In this document: positions 1 through 60,204 of the stretch, in pieces | How the letters are laid out: every line of letters starts with the position of its first letter | Numbering within the stretch: position 1 is the stretch's first letter | NCBI GenBank assembly: GCA_032718475.1 | Contig: JAUCBJ010007390.1 | Coordinates: 1-60,204, forward strand | Direction of reading: 5' to 3' | Origin: Nemertoderma westbladi | Taxonomy: Eukaryota > Animalia > Xenacoelomorpha | DNA length: 60,204 nucleotides | The notes under the pieces: model-generated | The model's input: only the letters and a program-made list of their open reading frames with translations | What the model was told of the DNA's origin: nothing | Databases searched by the model: none | Translations under genes and position numbers: made by a program

Positions 1-451
1 GACATTTCCATTCCACTGTTTTAATGAGCGTTTGATTTTGATTTAATTAATTGGTTTTTTTTTGTTACCGTGTGCTTGTTTGCTACGCCTAATACGCAGT
101 ACTGTAATACGCAGAAAATAAGAAGTGATATAGACACATCTTCTTGTTCAGTACTGTTTCCGTCAGTTCAGCCTATAAGCCCTTTGTTTCTACATAAAGA
201 CAGATTTAATCTGTGTTGACTGCCCAAATTTGGGACATCCCATTGTGATCAGATAGATCTGGTGGGTTTGGAATATATTGCGGAGTACCGTTTCCATTAT
301 TGATATCTTGTCAAGGTAAGTTGTCGTAGAAATACCGGCCATTACCGGTAGGTTTTTTACCTTGAAAAAATGAAGCTACTGCTGTCTGGATGTATAACTT
401 CTAGGTACCGGTATAGCAGTACAGGACAGCTGTTGTGCTTTTTCTTTACAG

Positions 452-708
452 CTTGTTTGATAACGATCAAGCTTGTTCATCATGGAATGTATACGAAAAT
501 GCAAACCAGCTCGGTATGGAACCAGCCAACGTATTCGAGGGGGGTTACTGCCCCCAGGAGGGGGACATCACTCTACCAGTTCTGGAACTAAACGAGTTGT
601 TTGGGTGTCAGTTCGACGACCCAGACCCAGAGACCAATCCATTACCTATAGACAAATCGCCTTTGACGAGCCCAGATCTCCCTGTCGGCGGGATTTTTAA
701 CACTCCAG
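452..708 (+). CDS. bZIP gene exon (acidic/Pro-rich N-terminal region; first in-frame ATG at 516)
   Basis: tttctttacag acceptor at 451; open frame; CCAG|gttaat donor in phase 1, giving G+AA=Glu with the next exon. Confidence 0.65.
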
Positions 709-3700
709 GTTAATGGATATAAAGTTGTTGTTTATTGTTTAAATTCTATTAATATTTTATTAACTAGGCCATATATAAATATTAGTTAGAAATATTTTGT
801 TTTAATATGTCAACTTATCAGCAAAATGTGGTGATATCCTCGTAACGAAGCAAAGTATTCACTATCTTAGTAACAATGAATTTCTAGAACACTAACTGTG
901 TATTCCTCATTGATGATAGCGATTTCTATAATCTTACCAACGACTTCTAGAACATAGTATTTATTCTAATTATAAAATAATAAATTATATGTTCTTATAA
1001 GCCCTTAATCTTACTTGCACTTAAACTACAATGGCTATCATCAATAGAGAATACTCAAGACGTGTTCTAGATTGTTAATAAGTTAGTGATTACTTTAGGC
1101 CTACTGCGTTACGACTATATCACCAGAACGCTGATAAAGTTGACATAATAACTATGATAAATTGCTACTTTTCACACTTAGTTGATGTAAATAAATAGTT
1201 ATCACCACATTGCTGTACCTTTATTGTGTGTTTTGAGTAACTGTTCAAAAACGTTCGGGATTAGGTAAACAAATAGATATTTAGATAGATATTTATTATA
1301 GATATTTATTTAATAATTTACCACCTTCTAGGGTGTTTTGTTTACCAAGGTCAGAAGGTAAATATCAAAATTACTAAATTAAATACCGAATCTAATTAAT
1401 ACAGAACATCAACGGTCACTAAATTATAAAACAAGTATTCGTACCCTATAATAGTTCCGTAATCATATACACCATGTCCTGGAATATAGTGTCGTAATTC
1501 AGTGACACCCCCCCCCCCCCCCCCCCCCTAATTTTTCTACAAATCGTAATGAGATTGCATGAAATTTGAAACAGAGATAGTTTCACCTCCCGACCACTGA
1601 CTGGGTGAGCCAGAATTTTTATTTTTGCTTTCAATCTTTAGCTACAAGCGTTTGAAAAGTGTCTCCAGCGATATTACACCAGTTACACCGCAGTTATTCT
1701 TCTACCATTATAGCTGATTTGTTGGTACCAATGGAAAGCTGGCCATCATGCAGGGATTCCAAATATGTAACACAATTTTAATTTCGTTGAAAAATAGCTG
1801 AGATATATATGAGCGTTCAAATGTTGAATGGTTTTGCACCGGCGCGAGGCTATTATATTCTATTTAATGAATCAAATGGAGACGTATATTTTCCACATGG
1901 AAAAATTATGAAGAATTAAAGAATATAATTTTAGTTGCACTTACAGTAAAATTAGAGAACGATGTATTGTATTAGTATTAGATAAAAAAAGAAAGAAAGG
2001 CACATAACCGGATAAAAGGATTCTATTTAATAAATGCATCATAATCTGGAATATTTGCTCTTAGTTTTTATTAAATTACAATTTTTTATCTTACAATGTA
2101 TGGAATAACCATATTATATAATTATTTAATTAATATCCATTAAATGGTTGCAGATTAGCTCTTAAAGTTCGTATATAGAGGAGCTAAAATTCGTAAAACA
2201 TCAAATTCTCTCTCAGAGTAAGAAATACTCTAATGTTATAAAAGTAATCTCAAGTCTCCAAGGTTACAGTTTTGTACTATCGAGTGTGCTATGCCTCGTC
2301 ATTTCCGAATTGTAATTGACAGTTCTTTGATTGACAAAAGCCAAGCGCTGTTGGTTACCCCGGCAACAAACGCGACGAAAGTCCCGACGAAATTGTTGTG
2401 ACATAATATTATATAATATTGGGTTCACTGCTGAGTTGAGATAAATTAACACCTATGAGAATTCCTGGATTCAGAGTAGGAATACCTCATCAAGGCCCGC
2501 CTGGTGGGGGGTGGTACCTAGGACAGATGTCGCATTCCCTCTGACCACTGCAATTGAGAGCCGCTGGAAATGGAATATTTTGTTTATCCAAATACGTAGC
2601 TGGGCAACAATGCATTACTTCTTTAATCATACTATTACGTAGCTATTCATACATTTAAAAAATGTTCCAGAATATGGTTTACTTATTAAATAGAATAAAA
2701 TAGCCTCGCGCCGGTGCATAACCATGCATCATTTGAACGCTCATATCTCGGCTATTTTTCAACGAAATTCAAATTGCGTTACATATTTGGAATCCTTGCA
2801 TGACCAGCTTTCCATTGGTACCAACAAACAGCTATAAGGTAGAAGAATAACTGCGGTGTAACTGGTGTAATATCGCTGGAGACACTTTTTTTAAACGCTT
2901 GTAGCTAAAGATTGAAAGCAAAAATAAAAATTCTGGCTCACCCAGTCAGTGGTCGGGAGGTGAAACTATTTCTGTTTCAAATTTCATGCAATCTCATTAA
3001 GATTTGTAGAAAAATTAGGGGGGGGGGGGGGGGGGGGAGGCGTGTCACTGAATTACGACACTATATATTCTGGGACATGGTATATAAGTAACTGTTGCTC
3101 TATTTGTAATAAATTGTAATAATTATTAATATTTTAGAAGCTCTTCAGCCTCAAGTTTACATTGATAATTCATCATTCGGTGAAATTTATTCTAAACTTA
3201 CAAATATAAACGTCTGCGACTCTGACGTCACACTTAGCAGCGTCGTAGCCTCTAATGAACTTGGTGAGGTCAATGAACTCATTAGTTCGACACATTTCGA
3301 TTGGTCAGACGGATATATATCGTCAGTAACCGAGTTAGCCGGTCCAACAACTCAACCTTTACTACCAGACAACCCGTATCTACCAGTAGCCGGTCCAACA
3401 ACTCAACCTTTACTACCAGACAACCCGTATCTACCAGTAGCCGGTCCAACAACTCAACCTTTACTACCAGACAACCCGTATCTACCAGTAGCCGGTCCCT
3501 CAACCTCCGGATGTTTTAATGAAGTTAAATGCGAAACTCCCACGCCCTCCAGCGGCTCTACAATGAATCGCCAATCCTCTATCGACTTTATTTTCAATGA
3601 AATCGAGTCGATTCAACGCGAAGACGAGAATGTAAGTTGCCTATCAACTGTAAAACATTGTAATTTGTAATTGATTTATTCCCTAATAATTAAACAACTT

Positions 3701-6700
3701 AATTTTAATTAACTTTCATTATTATTTACTGTACCGCCCGGATATCACTTTACCGCTCAAGATATTTAGTGTTCTAATCCTGGTTTTTTTTTTCATTTTC
3801 ACCCTCGCTACGTTCGTTCATGTAATATTGCTCAGAGCAATGTAAACTGAAAGTGTTTCTTTACTCCTAAGTAAACTTAAATAGTTAAAATAATTAAATG
3901 AAAAATAGAACTGAAAACAGAATAAATTAAAGTTTAGGAAATAAAAACACAACTTCCCTATCGGGGCGCGAATCATCGAAAATTCATTAAGTAGTTTCTG
4001 ACTTTCTTTTTGCCCCTTATTATCCAGATCTTCTATTTATAAGCAATCATTTATATTTGCTTTTAATTTATAGATACTAAATGATATCCAACTTGCCTTC
4101 CCGTTCACTGACGACGTCTTTACGATTAACAACGATCTTCTACCTCGTAGCTCTAACTATCAGCAGCAGCCGCATTGCCCTGACCCAGTAGAGCAGGCTG
4201 CGGCGGCCTCTAAGTCTAATCTAACTGGACGCAAACGGAAAATCCTGTCCAATACTGAGTTCCCGGGGGAACCGCTGGAGGAATCCGAAGCCACTTATCG
4301 GCTGAAAAGATTAAAGAATAACGAAGCGTCGAAGAACTGTCGGTAAGTAATAACTAAGTGTCGGTAAGTAATAACTAAGTGTCGGTAAGTAATAACTAAG
4401 TGTCGGTAAGTAATAACTAAGTGTCGGTAAGTAATAACTAAGTGTCGGTAAGTAATAACTAAGTGTCGGTAAGTAATAACTAAGTGTCGGTAAGTAATAA
4501 CTAAGTGTCGGTAAGTATAAACTAAGTGTCGGTAAATAATAACTAAGTGTCGGTAAGTAATAACTAAGTGTCGGTAAGTAATAACTAAGTATCGGTAAGT
4601 AATAACTAAGTGTCGGTAAGTAATAACTAAGTGTAGGTAAGTAATAACTAAGTGTCGGTAAGTAATAACTAAGTGTCGGTAAATAATAACTAAGTGTCGG
4701 TAAATAATAACTAAGTGTCGGTAAGTAATAACTAAGTGTCGGTAAGTAATAACTAAGTGTCGGTAGGTAATAACTAAGTGTCGGTAAGTAATAACTAAGT
4801 GTCGGTAAGTAATAACTAAGTGTCGGTAAGTAATAACTAAGTGTCGGTAAGTAATAACTAAGTGTCGGTAAGTAATAACTAAGTGTCGGTAAGTAATAAC
4901 TAAGTGTCGGTAAGTAATAACTAAGTGTGGGTAAATAATAACTAAGAGTCGGTAAGTAATAACTAAGTGTCGGTAAGTAATAACTGAGTGTCGGTAAGTA
5001 ATAACTAAGTGTCGGTAAGTAATACCTAAGTGTAGGTAAGTAATAACTAAGTGTCGGTAAGTATAAACTAAGTGTCGGTAAATAATAACTAAGTGTCGGT
5101 AGGTAATGAGTGTCGTTATGTAATAACTAAGTCTCGGTAAGTAATAACTAAGTGTCGGTAAGTAATAACTAAGTGTCGGTAGGTAATAACGAGTGTCGGT
5201 AAGTAATAACTAAGTGTCGGTAAGTAATAACTAAGTCTCGGTAAGTAATAACTAAGTGTCGGTAAATAATAACTAAGTGTCGGTAGGTAATAACTAAGTG
5301 TCGGTAGGTAATAACTGAGTGTCGGTAAATAATAACTAAGTGTCGGTAGGTAATAACTAAGTGTCGGTAGGTAATAACTGAGTGTCGGTAAGTAATAACT
5401 AAGTCTCGGTAAGTAATAACTAAGTGTCGGTAAATAATAACTAAGTGTCGGTAAGTAATAACTGAGTGTCGGTAAGTAATAACTAAGTGTCGGTAAGTAA
5501 TAACTAAGTGTCGGTAAGTAATAACTAAGTCTCGGTAAGTAATAACTAAGTGTCGGTAAGTAATAACTAAGTGTCGGTAAGTAATAACTAAGTGTCGGTA
5601 AGTAATAACTAAGTGTCGGTAAGTAATAACTAAGTGTCGGTAAGTAATAACTAAGTGTCGGTAAGTATTAACTAAGTGTCGGTAAATAATAACTAAGTGT
5701 CGGTAGGTAATAACTAAGTGTCGGTAGGTAATAACTAAGTGTCGGTAAATAATAACTAAGTGTCGGTAACTAATAACTAAGTGTCGGTAAGTAATAACTA
5801 AGTGTCGGTAAGTAATACCTAAGTGTCGGTAAGTAATAACTAAGTGTCGGTAAGTATAAACTAAGTGTCGGTAAATAATAACTAAGTGTCGGTAGGTAAT
5901 GAGTGTCGTTATGTAATAACTAAGTCTCGGTAAGTAATAACTAAGTGTCGGTAAGTAATAACTAAGTGTCGTTAGGTAATAACTAAGTGTAGGTAAGTAA
6001 TAACTAAGTGTCGGTAAGTATAAACTAAGTGTCGGTAAATAATAACTAAGTGTCGGTAGGTAATAACGAGTGTCGGTATGTAATAACTAAGTCTCGGTAA
6101 GTAATAACTAAGTGTCGGTAAGTATAAACTAAGTGTCGGTAAATAATAACTAAGTGTCGGTAGGTAATAACGAGTGTCGGTATGTAATAACTAAGTCTCG
6201 GTAAGTAATAACTAAGTGTCGGTAAGTAATAACTAAGTGTCGGTAAATAATAACTAAGTGTCGGTAGGTAATAACGAGTGTCGGTATGTAATAACTGAGT
6301 GTCGGTAAGTAATAACTAAGTGTCGGTAAGTAATAACTAAGTGTCGGTAGGTAATAACTAAGTGTCGATAAATAATAACTAAGTGTCGGTAAGTAATAAC
6401 TAAGTGTCGGTAAATAATAACTAAGAGTCGGTAAGTAATAACTAAGTGTCGGTAAGTAATAACTAAGTGTAGGTAAGTAATAACTAAGTGTCGGTAAGTA
6501 ATAACTAGGTGTCGGTAAGTAATAACTAAGTGTCGGTAAATAATAACTAAGTGTCGGTAGGTAATAACGAGTGTCGGTATGTAATAACTGAGTGTCGGTA
6601 AGTAATAACTAAGTGTCGGTAAGTAATAACTAAGTGTCGGTAGGTAATAACTAAGTGTCGATAAATAATAACTAAGTGTCGGTAAGTAATAACTAAGTGT

Positions 6701-9700
6701 CGGTAAATAATAACTAAGTGTCGGTAAGTAATAACTAAGTGTCGGTAAGTAATAACTAAGTGTCGGTAAGTAATAACTAAGTGTCGGTAAGTAATAACTA
6801 AGTGTAGGTAAGTAATAACTAAGTGTCGGTAAGTAATAACTAGGTGTCGGTAAGTAATAACTAAGTGTCGGTAAATAATAACTAAGAGTCGGTAAGTAAT
6901 AACTAGTGTCGGTAAGTAATAACTAAGTCTCGGTAAGTAATAACTAAGTGTCGGTAAGTAATAACTAAGTGTCGGTAAGTAATAACTAAGTGTCGGTAAG
7001 TATAAACTAAGTGTCGGTAAATAATAACTAAGTGTCGGTAGGTAATAACGAGTGTCGGTATGTAATAACTGAGTGTCGGTAAGTAATAACTAAGTCTCGG
7101 TAAGTAATAACTAAGTGTCGGTAAATAATAACTAAGAGTCGGTAAGTAATAACTAAGTGTCGGTAAGTATAAACTAAGTGTCGGTAAATAATAACTAAGT
7201 GTCGGTAGGTAATAACGAGTGTCGGTATGTAATAACTGAGTGTCGGTAAGTAATAACTAAGTGTCGGTAAGTAATAACTAAGTGTCGGTAGGTAATAACT
7301 AAGAGTCGGTAAGTAATAACTAGTGTCGGTAAGTAATAACTAAGTCTCTGTAAGTAATAACTAAGTGTCGGTAAGTAATAACTAAGTGTAGGTAAGTAAT
7401 AACTAAGTGTCGGTAAGTATAAACTAAGTGTCGGTAAATAATAACTAAGTGTCGGTAGGTAATAACGAGTGTCGGTATGTAATAACTGAGTGTCGGTAAG
7501 TAATAACTAAGTGTCGGTAAGTAATAACTAAGTGTCGGTAGGTAATAACTAAGTGTCGATAAATAATAACTAAGTGTCGGTAGGTAATAACTAGTGTCGG
7601 TATGTAATAACTAAGTGTCGGTAAGTAATAACTAAGTGTCGGTAGGTAATAACTAGTGTCGGTATGTAATAACTAAGTGTCGGTAAGTATAAACTAAGTG
7701 TCGGTAAATAATAACTAAGTGTCGGTAGGTAATAACGAGTGTCGGTATGTAATAACTGAGTGTCGGTAAGTAATAACTAAGTGTCGGTAAGTAATAACTA
7801 AGTGTAGGTAAGTAATAACTAAGTGTCGGTAAGTATAAACTAAGTGTCGGTAAATAATAACTAAGTGTCGGTAGGTAATAACGAGTGTCGGTATGTAATA
7901 ACTGAGTGTCGGTAAGTAATAACTAAGTGTCGGTAAGTAATACCTAAGTGTCGGTAAGTAATAACTAAGTGTCGGTAAGTAATAACTAAGTGTCGGTAAG
8001 TAATAACTAAGTGTCGGTAGGTAATAACTAGTGTCGGTATGTAATAACTAAGTGTCGGTAAGTAATACCTAAGTGTCGGTAAGTAATAACTAAGTGTCGG
8101 TAGGTAATAACGAGTGTCGGTATGTAATAACTGAGTGTCGGTAAGTAATAACTAAGTGTCGGTAGGTAATAACGAGTGTCGGTATGTAATAACTGAGTGT
8201 CGGTAAGTAATAACTAAGTGTCGGTAAGTAATAACTAAGTGTAGGTAAGTAATAACTAAGTGTCGGTAAGTATAAACTAAGTGTCGGTAAATAATAACTA
8301 AGTGTCGGTAGGTAATAACGAGTGTCGGTATGTAATAACTGAGTGTCGGTAAGTAATAACTAAGTGTCGGTAAGTAATACCTAAGTGTCGGTAAGTAATA
8401 ACTAAGTGTCGGTAAGTAATAACTAAGTGTCGGTAAGTAATAACTAAGTGTCGGTAGGTAATAACTAGTGTCGGTATGTAATAACTAAGTGTCGGTAAGT
8501 AATACCTAAGTGTCGGTAAGTAATAACTAAGTGTAGGTAAGTAATAACTAAGTGTCGGTAAGTATAAACTAAGTGTCGGTAAATAATAACTAAGTGTCGG
8601 TAGGTAATAACGAGTGTCGGTATGTAATAACTGAGTGTCGGTAAGTAATAACTAAGTGTCGGTAAGTAATAACTAAGTGTCGGTAGGTAATAACTAAGTG
8701 TCGGTAAATAATAACTAAGTGTCGGTAGGTAATAACTAGTGTCGGTATGTAATAACTAAGTGTCGGTAAGTAATACCTAAGTGTCGGTAAGTAATAACTA
8801 AGTGTAGGTAAGTAATAACTAAGTGTCGGTAAGTATAAACTAAGTGTCGGTAAATAATAACTAAGTGTCGGTAGGTAATAACGAGTGTCGGTATGTAATA
8901 ACTGAGTGTCGGTAAGTAATAACTAAGTGTCGGTAAGTAATAACTAAGTGTCGGTAGGTAATAACTAAGTGTCGATAAATAATAACTAAGTGTCGGTAAG
9001 TAATAACTAAGTGTCGGTAGGTAATAACTAGTGTCGGTATGTAATAACTAAGTGTCGGTAAGTAATAACTAAGTGTCGGTAAGTAATAACTAAGTGTCGG
9101 TAAGTAATAACTAAGTGTCGGTAAGTAATAACTAAGTGTCGGTAAATAATAACTAAGTGTCGGTAGGTAATAACTAGTGTGGGTATGTAATAACTGAGTG
9201 TCGGTAAGTAATAACTAAGAGTCGGTAAGTAATAACTAAGTCTCGGTAAGTAATAACTAAGTGTCGGTAAGTAATAACTAAGTGTAGGTAAGTAATAACT
9301 AAGTGTCGGTAAGTATAAACTAAGTGTCGGTAAATAATAACTAAGTGTCGGTAGGTAATAACGAGTGTCGGTATGTAATAACTGAGTGTCGGTAAGTAAT
9401 AACTAAGTGTCGGTAAGTAATAACTAAGTGTCGGTAGGTAATAACTAAGTGTCGATAAATAATAACTAAGTGTCGGTAGGTAATAACTAGTGTCGGTATG
9501 TAATAACTAAGTGTCGGTAAGTAATACCTAAGTGTCGGTAAGTAATAACTAAGTGTCGGTAAGTAATAACTAAGTGTCGGTAGCACGGTAGGTAATAAAT
9601 AACTAAGTATCGGTAAGTAATAAATAACTAAGTGTCGGTAAGTAATAAATAACTAAGTGTCGGTAAGTAATAAATAACTAAGTGTCGGTAAGTAATAACT

Positions 9701-10251
9701 AAGTGTCGGTAAGTAATAACTAAGTGTCGGTAAGTAATAACTAAGTGTCGGTAAGTAATAACTAAGTGACGGTAGCACGGTAGTTAATAAATAACTAAGT
9801 GTTGGTAAGTAATAACTAAGTGTCGGTAAGTAATAACTAAGTGTCGGTAAGTAATAACTAAGTGTCGGTAAGTAATAACTAAGTGTCGGTAAGTAATAAC
9901 TAAGTGTCGGTAGCACGGTAGGTAATAAATAACTAAGTGTCGGTAAGTAATAAATAACTAAGTGTCGGTGAATCCGCTTTTAACCTGCGATATATAATAT
10001 TTTTTTAAACAATTATTTTCACCCCGTTATTTTTTTACTTATTTTCATCTAATTGTAGCGACAGAAAGAAACAGGAGTTCCGGGAACTGGAAGCGACTCT
10101 ACATCAACTGGAGTCGGATAATCTTCGACTGAACACCGAAATGAAACAGCTGACGGACGAGGTACAAACCATGCGAGAAAATCTTCTTAATAAAATGTCT
10201 TCGAGACCCAACGCATGCCAGCCTGTAGTTCTTGTTATTAATCAATGTTAA
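516..10251 (+). CDS. bZIP transcription factor (PAR/C-EBP/Xrp1-like basic region), ~382 aa; coding exons 516-708, 3138-3631, 4074-4342, 10059-10251
   Basis: GT-AG introns with matching phases (1,0,2) join into a 1149-nt open frame. The bZIP spans the last junction: [59 protein letters not shown]. Start codon uncertain: the exon begins at 452 and there is an upstream donor at 315/316. Confidence 0.8.
806..1147. mobile_element. Degenerate palindromic MITE, TA-flanked
   Basis: tatgtcaacttatcagc...gctgataaagttgacata termini; the arms stay complementary for over 100 bp. Confidence 0.65.
1466..3086. mobile_element. Non-autonomous foldback/long-TIR DNA element with ~400-bp inverted arms (1466-1868, 2685-3086) enclosing a GPCR exon
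   Basis: The arms are reverse complements, including the poly-C/poly-G tract. Termini TATACACCATGTCC / GGACATGGTATATA. Confidence 0.75.
2264..2452 (-). pseudogene. Terminal exon (TM7, helix 8, C-tail) of a class A neuropeptide GPCR, TRH/ETH/NMU-receptor-like; orphan fragment or nested-gene exon
   Basis: [30 protein letters not shown] contains NPxxY, helix-8 FR and palmitoylation-type CC. tctcatag acceptor at 2453-2454; intact stop. Confidence 0.8.
3138..3631 (+). CDS. bZIP gene exon containing a 17-aa tandem repeat
   Basis: attttag acceptor; open frame ALQPQVYID...QREDEN; AAT|gtaagt donor. Confidence 0.75.
3336..3498 (+). repeat. 51-bp coding tandem repeat x3 ([17 protein letters not shown])
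   Basis: Three identical units plus a partial one, in frame within the exon. Confidence 0.95.
4074..4342 (+). CDS. bZIP gene exon encoding the basic region (RKRK...[15 protein letters not shown])
   Basis: ttaatttatag acceptor; TGTCG|gtaagt donor; NNxAS basic-region motif. Confidence 0.85.
4338..9969 (+). repeat. 21-bp intronic minisatellite (TGTCGGTAAGTAATAACTAAG)n, roughly 265-270 units
   Basis: Directly visible; it starts across the exon/intron junction. Copy number estimated as length/21. Confidence 0.98.
10059..10251 (+). CDS. bZIP gene last exon (leucine zipper)
   Basis: Pyrimidine tract then ttgtag acceptor; heptad L/L/M/M; TAA at 10249-10251. Confidence 0.85.
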
Positions 10252-10324
10252 TTAATGAATAGGAATATCCATCTCGTCTAAAGGCATTAATTATTGTACA
10301 ATGGATTAATGTTTGTTTGTATAA

Positions 10325-10330
10325 AATAAA
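10325..10330 (+). terminator. Candidate polyadenylation signal of the bZIP gene
   Basis: AATAAA 74 nt after the stop, followed by T/GT-rich sequence. Confidence 0.45.
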
Positions 10331-11975
10331 ACTGTAACACATTTATAACACGTTTTTTATTTAGCTGTCTGTATGTCTGTATTTTGCTTATTGTTCTAGT
10401 TAGTATAATTTAGTTAGTATTACTATATATAAATATTATATATATAGATAGACAGGGGGCACTTTCGACTCAATCAAAATTCATCCCTCGCCATGGGAAA
10501 ATTGAGGCCAAAAACAGCTGATTCCTCCCAAAATGTCGGTAAAGAAGTCGGTAAAGAATCATACCAGACATATTATTCCACAGTTAGAATTTGCTTTTAT
10601 TGTAACAGAATGTGAAGTCAAGTAAATTTATTTAAAGCTCATTTGTTATTTTTGATATAAATATACTTATTTGTGACATTTAATTAATTATAATATTCTA
10701 ATAACGTAATAATTGTAATTTGTTGTTACTTATGTAAAATGGTACGGATCTTACATACTTAGTTCTAGTTGACCTTGGGTGCGGTGGCGGTCACTACAAC
10801 AACAGTATTGGATATTATGGCGATATAGAAATAGCAGCTGTTAGTAGCTGCACTCTAAACTTATAATTATCACCTTGTGCGATTAATTTAGATACTAACT
10901 GAAAATTTGAGAATGATGCTTTAATGAACCAATTCTCAATAATTGTAATTTAATATTTGATGGTAAATATACATCGAACTAGTTGGCAAGTTGCAACCCA
11001 ATTTTTTTTGGCTATAATATTACTTTCTTGGTTATTTTTAATATGGAAATAATCAACCAACTTACTTCGCGGGCGTATATGTAACCGTAAGTTACAAATA
11101 ATGTAAAAATCAATTATTATTAAACAGAAACATTATTAATAGTCAGCTCTAAGTAACTAACTTATCATTTGTAACACCTACTTTTGTAAAAAAGAACAAA
11201 TTAATTCCAGTGACAGTAAATGTGTTTCACACGCTTGCTCCGAATTTCCTCATCATTATTGCGCTCGACTATGTTCTGCAAATGTCTCTTGACCACAGAT
11301 ATTGTGTGGTCAAGAGACCACACGTGGAAAAAAATAATAAAGCCACAGTAACCTGCTCCTTTCCCTTAATGTTTTAAATGCAATAAAATTAATTTAGGTC
11401 TAAACACATAGGTGTTGTTTGCGGTATTTATTCGCCCTTAATATAAATGGGGTGGAGTTGCAACCAGCAAGTGAGTGGTATTAGAAGTAGGGGGGAATAC
11501 ACATCATTACAGACCTCGACTTTGCTCATGATGTGGGTTTAATGACAGAAACATTGGATGGTGCTGAAAGCAGGGTTCCGGAGTCAGAGTCGGATTCCCC
11601 GGACTTAAAAAAAAAGCCCTGAAAAATGTACAGAACTCAGAATTCGGACTTTCACCAACTCTCACTTTTGATGATGCATCATTGTACTGTACAGTACAGT
11701 GCACTGTACAATATTGTTGTTTCAGTATTCAGATATAGGCCTACCAGTGCTTTTAGACTCAAATACTTCCAGCAATAACCTCACTACATATCTGTTCACT
11801 GCTCCGGCATAGCATTTTTAATGCACGGTGTGTTGGGATACCCAATTGTGGATAGCAGGGTGGTAGCAAAATATTTTTGTTAAGCCAGTATAGAATCTCG
11901 ATGTACAGCAGCAATCGAAATCTCTTTAAGTCTACTTAACGCATCAACCTACCTAATACAGTACCAAAAAATTTT

Positions 11976-12044
11976 ACCAGAAAGTGGGATTGAACTCTGT
12001 ACCTAGCGATTCCAAGTCCAACGCTCTACCAACCTCACCACTGC
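11976..12044 (-). mobile_element. tRNA-derived degenerate segment (SINE head or tRNA pseudogene)
   Basis: Minus strand reads gtggtgaggttggtagagcg (A-box-like) ... gagttcaatccc (B-box-like); the stems are imperfect. Confidence 0.5.
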
Positions 12045-15000
12045 ACCTTATAATAAAGGATTATAAAACTAAAACCTACAGTAGCTGGAAATTAACAACA
12101 ACAACTAACATCGCTACGCAGACCTAAAAAGTAAAATCTAAACCTAACTGGAAATTAACAACAACACCAACAACAACACGGAGAGAATACTAGAGGTCTC
12201 GCTACGCGGCGGATTTAAAAAATTATTCAATAATGACTCCACATCTTCCACTTCCATCACAGTGATAATGGAATTAATTTCGGGGAATTTCTTGGAAATG
12301 TATCATCTTATGCCTATGGATTATATTACGCCTATGTATCTTCACAAGGGGGGAGTGGGCAGAAAGGGAGCTTTCAACAGAACTGTTATACTTATTGTAT
12401 TCAACAATACCAATAGGCCTTCCTGTCTATATAATAACAATACCGTTAGTATGCCTACTGTACCTACATCCTTTCCTTTTATCATAATTCAGAAGGTGGT
12501 TACAGTTAGGCCCAGTTACGGCACCGTAATATGCACAATGGTCCCGTTAGACATACCGAATTGAGGAGGGCCTTCTCATTATTGGGGAATATATTATATG
12601 CACCAAGATCACGTAAAGTTTATTATTTTTTATTTTTATTTTTATTTTTAAGTTTATTATTATTTTCATCCGAATTTTTTGTTTTTTTACCAAATTTATA
12701 CTGAATCATGCCTCGTGTTAGGAAGAATATCAAGAAGAAACTTGACCGAATCAGGTTAGCTTTTATATTGTGTAGGCCTAAGACATTTTAGTTTCAACAG
12801 TAATTAATGTTATTCTTCTTACTCAAATGTACAATAAATATCAAATTTAATATTTATCACAAATGATAAGCCTATAGGCGTATTCATACCTATCACTATT
12901 CGCATGCATTGATCATGAGCAGATTAAATTTCAACATAATATTGTGATTTACATTACAGAAACAGAAAGAAACTCGTTCACGCTGTTCGCGAATTACAAT
13001 CAAAAAATACCTTCTTACGTAATTATAGAGAATATTTATTGGTTTTGGTGGATTTCCTAAAGAAACGGAGTGCTGAACACAAGTTACACAAGAGAGAAGA
13101 AAACGCACAAATACGCAATATTTGAACTAATTTATCAGTTACTGGTAATAATTTGTATTCTTACTTTGTTCCATGAGTTTCTTTCTTTCTGTAATTATTA
13201 AAATATATGTTTGTTAATTAATAAAAGGTTGTCACACATGCACAATTAACTAAACTGTATTTTTGCATAACTTCAGGAATAGTGATGGAGTTTAGCTCAC
13301 CCATCATGATGTGGTAACTTCTTCCTGATTACAACAACCATTTTTAGTCGGAGCCCCCCCCCCCCCCCCCCCCGTTAGTTAGTAGACGCGGAGCTTTGCG
13401 CGATTTCGCGCTTGTTATTGGTTATTAGATACCGGTATACATTTTGACACGTAAATCGATATAATTCTAATGTATTTTACTCAATTCTAGAATATTAATT
13501 AAGCACAATGAAGATACAAGAAGGAGAGTTTTAAAAGCTCAGCTAGATAATAATTAATATTCTAGAATAAAGACAAATAAAAACAATAGAATTATATCGT
13601 TTTATTTTACGTCTCATTATTTACACATATCTTATCTTCGTCTTATCTTAGATCTTCGGCAATTTAATTTGAAATTTAAAACGGTTTAGAGATTCGGAAT
13701 CTGAAGATGACGGAGGTTTTAATCATATCTAAATTACATTCAAAAGACGAAAAATAAAGCCGACAGAGGTGGCTAAATATTGCGAAATATACGATTTTTA
13801 ACGGCTTGTTGTATCGAAATAGCTCATAAATTAAAAAATCCGGCCCTGCCAGCAGTAAGAAAAAGTGTCGGACTATCATCATACCAAAAAGTCAATTAAT
13901 AGTCACCTCTGGAAAAGTATTAAGTAAATTAAGTCAGTTAAAGCGAGGTAAATCCAAACTGCCATTTTACAGTCAGTTTACAGTCAAGACTATGATTTGC
14001 AGGAAATAGCCAAACTGCCAGAAGGTTCCAGTAGGCCTAGCCTAGAGCGTGAAGGCAAGCAAATGTTCTTAGGTCATGGGTGTTCATTTTTGCTTTATAT
14101 TTAATAGTTGAAGCCATCTCCATATTACGGTGGCCCATATCGGCCACAACAAAACTAATAATTTCCTAACATTAACTTCTATGGGCAAAAAATGAGTTGT
14201 GAGAAAGTCAGAAAGATAGAAGATATTATTATCTTTTATATGTGAATTGTGGATTTTATTATATCAAAATATACGTAAGATAGACAATGGGATAGGTTGT
14301 TAAATCTTATGGTTATAGAGACGTTTCTCGTCGCACGCAGCACCTGATAAATTCAATCGGCTTACGGATCCAATATATGTAGAATTATTATGTTCGCGCT
14401 TTTAGACCTTTAACAGTTTAACCTGCTAATTTATATGTCTATTAATATCTTACAGCCCAATACAGATGAACACAGCCGGAGTCAGTCTAGCGTGGCGTAT
14501 GACCCACTGGAGGTGGTAGACTGGATCCGATGGCAGAAAGAGCCGTAGGACACTTTGTATTATTCAATTGATCTTTACTATATAATCTCGATAATATCTC
14601 GATCTATAATATCTATAAAACTATACTTATTCTCAGTTAAATACTGACAGTTCCTTTCAGGTGCTGCGCTATAAATACTACGCAGAGATATGACTTGACT
14701 TATACTCATTACAACGGGTAGGCATGAGATAACTCAAAAGTTTACATCCTTTAGGGATGTATTTATTGGACGTTCACACTCTCACACAGACGGGCAATAA
14801 TACTGAAACACGCTAATTTGCCAACGGCCACCAATTTTACTTGCATATAGGGAGAACTTAACTCACGTACATTGGGGACTATGAAACAGCATAAACTCAT
14901 ACAAACCACTGTTATTTGAGCTAGGCTATTGTGAATAGTAAACCCCTCCACTTACCTCAATGATCATGAAAACCAAGAGATCTACCGGTTATTCGTAAGT

Positions 15001-15769
15001 ATTCTCCAACTATTAACATGAATCCATATGTGACAAATTACTGTACAACAGAATATAACAGCATAAATCAGTATAAAAATGCGGCGTTGCGGCAATATCA
15101 GACAGTCAGGTTGTGTTGCAGTGAGTTGTGTACGAAATGTGTACGGTGTAGATGGTTAATAGATTTGCATTCTGTATCTTTCTAGCCACTGGTGTTTCTG
15201 GGCATAGAGTCAGGAAGTGAATAAACACTCACACACGCTGAAGCCTGCAAGAATATTCTTGCCTCAAGTAGTCCACAAGGCCTGAATCATATCGAACGCC
15301 GTAGAACGTATGGAACATGCAAGAACTCCCAAACAGGGACCAGTTTCCATGCCATCAACCCGTAACCGATGGATCCGGTAATTCAGTCTATGGGGTGACG
15401 TAGGAGGGAAAGTATACTGATTGGACGGTGACTAACAAAGAAGAATGTAAACAAAGGGAATAGTATCCAATGACTGGTGATTTCGTAATCTGAGCATTTG
15501 GGTTTCTGTGGGAATGTACTGGAAAGTGTTGTACATAGAATAAATGCTGGAGGGAGTAAGTTTGCATTAGTTCATAAAATACAAATTTCTTGAGAGTTCT
15601 TCAAGGGTTTAGAGTAACCAGTGCATTGTGTAAAATGGGGACAATTTGGCCACAAAAGCTTTAACATATTACATTAAAAAATTTATTAAAATCTGAATAT
15701 TTCATCTGTGATTTTGGACATGAACTAAGTGTACCGATTATTTAATTGCAGTAAATTAGTCTTTGTATT

Positions 15770-15843
15770 TTGTACGCGCTTTAGATCTGCCCCTGTGGCA
15801 GATTAAGCGCAATATAAATTCTAGAATTATAATTATTATTATT
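15770..15843 (+). mobile_element. L2/SINE-type 3' end (stem-loop plus (TTA)n tail)
   Basis: gcgctttagatctgcc...ggcagattaagcgc hairpin, then aatataaat and attattatt. Confidence 0.4.
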
Positions 15844-15849
15844 GAAAAT

Positions 15850-16500
15850 AGTTCATGGTATGATTGAAGGTCAGTTCCAAAGGATTATTTTATACAGGGT
15901 GCACTCCCTGATTGGACACAAATGCCAATCCGTTGGCGGAGGTGTTCGATTGATCAGGGGTTGCCGCTAACACAATCCATTCATGTCCCAAGATTTCTAA
16001 GGAAGCCTAGTGTGATGGGACCAGGACCTCCGAGGGTTTCAACTGCCACTGCACTGGACGATATTATCCTTGCAGAGTTAGAATATTTTGACAGTTTCCT
16101 CTCCTCTGCAAGTGCGGCAACAGAAGAACAATCGTTGGATGCTGCCCGGGCATAAGAAGGGGCCAGGAAGTGTGAAACAGTGAAATCCCACACAGACCCA
16201 CTGGCTCGAGTGATGCGGGAGTCTCTGCTGAGAGTAGGGCGTGGAGAATCGCATCATTACCAAGACGATGGCGTGCAAGACAACTCTTGGTGTGTTTGCA
16301 CGTCAGAGCATGGAGGGTAGATGCATCAATGCTGGCTCCACACGCACACTGGTATGGATAGCAACTGGTGCGCCAAGGCTGATGGCAACTACCATTCCAA
16401 AATCATCATCAGCCAAACGAAGACAAAGTGTCGAAGATGGTATGTCATTGAGCCAATCACCTGAACCAGGTGGCTGACAAACCCTTAAGACGAGCTGAGC
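15850..16500 (-). mobile_element. CRE-clade non-LTR retrotransposon, 3' fragment (zinc motif plus restriction-like endonuclease), frameshifted
   Basis: SGDWLNDIPSSTLCLRLADDDF..LGAPV and WDFTVSHFLAPSY..AEERKLSKY..AVETLG resemble CRE/Cnl1 C-termini. Confidence 0.7.
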
Positions 16501-16503
16501 TAC

Positions 16504-17760
16504 ATACATGTATAGGACAAAGATAGTCCCTCAAGAACTGAAAACAAATAAGTTGGTCCCAGCCCCAAAGAAGGGAAACCTCCCGACCACGTATGTTGAG
16601 CATAATACTGTACTGGAGCAAAAGGGATTCCTGAAGAAGTTATTGCAGCTATCAGATCACCCTACAATGGTTCCACCACGTTTGTGTCTACTACTGATGG
16701 TGGCACAGATCGGGGAGTCCTTCAGGGTGACACACTGGTACCATTCTTATATAGATAAATATATATTATATTCATTAATTATCAAGAATTATAACGTAAT
16801 TGCGATTGATTATGTTCTACTCATGAGATGATCCCTTAGACCATCTTAACAAAGATGGGGTGATGGTAACACCCCTTACTGGCACAAGAAGTTGAGGAAA
16901 TCCGGCAAAGTACCTTACTTATCTAGACTTTGCAGATCACATAGGGGTACTGTCAGAATCACTAGAGGGAGCCCAAAGGCTCCTATGCTCATTGGAGCAG
17001 GTTGCTTCTAGTATTGGTCTTTTTGTAAATTCCAAGAAGACCAAAATCATGACAGTCAACCTAGACAGCCCTCACGAAATGACTGACCGTAAGGGGATAA
17101 GCTCTAAGGATGGCTTGCTTGAGCACATGGATGACTTCTGCTACTTGGGATCATGGATCAGAAAGTCAGGTAAAGAAAGACCTTCGAATACGTAAGGGGA
17201 AGGCATGGGTAGCGTTAATTAGTCTGTCCAGGATTTGGAAGTCCTATAGAATAAAGCGGAACCTTAAGGTTCGATTATTCATGGCAGCAGTAGTACCAGT
17301 ACTCTTATATGGGAGTCGAAGCTGGGCTCTAACTGATGAGGATACCAAATCTCTGGATAGCACATTCACAAGAATGCTGCGACGGGTTTATTGTGTCAAG
17401 TACAATGAACACATATCCAATCAGACTCTATACAACATTGGAGGTGTTCCATTAATCTCCCCTAGCTTGACACTTGAACGGAACTGCCTCCGCTTTGCAG
17501 GACATTGCTTTCGTCATGAGGACCAGACAGGGAATAATCTTGTGCTTTGGCGCCCTCATGGAGCGAATAAGCTTGGTGGACATCCCATGACTTTCTTGAG
17601 ACACATCTTAAAGGATACTGGCCTTGAAGATGCGGGATGATCTAGCAAATGTCATGGGTGATAGGGAGTTGTGGCGGCGCAATTTTGTCAACAAGCCGGC
17701 ACAGCATTCTTAAAAATGCAGCTGCAATGCAGCATGCCGATCCTAGTACTACTAGTAGTA
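16504..17760 (+). mobile_element. RTE-like LINE, decayed 3' part with (TAG)n tail
   Basis: LDFADHI, DDFCYLGSWI, VLLYGSRSWAL, LRFAGHCFR motifs; tail tagtactactagtagta abuts the Copia LTR. Confidence 0.8.
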
Positions 17761-20700
17761 GGAGAGTTCCTAATGTTGACCAATATACTGTTGTACACCA
17801 GTACCTGATGTCTGTAGGTGATTGGTTATTGCTGATTGTGTATGTTGTATGTTACTAATATTATACTGTACCAGTACCGACTGTCAAGGAATCATACCTC
17901 AGTTTATATTTAACATGGTACGGACGAATGAGACTATTTAATTCATCTCCCGACTGTCCGCAATTATTGGATTATTATCCAGTTTGTAGGATTTCATAAA
18001 GCTGAGAGTTAAAGAATTACTTGTTGGTTGTCGGATTAGGCCTAGTACGGTAACTAGGCTACCAGGACTGTACAGCACGAAAAGCGCATCAATTTGTCAT
18101 CATTCCAGTATTCAGTCAGACTGACTCTAGGACCCATACACGGTTGAAGTTTTATAGTACCGGTAGAATAACAAACAAGCTTTCCATTTAACTACCAATA
18201 AAGTGTGTGTAGTATGCCTATACAGCTGTACCAGCTGACAAATGGCCCAGGCACAACCTGGAAGTGGAACTGTTACAAAATACAGACCACGCCAGTACTA
18301 GACAACGATGTGGATTATAGAGTGTGGAAGAACAAAGTAAAGAGGTGGCAGTTTACATCTGATGATTCAAATGCAAAACAAGGTGCTGAACTTGCAAATT
18401 CTGTGAAAGGAAAAACATAAACGCCTATAAACGATTTAGAATTTGACCAAGTGGCTTGCGATGACGGTGTCGATAATATTATAAAGATACTCTATGAATA
18501 CCTCAAAGTTGATAAATCTTTACAGGATTTTTCGGCTTATCGAAAATATGTGTGATATTACAGATCAGCTGAATGTGCTATTCGAGATTTTCTGATGGGC
18601 TATGAGAAAAATTATAATGAATACAAGCATCAAGGCATAAATTTGCCAGAAACAGTTCAGGCATTTCAGGTATTAGAATCGGCGAATTTATCGCATTCTA
18701 ATGCACAGCTTGCTCTAGCAACATGGAAAGACATTAACTATAGGGAGATGTGAAGTCTCAAATTTTGAAGATCCACAAAGACCTTTCTGAAGTTTTACCA
18801 TCGACAAACGAACAACCTATTTCGCTGCATGATACTATTAGAGTTCAATCTGAGCCTAAACATGAAGTCGTTTTTGCCACTGGTATCTATTTGTATTCTG
18901 GAACAGAATCTTCATCTTCTGATCCGGATCCAGAGGAAGTATTTTATGGGTATAGGCCTAAACAGCAACGTAATAACCATAGATATTCAAGAAATTCATC
19001 TAAATACTATGATAATATTTCAAGAAATGCATATGCGCCCGGACATACAGATAGCAAACATCGGAATAATTTATTATCAACGTGAATATATGCGTACTGG
19101 TAATGGGGGAAATACCGGTAATTCACAGGATGAGGATGTAAATGGCGATGGCAGATATGGGGGTACATTTCATCTTAATCCTCTAGGTCGAGACGGTCGA
19201 CCAATGAAATGCCGTATTTGTGAATCAATTTACCATTTAGCCAACAACTGTGAAATTAACAAATCGACTTCAAAGATCACACTGTTTATTGATGATGATG
19301 CAATCCCCAAAACAGTTATTCTTGCAGAAACGTTGGGAATGGCCATAGTTGACAGTGGGTGCATTGATACAATGACTGGTGAAAGATGGCTTCATGTTTA
19401 TATCGATTCATTGTCCTGTTCAGTGAGCTGATCGCAGAATGATTACTAGTGAAAATAGTGAACCTTCATTTAAATTCGGAGATGGGCATTGCTGGAAGTC
19501 ATTAAGGAAAATGAAAATTCCAGTCCATCTTGGTTCTGTGAAAACATTTTTAGAAACAGACGTCATTGAATGCGATATACCTCTTTTGTTTTCAAAAATG
19601 GCACTGAAATGAGGTGGTTGACAAATAAATTTTGAACGAGACAAGTTGTATATTTTAGATATGGTGTTACCGCTTCAAGTTTCTTCTACAGGGCATTATT
19701 GTTTAGAATTGGGACGTTCTGAATCAAATCAAGCTATGACCATACAACAGGTGCTATTTTCAAATCCAATTGAGAATATAGATGAAAGTCAACTGAGACA
19801 GACTATTAACAAGTTGCATAAACAATTTGGCCACCCACACTCTGACAAGTTTGAAAAATTACTCAAGGATGCTGGCAACAAGAATGACATGTTTTATGAT
19901 GTTATTAATTCTGTTAGTAAAAAATGTGACATTTGCAAACGATATAAAAGACCACCTCACAGGCCAGTTGTCTGTATTCCACTTGCTAGTGTGTTTAATG
20001 AAGTTGTTGCCATGGACCTAAAGGATATTCATAAAAGTTTCATAATACTTCATCTTATTGATCATGCTACTCGATTTGCACAAGCTGCTTTTATTAAAGA
20101 TAAACACATAGAGACTATTATTAAACGTATTTTTGATCTGTGGATTCGCATTTTCGGTGCACCAGGAAAATTTTTCTCAGACAATCGGGGTGAGTTCGGG
20201 AATAAGGATTTTCAAGACCTCTGTGAGAAGTTTAATATTAACGTTTGCACTACTGCTGCTGAATCACAATGACCTTGTAGAGAGGCATAATGCCACTTTA
20301 TGTAACACTGTAGAAAAGATATTGGCTGATCAACCAATGGACATCAATATAGGAATTCATTGGGCATGAAGTGCTAAAAATTCACTTAGCACTGTAAATC
20401 CTTTTCTCCAAATATTTTAGTCTTTGGAAGGAATCCAAATTTTCGCAATAATTTCATCAACAATCTTCCAGCTCAACAAAACCAATCCTGTAGTATGTTG
20501 GTCCAAGAAAATCTCATGGCTCTACACAAGGCAAGAGCGGCGTTTATTCAACCGGAGTCCTGTGAACGACTGCGACGAGCTTTGTGCAGCCAAACTAGAA
20601 CTTATTCAGATAAAGTTTTCTGTATTGGCGATGAAATTTACTACAAAAGAAATAAATTATAGTTCACAGTGGCAAGGTCCTGCTCGGGTTTTGGGGATAG

Positions 20701-22973
20701 ATTTTACGCAAGTATCAGTAAAACATGGAGGATCCTACCTTCTAGTGCATCCATGTTTTTTAATACATATACACGATTACCCCTATATAATCAAATTTCT
20801 ATAAAGAATTTCAGTAATGAGATTGTGAGTCACAATGGCCATGAAGCTAGCGAAAATTATCCCCAAAGAAATGATGTAACTATTCATCCATTGAATCTCG
20901 AAAATCATACATTACAACCTGAAACTCCACAAGAAAGTCACACTATTGAACGAGGAACTGCACAAGAAAACCTCACAAATAAACCAGCACATCAATGAGA
21001 AAGTCAACCAAAAATAGTTCCAAAAAAAGGTGACCGGGTTGAGTATAAATTTACAGATAATGATCAATTGTATCAAGCAACTGTAATTAGCAGAGGAGGT
21101 AAACTTTCAGGTAAAAACTGGCATTGGATAAATATTCAACAAGATCGTGACGATAAAGTTAAAAGTATTAGTGTTACTGATGATGTGACATCATTCAAAA
21201 TTGTAGAGAAGCAAAATGACATCGCATTCAAAATGACAAATACCATTGCCGATAACAATGAATTGAGTCTTGGAACAAGTACCAGTGAGGAATTATCAAG
21301 TAGAATCAATCACTAATCCAACAACATTTTTATACACGTTTTTGGCAGAATGCGTTCACCAGGATCCAAGATTTGATGATGCTAAACAAGAAGAGAAACA
21401 AATGGAAAAATATGAATGTTTTTGTTGAAATCAATGATATTGGTCAACATACTATATCGACAAGATGGGTTTGCACAAATCAAATGAAGGGGGTGCACCA
21501 ATTCTTAAAGCCAGATTATGTGCACATAGTTCTGAAGATGATGCTAATATTCAGACTGATTCTCCAACATGTAATAAAGGAAGTATTCGTACACTGTTAA
21601 GCTTTGCAGCTTCGAAGTGTTGGGTTATTAAAAGTATTGATATTCGAAGTGCCTATTTGAAAGGTCAAGAACTTAAAAGAGAAGTAATATCTCAAACCTC
21701 CTAAACAGGCAAACACTAAAAAGTTATGGCTTCTTCGCAGATGTGTTTACGGTTTGAATGAATCTGGTTGCCGATGGTATTTTCGTTTAAAGTAAGTGTT
21801 TATTGAATGTAAATGTCTCGTTTCATCATTGGATCCAGCAGTATTTTATTTATTGAAAGATGGGAAATGTGTTGGCATGGCAACAGTTCATTTTGATGAT
21901 ATTTTGTGTGCTGGTGGTCTTGAATTTGATCAAGTTTTAACTGAACTTAAATCAAAGTTGCTTATAAGCAATGAAGAAAACGAAAATTTTTCGTTCATTG
22001 GTATGAAAATAAATCAACATATGTAGAAAAGAAGGAATTACGAATGTTGTGTGGTAAATTGGGTAGCAACACAATGACGTCCATATATCTAATATGAATC
22101 TTGTCAAATTTCGAGATCCAAAGGCTCCAACTGTATCTCACGTTAGAATTGCTAATAAAGCTTTAAAGAAGATTCAACTTAATACATTTTAAATATGATA
22201 TAAAGATGTGGGTCGTGTGGAGTCTTGGAAAATAGTTGTATATTCTGATGCAAGTTGGGGTAAACTTCCTAGTGGAGGCACACAGTGTGCCTTCTTGATA
22301 TTATTGCTTGGAGAAAATGGATCAAGTAATCTGATTCAATGGCAGAGTAAGCGGCTGCGTCATGTGACTCGAAGTACAATTGCTGCGGAAATAGCAGCCT
22401 TAGAAGCGGCTGAGCTTTTAATTGCTTCATTTATCGCAGAAACCCAAAGCATGAAACGCCACCCGATTTATATCTTAGTTGATAATGAGAGTTTATACAA
22501 CGCTGTCTGCTCCACCACATCGGTTGAAGAGTGCAGACTACCTGTGGACATAGCAGCTTTACATGAAATGCTAATAAGAGAAGAATTGACTAAACTTATC
22601 TGGTTTCCATCGAAACAACAATTAGCAGACTGTTTGACTACACAGGGTGCCAGCTTCGATAAACTTGGGGATTTCCTACATGGACAAAAACTGGAAGTAA
22701 TGTTCTACAGTATAACGTATTATTGAGAGGAAAACTTTTATATTAAAAAAAAAGGAGAATAAGGGGAATGTGAATACTGTACTGAGTTCCTATGTGCTCA
22801 CAATGAGCCACTGGAGAGTTCCTAATGTTGATTAATATACTGCTATACAACAACAGTACCTGATGTCTGTAGGTGATGGGTTATAGCTGATTGTGTATGT
22901 TGTATGTTATTAATATTATACTGCACCGGTACCGACTGTCAAGGAATCATACCTCAGTTTATATATATTAACA
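17761..22973 (+). mobile_element. Ty1/Copia LTR retrotransposon (GalEa-like), decayed; 5' LTR 17761-17915 (5'-truncated), 3' LTR 22769-22973
   Basis: TGGTA PBS after the 5' LTR; AAGGAGAATAAGGGGAA PPT. Order is gag knuckle CRICESIYHLANNC, protease IVDSGC, integrase HHCC/D-D-E, RT (VHFDD), RNase H (YSDAS..QLADCLT), i.e. INT before RT. Many stops and frameshifts. Confidence 0.88.
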
Positions 22974-25479
22974 GAATCATGGTTGCAGTCATTGGGAATT
23001 ATGAGTTCACACTTGGTCTCATTTGGAGAGAGTCAAATATCTGAGCAGGCAGCCCTAAAATTCTGAAGATTTGATAGGACTGTTCTCCACTCACCTCCCG
23101 ATGTAACATCATCAACATATACTGCTTTAAGCACTGTCTGGAAGTTGTCAAGGGTTGGGTGGAGCCCTAGTGCAAAGTAGAAAACGGTCACCCTGCTGAA
23201 ACCCTTCCTCTGAATATATTATCTCAGTACCAAAAGGGAGAAATGTTTTGAACTCATAGCACACCTTGAAAAAGAGAAGGAGTTCAGGGGCCTTCTCTGA
23301 TGCCAAGCACTGGTCCCTTCTCTAAATAATACATATGGTATTTAAACATGAATTGTTTCCTGACAGTGTGAATTTAACTTTTTCCCGATTCCATTTCAAT
23401 AACCTACCAATACAGTGGCGATCATTATCCCACCCATAAGGGAGCGTACATGCGTTAAAAATTAATTGGCAATCTTGACTTAATATAAGGGCTACACAGC
23501 TGTTGAAATAATTCAATTCGTTGAACATTATAATTAATAAACCATAGCAGTGGTTATAGATTTTTAGAACGATCTATATAGATTTTGTTGAAGAGGCTAG
23601 ACATTACTCATACATAATTTTGCCTACATACCTTTATGTTGAGAAATTTTAAGTGTCAAGATAATTGGACATGTGGACTTATAATGATGTACTTTTTTAC
23701 AATCATTTTTTATTAAAATGTAAGATTTATAAAAAGATTTATATAGTTTTCTCATTAAAGAATTTCTAATTCTTATACATCATGAATTCGATTTGTATAA
23801 CCGCTGTAATTCTATCTTTAACTTTATTAATTCTACCAGTGGCTATGGGCTTGGATAATTTAGCATCAATGGATTGTCGATCTGAAGAAGGCTGTGCGAT
23901 CTCCATTGTAAGTAAACAACTGAAAACTAAATAAAATGAATAAAGTAAAAGAACAACTGAATAACATCACCTTTGGCATTTATTAGATTGAATTCCTGTG
24001 GCTCCAGACTTCGTTTCGGCTTGAATGTTTTACCATATATATTAAACCCAGTGTGCCAAAATGACACCCTTTTGAATAAGTTATTTTTGGGGGGTATAAG
24101 ATTTTGTAGCTATTATCAAATTTTGAACATCCATCAGTTTTGTAAATTGAGTTTTTGCTTTACAGGGGTTTTTAATTTGTAACGGTGATGACACTCAGTC
24201 ATAGTAAAATAAGGAGAAATGTGGAGAGGAAACTTCGCAGAATTACGTTTAGGACTGCGATCTAGTTGATTCGCATTGTTTGTGGCCGTTTGTGACTGTC
24301 GTGGCTGAGTGTTGGTCTCCGTTTTGTGAAAAGGTTTTATAGTATATATATGATAACCTAAGAAGAGCATTGGTAGTTCCGATATTCAATCCTGGGGTGG
24401 AATGATTCCAAATATGGTTAAGTCAATTAAAAGTTGAAAAAGTAAACGTTTGTTGTAAAAGTTGATATTTGTTGTTATTCGTTGGATCAAAGACGGCAAC
24501 ATTATTATGATGAAGTAAGCCAGTGAGTTGCCTTGGGGGATAGACAAATGAAGTTTCAGAGAGTTGCAGAGTTTCTTACAAATAAATTTATACCGGAGAG
24601 GTATAATAAATATAATAAACCATCGCATTGCAGGCAGTCCATCTAGCTACTACTACTACTATGTCGAGCGAACTCGGACAGTGGAAATGAGATCCTTCCA
24701 GTCTTCCCGATTCTCCATAGTTGTCGCAATTTCGTTTCTCCCAAGTTCAGTATCCCTTTCAAGTTGATCTATATATGTTATTGCCGGTCATCCACGACTA
24801 CGCTTTCCATGAGTTGGTTGCCAGAAAAGTAGATCTGGTATGACCTTGTCTTTACCTCGCCAGCAGTGCCCACTGAATCTTAATCTGCGTTCACGGAGGG
24901 TGGTTGATACAGGTGGTATTGTACCATAAAGCTCGGCGTTTGTCAAGTGTTGTCTCCAGCTGATTTTTTCTGGCTGCCCTTAGCAGTCTTGTGTAGCAAC
25001 CATCAATTCGTTGTTCAAGTGATTTAGTCAGTGTCCTGTCCAGGTCTCACCCCTGTATAAAAATACACTTTCCACTGTGGCTCGAAAGAACCTAGTCTTC
25101 AGGTGCCTGGAGAGATCTGATTTCCAGATGGAATCCATTTTTGATAGAGCTACATAAGCCTTTGCTTTTTTTTAATAATATCATGATAATATAAACAATA
25201 TACATCCTTAACATAAATAAGCGTTTTTAATATAAACAACACCATTTACAATAAACGTCGTGTTCACCATAGTCTCTAAGTTGCGTAATATTAACATTTA
25301 ACATTTATTTATTTCTTTCATAATACATCAATACATCAACATTTATAATAATAATAATTACTATAAACTTATACTATATTATTAATATCACATATAAATA
25401 ATATTATTGTTGCAACTGCATCCGAGCAATAGCATTGCTAGTGTAGCTCGAGTGCTTAGCTGCTTAAAGTATTATGGAG

Positions 25480-25516
<37 letters not shown>

Positions 25517-25576
25517 TGGGTTGTGAAGTACTTATGATTCGATTTAAATTAATTGTGAAGTAATATTTTTAGTTCG

Positions 25577-25720
25577 TTAGCAGTTCTCGTGGGGGAGTAG
25601 GAATGAGCCACAGGGCAAATGGAACTGATTATTACAGGCTATACAAATAAAAATATAATCAGTGGGTTCGAATCTCGAGTAGCAGAAGTTACATGAAATG
25701 GGACAGGGTGAGTTCGGGGA
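25577..25720 (-). pseudogene. Truncated PHD-finger-like ORF
   Basis: CNFC..ICIACNNQFHLPC gives a C4HC pattern; the final Cys pair is missing. Confidence 0.5.
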
Positions 25721-26315
25721 GTACTGCATTGGCGGAGGGATGGGGGGGGGGGGGGGGGGGGGGAATGGGTAGGACTGTGGTAACAAAAACTTACTTATGG
25801 TGAAACTTACTTTAAAGAAATACTAACTTTGTACTTCTATTCCTACAATAGAATTGCAACACAATACAAAAGCACAAGATAAGGTTACTGCAATAATTGA
25901 TAGTAGTAGACATATATTATATTATAAGTACACCAATGTTAAAAATGTGTCTCTCATTTGCCAATATGATCATTCACAGAAAAACAAAAAAAAATAAAAC
26001 GAGAATTCAATTGAATAAGAAGGAATATCTATGTTCATAAATAAACACATTGGCTGATATATAGTATATTTGTGGCCGATGTAAGTTTAAGAATGACTAT
26101 TAATAGGAGGCCGTTTATCAGCTATGATTTTAAAATAACTAGACGGCCGATAGTCAGAATGTCCTATATGTAAAATGTACTCTAATATGCTGCCGATGAG
26201 ATTTACTAAGGTAACAAGTAATATGGTAAGAAACAAAAAAACTGGGCTAATATAATGAATGACTGTGTAGTGTGCATAGATAGGGCATATTGCGATAGTT
26301 TAGGTAGGTGAAGCA

Positions 26316-27149
26316 TTAACCAACGCTAGTGGCAGTAGATGTGATGCCAACCCTGGCACTGCGTCTATTGCCACTGGGGCCCCTAGATGTACCGCTATTA
26401 CGTCCTCGGCCACGCCCTTCAGACCACGGTCCTCCGCGTTGCTGTTGGATGTTCCTCTGTTTATTGAGCTGATCCTTTGTTTGGGGAGGAAGGGATTCGA
26501 GAAACTTAAGGAGTTCGTCTTTGTTCTTGATAAGAACAGGCACCGTGTCTTGGGTGGTCCGGGTAAGGATATTACCATTGTACGTATATACGGAGTGGAG
26601 GCGAGAGGCTCGTTTGTATTCCATTAAAGAACGAAAGATTTCAGATCGAATCGGGGTTAGGTGTTCAGATATAACTATCGGACGATTAGGTGCGTTTGCG
26701 GTTTTTTGAAGTTCATATTTACCACGCAGGGCCGTAATTCTAGCTCCGTGGCCTAGAAAGCGAACGATCATCGGGCGGGGTTTATCAGCGAGATTGTCGT
26801 TAGCGCGTCCGAGGCGATGGAATATATCGACCGCGTCTATCGATAAACTGACTTTACTGAGGATATCAACGAGATTCTCGCGCTCTTCTTCTCGCGATTG
26901 CGACTCCGGAACATTGAGAAGGAGGATGTTATGGCGACGCTGGTATTGGTCCAGCTCATCATTTTGGTCGATAAGTTTTCTATTTTCGTTAGTTAGTGAC
27001 TTAACTTTTCCTTCTAGGTTAGTAATTTGACTGGTGGAAGTTGCTAGATCCTCGCGGAGTGTTGCTATTTCATTTCTAAGCTCTTTTATTATTTCAGACT
27101 GTCCACGTTTAAGGTCGCTAAGAGAGTCGATAATTTGTTGCGTTTCCAT
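26316..27149 (-). CDS. LINE ORF1-like RNA-binding protein (coiled coil, RRM, CTD), 277 aa
   Basis: LDQYQRRHNILLLNVPES, HRLG..KPRPMIVRF, ISEHLTP and YTYNGNI motifs; RG-rich tail. Confidence 0.85.
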   Translation of the reverse strand: METQQIIDSLSDLKRGQSEIIKELRNEIATLREDLATSTSQITNLEGKVKSLTNENRKLIDQNDELDQYQRRHNILLLNVPESQSREEERENLVDILSKVSLSIDAVDIFHRLGRANDNLADKPRPMIVRFLGHGARITALRGKYELQKTANAPNRPIVISEHLTPIRSEIFRSLMEYKRASRLHSVYTYNGNILTRTTQDTVPVLIKNKDELLKFLESLPPQTKDQLNKQRNIQQQRGGPWSEGRGRGRNSGTSRGPSGNRRSARVGITSTATSVG

Positions 27150-28069
27150 GTGGGTTTTTTAGGTTTAAGTGGTGGTTGAATCTTTGTTTTCTCCTCCCTT
27201 GCGATATTTCGAAAGACGTAGTACGGTTGTAGTGGCGCTATATCATCGGCTGATATCAGGAACGAATTCAGTAATTGTATCGCATTGAGTACCGGTATTG
27301 ATTAATGTACTGTGCAGTATGTAAAATGTACTTTAATGTTAAAAGTTAATGTACTTTACTAACTTCTATATCCTTTTTGCTACTCTCTATCCATGATCCA
27401 AGGTACTGGAAGTCGTCGACCTTCCTTAGTTGATTATTATCAATGGTTGTCAAGTTTTCATCAACATTAAGTCATTATGTCATGAATTCGGTCTTGGTGG
27501 CATTTATATGCAATCCAACCTCCTTAGCAGCCCTCTCCACTTTATTTAGTAGAATAAGCTGTGCATCTGCTAGAGTATTAGAGAGCAGGGCGATGTCATC
27601 CGCAAAGTCGGTGTCTGTTGTTGCTGGATATCTACTACTTCTGCGTTCTTGAAGTGTGAATCCCAGAGCTTCACCCTTTGTGGCCATCCTCATTGCGTAA
27701 TCCAGCACAATTACAAATAGTAATGGTGCTATTGTGTCACCTTGCAGTACGCCAGCCAAGATTGAGAAAAATTCAGTTTCACCATCTGGTGTCAGTACCT
27801 GCGCTTCTGTGTCACAATATAACAATCCAATGCCAGAAACAATTACTTCTGGTATTCCATAAGCTTGTAGGATTTCAAGCATTTTACCTCTATGGATAGA
27901 GTCGAATGCCTTATTGAAGTCCACAAAAGTCATGACTGCGGAGAGATTCTTCGGCTTAACTCCTTCAATCAGTCTCCGTAGTGCAAGTATCTGAGCTATT
28001 GTTGATCTATTTGGTAGAAATCCGTTTTGGCTCTTACGTAGTAGTTTCTCTATGTGAGGCCTAATCCTA

Positions 28070-29510
28070 TCATCATCATCCGGCTTTAAATGCCACCGGC
28101 GGCTTTAATGTTAAAATGTTCAAACAATAACAGACAGACTAAATGCGCACAGATATATGGTAAGTTACGGTAATACAGTTTGCATAATTTAATAAACATT
28201 AAATGTATATATTAAAAGAATAATCCCCTTAAAGCCAGCAACTAAAATATATACCATTATTTAAGACACGCCGATATACCGAAGACTCGACAACAATCCC
28301 TACCCGCTGCGACTGCACCAGCCGTATTAAATCAAATGCCACAGCCGCGAGCGCCTGCCTACTCCGACTCCCGCCCCGCCTAGGCAACATCGGTCTTTTT
28401 CACAGGGCGAGAACCAGGGACACACGAGCGCCAGTTCTCGCTATAATAATCCATAACACAGTGCCATTTGAGAATGTAGTTAGCGTCTGCCTGCATTGTT
28501 CATTGTAGACCAAATGTAAAGTGTATTGAACCAATCTCGGAAGGATAATTCACTAATATAACTATTATCTTTACTCAATATCGCTTTTATGTCATATTTA
28601 CTGCAGCTAATAGCTTCTAAACTGGGGTATCCCATACGAACAGAACCGACTTTATAATCCGCCAATAGTTGGTCATACAAATACCCTGATAAGTGTTTCA
28701 CTAACAAGTTACTGAAGAAATACTTTATTCTAGGATTATCGCAATTAAAGACTGAGTAAATTAAGCGTAGTTGAGCTGCATGAATTCTAGTGTTAAGGCG
28801 CTCTTCCTCGAACAGAGAATACAACCTTTCGTTAGAAATATAAGAGCCCATATCTAGGATTGACCGCATCGCCTTTTGCAATATTATTCCAAGAGAGTCA
28901 AACATATCTGTTGGGATAGTGGACGCACCATATAAAGCAGATGGAGCACATACAAAGTTCCATATCAACTTAGTTATGTAAAAGGGGACAGAGTCTAGGC
29001 CCAGTCCTCGCGTTCTCAGTTTAATGTACGACTCGAGACCCGGAAGTGGTAAACCTAGGAATGTGCAGTGATTTGCCTTTTGTACGGCTCTTCCATCTTT
29101 TAGGTATACCCTGTCATATTTATCAGTCTGTTTGCCCCATATTATTTCATTACATTTCAGAGTGCTTGTTATGAACCACGATTTTTTATAGTTCAGTTGC
29201 AATTTGTGCTGAATGAAATAGTTTTCGCATATCAATAGGATTTCTTGAATGTCGCCCTTCCGGTTTGCGAGGAGTAATATTTCATCCGCATATGATTTCG
29301 CAGGATAGGGAGTCTTGTTGATATACAGACCTTTCTTTACCTGATTCATCAAGCTTGTTGAACAGATCTGCTAGATAAATGTTGAATAACATAGGGGATA
29401 GGACACCCCCCTGTCTCACCCCGCAGTTTAAACTTATAGGTTCTCTGGTTATAATATTATTAATAGCAATGTAGGCCCTCGATCTTGAGTAGTAAGAATA
29501 TAATGTTAGA
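28070..29510 (-). mobile_element. 5'-truncated non-LTR retrotransposon (RT C-terminal half) with (ATG)n tail, inserted in the RTE
   Basis: GVRQGGVLSPMLFNIY and YADEILL; ORF 28480-29352; gatgatgatg tail at 28070. Confidence 0.8.
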
Positions 29511-31419
29511 GAATATATAGAATCCTATATATTCTCCTATATATATAGTCATATATATCATATAGTCATATATATAGAATCCTATATAGCCGAGGTATAT
29601 ACCGAGGTCTCCTTTCTTAGGGAGAGGTTTTAGTTGACCTTTAGTCCAAATTGGTCGTGGCTTTTCCCCTTTTAACATCCGGTTGCAAACACTCAATAAT
29701 GGTCTGTTTAGCACTCCTGTTTTCCATACCTCCACTGGGATTTCATATAATCCACTCGCTTTATTATTGGACATGCTTTTAATGCTTCTTTGGAATTTGG
29801 CAGGTGTGAAGTCCCCTGTTTCTATAGGTAGTGTCTTGTCATATATTTTCCTTGTAGGGCTGACCTCGATGTTTGGTGGCTGCCCAAGCAAGTTGCTGAA
29901 GTGATTTTTCCACTTCCCAACACGTTCTTCAAGGCTATCGGCTTTGAGGCGCCCCTTTGCACAACTTTTCCGACCAAATACCTCATTTACAGTTTGCCGG
30001 GTAAGTCTTGATTGTTGCTGTATGTGAGCAGTTGTAATTGCTTCAATTTTATCCTGTATGTACTTTTCCTGGCTGATGTAGTAGGCCAATTTAAGATCGT
30101 CCTTAGCTATCTCAACCTTGTTAATGTTTTCGGTTGTTGGTTGTTCAGTTTTTACTTTGTAGGCTATCTTAAGATCTTCTCTCTTACAAGTAACCTCAGA
30201 GTTTTGCCATGGCACATATTGTTTTCGTTTGGGTTTCTGTGGTATATGCCTCTTAGCTGATTCCTTGTGGGCTGTTATTATATTCTGGTATATTGAATCT
30301 GTGGACTGGTCTTCATCCATTCCTGAAGTGCTTCAAAGCGGTTTTGAACTTCTACTGTATAAGCATCCTTTACTGCATTGTCAGTTCTGAGTTTCTCCCA
30401 GTCATAGTTGATTTGCTTGCTTGTCCTGGGTTTGCTGGCTCTCAAACTGAGTCTGATCTCTGCAGTCACAATTCTGTGGTCCGAGCCAATTAAGTTGAAC
30501 GAGCTGTATGCCTCGCAGTTGATCATGCTGTTTCTCCACTTTTTGTTTATAAGGATATAATCCAGTTGTGCTTTGGTTCCATTAGGGTATTGAAAGGTCC
30601 ATAGCTTCCCCTTACTCTTTTCGAATGTGTTGTTTGTTGGTATCAATTCACATTCTTCCAATAGGTCTAAACGTAAGTACCAATTTCTGTTAGAACTGGT
30701 GTTATAGGTGTAACCCTTGATGTCTTCTGAGCCAATTTGCGCATTCAGGTCACCAGCAATTACTTTAACATTGTGTTTCGGAATGTCCTTTATAAGTCCA
30801 GTCAGAACTTCATAAAACTTGACTGATTGTTCTGGCTCTGAAGCATTTTTTGGACTGTAGCAACATATAGCTGTTGTCTTGGGATTCCCCTCAAATGTTG
30901 CAATCATAACCCTGGAATTTATAGATTCGATGTTGTTTAGGGTCTTAAGTGCAAATGGGCTTAGCAGAATTCCTACTCCACCAATTGATGCATTGGCGCA
31001 GTTCTTACTGCTGTGCTTGTTACTAACGTCCATCCATTTCCAATGTCATTGTACTTCATGGCAGTGTCTTCATGACAAATCCGATGTTCTTGGATGCAGA
31101 TGATGTCGATGTTATATTCCATTGCCAGAGCAACCATGTCACCCTGTTTGCTATTAGCTTTCAGTGTGCGTGCGTTCATTGTAGCAATCTTTAGTGTCTT
31201 TTTACATTACAACAGGTTGGTTCTTCTTTCTTCTCTGTCTTCTGTTCAAGTAGCCAATTTATCGACCCCAGCCTGGTGTTCCACTGAGGGACGAGGTCCT
31301 TGTTGACCCAGGCAACGACCGAGCCGGTATTTCTCCTGGAGGGTTCTCATACTCATATCTTTCAGTTGCGAGAGTAAACCGCTTGTGGTCGCAACTCCTA
31401 CAAGCGTCTTCGAAGTAGG

Positions 31420-32689
31420 TGTAAAAGCTTCTGTGGGATATAACTGGCCCTTTTGCTTCGCAATCCAGTTTCCCCCCTAGGCGCTGGAATACTCTAAAAG
31501 GCTCTCTAACTATATATAATTTCCCCTCGCCCGCAAGGTACCGTTATAAGTGTTTTAACGGACATAAAAGTCATTCTTCTATATACGTGTTTTGGCGGAC
31601 ATGGTAAGGCAAAAAACCTGCAATGCACCAAATACCTTTCACAGCTTAGCCGTGATGATTCATATTACGACATCTAACAGCTGGTTGCTGACATGGAAAC
31701 AGCCATTGGCCACATGGTTCTTTGTTTAGCTTAAGCCAATCAGAGCGATTTTTTCTGTCGATGTGGAGCTTTTCGGCCGATCATACTAGGAGTGTTCAGT
31801 CTTACTGTTTTTCTTGATACTTTGTGTTGTTGCTTTCTAGGCCAGGAACACCGGCTCTAGAGTCAATTCGTTTTCAGACTTTAGAAGAAACATTAGTAGG
31901 CTTAAGATTATAGAGCGTATAACTGTTATCAGTTCAATTCATATCAATCATAACGACTCAATCGGCACATACATTGTCATATCATATCTTAACCTACCGT
32001 CTTAATGTTTTACTGTTGTCATATTTTGTATTAGTTGGTTGAATATTATTTGGAGAACATTTATAAAGAACCCAAATTTCCCAATTTTCTTGATACACTA
32101 CAGGTTAGAGAGACGGGTTATATATAGCGATTGCGACTTATATTATTGTGTTTGTAGTGAATTTAATGCTATTTGATAAGCACTACATTGGTCCGTTGCT
32201 GTTCTCTCTATATATGATAAAATTCATTGACGGTCGGCAAATTAGTGAGCAGTATTGTGTGTTACCGGTAGTGTGCATGATTGTGACTGATAACTAAGCA
32301 TTTCCTAAAGAATGCGCCTCATACTTGAATCATAAGCCTTACCGACTTACCGTTGTGATTAGTATAAGTCATATCTCTGTTTACCTAGATAGAGCGCCAC
32401 GTCCAAAAGGAACTGTTAATATTTCCCGAAAGTAAATAATATTAGTCAGAAATTTATTAACGATCAATCGAATAATACAGTAAGCTTACACTGCAATAAT
32501 AATCTAAGCCCTCAGAATCCAGCCCCCCGGGTATATCCAGCGGGTGAATGGACGCGCACTAGGCTGGCTTCTGCTAATGTTGTGTTTATTGGTATTAAAT
32601 ATTTGTCAACTTCTAAAGTATATTTATAAACCAAAAGACATATAAATTTTGGCAGGTTAAACTGCTAAAGGTCTTCAAAAGCGCGTACA
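31420..32689 (+). repeat. 5' LTR
   Basis: TGTAAAAGCTT...GCGCGTACA; near-identical to 52748-54017. Confidence 0.95.
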
Positions 32690-32754
32690 ATAACAGTTAT
32701 TGACTTTATTGCAGTAAGCAATAAAGTTGAAAGTACCGGTCGACCGGTAAACCT

Positions 32755-32882
32755 GAACCGGTACTTCTGTAGGTCAGTAGGCCCAACTGCCAGAACCGGT
32801 ACTGCCGTAGGTCCGTAGGTCCAACTGCCAGAACCGGTACTTCTGTAGGTCCGTAGGCCCAACTGTCCTAACCGGTACTTCC
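32755..32882 (+). repeat. 38-bp tandem repeat x~3.3 in the element leader
   Basis: gaaccggtacttctgtaggtcagtaggcccaactgcca units. Confidence 0.85.
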
Positions 32883-33049
32883 AGTATAAGTACATTAGTA
32901 TTATTCGATTTTGATTATTGTATACCGGTAGGTCTTAGTATTTAATCAGGGACTGCAGCCCTGGTTCTTTATTGAGATTTTACTTATTTCTGTCGGTTTT
33001 ATTTACATGTAAGTTAATATTGAGCTGAAGACGTGTAAGTCTGCTCAGA

Positions 33050-33632
33050 TTGTTCAGATAATTGTAGGCCGGACTGTTGTCGGATTGTTGTTGGGTTTGG
33101 AGAGATTACGGCGCGTGTAGAGTTTGTCCGATAGAGTGCCAGTTAATAAGTTGGGGCAGCCATAGCTGTAAGGTCAATCCCCTCTTAAAGAATAAGTCGT
33201 ACTACCGTGTTAGAACGCATACTAACTAACCATTTTGGAATCTGCACATACTGTAGTTTATTTAGGCTTGACAGTATTCTGCCAGCGTTTTGGCCTGTGT
33301 TTGTTTGTGTGGTCTGTTCAGGTACCGTAATAGTTATTACTCAGATATTTTGTAGGCTGGATTGTTGTCTAGCTATTATTAGGTCTGAAGAGATTGCTGC
33401 GTGTGTAGAGTTTGTCTGATAAAGCGCCAGTTAGTAAGTTGGGGCAGCCATAGCTGTAAGGTCAATCCCCTCTTAAAGAATAAGTCGTACTACCGTGTTA
33501 GAACGCATTCTAACTAACCATTTCGGAATCTACACGTACAGTAGTTTATTTAGGCTTGGTGGTAGTCTGCCAGCGTTTGGTTTGTATTTTGTTTGAGTAT
33601 TCTGTACGGGTAGCGTAATATTTATTATTCAG
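33050..33632 (+). repeat. ~288-bp diverged tandem duplication in the element leader
   Basis: ttggggcagccatagctgtaagg at 33151 and 33439. Confidence 0.85.
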
Positions 33633-34925
33633 AGTTTATGCGATTATTCGCAACATTCATGTCCCCAAGTTTATTCCTACAGTAATTGTGTTTGTTATAC
33701 ATACCGTTATAGTTAAATTAACCCCAGTACTACACGGGCTGCTTGGCGTAGGAAAAGACTGGTGACTTTATGCTTCGGTCACTCCAGCAGATGCCGTGGT
33801 TCTTTTAACTGTTCAAGTATATTTAACTACTGATTATTTGTTGTACCAGTACTTGTACCTAATTTAGGGTTTAGTGTACAGTGCTTTCCGAAGTAATTAG
33901 TGTGTAGGCAGTATATTTGTGTTGTAAAGTGGTTAATAGGCACGTTGGATCTGGTAGTCCGCGGTAATTAACTTCCAGGTAGGAACACTCCGTGATACAT
34001 AACGTAGTACCTATAGCGATACGGCTATAGGTCGTCAGGCGGTGGTATTTTCCTATCTGGACAGTGCAATATATTTACTACTACTTATTATTTTCAAATA
34101 CCGTAGTACCCTGTCCTTTGTAATAACCAGAATTCTAACCCTTTGTTAGGCTGGTTTGTAGACTTCCTGTAAAATTACACTAAAATTTCGTACGTAATAT
34201 TTTTGTTGTGTTTAAGTAGAGATTTAATCTCACCCGTATCGTAAGTAATTTGTAGTATTAAGTAACTTAGGTAAATTAGAATTATCTGTTTTAGTGTCCA
34301 ATAAGTAGCACTCCACTGAGAGCGCACAGCTTCCGTGTAGTGACTTCCCCCAGAAATAATAACATTTATTTCAAATATTGACAAAACCCATTTTAAACGG
34401 GTATATATCTATTATAAATCAACTCAAACGATTTATAAATAGTAGGCCTGCCATACAACAACTAGGTCTCAATATCAGTTGGACTACTGCTTAAATAACG
34501 GTAATAAAGTAAGTTAAAGTAACCAAGTAACCCTAAAATATTCAGAAATTCAATTATTCTAAAATAATTGACATACCGGTATTTACCATAGGCTTATTAT
34601 ATTTATTTCTATAAATTTGGGCTGAAATCATACCGGTACTCTGTAATTAATTCTAGTTCATAATTATACTTATATATACTATAAGTGTAAGCTGTATACC
34701 GGTATTCACGATAGGCCTATTATATATTTATATATATTTGTGCTAAAATTATATACCGGTACTCTGTGACAAACCTAGTTTACAATACTTATATATACTA
34801 TAAGTGTATACCGGTATTCTCATATACTGCAATAAATTACCGGTACTAGGCCAACGGTCATACTGAATTACTAGACTTGCTTTAACTGTAACTATAGCAG
34901 TAAGCATTCAACTGTATAGCTAAAC

Positions 34926-37900
34926 ATGTCTGACACCCAGCAAAACCTGTCAGACAGTCTAATCGATACAACCATCTGTGACACAGATAGGAGTGTGGAG
35001 CGATTAAGAAAGGAGTTCAGCTCACCTCCTACTGAAAGAAAGGTCATCCCTCCAGTAGTAGTATCAGACCCTAAGCTAATCCAACACCGTAGGTCTATCA
35101 TCGGCACTCGGGCCCAAGTCAAACGGAACCAGGAAGCAGCTGTCTCACAGCAGCAACAGCCTAGTCAAGAAACTTGTTCCCAGCGATCCGATAGCTCCAT
35201 TAGTTCGGATACTGTCGAGCTGAACCCCGAACGCGGATTGCAGATGGCGGCTACAGCCTACTCGGATCCCCTTCTCACCCTTCCTGCCGCAGTGCTAACT
35301 ACTATATTGATTGCGGTGGAGGAACATCAAGTCGATTGGGCGAGAAATAAGCGAGCGACCCAAGATAATTATGCGGGATACGCCAGGGAAGAATTGATGT
35401 CTATTGTCGAGTCACAATGGAACTTTCCCGGACCCGGACTCCCGTTAGATCTGTCCGAGGCTACTTGGGAAGATATACACAGGATGGGAGTGGCTAAAGA
35501 TACGATGGATCCAGCTGTTTGGAAGAGGTCGGCAGCAGGATATGTGCAGGGATTCTTCGGCTCCTTAGAGCGATTAGAAGAACAACTGTTTCGACAACCC
35601 CAAGGACCTCAAGAGCAGGAAGAACTGCTATATCAAGTACGCGAAAGAACCCTACGCATTCGACTAATCCTATCAGCTTTTGAAGAAACTTCCAAAAGAA
35701 GACAGGACACGTCGCTGCAGGTTTCTGTTAAGACTTGGTTCCAGCGGGTAGGTCTCAAAGTGCAAAAAACGGACCAGTGGAAATCCCAGCTGTCTGAGAG
35801 ACTAACTTATGAAGAACCAACCGATGCCACCCTTTCTCAAGTGGAAGGCGAAGAGACCGCAGAGAAACCACGAACGAGAGACGCCATAGACATTTATCTG
35901 TCCGACTATCAGCGATTCCTAGGAGACGAAGAGTTGAGGAGACGGCTGTCTGGACTTTCCCCTAATAGTGAAGGAACCCAGCGTGTGTTAGACTCAATCG
36001 ATGCTGAAATGTTAGCTGCTAACCAAGCAGAATTTGATGAAAAACTCCGCCTCGCTAGAGTCCAAGAAGAACAAGTAAAGAAAAGACGGATAGAGGAACA
36101 AAAGGCGGCGGCTATGGCAGAAGCAGAAGTAGATAGAAAGGCAGCGGCGGCAGAAGCAGAAGCAGAAAGAAAGGCAGCGGCGGCAGAAGTAGAAGCAGAA
36201 AGAAAAGCAGCAAAGGCAGCAGCGGCAGAAGCAGAAGCAGAAAGAAAGGCAGCGGCGGCAGAAGCAAAGGCGGAAAGGGCAGTGGCAGAAGCAGAACGGA
36301 GAGCGTCTGAGCAGACTACCCAACTGGAGTTGGAAAATCTGCAAGAGACGCAAGACAACATAAATAAACAGTTAACTGCTAGTAAATGCAGATGATGAGA
36401 CGATCTACTCCCAAACGCCAGGGATACACATCATCGGAGGAAAGCGAAACCACCGATCCTAAAGGCGGAGGAAATAGATCTCGTCTAAGCAGGCGTAGAA
36501 AAACATCTCACCGTCACAAATTGCCTGATTTGCCCCCAGCTGTTAGAAGACAGCTAGCTAGCGCAGACTTAGGTAGTACGGAACCCACATACCAAACTAT
36601 TCAGGTCAAAAGACTCCCTACAATAGTTGATGAGCCTGAAATAATTAGGCCTGTCGTTCCCAAAGTCACACCTGTGCTAGAGACCCCTGTACTTCCAGAG
36701 CTTAACTCTAAGTTCCCTTTACACAGTACTACACTGCCTGTACCCAGTAGAACAGTCCATGAGAATATTCCTGTCCTGGAAGCTGAGAGAGAAATCAAAG
36801 ATTTGTCTCCCGTCGTCCCACGTCAGCCCGCTACAATGTTGGCGACTCCCGCTTCGGCGGTCGAGTGGGTAGAGGAGGGACGGCGGGGGATGAATCTCCT
36901 GCTCGGACAGATGCAGGAGACTGTCTACCAACTTAAGGGAACAGTAAGGGAAGGTAGGGCCGAATTGCAAGAAGTGCAGCAAAGTATCGCGCTAGAACGC
37001 GATTAATTAGTCAATATCCAAAAGGGGATACCAATACCCCCTGTAAAATTGTGTCAACCTGTTAGGTCTGAAGTATTACATGCGCAAGGTGTGGAGCCTA
37101 CACGCATCTATACTGCTAGTGAAGTAGAAACTCCTATAGCAAACCCTATTAAGGGTGATTATAAATCTGTTGTTAATGATATTCCCTATAGACCTGATAA
37201 TGATCCGAGAAATTTATATACCGATAATTCGATATTAAATAACACGATGGCCCAAGAAAGCTTTACGCGTCAGATGGCTAGAACAGAAGCCCGCCAAGCG
37301 GTCAAAGTGGGAGAGATCGTCAAATTCAATGGAGATGAGATGAAATGGTTACCTTTCAACGAATATTACAAAGATAGCATACAAAACTCTGTACTATCTA
37401 ACGGAGAGAAACTTAGGTTCCTCATCAAGTGCTTGGAAGGACCTCCCAGGTTAATGGCGTTAAAGTTTATTGGACATCCAGAAGGATTAAGACAGGTATG
37501 GGATACATTAAACATCAGGTATGGTAACAAGGATAACATAGCTAAGTATTTGTATGCAAAATTAGTAGCCCCCCGACACTTCCTTAGTAGCGGGATTATA
37601 GAGTTTTCCGATGAAATTCAGGAGATCTGTAGACAATTGGACTGGTTAGGTAAGTCTCATGAATATCAGAGTTCAATGGTTATTGGAGCCGTAGTCTCTA
37701 CTTTACCAAAGGGTGGAGTATGTACACGCTGGGACAAGAAAGTGTTGTACATGAATGAACAACAACGACGAAGTCCTACCATGGCTGATCTCATGTCCTT
37801 CTTAGATGGTGAGGTAAAACTACAACTCATCAAGCAGTCCAGAGAGAAAACATCGGAAAATAAGGTAAGTGAGAAACCCGCTTCTAGGAGAAGAGTAACA

Positions 37901-38008
37901 CCGGTGTGTTACACTGACGACGGCGAAAGCCAAGCTTCTCAAGAAGAGGACAGCGGGAAAGACACTGAGAGATCTTACTACGTTGAAAAAACCTCAAAAG
38001 TACAGTGA
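34926..38008 (+). pseudogene. gag: BEL/Pao gag region, disrupted (frameshift ~36390, in-frame TAA 37004-37006)
   Basis: Long N-terminal extension with an AEAEAERKAAA coiled coil, then the DUF1759-type core KFNGDEMKWLPF..LSNGEKLRFL..LEG..RYG. Confidence 0.8.
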
Positions 38009-41000
38009 CGAACTAAACGATGAGATAGAGCGCTGCAACGCTAGAACTCGGGACGAACTAGCCGTACGATTCTTTACCCAAGAACTGGTAGAGCCCAATT
38101 CATATGATAAGGCCCTATCGATAGAAGAAGAAAGAGCCAAGCAAATCCAGGAAACAACTACACGTTTTTTAAAGGAACAAGGTAGATATGAAATCGGCCT
38201 ACCATTTCGAAAACGAGAACCTAGATTTATAAATAACAGACCCTTGGCAGAGAAAAGAATCGCTCAATTACATCGACGCCTTACAGCTAATGCTTCAGCG
38301 AAAGAAATGTACCAAACTCAGCTGAAGAAATTTATAACAAAGGGATACGCGGAACGAGTACCGGAAGGAACACCAGTGACTGAGAGAACGTATTACTTAA
38401 CACATCATTACGTTCCCAAACCCGGTAAACCCCATGAAGTCCGAGTCGTATTCGATGGCTCTGCGCTATATATGGGCCAATCCCTCAATTCCGAGTTGTT
38501 ACCCGGACCCAACTTACTCCAATCTTTGTTGGGAATACTTTTGAGATTAAGACAATACTCCATCGCGTTCGCCTCCGATATCGAAGGAATGTTCTTACAA
38601 GTCAAGGCGCTGGATAGAGATAGAGACAGCCTGAGATTTCTGTGGTGGCCTGAAGGAGACCTCAATCAGAAACCGGTAGAATACTGGATGACCATCCAGG
38701 CCTTTGGAATCATATCAAGCCCTTCCAACGCCTGCTCCGTGGTGCGAACCACTGCGAATGACAACCGAGACTCCTTCTCAAAAGAGGTGATAGACAACAT
38801 CAAACGGAATATATACATGGACGACAATTTAATGTCCCTTCCATCAGTAGAAGAAGCCATAGATGTCGCGAAAGGAACGGTAGAGTGTTTGAAAAGAGGT
38901 GGATTTCGACTGACGAAATTCACCAGCAACTCCCGTGAGTTTCTGGAAGCGATACCGGTAGAAGACCGCGGAGCGAAAGACCTAGACTTAATAAAGGACG
39001 ATCTTCCTGAAACCAAGACGCTTGGCTTGAAGTGGGACACTGAAAGAGACATCCTGTTTTTTCAGCTCAAACAGCGAGATAATCCAGTTCGGACCAAACG
39101 GATTTGTTTAAGTATCCTGAGCACTTATTTCGACCCATTGGGATTTATTAGCCCAGTTATATTGATTGCTCGGAGTTTAGTACAACAAATGTGGCTTGAA
39201 AACCACTCATGGGATGATCCGCTTAAGGGAGAATTGTTAAAGAAATGGATGAAATGGGAAGATTCTCTACCTGCCATCGAGAACTTTATAATTTCCCGTA
39301 CCTATTTTGGCCATGTTCTTCCTACGTATTCCTATCAACTCCATGTGTTTGGAGACGCCAGCGACATGGGAATAGGTATAGTAGCATATCTACGAGTCGA
39401 AACCCCGGATGGAATCAAAGTCGCCTTGGTTACCTCTAAGGCATTGATTAACAACAAGTTAAAGGTTCCTCGAGCGGAGTTAAAGGCGGCTTTATACGCT
39501 ACAGCCATCGGCCGGAACGTAACGGAACAAATCGACTATCCACTGGAGAAAACGGTTTATTGGACCGACGCTTTACTCGTGTTGGAGTATCTAACCAATG
39601 AAGTCTGTCAGTTCAGCGTTTTTGTTACTAACAGAGTAGCTATTATTCTTAGTCGCACAAAGATAGATCAATGGAGACATTGCCCTGGTACGATTAATCC
39701 AGCCGATATCGCCTCCAGGGGAGCAACTCCACAGGAACTGATAGATACTCCAGATTGGTTGGGTGGACCCGACTTCCTGAGCAAGGAAGAGGATGAATGG
39801 CCTCCTCACCTTACTACGGCAGAGATTAGACAAGCCAAGGGAGCGGAGACAGTCAAACCTAAAACCCGGGCGAGTAAATCGAAGTTATTTAAACCGACTA
39901 TCGATCTATCTGTATTACATACTTCCGGGAATGATGCTTCGGATCCCCAATCCCTCAGCACAAATAAGTCTGTTGTGGAAATTAGAGATAAAGATTGGAA
40001 ATCTGGAATACCAGACGTCTCGCAAGGAATCTCACCCATGCTGCAGAGAGCAATGCATCATTACAGTTCCTGGAATCGGCTCTGTAAAGCCGTCACATAT
40101 TTAAGACGATGTTTTCATCATCACTACTCCAGGACGAAGACCACTAGTGATACCGCTCCATTGACATCTGCACAAGTTCATGTTATTAAAAATTTACCCA
40201 AATATAAGACATCTGACCGATTTCTAAAGGAGAAAATTAGTCACCAGGAGCATGAAGAAACCAATAGGCAGATACTGAGACTCCTGCAATGCTATGAGGA
40301 TTCCGAAAAGTATTTCCTATTGTTGAGAAATCCGCAGATGCGCTTAAGGGATCGATTCTCGAGCACAATGATAGATGGGTTAATACGTGTTGGAGGAAGA
40401 CTCACCAACGCGCCCTTATCCTTTGACACCAAATTCCCCATACTTATTAGAAATCTTGAAGTACAAATCAAGATGATTGTAGATGTTCACAGTAAACTTT
40501 ATCATGCTGGTAGAGAACGAATTCTTAGCGAAATTCGAACTCGCTATTATTTTGATAAACCCCGTAGAGCTCTGAACCAAGTTCTTAGGAACTGCATACC
40601 CTGTAGGAAAGCATTCAGTAGGCCTTTAACACAGCGAGAGGCAGAATTACCTAGGGAACGAGTAAGCTTCTATGAACCACCTTTTACTAATACTGGTGTA
40701 GATTTATTTGGCCCTATTGAAGTATATCGTGCGAGGACTATAGTCAAGAGATGGTGTGTCATCTTCGTGTGCATGACTTGTAGAGCCATCCATCTCGATA
40801 TGGTGAACGATCTATCTACCAACAGCTTCGTCTTAAGTTTACGACGACAGATCGCTCGCTTCGGGACGAGTAATACCATGAGATCGGATAAGGGAACGAA
40901 CTTCATTGGTGCCAACAACGAAATACAGGCTTACGTGAAGGACTGGAACCAAAGACAGGTGGACGACCAGCTAAGGATAACAGCGTCTAGCTGGACCTTC

Positions 41001-41693
41001 AACGCCGCCGACGCCCCTTGGTGGGGAGGAAGTTGGGAGAGATTAATTCGAAGTGTCAAAACCGCATTTCACTTTATAGTGCCATGCCGCGCGTATCTCA
41101 CCGACGAACTTTTGCGGACGTTAATGGAGGAAATAGATGCCTATCTCAACGAGAGACCGCTTATGCCAGTCTCATCGAGTCCCGATTCCCTGGAAGCGCT
41201 AACACCCGCGCACTTCCTACTGAAGAAACCTGTAGCCATGCTCCCACGATTGGAGATTGCCGACGGAGACGAATACTGCCGTCGAACTTGGCAACTTATG
41301 CAGTTGCTATCCCGTCGTTTCGCTGACCATTTCGAGAAACATTATCTGCCCACGCTACAACTTCGAACTAAGTGGTTTGCGCAGCAAGATATGGTGCTTA
41401 TTGTAGATCCAGACCTCCCACGTAAACGGTGGCAGACAGGTCGTATCATCGAGACCCACATCTCAGATGATGGTTTAGTGCGCTCAGTAGAACTTGTCGT
41501 CATGCGGCGTAACTTCAAGAAGCCAGGCATAATCTTTGAGACGCAACAACTCAATCGCCCAGTTGGTCGTTTATGTTTACTGGAAAGAGACAGAGAACTC
41601 TCCGGGAACTATGGAAGGCAAGACACTCTTCCCACGACCACCTCCCTAATTCCTCAAACATCCAGTAAGCAACCGAGGGTGGACTCTCTATAG
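37983..41693 (+). CDS. pol: BEL/Pao pol: RT, Pao RNase H, integrase; protease absent
   Basis: GRYEIGLPF, RVVFDGSA, ASDIEGMFLQV, IYMDD, FDPLG, HVFGDAS, PRAELKAA, NPADIASRG, H-H-CxxC, GVDLFGP, SDKGTNF, WWGGSWERL. Confidence 0.93.
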   Translation: MKKPQKYSDELNDEIERCNARTRDELAVRFFTQELVEPNSYDKALSIEEERAKQIQETTTRFLKEQGRYEIGLPFRKREPRFINNRPLAEKRIAQLHRRLTANASAKEMYQTQLKKFITKGYAERVPEGTPVTERTYYLTHHYVPKPGKPHEVRVVFDGSALYMGQSLNSELLPGPNLLQSLLGILLRLRQYSIAFASDIEGMFLQVKALDRDRDSLRFLWWPEGDLNQKPVEYWMTIQAFGIISSPSNACSVVRTTANDNRDSFSKEVIDNIKRNIYMDDNLMSLPSVEEAIDVAKGTVECLKRGGFRLTKFTSNSREFLEAIPVEDRGAKDLDLIKDDLPETKTLGLKWDTERDILFFQLKQRDNPVRTKRICLSILSTYFDPLGFISPVILIARSLVQQMWLENHSWDDPLKGELLKKWMKWEDSLPAIENFIISRTYFGHVLPTYSYQLHVFGDASDMGIGIVAYLRVETPDGIKVALVTSKALINNKLKVPRAELKAALYATAIGRNVTEQIDYPLEKTVYWTDALLVLEYLTNEVCQFSVFVTNRVAIILSRTKIDQWRHCPGTINPADIASRGATPQELIDTPDWLGGPDFLSKEEDEWPPHLTTAEIRQAKGAETVKPKTRASKSKLFKPTIDLSVLHTSGNDASDPQSLSTNKSVVEIRDKDWKSGIPDVSQGISPMLQRAMHHYSSWNRLCKAVTYLRRCFHHHYSRTKTTSDTAPLTSAQVHVIKNLPKYKTSDRFLKEKISHQEHEETNRQILRLLQCYEDSEKYFLLLRNPQMRLRDRFSSTMIDGLIRVGGRLTNAPLSFDTKFPILIRNLEVQIKMIVDVHSKLYHAGRERILSEIRTRYYFDKPRRALNQVLRNCIPCRKAFSRPLTQREAELPRERVSFYEPPFTNTGVDLFGPIEVYRARTIVKRWCVIFVCMTCRAIHLDMVNDLSTNSFVLSLRRQIARFGTSNTMRSDKGTNFIGANNEIQAYVKDWNQRQVDDQLRITASSWTFNAADAPWWGGSWERLIRSVKTAFHFIVPCRAYLTDELLRTLMEEIDAYLNERPLMPVSSSPDSLEALTPAHFLLKKPVAMLPRLEIADGDEYCRRTWQLMQLLSRRFADHFEKHYLPTLQLRTKWFAQQDMVLIVDPDLPRKRWQTGRIIETHISDDGLVRSVELVVMRRNFKKPGIIFETQQLNRPVGRLCLLERDRELSGNYGRQDTLPTTTSLIPQTSSKQPRVDSL

Positions 41694-41756
41694 CCGAGGG
41701 GCACTTGTATAATAACTAATAATCACGAACCCCATCCTCTTATAATATATAACTCT

Positions 41757-41825
41757 GTAGTAGTCAGTAGCAGTAGTAGTAATAGTAGTAGTAGTAGTAG
41801 TAGTATAAGTAGTAAGTAATAGTAA
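41757..41825 (+). repeat. (TAG)n-like microsatellite
   Basis: Directly visible. Confidence 0.8.
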
Positions 41826-43051
41826 AGGAGATCGGTTTAAACCAAAGTGATAAAGTAACATTATTATATAACATAATCATATAGACAAAGTAGAATAAGA
41901 TACAGATTCATAATTATTTTATCAAACTCATGTACTACTTACTTCAATGTGCCCATTGTAATAATAATTAAACATATTATTCCGATTAATCTGTGTTTGG
42001 CCCTATAAGATATTATACTGAAGTGTTTTATATCAATATATCCATGCGAGTAAACAAGAAGTGAAGTAAATGTTTATTATTATAGTTTTAGAAATTGAAT
42101 GATATACCCAAGATAGTGAAATAGATAATATACAAGAAATTGCCATTTGATCAGATATATCAAAGCGGCGTCTTTAGTATAATACCGTAATAGTATCAAT
42201 TAACTCTGTTATACAATGTAAATATACTACATTTATTTATAAATATATTATGAGCCCTACATTGTATATTTCTCCTACAGGTAGACAATGTAGTATGTTA
42301 AAACTTGATATAATTTGATATAATGTATAACATATTACAAATAAGACTGAGGCAGCTAAACTATATTGCAAAGAAATCAAATATCCTAAAGTAATATACT
42401 AGACCCTCCCTCCACCCTATAAATAGTGTTCACCACCTACCCCACCCACCGCCCTTATTACTTCATAATAATGAAAGATAGTACTGGCGCTCCGGTCACT
42501 CCGTTCCCTCCGCTGGGGGGGTTAAGTTGTAGGTTTTGACACTATGCAAAATCCGAGCACAGAGTTAGAAGCGCATTGGATAGGCGAACATTTCTTGCAG
42601 TGAAAGTATTTCCATACCTATTATAGTTTTCGAGATAGTCAGACATGAGTAGCTAAAATTTGAATTTTTTTCGGTAAAGTCTGATTTCACCGGTACCTGT
42701 CATCCGAAATATGGATTGTGATATATCGTTAGATGCGGGTCCACTAACTGTACATTCACATATTTTCAAGGAAAAAATTCGATCAAGGGTTTTCGAAATA
42801 TTTTCGAATTACCGGAAGCAGACTTTGGACGACCATATCTCCAGTACCGGTAGGCCTATTGAGTCGAAATTTTTTTTAATCTACTTAGAACACTCCAGTG
42901 AATGTTTTTTAGTTTGAAAGTTTTGCCCCAAAATGCTCAGAAGTAATTTCGAAAAAACTGATAATTTCGCGATCATGATCTTTTGACCCCCTAGAATTGA
43001 ACTTTTTAATGGTCAAATTTTGGCTACCCCCCCTAATTCGAGCGACCCCCT

Positions 43052-44520
43052 AAAATCGGGGGTCTCAAACAAAGTTTTCGAGAAAATCGGGAAAAACAGA
43101 AAAACACGATCTTTTATGATCAGGAAGCTGATCTCGAGAACTGGTTGCCCGATCGAGCCAATTTTTTTTTATCAACTCAGAATAGACCATTGCACATTTC
43201 TTACAATGAATGTTTATTAGAAAAATGCTTAGATTCGATTTTAAATATACTGATCTTTTCGCGATCATGATCTTGAGTTTTGACCCACTAGACTTGAACT
43301 TTTTTATGCCCAAATTTTGGCTACCCCCCATAATTCGAGGGTGAGGAATCTTTTTGTGATGTTAAGTTTATCCATACGGTGAACTCCCAGGACTTGGTCT
43401 TCGAAATAAAACAGAAAACACGATCTTTTCTGATCGCGGCCTGATCAAATCGCTTTTTGAAAATTTCGAAATGCTCAAAAGTTGCCCCTTCATCATAGAA
43501 GTCGATTCGTAAAAAAAAAATCGGGGGTCTCAAACAAAGTTTTCGAGAAAATCGGGAAAAACAGAAAAACACGATCTTTTATGATCAGGAAGCTGATCTC
43601 GAGAACTGGTTGCCCGATCGAGCCAATTTTTTTTTATCAACTCAGAATAGACCATTGCACATTTCTTACAATGAATGTTTATTAGAAAAATGCTTAGATT
43701 CGATTTTAAATATACTGATCTTTTCGCGATCATGATCTTGAGTTTTGACCCACTAGACTTGAACTTTTTTATGCCCAAATTTTGGCTACCCCCCATAATT
43801 CGAGGGTGAGGAATCTTTTTGTGATGTTAAGTTTATCCATACGGTGAACTCCCAGGACTTGGTCTTCGAAATAAAACAGAAAACACGATCTTTTCTGATC
43901 GCGGCCTGATCAAATCGCTTTTTGAAAATTTCGAAATGCTCAAAAGTTGCCCCTTCATCATAGAAGTCGATTCGTAAAAAAAAAATCGGGGGTCTCAAAC
44001 AAAGTTTTCGAGAAAATCGGGAAAAACAGAAAAACACGATCTTTTATGATCAGGAAGCTGATCTCGAGAACTGGTTGCCCGATCGAGCCAATTTTTTTTT
44101 ATCAACTCAGAATAGACCATTGCACATTTCTTACAATGAATGTTTATTAGAAAAATGCTTAGATTCGATTTTAAATATACTGATCTTTTCGCGATCATGA
44201 TCTTGAGTTTTGACCCACTAGACTTGAACTTTTTTATGCCCAAATTTTGGCTACCCCCCATAATTCGAGGGTGAGGAATCTTTTTGTGATGTTAAGTTTA
44301 TCCATACGGTGAACTCCCAGGACTTGGTCTTCGAAATAAAACAGAAAACACGATCTTTTCTGATCGCGGCCTGATCAAATCGCTTTTTGAAAATTTCGAA
44401 ATGCTCAAAAGTTGCCCCTTCATCATAGAAGTCGATTCGTAAAAAAAAAATCGGGGGTCTCAAACAAAGTTTTCGAGAAAATCCGAAAAAACTAAAAAAT
44501 CTGATCTTTAATGATCAGGT
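43052..44520. repeat. 465-bp tandem repeat: 3 apparently identical units plus diverged partial flanking copies
   Basis: Identical ORFs recur at 43065/43530/43995; related degenerate sequence spans ~42830-44850. Confidence 0.95.
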
Positions 44521-45723
44521 ATCAGATCTCGAGAACCGGTTGTCCGATCGAGCCAATTTTTTTTTTAATCGACTCAGGGCGGTGTTCTGAACGTTTCCTA
44601 CAGTAATTGTTTATATCCAAAATGCTTAGTTACGATTTTACGAAGTCCGATCTTTGCGCGATCATGATCTTGCGTTTTGACCGGGAAGAATTCACTTTTT
44701 TTTAAATATTTTAACGGGAATCATGACTAATGTGGGGTCGCTGAATCTTTTTGTAATGTTAAGTTTTTCGATTGGAGCAAGCCTTGAGTGTCCGATACCT
44801 GATCAAAACTGATCTTTGCTGATCACGGTCAAGATCTTGATCGGGCAACTTCAAACTCGAAGTTGTGAAGGTAAACCAATATGCTGCCTATCGATTGGCG
44901 CCGGTCCCAACTCCGTAGCATTAGCCGTTTTGGCTGTAGCTCCATAGCAACGTGGTTGCTAGGGAAGCGGACTTTTTGACTCAAATTGGCCCTAGCCGGA
45001 GAACCGTAGACTTTTGAAACGTAATGTATATGGGAAAAAGTCTTCTAGATAAATTTTGGGGGGGGGGTCTAGGAACATCCTATTGTTCGTTTTCGCTTAG
45101 TTGCTGAGATCCTCTCGTCCCACAAATTCCAGGATTCTATAAAGGCATTCTGCTGGACTAGTTCCGTGGCCGGAATAGTGTTCGGTGTTCTGCGAACAGA
45201 GAACCTAATCGGTTTAGGGCCCTGACAGTCTAGGGACTCCCCCACGTGATACGTCTGGAGTGGGTGTATGACTATATTATTTTATCTATTTTGTTATATT
45301 TTTATATGCGAACTTTATTATGTACTTTATTATAATCGTTTTTATTCAATTTTATTTAGTAGAATGTTATTTTAGTGATTATTTAGTAGATTAGTGCAAT
45401 ATATTAGTGTTTATTACGTACGTAATTACTTATAATATATATTTAGTGCGACGGCGAGAAATAATTTTTTCTCTTTCCTTACTGTCCGTATCATATTATA
45501 AATACGTGACTACAGTAAGATGAAATGTCCGTACTTCTTAAAGTACAATAAAGCCACTACTATATTCAAGTATTATTGGTAGGCAGAGAATTAGGAATGC
45601 AAAGTTCAGATCCTCGTGTCTCGGCTAAGCCAAGCTCTGGGTAGACCTTGGAAACGACTTGCCTCTTCACACTGACATTGCTTCGTGCGATATTGCTCTT
45701 CTACCTTATATTAAATAATACAT

Positions 45724-46980
45724 ACTAGAAAGGCATTTCCTAAAGGAAATGCGACCACGAAGCTACGGAAAATTAAACAAAGGTTGCTTAGCCTAGTTTA
45801 GTAGCAATTGCCAATAAATAACTTCTATTCCCATGGAAACTAGAGTTCTCTGAAACTGTTGGTTTTACCTTTGAAAAAAGATTCAGTCCAGATTGTGGTT
45901 CAGATAACACATACCAAGTTTCAGAAAATATTGTAGTTTATGTCCAACTACCGATTTTCTATCAAAATGCATCTGTTTGCAGTGGTTGTCATGGAATCTG
46001 AAAAATAGAACAATGTAATTCGGATGCAGAATAAGTCATATAATGGGGGTAGGTCTTGGTCCCAAGTCATAATACTATTAACTTGTGTTTCAAATGATCA
46101 TTTTAGAAATTTTAACATCTGTTTTGTCTTATTGCTATGGTAATTGGATTGTGTAACTAACCTCGAATGGATTGTATATGGACCTTACAGATGAGTTGCA
46201 AAACCCCAAATTTATATTTATTACATTATTTTGCTACAAATAGAGTATTGAATTTAGACTTGAATGATATAGACTTTAATAAACTCCAGTTACCATGGTA
46301 ACAAGATATTTGTGGAATGTTTTCAGTTTCACTAAAAGTTCCAACTAGTGGTCCAGATAACACATTCCCAGTTTCGTAAAATTTTATCGCGAAGACTATG
46401 TCCAAATGAGTAATTTTTGTATAAAAACATCTGTTTTCAGCGGTTGTCATGGTAACTGCAAAATAGAACAATCAAATTCGGACGCAGAATAAGTTATATA
46501 GTGGGGGTAGGGGTTGGTCCCAAGTCATAACACCATAACCTTAGGCTTCAAATTAACATTTTATAAATTTTAACATCTGTTTAGCCCGGTTGCCAAGGTA
46601 ACTGGATTTTCTATTTAACCTCAATCGGCTCTGCTATGGACCTTATAGTTGAGTTGAGAAACCCCAAGTGTTTATATCTATTATAGTTTTCCTACAAATA
46701 GAGTTATAAATATTGACTTGAAATACATAGACTTTTTTCTAAGTCCGTTGCCATGGAAACCAGATTTTTCCTGGATATGAGACCCAGCCCAAAAGATGCG
46801 CCTCGTCGAGTAGTATATACATGCAAAATTTCAGGGTACTTTTAAAGGCTAGTTTTTTCACCTATCAAAAAACACTAAATCTGCTCCATACAAGTAAAAT
46901 AGCCCACTATGAATAGACCATCTCAGCTAAGGAAAATCTTTCTTAGCGAAAGTAGTTGATTTTCCTTAGCTTCGTGGATA
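45724..46980 (-). mobile_element. Non-autonomous Helentron/DINE-1-like element with an internal ~470-bp diverged duplication
   Basis: Subterminal inverted repeats ccacgaagctacggaaaat (45755-45773) / attttccttagcttcgtgg (46959-46977). Inner IR at 46925-46938; hairpin gcatttcc/ggaaatgc next to a terminal CTAG (45725-45728). Confidence 0.65.
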
Positions 46981-48125
46981 GTAGCGTGATGTCCCTCTAA
47001 CAGTAGCGTAAAACGCAAATAAATCTGTTAAACCTTTTGACCATCTGTAATTCTAGTCGATTAAGATATCGCGGCACCCACCGATATACTTGAAAGACCA
47101 ATTCTAGAATCAGTGGTTAACGTCCCCAGACAAGCTCTGGAATAAATCGGTGCCCATCTTAAATATTAATTTAATATTTATTAAAATCTGTAAAATTCAG
47201 ATCCATTAACAATTCTAGTCGATTAAGATATCGTAGCACTTCCCGATACTCTTAAAAGACAAATTTCATAGAATTAAGGATCCTATGTTCCCAGACCTGC
47301 TCTGGAATCAAATTGTGTCAATTTTAACATCAAATAATAAAATTCACGGGAATAAATTCAAATTCATATTTTAAATGAATTTCACAAATTGTCATTTTGT
47401 ACAATTTATAACATTCCCAAAATTCCATTAATTAATAGATCATGGGAGCGGAGATTCATCCTATTGAGTGTATTAGAGTGCGAGAATCTCCAACATATAG
47501 TCAATAGCCGATAAAATTAATAAAATCATGCATAAAGAGGATATTGACAATTAAAGAATTATTATTAAATAGCATCCCAGATCTGTATGCATGAGAATTA
47601 CCCTAATTCTACCGCTAGCATTCCATAATGTCACCATAGCAACACCCACGCTAGAATTAGAAGCAAGTTAAAAGAACAATAGAAAGCTTGTCCCATTGCA
47701 TAGCATAGAGAATATAGCACACTGCTAGTATCCAAGGATACACAGTAATAACGTGACATTCTGGAAGGCACTGACTAACGGACAAATGGCCTGTATGTGT
47801 GCAGTTGGTGACAGTTGTGTGGAATTTGTGCGTTTATAGGTGAATGTTACTGCTAAAGTATGTTTACAGTAGCTAGTCGCAATTGTAAAAATAGCCCAAC
47901 TCTCCTATAGAAAGAACCTAAGTGGATCCAAGCCTTTGGGACGGACAGTGGAGTGACTTGTGCCGGTTATCGTTGTCGTGCTGTTGCTACATGTTGGCGT
48001 AAACACCGCGACGACGGTACATCGGCGCTGAGAATCCCACTGTCCGGGGGCAAAGAGAAGTAGGCAGCGACGCCCGCTCGCCTAAATATAAACTTATTTG
48101 ATATTAATAAACTCAGATAGCAGAT

Positions 48126-51100
48126 ATGACGGAGTTGATAGAAGATGATCTTGGTATTAGGGAGCGATATGCTCTACCTTTGCAAGCATTTGTGGATAGC
48201 TTAATACGCGGTGAAGCCGATCCAACCATTACGGAGGACGATGGTCGTTATATCGAACCGCCGATGTCCCAAGAGCAACTTGCGCGTGAATTGGACTATC
48301 GAAAATTCACCACTCGCTATACGAATCGTAATGGTACGTATATGGACTTCTTAACGACCGGCCATCCTATCGATTTACATGATACGGACGATGTAGATAC
48401 AGAGAGGGAAATGGTTCTATTTAAATATCATACCCAGCGGAGTCGTAACGATAAACCGAGAATAGATCACGAAAATTCTATTCGTAATCGACTGGAAAGA
48501 GAAAACGTTGAAGAACCGGATAAATGCCTCGACTTCAACGAATACCTAGAATTTTTGAGAGAAACCTATCTCAACATCGCCAGTCAGCAGAACTTAGAGA
48601 CTCGATATCCTCAAGGTATACATCACGACCCTGTGGTAGAACTCAAACGGCTCTATTTCACTATGATGTATCTTGCCGCCGATCGTCCACTACCTGTTAT
48701 CCCGGATAGTTTTGAACAAATAAAAAGTAAAAAAGTAAATTTTCTTCGGCCGCTAGGCCAGGGATTACGCACAAAGTCTGACGACTTATTTCCAGTGCGG
48801 TCCCCCCAGAACTTTACTCCCCAGAGGAAACTCCAGTTCTCATTTAGCTACCACTTAAGGATGCAAGGCAGAGATGCGCCCTGGCTGGTCCCTTTAAAGC
48901 ATTCGTTCCGAAACGAAAACTGCCCTGGCCCATGTGAGGATCGAACCCACGACCTACGGGAGATGTGAATTCAATGCAACCACTACACCAAGGTGGAACC
49001 TTGGAACAAATGGAAGAATACTGCAAAACTGGAGAACGATCACCCGCGTTTCCTCTACAGGACGTACGTCTTTGGTATTATTGTGACGAATGCCCTAGAC
49101 CCAACCAACAAACTGAAAGACATAAACATCCGCGGAGACGTTGCGCTAAACACAGCTTTACGCGTTACACTTACGGGAGTTTTGAGCGAAACCTGTTCGA
49201 CGTACCACCTACGATCGCTCGTCTTAAACGATCACTGAATAAACCCATGATCAGAGTTCCGGAATACTCGGTCAGGCCTCCTCATTCCCTAGTGAGACCT
49301 CAAACTCTTGATCCTAACAGTATCACTGATCCTCCCGAACTATATTCCCTGTTCAAAGACTTAGTGTTACCCGAACAATTAATCGGTGGTGTTCCGGTAG
49401 TGGGTTCGTTAGACATCCGCCCATCCTACTTAGCCGGATTGGGACGCGGGCAGCTAATATCGCCCTTTGATCCTTACAATCGTCCAGGATTAAACCCGAT
49501 GCAACCCGCCACGGAAGTCGAGGAGAGCGTTATAAGAAACGCTTTAGACGCCATTCGACAGAAAATCGGAAAGGGAACACAAGATTGTTTAGAGAAACGT
49601 AAATTACAACAACAAGTCCAATCGGTGAAGGAGTTAGCCTTGCCACAATTCGATAGAGAAATCCAAAACCTCGAGGAAGACATCGAGCTTGGACGCACGT
49701 ATTCTCTACAAGAATTTTTAGATGAACGCTTACAGAGACAAGCGGAAGAAAATCTACTCGAAGAGAAACACACGAAACTGGAAGAGAGAGAAGAAGCCGC
49801 TTTAGCCCAACCGGAAGCTCAAATCCTCATGACCGACCTCTACTCTAAAACCGTTCGTCATCCCTCGATGATTCCACATTTCGGGGACAAGCTCTTCGCG
49901 ACGATACAACCTCAACCGGTTGATATCAGTGCAGGATCGCAAAATCTTATCGCTGACGCCCCTATGTTACAGCGTCCGCCGATCGAGGCCGCTCGTGTTG
50001 ACGGTATACTCGTTGAACCTCCGGACAATCGAGCGGATCTTGTCCGTCGTATGGTACACGATGTCAACATACGCGCTAGACCTTTACAGAACTCGTTTTA
50101 TGGGATTAAAGACCACCCTTATTACGTTAATCTGACTCAATATTATATGGTAAAACCAGAAGACCCGACACATAATTTAAAGTTTCTACCACTAATAAAT
50201 CCTCTAGACATTGTCGAACTCGAACAATTGCAGAAACATCTGGATCAGTTAGTAAAGGTAAACTCATTTAGAAAACCATATAACATTTCTCGAATCGAGA
50301 AAGATATAGAACCTCCTTATAATCTCGATGGATTTATTAAAACTCGATTAGTCCATTGGAATCTAGATGTATTATTTGAAGAAGAGAAAATACAAAGATA
50401 TGGAAATGTGGAGATGTATACCACTCGGCACATGAAGTATAGTGATCTCCCTGACGCTAACCAATGCGCCACCTTGTGGCATCCAGTAGGGATGACCCTA
50501 GAGAACGCCACCAAGGAGTGGAATGAAACTCTTAATGTTATTGAGATGTATGGAGTTGTCACCTACGATAATGAAGGTAGCGTTCCGGTCGGAGAACTAG
50601 GAACTACGCGCATGATACACATACGCGGATTAGCGGGTTCTACCCACGTGTTTACTCGAGCGTGTTCCGACGTGATTGATTATTCTTTTGAAACTCTCAC
50701 CGAAACACAAAAGAATCTCCGACATGGACAATTCGAACTCGCGCAGCGTTACGTCATTGACACCGAACGCAAACCGGCCATGGGCATCGATGGATCGATG
50801 TTACCCCAGCCCGTACTCGAGATGTTATTCAACGAAAGAATCCTTAAAATCGGCTCAGCTGTTTATGGAGATCTCCAAAACGACTTTCGGAATATGGAGA
50901 ACATTCCATACCCTTTCGTTGATACTCAGTTGATTGCTCCCTGGGCAGAAGGTCGAGGTTTCTTCCGCACCATGTATGCTAATACGTCTAGCAACATTAC
51001 AAAGGTGCAACGAACTTCCATCGGACATCTTGCCTTTCAGGAATATGGATGGAATTTCAAAGTCGGAAATCCCATTAACTATCAACAAGTATACGGAGAC

Positions 51101-52669
51101 CATTATTCTCGATTATACTTTGATGGACCATTGACCGCACCTGGCGCCGTGTATAGCTTCATGAGTGTTCCACTCCGTCCCTCCTTAGCTATATACACGA
51201 TCTTTGAAAATACCGCACTTGCCGGTTGGCTAGCCGATGTGTGCAGTCGTACTATACGCGCCCATCCATTAATACTTGGGACCAAACTCGCTAAGCTAGA
51301 TGAACATAATAAATTCATCCGTTTCGAATGTTTCCGGCGATTTTTAACCCCGTTCCGCAACGTGGATAGCCAATTTAAAGACCGCGCTTTGACCAAACTC
51401 AGCCTAAGAAACTCAGCTGCAGAGAAGTTGGATAGCGCTGGATTCGCCATTTTCAAAGAGATTTGTATATCGAACTTGCACTCCTCTGTTATACAAAGAC
51501 CTCGAATCCCCACAGGTTATTCTGTCGTGGAAATTCAGACAATAGGTCCACCTGAAGAGACAGACGCGCCCACTTCAGCTATGCACTTGGAAGACGAACC
51601 AATATGTCTAGAATCTGAAGAGATTCAGCCTATCGCGCCCCGGAACAGCGACAACGATTACATCATAGAATGGTATCAAGGTCCACAGTGTCTCACTGCG
51701 TACGATTATCGACATGCCAACTATGTTTCTAGGCAACGTTGTCGGTTATGCGCATCGAGAGACCACGATACGCCCATGGACACCAACGTCCGCTGTTCCT
51801 ATTTCCAAGAACAACCGACTATGGAAATTTATTGCGCATATTGCAGACTCAATAACTTGCATATCTTTGCGGTTTGCCCTCAATTTATGACTCAATGTCA
51901 CCATTGTCAACTAAAGGGACATGCTAGTTTCGACTGCCCTTTTAATCACGATTTGGAAAGCGTAGATGAAATGATCACACTACGTTACATCAGAGCTTGG
52001 GAAGCGAACGCTGATTTACATTGTGATTCGCGCCATCGCTATTATCCCGGACGCGCTTACGAAGGAGTTTATGCGTTCCATCCTTATCTATTCGCTTCGG
52101 TTGAACAGAAATCACGCATATCAAGTTACGAGCTACTGAAGCGCGTTGGAGAATGTATTTCAACCAAATTCGTACGCAAATTTCTCAGGAGTGTTAATCC
52201 TAGCGACCTTCATTCCTATAACTTAATCAATTATATCCGTCAGGATCCGGACTATGGAGACTTGTTTGTTAACTCACACCCCGAGTTACAGGAAGTATAT
52301 CGACGGCCTTACGAATACCGAGCCCGCGAACACGAGTTGGAAAGGACCATTAAACCCCGGAGGTTTCTAACTGCCTATGGTCCACCCACGGCCCTCGTTC
52401 AGACCACTCGTAAAGGACCCGTAAGAGCGGCTGTCTTGAAACGAGCTCTCAAAGCCGTTAGACCCCTCTCCCTGGACGTTGATGTCAATCAACCCGGTAC
52501 TTCGACTGGCGGATACACCGACCATAATCCTACACCCTCTGATGCAATCATATTGCACCCTTCACCCAGGAGTTATAGCCCTCCTTGTAAAGTGGCTCGC
52601 CCCAAAGAGAAAAGGACTCTGGCTAGCTTTAAGAAACTGCGTAAACGCCGTCCGCGCAAGAAAGACTAA
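48126..52669 (+). CDS. Retrotransposon cargo gene, ~1417 aa after removing the SINE: coiled coil, DEDDy (WRN/EXD/Mut-7-like) 3'-5' exonuclease, CCHC knuckles, basic C-terminal NLS-like tail
   Basis: ExoI VVTYDNEG; ExoII LPQPVLEMLFNERILKIGSAVYGDL; FVDTQ; SIGHLA; ExoIII-like PLRPSLAIYTIFE; CAYC..H..C and CHHCQLKGHASFDC; KKLRKRRPRKK. Confidence 0.75.
48722..49003 (-). mobile_element. tRNA-derived SINE with 8-bp TSD GAACAAAT (48714-48721, 49004-49011)
   Basis: Minus-strand A-box TGGTGTAGTGGT, B-box GGTTCGATCC and (TTTAC)-like tail. Removing it restores the host ORF. Confidence 0.88.
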
Positions 52670-52747
52670 CTGTTTAGAGTATTTACGTATATTAGAAACT
52701 GTGATTTTGTATATTTTATAGACTCAAATCCCATTTTCTGGGAGCGG

Positions 52748-54017
52748 TGTAAAAGCTTCTGTGGGATATAACTGGCCCTTTTGCTTCGCAATCCAGTTTC
52801 CCCCCTAGGCGCTGGAATACTCTAAAAGGCTCTCTAACTATATATAATTTCCCCTCGCCCGCAAGGTACCGTTATAAGTGTTTTAACGGACATAAAAGTC
52901 ATTCTTCTATATACGTGTTTTGGCGGACATGGTAAGGCAAAAAACCTGCAATGCACCAAATACCTTTCACAGCTTAGCCGTGATGATTCATATTACGACA
53001 TCTAACAGCTGGTTGCTGACATGGAAACAGCCATTGGCCACATGGTTCTGATTGGCTTAAGCCAATCAGAGCGATTTTTTCTGTCGATGTGGAGCTTTTC
53101 GGCCGATCATACTAGGAGTGTTCAGTCTTACTGTTTTTCTTGATACTTTGTGTTGTTGCTTTCTAGGCCAGGAACACCGGCTCTAGAGTCAATTCGTTTT
53201 CAGACTTTAGAAGAAACATTAGTAGGCTTAAGATTATAGAGCGTATAACTGTTATCAGTTCAATTCATATCAATCATAACGACTCAATCGGCACATACAT
53301 TGTCATATCATATCTTAACCTACCGTCTTAATGTTTTACTGTTGTCATATTTTGTATTAGTTGGTTGAATATTATTTGGAGAACATTTATAAAGAACCCA
53401 AATTTCCCAATTTTCTTGATACACTACAGGTTAGAGAGACGGGTTATATATAGCGATTGCAACTTATATTATTGTGTTTGTAGTGAATTTAATGCTATTT
53501 GATAAGCACTACATTGGTCCGTTGCTGTTCTCTCTATATATGATAAAATTCATTGACGGTCGGCAAATTAGTGAGCAGTATTGTGTGTTACCAGTAGTGT
53601 GCATGATTGTGACTGATAACTAAGCATTTCCTAAAGAATGCGCCTCATACGTGAATCATAAGCCTTACCGACTTACCGTTGTGATTAGTATAAGTCATAT
53701 CTCTGTTTACCTAGATAGAGCGCCACGTCCAAAAGGAACTGTTAATATTTCCCGAAAGTAAATAATATTAGTCAGAAATTTATTAACGATCAATCGAATA
53801 ATACAGTAAGCTTACACTGCAATAATAATCTAAGCCCTCAGAATCCAGCCCCCCGGGTATATCCAGCGGGTGAATGGACGCGCACTAGGCTGGCTTCTGC
53901 TAATGTTGTGTTTATTGGTGTTAATTGGTTTTGTCAACTTCTAAAGTATATTTATAAACCAAAAGGCATAAAAATTTTGGCAGGTTAAACTGCTAAAGGT
54001 CTTCAAAAGCGCGTACA
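52748..54017 (+). repeat. 3' LTR
   Basis: Same termini and length as the 5' LTR; preceded by a purine tract and followed by the TSD. Confidence 0.95.
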
Positions 54018-55802
54018 GTAGGTTGCCGTTGTTTGATTACCTTCCGCTGACCTTGTCATCATGCCTAGCCGTTGGTTGATTATCTTCCGCCTATCCATGG
54101 CCTACAGCCCTGCTGCCGACTGTAGGGGTCCTTTTGTTACACCTTGAATCAAGTGTGCCTACTGGGTTAGGTTACCTAACACTGATAGAGGAGCATCCAG
54201 TATAGACAGAGCGGGGCGTGTATCATCTCTGTTGCAGATGCGCATCAAGCCTTTGCCTTCAATGGTGCCCTAGGCGCTATAGCCCTCAATGACTTATTTA
54301 ATTGACGGGGATAAAACCAACCCACTCTTGATCAACTAAATAATGAATAGGCTACTACTAATAGACCAGTTTAAGTAATAATAAAATCAATAATATATTT
54401 ATAAGGCGTCTTTTAAGGGCAATACTAATACTACAAGGCGCTCTAAAACAGACATGAAATAACAATTATGGGTGGGACTATTAATTAAAAACTGTAATGC
54501 ACATTATTCCGTAATGGAAAACTACTATCTAATAATAAGGTAAAAGCTTTAACGGTGTACATGTACATGTGGGTATATACAGTAGTTAAAATACAATATT
54601 ATCATTTCTGCATCAAGCATTATAAGGGATGATGGATCGAGAGTTATGAATTGTTGCACGTGTTGTTGTGAGTGATAATTTTAAACAAATATATGATATG
54701 ATATATGATATATATGATATTAGAAGGGCAATTACGTTGGAAATAATATTGGTTGTGGAGGGAAAGAATGGCGTGATATATGATGAGTGACTGACATATG
54801 ACACTATGAGAAGGAGTGTCCATTTGGATACATTGGTAGGAGACTGAACAGACAATAGTGTGTTGAACCTGACTAAATGCTGCGTTTTAATAACTTTTAG
54901 TATATATATATAGATAAGTTTTAATAATCCTTGTTTGATAATTAGTTTATATGAAGTCATACCTTCTTACATTACAAAGGCATACTGTAGCTGGAAGGAA
55001 GACTAGATAGTGCTTACAGTAGCAGCAGTGTAAAGTTATCAAAGCCAGTAAGAGAGCGGCGCCCTTTTAGATACTTACTTACTCTTTAATGGTGATTTTC
55101 TGAGTAGATAGGTTTGTATCCATGTGGACCAATATGGATCCAAGGGAATGGATAATTAAGTTCATACTCTAGTCTTACCCCTCCGCCATTTTTAAACCGA
55201 TTTTCGAATATTTTGTTTGATTTATTTTCGGCTTTTAATCAGAAGTTATAATTTTATCATAAGTTGATATTTTATATATAATTTTATCAAAAGTTTTTAG
55301 AATGTTGAAATGTTTATTATTATTATTATTTTTAAAGTAGTTTATATATATTTCATATGATGTATTTAATACTCTTTAGGACGACAGACCAAAATTAAAA
55401 CCGATCAGTTTTATAGGGTGAAGAAATTTAAACACACACGCCTCCTAAAAAATAACAACAATAATTATGTTTCAATAGTGCGACGAGTTTAAAGAATGTA
55501 AAGAAAACGAGATTGCGCTTGGGAGCTCTGACTTTGAATAACTGCTTTACCAGTTATTGCTACTGTCTTTGCTATATGCTGGGTTATGAAACCAAAGCTC
55601 AATACGTGTGTTTCGACGAGCAATGGGATAACCCGTTGCAGTTCGCACATGAGCTATATGATTATGACTTGGAGAATATTTCACAGGATGTTATAAACAA
55701 AATATTTCAGGATCTAAGTATTAATTCTCAATAATTGATTCTTGTTTATTACGAATGTTACAGTTCAATTTCTACAATAGGGCCTAACACTAAAATCATA
55801 TA

Positions 55803-56982
55803 TGGACGGTGTTATGCAAAAGGGTGTTATCCCACATTTTGTCCAAATTGAGACTTTTTGGTAGCTATTCGATAGAGGAAAGTGTAATCTACCTAATTTA
55901 TGAGATCCTATTATTGCCCAATAATTCGAAGAAATGCCTTTAAAATACAAGAAAGTTAAGCCACAGTCCGGATTTGTGATTAGTCAAAGAGTGTTAAACC
56001 ACAAATAATATTGCAAAAAAGATTTAATCCACATAATAATTTTGTGGCTTGTCATCTTTTGACATCTTTTTGCAAGTATGACACCTTTTGACAATTTAAC
56101 GTTTTGACAAAATTTGAAGTTTTCCATAAGTGTTAAGCCACATTTTGATCAATATTTCGGAGAAAATGCTATAGTCTAGCACAGTAACTTGAAAAATACT
56201 TTAATTTCCATAAATGTTTTCTTATAAAAACACAACAGTATCTGGATAATACAACAACGATCACACAGGATGTTAAAAACTTTGATATCGATTATCTCAA
56301 ATTGAACTTTTTTTGGCTTAACACCCTTTTGCATAACACTACTACTAGGATCGGGATGCTGCATTGCAGCTGCATTTTTAAGAATGCTGTGCCGGCTTGT
56401 CATCAAAATTGCACCGCCACAACTCCCTATCACCCATGACATTTGCTAGATCATCCGCATCTTTAAGGCCAGTGTCCTTTAAGATGCGTCTCAAGAAAGT
56501 CATGGGCTGTCCACCATGCTTATTCACTCCATGAGGCTGCCAAAGTACAAGATTATGCACTGGCTGGTCCTAACGGCGAAAGCAATGTCCTGCAAAGCGG
56601 AGGCGATTTTGTTCTAGTGTCAAGCTTGGGGGAACCAATGAGACACCTCCAATGTTATATAGTGTCTGGTTGGAGATGTGTGCATTGTATTTGACACAAT
56701 GTACCCGGCGTAGCATTCTTGTGAATGTGCCATCCAGAGATTTGGTGTCCTCAGCAGTTAGAGCCCAGCATGGACTCCCGTAGAGGAGTACTGGAACTAC
56801 TGCTGCTCTAAATAATCGGACCTTAAGTTTCCGATTAATTCTAGGTGACTTCCAAATCCTGGAAAGCCTATTCAAGGCTGCCCATGCCTTTCCCTTACGT
56901 ATTCGAAGGTCCTCACCTGACTTCCGGATCCATGATCCCAGGTAACAGAAGTCGTCCACATGCTCAAGCATGACACAGTCCA
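55803..56982. mobile_element. TA-flanked MITE whose right TIR is split by an RTE insertion
   Basis: tggacggtgttatgcaaaagggtgtt matches aacacccttttgcataacac (to ~56340) plus the remainder acagtcca (to 56982). Confidence 0.65.
56341..56971 (-). mobile_element. 5'-truncated RTE-like LINE, same family as 16504-17760
   Basis: Closely similar translations (DDFCYLGSWIRKS..LRFAGHCFR) and (TAG)n tail. Confidence 0.88.
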
Positions 56983-57305
56983 TACAGTACTGTATATTGT
57001 ATTTCTAATCCAATATTTATCATGATGTTTTGCAGGATGGGTTAGTTAGTCTGTCTTGTAATAAGCAGTAATTAATTAGTTTCTGTGCATCTTTCCGTAA
57101 TGCTACTGTATTATTAATAATGTATTTTTGTGGTGGTCATTAGGTTTTGTGCAAAAGACAAATATATATATATTATTGTTTATCTTTTAACAACCTTAGA
57201 TTTTCTTGAATTTTTTAAGTAATTTGAAAAGGACTTTGAATGTTCAACTCTTAGCAAATACATTTGCCATCAATGGGGATGGAACCTGTGTCTCGCAATA
57301 AACGT

Positions 57306-57366
57306 TAAATGGTTAGTGCGTCAGACTCTTCCAACCCAGAGGTCGCCAGCTCGATCCCACCTGGAC
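57306..57366 (+). mobile_element. Degenerate tRNA-derived SINE head
   Basis: taaatggttagtgcg (A-box-like) ... agctcgatccc (B-box-like). Confidence 0.4.
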
Positions 57367-58385
57367 GTCATTGCCGACTTTGCAAAGCTGTACCCAACAA
57401 AAAGTTATAACAAACGCTTAAGGTGTGCTGACCACTATTAGCCACAAACGTGGTGTAAGAACCTGCAACACTATACCACCAATGAAGCGATCGGAACCGC
57501 CTGCAGTCGAGAATCCAGTACCGCTGGCGCTGCTGACTGCATTCGATGGCGTCATGGTATCCGCAAGATTCCTTAAACCCTCGGAGAATTTGTGCCGAAT
57601 ATCTGCGACAAGCCTACGACGTTCAGGGTCATCCATATACAGACACCATGTCCTCGAATAGAACGTTATTCAGGTACCTGGACCCCCCCCCCCCCCCCCC
57701 CCCCCCCAAATCAGTAGGGAACACATGCCCAAACAGGCAGTTCAGACTTTGCAAAATGCACTGCCATATTAGGCAGTTTTAGCTAAATTTATAATAAAAT
57801 GTCAATTTTTATTAACTTCCCATTGGAAAGGCCCCTTTTTTATTTCATGGGATGAAAATATGATATGCAGCTAAATACAAAATTTGGTAGTCTTTCATGG
57901 ATGGGTATATTTGACTTTGAAAATTGCTAGTCCAAAGCATGCACTGCCAAAAATGGCAGTGTTCTGCTTAATATAGCAGTGTATTGCTTGAACTAACAGA
58001 GCACTGCACTTAAAATGGCCGTGTAAAATTTATTACATACAGATACACAGATACAATTTTGCTGGAAGCAGATGGCCCAATAAAATTAATATTATGTCAA
58101 TTAAATGTAGATACTAGATAACATAGATGTTCTACAGTAGGCCTACTACTGTACATTCTTCTTTGAATTACATGTCTTCTTTGAATTAAACTAATATATT
58201 TCTGCCTCTAGGGCCATCGTCAGAGTATGCAATGCCTAACCGATCTAGTTTACACTGGACTAATCAAATGGTAGGCCTACTGTGTATACAAAAACCTTTC
58301 GACCAAAAACCAAAAAAACGTTTTTGCATACAATACACTGGCCGCATATTTAATATTATTTTATACAGTATATAGCAGTATAATA

Positions 58386-59150
58386 AAGCTGAGCAACAGG
58401 TATGAGGTTTCTTGCCTCTGACGCTGCAGATCACTGCGAGGGCTAACCTCCTTCACAGAAGCTCAGTTAAGTTAGCAGCTGCAGAAACAGTTCCTGTATA
58501 CCCTCGAAACAGGAAAAAGGCGCCCTGGATTGACCACAAAATTCGGAAGTGCCGAAATGACCTCTCTATAAGGCGCAGAAAGAGTCCCGACTCAAACAGA
58601 CTACAGTGGCCAAGAATGCAGTTAAGGCTGCATCTATGTCCCCGAACAGGCAGTACTTGGTACTCTGTTAATCTACAGGAGCTTATAAACCAACAGGTTG
58701 ATGCCATCAATGATGGCGACAACAGCAGGCGATCATCCCAGGCATGGAAATCGATCAACTTGCTTACTGGGCGGAAAAGCCAACCAACCACCAAGGTTAA
58801 GGCCGAATCACCAGACGATCGCCTTAATGGTTGGAAGGCCCACTTTGAAAAGCTCCTCAATAATGACAGGGTATTGCCTGATAACTTTATAGAAGTAAAA
58901 GTGTCTGAGTTTGTACTCCCAGATATTCCCATTGGTGATATCTCCTTTGCAGAAGTGAAGGCTGATGCAAAGAGCAATAGGACAATCGTGCCAGTGGAGT
59001 ATATGGTGCCCCCCCCCCCCCCCCCGAATTCTTTAAAATACCTGAGTGTTTGAAGCTCATTTATCCCATCATAGTACATGTACAGAACGACAAGAGACCC
59101 ACAAGAAATGAAAACAAATAAGTTGGTACCAATTCCCAAGAAGGGCAAGG
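58386..59150 (+). mobile_element. RTE-like LINE internal fragment (APE-RT linker)
   Basis: KAPWID, AWKSINLLTGRKS, WKAHFEKLLN, LVPIPKKG; the 3' end matches 16504-16580. Confidence 0.75.
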
Positions 59151-59552
59151 GCAACATAATGAATGCCCTCTAATGTTCTTTTCGGGGAATCTCATTGGCC
59201 CCCCTGGGTCTGTTTTTACTACCCATCCTTGGTACATCTGCGAGCTAAGCTGTATGAAGGCATCTGGCGTCTCTGTTTTGGACGATCGCCCTCACTCCTT
59301 ACACAATTTTATCTCTCGGACTTTGTTGTCCCTTCCTCTCTCACTAGTCCCTTAGGACTCACTCCCCACGCTTGAATCTCGCACCCTTTTACTTCCCCAT
59401 ACCCTGACACCTCCTCCCCATACTCCTCCCATACTCAACCCGTTTCATCCTCACTCACTTCTGTTGGGCCTCACGCATGTGTACACCATGTCAGTGATAT
59501 CTGTCATCGTCCCATCCTCCTGTTTCAGTCAATGAGTCCCCAGTCCTAGTAG

Positions 59553-60203
59553 CTAATATGAAAAGGTTATATCTGACTTTAGTATGTATATTATACTTTC
59601 TCTAATATTATTAATATTCCTCCTGCACCCTCCTTGGAACCATCTAAGTTCCTTACCCCTATTGTCGTTCTGCCTGGGTTGCTTCCTCCCTTCCTGTTTA
59701 TCCTTGAGGCTACTCATCCTCGCTGATACTGTCTTACCAAGCCCTGTTGTTAGTTCTTTGGGCGCGGGTGTTTTTAACTCATGGTATCGCTTCACAGGTG
59801 GTCCCACTGAGTGTCCCTCCTGGTACCCCATGGTAGCGTCCCACAAGATCATTTTCATCGCACGCGGCACGTGTTCTGCTAGAAAATCCCTGAATTCTAT
59901 CCCATTTTCTGGTGACCATCTATCCAGATATCTTTGGGTGTTGATGACCCCTCCGTATGATGCCACTGTCGCTACCTCCTGATACGTGAATTGTAGTCTC
60001 CTCTTGGTGATCTGCTGGTGGGCTTGTAGATTAATGTTGAAGAAGCCCCACCGGAACTCCTGGGCCTTCATCCTTTGCCATGTCATGACTCCAACATCGG
60101 CCCACTCCGACGACGCGCGACAGTAAAGACATGCCATCCCCTTCTGGTAACAGTATAGACAGTTCTTTTGCTGATGGGTTAGTCTCCCACAGTAATTGCA
60201 ACC
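59553..60203 (-). CDS. Partial ORF (open to the window edge) with a CCHC knuckle; possible homolog of the cargo protein C-terminus
   Basis: Upstream of the listed ATG the frame reads GCNYCGRLTHQQKNCLYCYQKGMACLYC. Confidence 0.5.
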   Translation of the reverse strand, partial: GCNYCGRLTHQQKNCLYCYQKGMACLYCRASSEWADVGVMTWQRMKAQEFRWGFFNINLQAHQQITKRRLQFTYQEVATVASYGGVINTQRYLDRWSPENGIEFRDFLAEHVPRAMKMILWDATMGYQEGHSVGPPVKRYHELKTPAPKELTTGLGKTVSARMSSLKDKQEGRKQPRQNDNRGKELRWFQGGCRRNINNIRESIIYILKSDITFSY

Positions 60204-60204
60204 G

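Follow-up and report, generated by a model that had tools for sequence, protein, structure and literature searches.

The organization of a BEL/Pao retrotransposon of the xenacoelomorph Nemertoderma westbladi raises the question of what a large third gene, lodged between pol and the 3' LTR in the position of env, does for its element. The window analysed here is contig JAUCBJ010007390.1 of assembly GCA_032718475.1, a stretch of 60,204 nucleotides read on the forward strand.

The element and its inserts

The element measures 22.6 kb and has GTAGG as target-site duplication on either flank. Its two LTRs are 99.2% alike (1258 identities, 10 mismatches and two 2-nt gaps).

31415-31419, no strand: left target-site duplication GTAGG
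31420-32689, forward: 5' LTR, 1270 bp, TG...CA
34920-38008, forward: gag region, three broken frames, DUF1759 capsid-like domain
37899-41693, forward: pol frame with RT (YMDD at 38814), Peptidase_A17, integrase and DUF5641
52740-52747, forward: purine-rich tract GGGAGCGG, preceding the 3' LTR
52748-54017, forward: 3' LTR, TG...CA
54018-54022, no strand: right target-site duplication GTAGG

The pol product matches RVT_1 (208-338, weak), Peptidase_A17 (E 4e-36), Integrase_H2C2 (E 2.5e-7) and DUF5641 (E 2e-14), and the succession of Pao-type RT, RNase H (Peptidase_A17) and integrase is the BEL/Pao order. Because Peptidase_A17, DUF5641 and Integrase_H2C2 in pol are accompanied by DUF1759 in gag (E 3e-13), the element is assigned to BEL/Pao; it is a young member of a multi-copy family. 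The Pol domains, DUF1759, the LTRs, the 5-bp target duplication and the purine tract are common to it and to Belpaoviridae/BEL-Pao as described (PMC8742986; available parts of PMC3118150 and PMC554778). A triple Cys-His box and an LLDxG protease are also expected of BEL/Pao, according to the accessible text of PMC554778. Neither was seen in the three forward frames of 34900-41700 of this copy, from which they have likely been deleted.

Nested inserts make up 5.1 of the 22.6 kb, and contigs of other copies skip them.

41661-45228, no strand: nested insert, 3568 bp; joint 41660-45229 in contigs of runs X1, X4 and X5
45724-46977, no strand: nested insert, 1254 bp; joint 45723-46978 in contigs of 4/4 runs
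48716-49005, reverse: SINE-like insertion, 290 bp, with a short flanking duplication; joint 48715-49006 in runs X4 and X5

The 290-bp insertion also occurs in dispersed contigs of run X1. Run X5 is perhaps an RNA run. Its tRNA-like boxes were recognized by eye only, and ARAGORN and Rfam returned no match for it.

The length of the element bears on one explanation of the third gene, namely that its product proofreads cDNA ends, so that a very long genome can be maintained. DEDDy domains, to which the third gene is related below, do have a proofreading function in family A polymerases. Proofreading has also been suggested for closterovirus DEDDy genes (PMC8297929), and the 17.5 kb that remain without the inserts are still far over the 4.2-10 kb given for Belpaoviridae (PMC8742986). 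However, the genome of more than 20 kb on which an earlier, sequence-only reading of this locus had based the argument owes 5.1 kb to nested inserts, which weakens it. Moreover, the third gene lies 6.4 kb from pol and is not fused to RT, and by its DTQ motif and CCHC knuckles it resembles the RNase D group, which acts on RNA. Proofreading is thus a very unlikely function.

The third gene and its other copies

The third gene is intronless and, in this copy, is split into two pieces (196 and 1220 codons) by the 290-bp insertion.

48126-48715, forward: first piece of the third gene, with ATG 48126 as start and 196 codons; no family match
49007-52669, forward: second piece of the third gene, 1220 codons without a break up to the stop
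50480-51340, forward: DEDDy/RNase D-like domain, with D50567-x-E50573 (likely first motif), D50870, DTQ 50921 and Y51194-x3-E51206
51740-51937, forward: three Cys/His knuckles, likewise present in homolog P0001
51941-52330, forward: block rich in aromatic residues, 3' of the knuckles; aligns loosely with P0001, and Pfam returns no match
52590-52666, forward: K/R-rich tail, a possible nuclear signal

The sequence-only reading had placed a single sense ORF here. The env position holds, inside the LTR pair and the GTAGG duplication, and so does the distance of the stop (52669) from the 3' LTR, 78 bp, of which 70 bp separate it from the purine tract; the single frame, however, is two pieces in this copy. 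An env-like gene is ruled out by a hydropathy scan that found no membrane-like stretch (best 19-residue values 0.59 and 1.33 for the two pieces), in line with the earlier view that signal peptide and transmembrane helix are lacking. The roughly 670 residues N-terminal to the nuclease domain matched no family or domain.

The gene could be passive cargo, derived from a single insertion of a host gene or of another mobile element into the interval from pol to the LTR. In favour of this, the present copy contains three other inserts, and none of the contigs listed spans pol, the third gene and the LTR. The other copies argue strongly against such an origin. Contigs of four runs cover 30/30 bins of 50440-52800; identity goes as low as about 81% in some pieces, and 30 of the 32 third-gene pieces listed are gap-free, as against 2 of 15 listed spacer pieces. 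Among the listed differences between other copies, 36/47 are synonymous where 15.0 are expected, and within the nuclease domain 11/11 where 3.6 are expected; neither value was reached in 200,000 simulations. For the first piece of the gene, the count is 4/9 listed differences, with 2.9 expected, which does not show selection there. In the three DNA runs, 0-2% of contigs run on into unlike sequence, and no joint skips the whole gene among the 15 of 260 joints listed. The absence of introns and the position of the stop next to the purine tract likewise speak against cargo. The third gene is therefore not a one-off insertion, as it would have been had sibling elements lacked it: it belongs to the family, recurs in other copies and is under purifying selection. 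Passive cargo is left as an extremely improbable origin.

A predicted DEDDy domain followed by knuckles

Several comparisons support the earlier proposal of a DnaQ-like DEDDy domain with zinc knuckles. In the Atlas, 22/30 language-model feature matches are DNA_pol_A_exo1 clusters (best 0.91), and the shared-feature count, 164, is just below the 170 typical of true family members. NCBIfam gives an RNase D match (E 0.0034), and a profile built from 32 bacterial PF01612 domains scores 9.0 bits, compared with at most 1.9 in 1000 shuffles. Pfam returned no match at E<=10 for the domain, the curated PF01612 score not being reached, and a PDB sequence search with the domain returned no nuclease. Nor was an HRDC or other signature domain found in the third-gene protein.

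A single homolog, P0001, was found (E 9e-7 among 1.84 billion; 29% identity). It has the nuclease and then three knuckles in the same order, a clear first motif and the same Y-x3-E; its PF01612 score is 11.9 bits against a cut-off of 23.6, and the Atlas cluster closest to it, at 0.86, is a euglenozoan one with PF01612+CCHC, which serves only as a lead. No homolog was returned by word-based protein searches (queries of 671-2135, 356-1141 and 138-503 residues), by searches in which the domain and P0001 were run against metagenome and viral contigs, or by phage records; the protein homolog searches returned no rotifer sequence, and a PDB sequence search with P0001 and the first alignment gave knuckle matches only.

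All the nuclease residues named from sequence are in frame where they had been placed (D 50567, E 50573, D 50870, D of DTQ 50921, Y 51194 and E 51206), and the motif assignment stands in part. In 144/144 alignment runs, RNase D is matched at the motif II Asp and at DTQ. The D-x-E at 50567 falls on the first motif in only 7/144; it needs a 30-residue insertion and gains no statistical support in a block test. It does pair, as D50567-N-E50573, with the clear first motif of P0001 in one alignment mode, and it comes after a helix and a strand in the family-guided model. Another candidate, the D-T-E at 50759, had the best score of the block test. It was rejected because the 14 residues between it and the LP helix are too few for two more strands, and P0001 aligns a non-motif stretch there. 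As for motif III, it reads Y-x3-E and not Y-x3-D in both proteins, a conservative variant; the domain is therefore called DEDDy-like and not canonical.

The single-sequence AlphaFold model has a pLDDT of 29. The family-guided model reaches 58 (core 82-85), and its top fold matches are RNase D and EXD2, a partly circular result. The Atlas features favour the fold independently of that model. Both the fold and the first motif are predictions. By features and guided model, the domain would belong to the same fold class as EXD1, EXD2, Mut-7/Nibbler, WRN, Egalitarian and Rrp6; no sequence-level assignment to any single cellular DEDDy nuclease was obtained.

The three knuckles reported earlier are all present, as CX2CX4HX9C (51740-51796), CX2CX5HX4C (51833-51877) and CX2CX4HX4C (51896-51937), but only the third has canonical spacing. 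That they are a displaced BEL nucleocapsid is ruled out, as their spacings are unlike those in the available part of PMC554778 and the third ends in Cys. Taken together, these data support a third-gene protein with a predicted DEDDy/RNase D domain and zinc knuckles in the env position.

Enzyme or adaptor

The replacement of the last catalytic Asp by Glu had led the sequence-only reading to doubt activity. The Glu is confirmed; decay, on the other hand, does not account for it, since P0001, only 29% identical, has it too, which makes it an old family trait. Still, the fold may be catalytically weak or dead and act as an RNA-binding adaptor, in the manner of EXD1, Maelstrom or Egalitarian, that binds, protects or transports element RNA. 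Inactive DEDD derivatives do occur in the piRNA pathway (PMC5408684). The fold matches of the alignment-guided model include EXD1 and Egalitarian, one of the two in complex with I-factor RNA, and both the Glu and the unsecured first motif fit an adaptor. Against it, the third-gene protein and P0001 have both retained the Tyr and four acidic positions. Dead DEDD derivatives usually lose acidic residues. An adaptor role seems rather doubtful to us.

We favour, with a probability of about 0.4, a selected accessory gene for a predicted 3'-5' ribonuclease of the RNase D type, which carries three knuckles for RNA binding and would act in trans against host RNA silencing. On the model of TbRND, single-stranded RNA would be held by the knuckles so that its 3' end enters a two-metal site, the last position of which is here Glu. 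The nuclease would work in trans by trimming single-stranded 3' ends, its substrates being silencing small RNAs, their precursors, or U tails added by the host to element RNA. The basic tail may take the protein into the nucleus, and the protein may be made from a shorter transcript of its own. Copies with a deletion of 48495-51588, present in 3/4 runs, fit a product supplied in trans. Uridylation lowers L1 retrotransposition (available text of PMC11014359), and an arenavirus ExoN suppresses immune signalling (PMC7968707).

Comparison with known DEDDy genes

The sequence-only reading had regarded such a gene as nearly unique. This is not supported, because DEDDy (RNase D-like) ORF3 genes have been published for the bdelloid rotifer LTR retrotransposons Juno1/2 and Vesta2/5 and for Athena/Terminon elements (PMC5408684). 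These share with the present gene the location 3' of pol in the env position, a DEDDy-type domain and an altered acidic motif, DEED there and D-E-D-E here, compared by description only. They belong, however, to another retrotransposon group, PMC5408684 including no BEL/Pao family, and our literature search returned no DEDDy third gene in print for BEL/Pao. Rotifer ORF3 also differs from the gene described here in its size (about 1,400 codons here), the three knuckles, the long N-terminal part and the selection seen between copies. For the rotifer genes, no clear link to copy number was found and 3'-end processing of element RNA was suggested instead (Rodriguez et al., PMC5408684), which speaks against a counter-silencing role.

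TbRND, which trims U tails, likewise has a nuclease domain followed by several CCHC knuckles, as far as the accessible part of PMC7797062 describes it. In contrast, TbRND is a cellular enzyme of mitochondria, about 380 residues long; its four fingers come shortly after the domain, and its last Asp is a direct metal ligand whose loss nearly abolishes activity (same part of PMC7797062). In the third-gene protein, the three knuckles stand about 130 residues from the domain. The architectures are alike, and common ancestry of the fusion is only a possibility.

Retroelements have captured DEDDy nucleases more than once. The BEL/Pao case extends this pattern and brings purifying selection on the domain between copies. 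The knuckles add an RNA-binding module that occurs in an enzyme of solved structure too, and a natural unbroken domain makes the substrate testable. If the counter-silencing nuclease is real, it would rank among the animal transposon weapons against small-RNA defence, of which, to our knowledge, few are known.

The primer site

An 18-nt tRNA primer-binding site is described by ICTV for Belpaoviridae (PMC8742986). In this copy, no such site is seen: the first 30 nt after the 5' LTR have no TGG, and an LTR-complementary 11-mer stands there instead.

31919-31929, forward: LTR 11-mer, perfectly complementary to the primer-site position and repeated at 53245-53255 of the 3' LTR
32690-32700, forward: primer-binding-site position, complementary to the LTR 11-mer

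The match, at offset 0, is one of 11 nt; 17/5000 LTR shuffles give at least 11, as does 1/436 leader control positions. A 13-bp hairpin follows the position (32700-32730). When the RNA is taken to start at 31919, the lowest-energy fold contains the helix, with pair probabilities of 0.24-0.89. In Tf1-type self-priming, about 11 nt after the LTR are complementary to the first bases of the transcript.

It can be proposed from these features that the nuclease is a primer-maturing enzyme, the element priming with its own RNA and the nuclease shortening a base-paired RNA end as far as the primer site. The complement, however, was found after the fact in one copy only, the 11-mer is a near-palindrome, and the helix is weak or absent for RNAs starting at 31910, 31889 or 31545. 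Moreover, the Tf1 primer is made by the element's RNase H, no exonuclease taking part, and the repeated capture of DEDDy domains by other elements requires no link to priming. We judge primer maturation unlikely. Slightly less likely still is the fuller picture of a BEL/Pao lineage in which priming by its own RNA has replaced the use of tRNA, with a D-E-D-E nuclease-plus-knuckle gene shaping the primer 3' end. The LTR-complementary primer site is in any case a second departure from the description of the BEL/Pao family, separate from the third gene.

Element Architecture and Size

Comparison of the window with itself delimits an element whose LTRs both measure 1270 bp and are bounded by TG...CA. 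Its third gene occupies the env position, between pol and the 3' LTR.

31420-32689, + strand: 5' LTR
48126 (ATG) onward, + strand: third gene, first piece, 196 codons
49007-52669 (stop), + strand: third gene, second piece, 1220 codons
52748-54017, + strand: 3' LTR

The LTRs are 99.2% alike (1258 identities, 10 mismatches, two 2-nt gaps) and a GTAGG target duplication lies at both outer flanks. The gag region consists of three broken frames with a DUF1759 domain (E 3e-13); the pol frame (1264 codons) encodes Peptidase_A17 (E 4e-36), Integrase_H2C2 and DUF5641. This domain content identifies a BEL/Pao element and, together with the LTR pair and the duplication, bears out the sequence-only reading. 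When 34900-41700 was read in its three forward frames, neither a Cys-His box nor a protease motif was seen, and this copy is therefore defective. The gag-pol junction, with a frame change, lies at 37899-38150, with neither motif in between; the copy seems to lack both despite its closely similar LTRs.

The genome of more than 20 kb proposed earlier holds for the total span (22,598 bp) but not for the 17,486 bp left when the three stretches skipped by contigs of public runs (3568, 1254, and 290 bp) are removed. The true length is perhaps somewhat above 17,486 bp, if other copies keep the missing gag-pol part. Even at 17,486 bp, the element far exceeds the 4.2-10 kb of the BEL/Pao family (PMC8742986). 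Proofreading by the third-gene nuclease, which had been suggested in connection with genome size, is improbable. Local repeats are numerous: the nested insert at 41661-45228 contains about four 465-bp tandem units (43052-44772), and that at 45724-46977 has short inverted ends as well as a 450-bp duplication. Several local duplications within the 2.2-kb leader (32752-34819) involve units of 55, 290 and 130 bp.

The third gene had been described as a sense ORF. Its stop indeed lies 78 bp upstream of the 3' LTR, but here the frame is split by a 290-bp insertion, flanked by a short duplication and matched by dispersed contigs. In two public runs, X4 and X5, contigs cross the site without the 290 bp. 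The two pieces were analysed separately. No membrane-like stretch was found in the product, in line with the earlier observation that it has no TM helix, and the gene was therefore rejected as an env.

A Predicted DEDDy/RNase D-Like Domain

All residues named from sequence alone are present at their positions. The nuclease domain (50480-51340) has no match in Pfam or in a PDB sequence search. Nevertheless, four lines agree on a predicted DEDDy domain. First, among clusters compared by language-model features (Atlas), 22 of 30 matches are DNA_pol_A_exo1 clusters (best 0.91, recognition 2707, but 164 shared features). Second, the NCBIfam RNase D model gives E 0.0034. Third, with a profile built from 32 bacterial PF01612 domains, the stretch from motif II (D50870) to DTQ (50921) reaches 9.0 bits, and none of 1000 shuffles exceeds 1.9. 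Fourth, P0001, the only homolog found in a search of 1.84 billion proteins (E 9e-7, 29%), can be aligned to RNase D starting at its first motif, which is unambiguous (hhalign probability 81%), and its three knuckles follow the matching order. This environmental protein comes from a single contig of 9449 bp and shares the nuclease, the three knuckles and an aromatic block.

The proposed motif set stands in part. Motif II and DTQ were aligned in 144/144 runs, but the D-x-E at 50567 fell on motif I in only 7 of the 144, because a 30-residue insertion is needed, and a block test gives it no support. A family-guided AlphaFold model (pLDDT 58, rising to 82-85 near motif II and to about 70 for motif III) places a helix and a strand directly before D50567, despite the alignment being out of register there. 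The fold hits of this model are RNase D, EXD2, NrnC, EXD1, WRN, Nibbler, Egalitarian and giant-virus exonucleases; their TM-scores are low, and they are partly circular.

The Glu noted in place of the last catalytic Asp is confirmed: motif III reads Y-x3-E (Y51194, E51206) here and in P0001, and this Glu is therefore old. In TbRND, a trypanosome RNase D with CCHC fingers, the corresponding Asp is a metal ligand, and activity nearly disappears when it is lost (PMC7797062). That the product is a catalytically dead RNA-binding adaptor is a reading to be weighed, though a rather unlikely one.

Family Membership and Selection

Part of the third gene is carried by six of the seven listed runs (four studies, two species labels), and contigs of four runs span all 30 bins of 50440-52800. 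Gap-free pieces make up 30 of the 32 listed for this interval, many differing at 10-19% of positions, compared with only 2 of 15 listed for non-coding spacer.

Differences were sampled as the best-supported 40 of 2125 plus the best-supported 40 of 504 (50440-52800), keeping those inside the third gene and removing those outside; this is a sample and not a dN/dS estimate, and the synonymous expectation was computed from the same kinds of change. Among listed differences, 36/47 are synonymous in the second piece (15.0 expected), 11/11 in the nuclease domain (3.6 expected) and 9/11 in the knuckle region, 51740-51937 (3.6 expected, P 0.0007). No significant excess is seen for the first piece (4/9), linker (3/7) or tail (6/10). 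For the two core domains, this sampled excess rules out that the gene is passive cargo, a reading of very low probability overall. With the divergent gap-free copies, it upholds the view of a family gene rather than a one-off insertion.

No listed contig bridges pol, third gene and LTR, so that linkage in other copies is pieced together from a series of short contigs. A derivative without 48495-51588, found in three of four runs and prominent in X4, has lost the nuclease domain and kept the knuckles. It retains the start and the end of the gene, which marks the loss as secondary. The third gene is a real, selected, DEDDy-like accessory gene of a large BEL/Pao family.

Relation to Known Systems

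The sequence-only reading saw little precedent for such cargo. There is more: DEDDy third genes occur in rotifer Juno and Vesta elements and in Terminons, with a DEED motif where D-E-D-E is found here (PMC5408684; see also PMC5718144, PMC6431247, PMC6338049), and closteroviruses also carry DEDDy genes (PMC8297929). The present gene stands apart by belonging to BEL/Pao, by its size and by its D-E-D-E site; separately, the element has an unusual primer site. Full-text literature searches, whose coverage leaves out most older subscription papers, found no DEDDy third gene in BEL/Pao. An RNase D domain has reportedly been noted in nematode Cer elements, possibly of BEL class. Passages of PMC3315495, PMC11662393, PMC4131045 and PMC2774666 contain nothing on it, and 'exonuclease' is absent from the main text of a BEL/Pao survey (PMC3118150).

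Primer Site

Downstream of the 5' LTR, the next 30 nt contain no TGG, and no tRNA-type primer site was seen there. Instead, the first 11 nt (offset 0) are the exact complement of LTR positions 31919-31929 (53245-53255 in the 3' LTR), resembling Tf1-type self-priming. A match as good or better arose in 17/5000 dinucleotide LTR shuffles and at 1/436 leader positions, in a test chosen after sequence inspection, on one copy, with a near-palindromic 11-mer. A 13-bp hairpin follows (32700-32730). In predicted folds, the 11-nt helix belongs to the lowest-energy structure when the RNA starts at 31919 (pair probabilities 0.24-0.89), is weak from 31910 and is absent from 31889 and 31545. This site gives an anatomical footing to primer maturation by the third-gene nuclease, which is unlikely nonetheless.

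Proposed Function

The product is predicted to be an enzyme that acts on RNA. Action in trans would fit both the repeated capture of such genes by unrelated retroelements and the existence of copies that have lost the domain. TbRND has the same build, with several CCHC knuckles behind a nuclease domain, and the Atlas cluster nearest to P0001 is of this build (0.86, a lead only). In TbRND, single-stranded RNA is held by the fingers and its U tail is trimmed by the nuclease domain (PMC7797062). Cys-His spacings described for BEL nucleocapsids differ from those of the third-gene knuckles (PMC554778). Our best guess, at a probability of roughly 40%, is that it counters silencing, with small RNAs or U tails added by the host as the substrates trimmed: the knuckles would grip single-stranded RNA and the nuclease domain would trim in trans. 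Two analogies may be cited: L1 retrotransposition is reduced by uridylation (PMC11014359), and immune signalling is suppressed by an exonuclease of arenaviruses (PMC7968707).

Other Features of the Window

A broken LINE with RT and endonuclease frames (26316-31045, minus strand) lies directly left of the BEL/Pao element. Further left are a long, strongly GC-skewed tandem array of 21-bp units (4168-10000) and an inverted-repeat element of about 1.6 kb (1484-3066). A 640-bp repeat is present in two copies of opposite direction (17111-17751 and 56340-56975).
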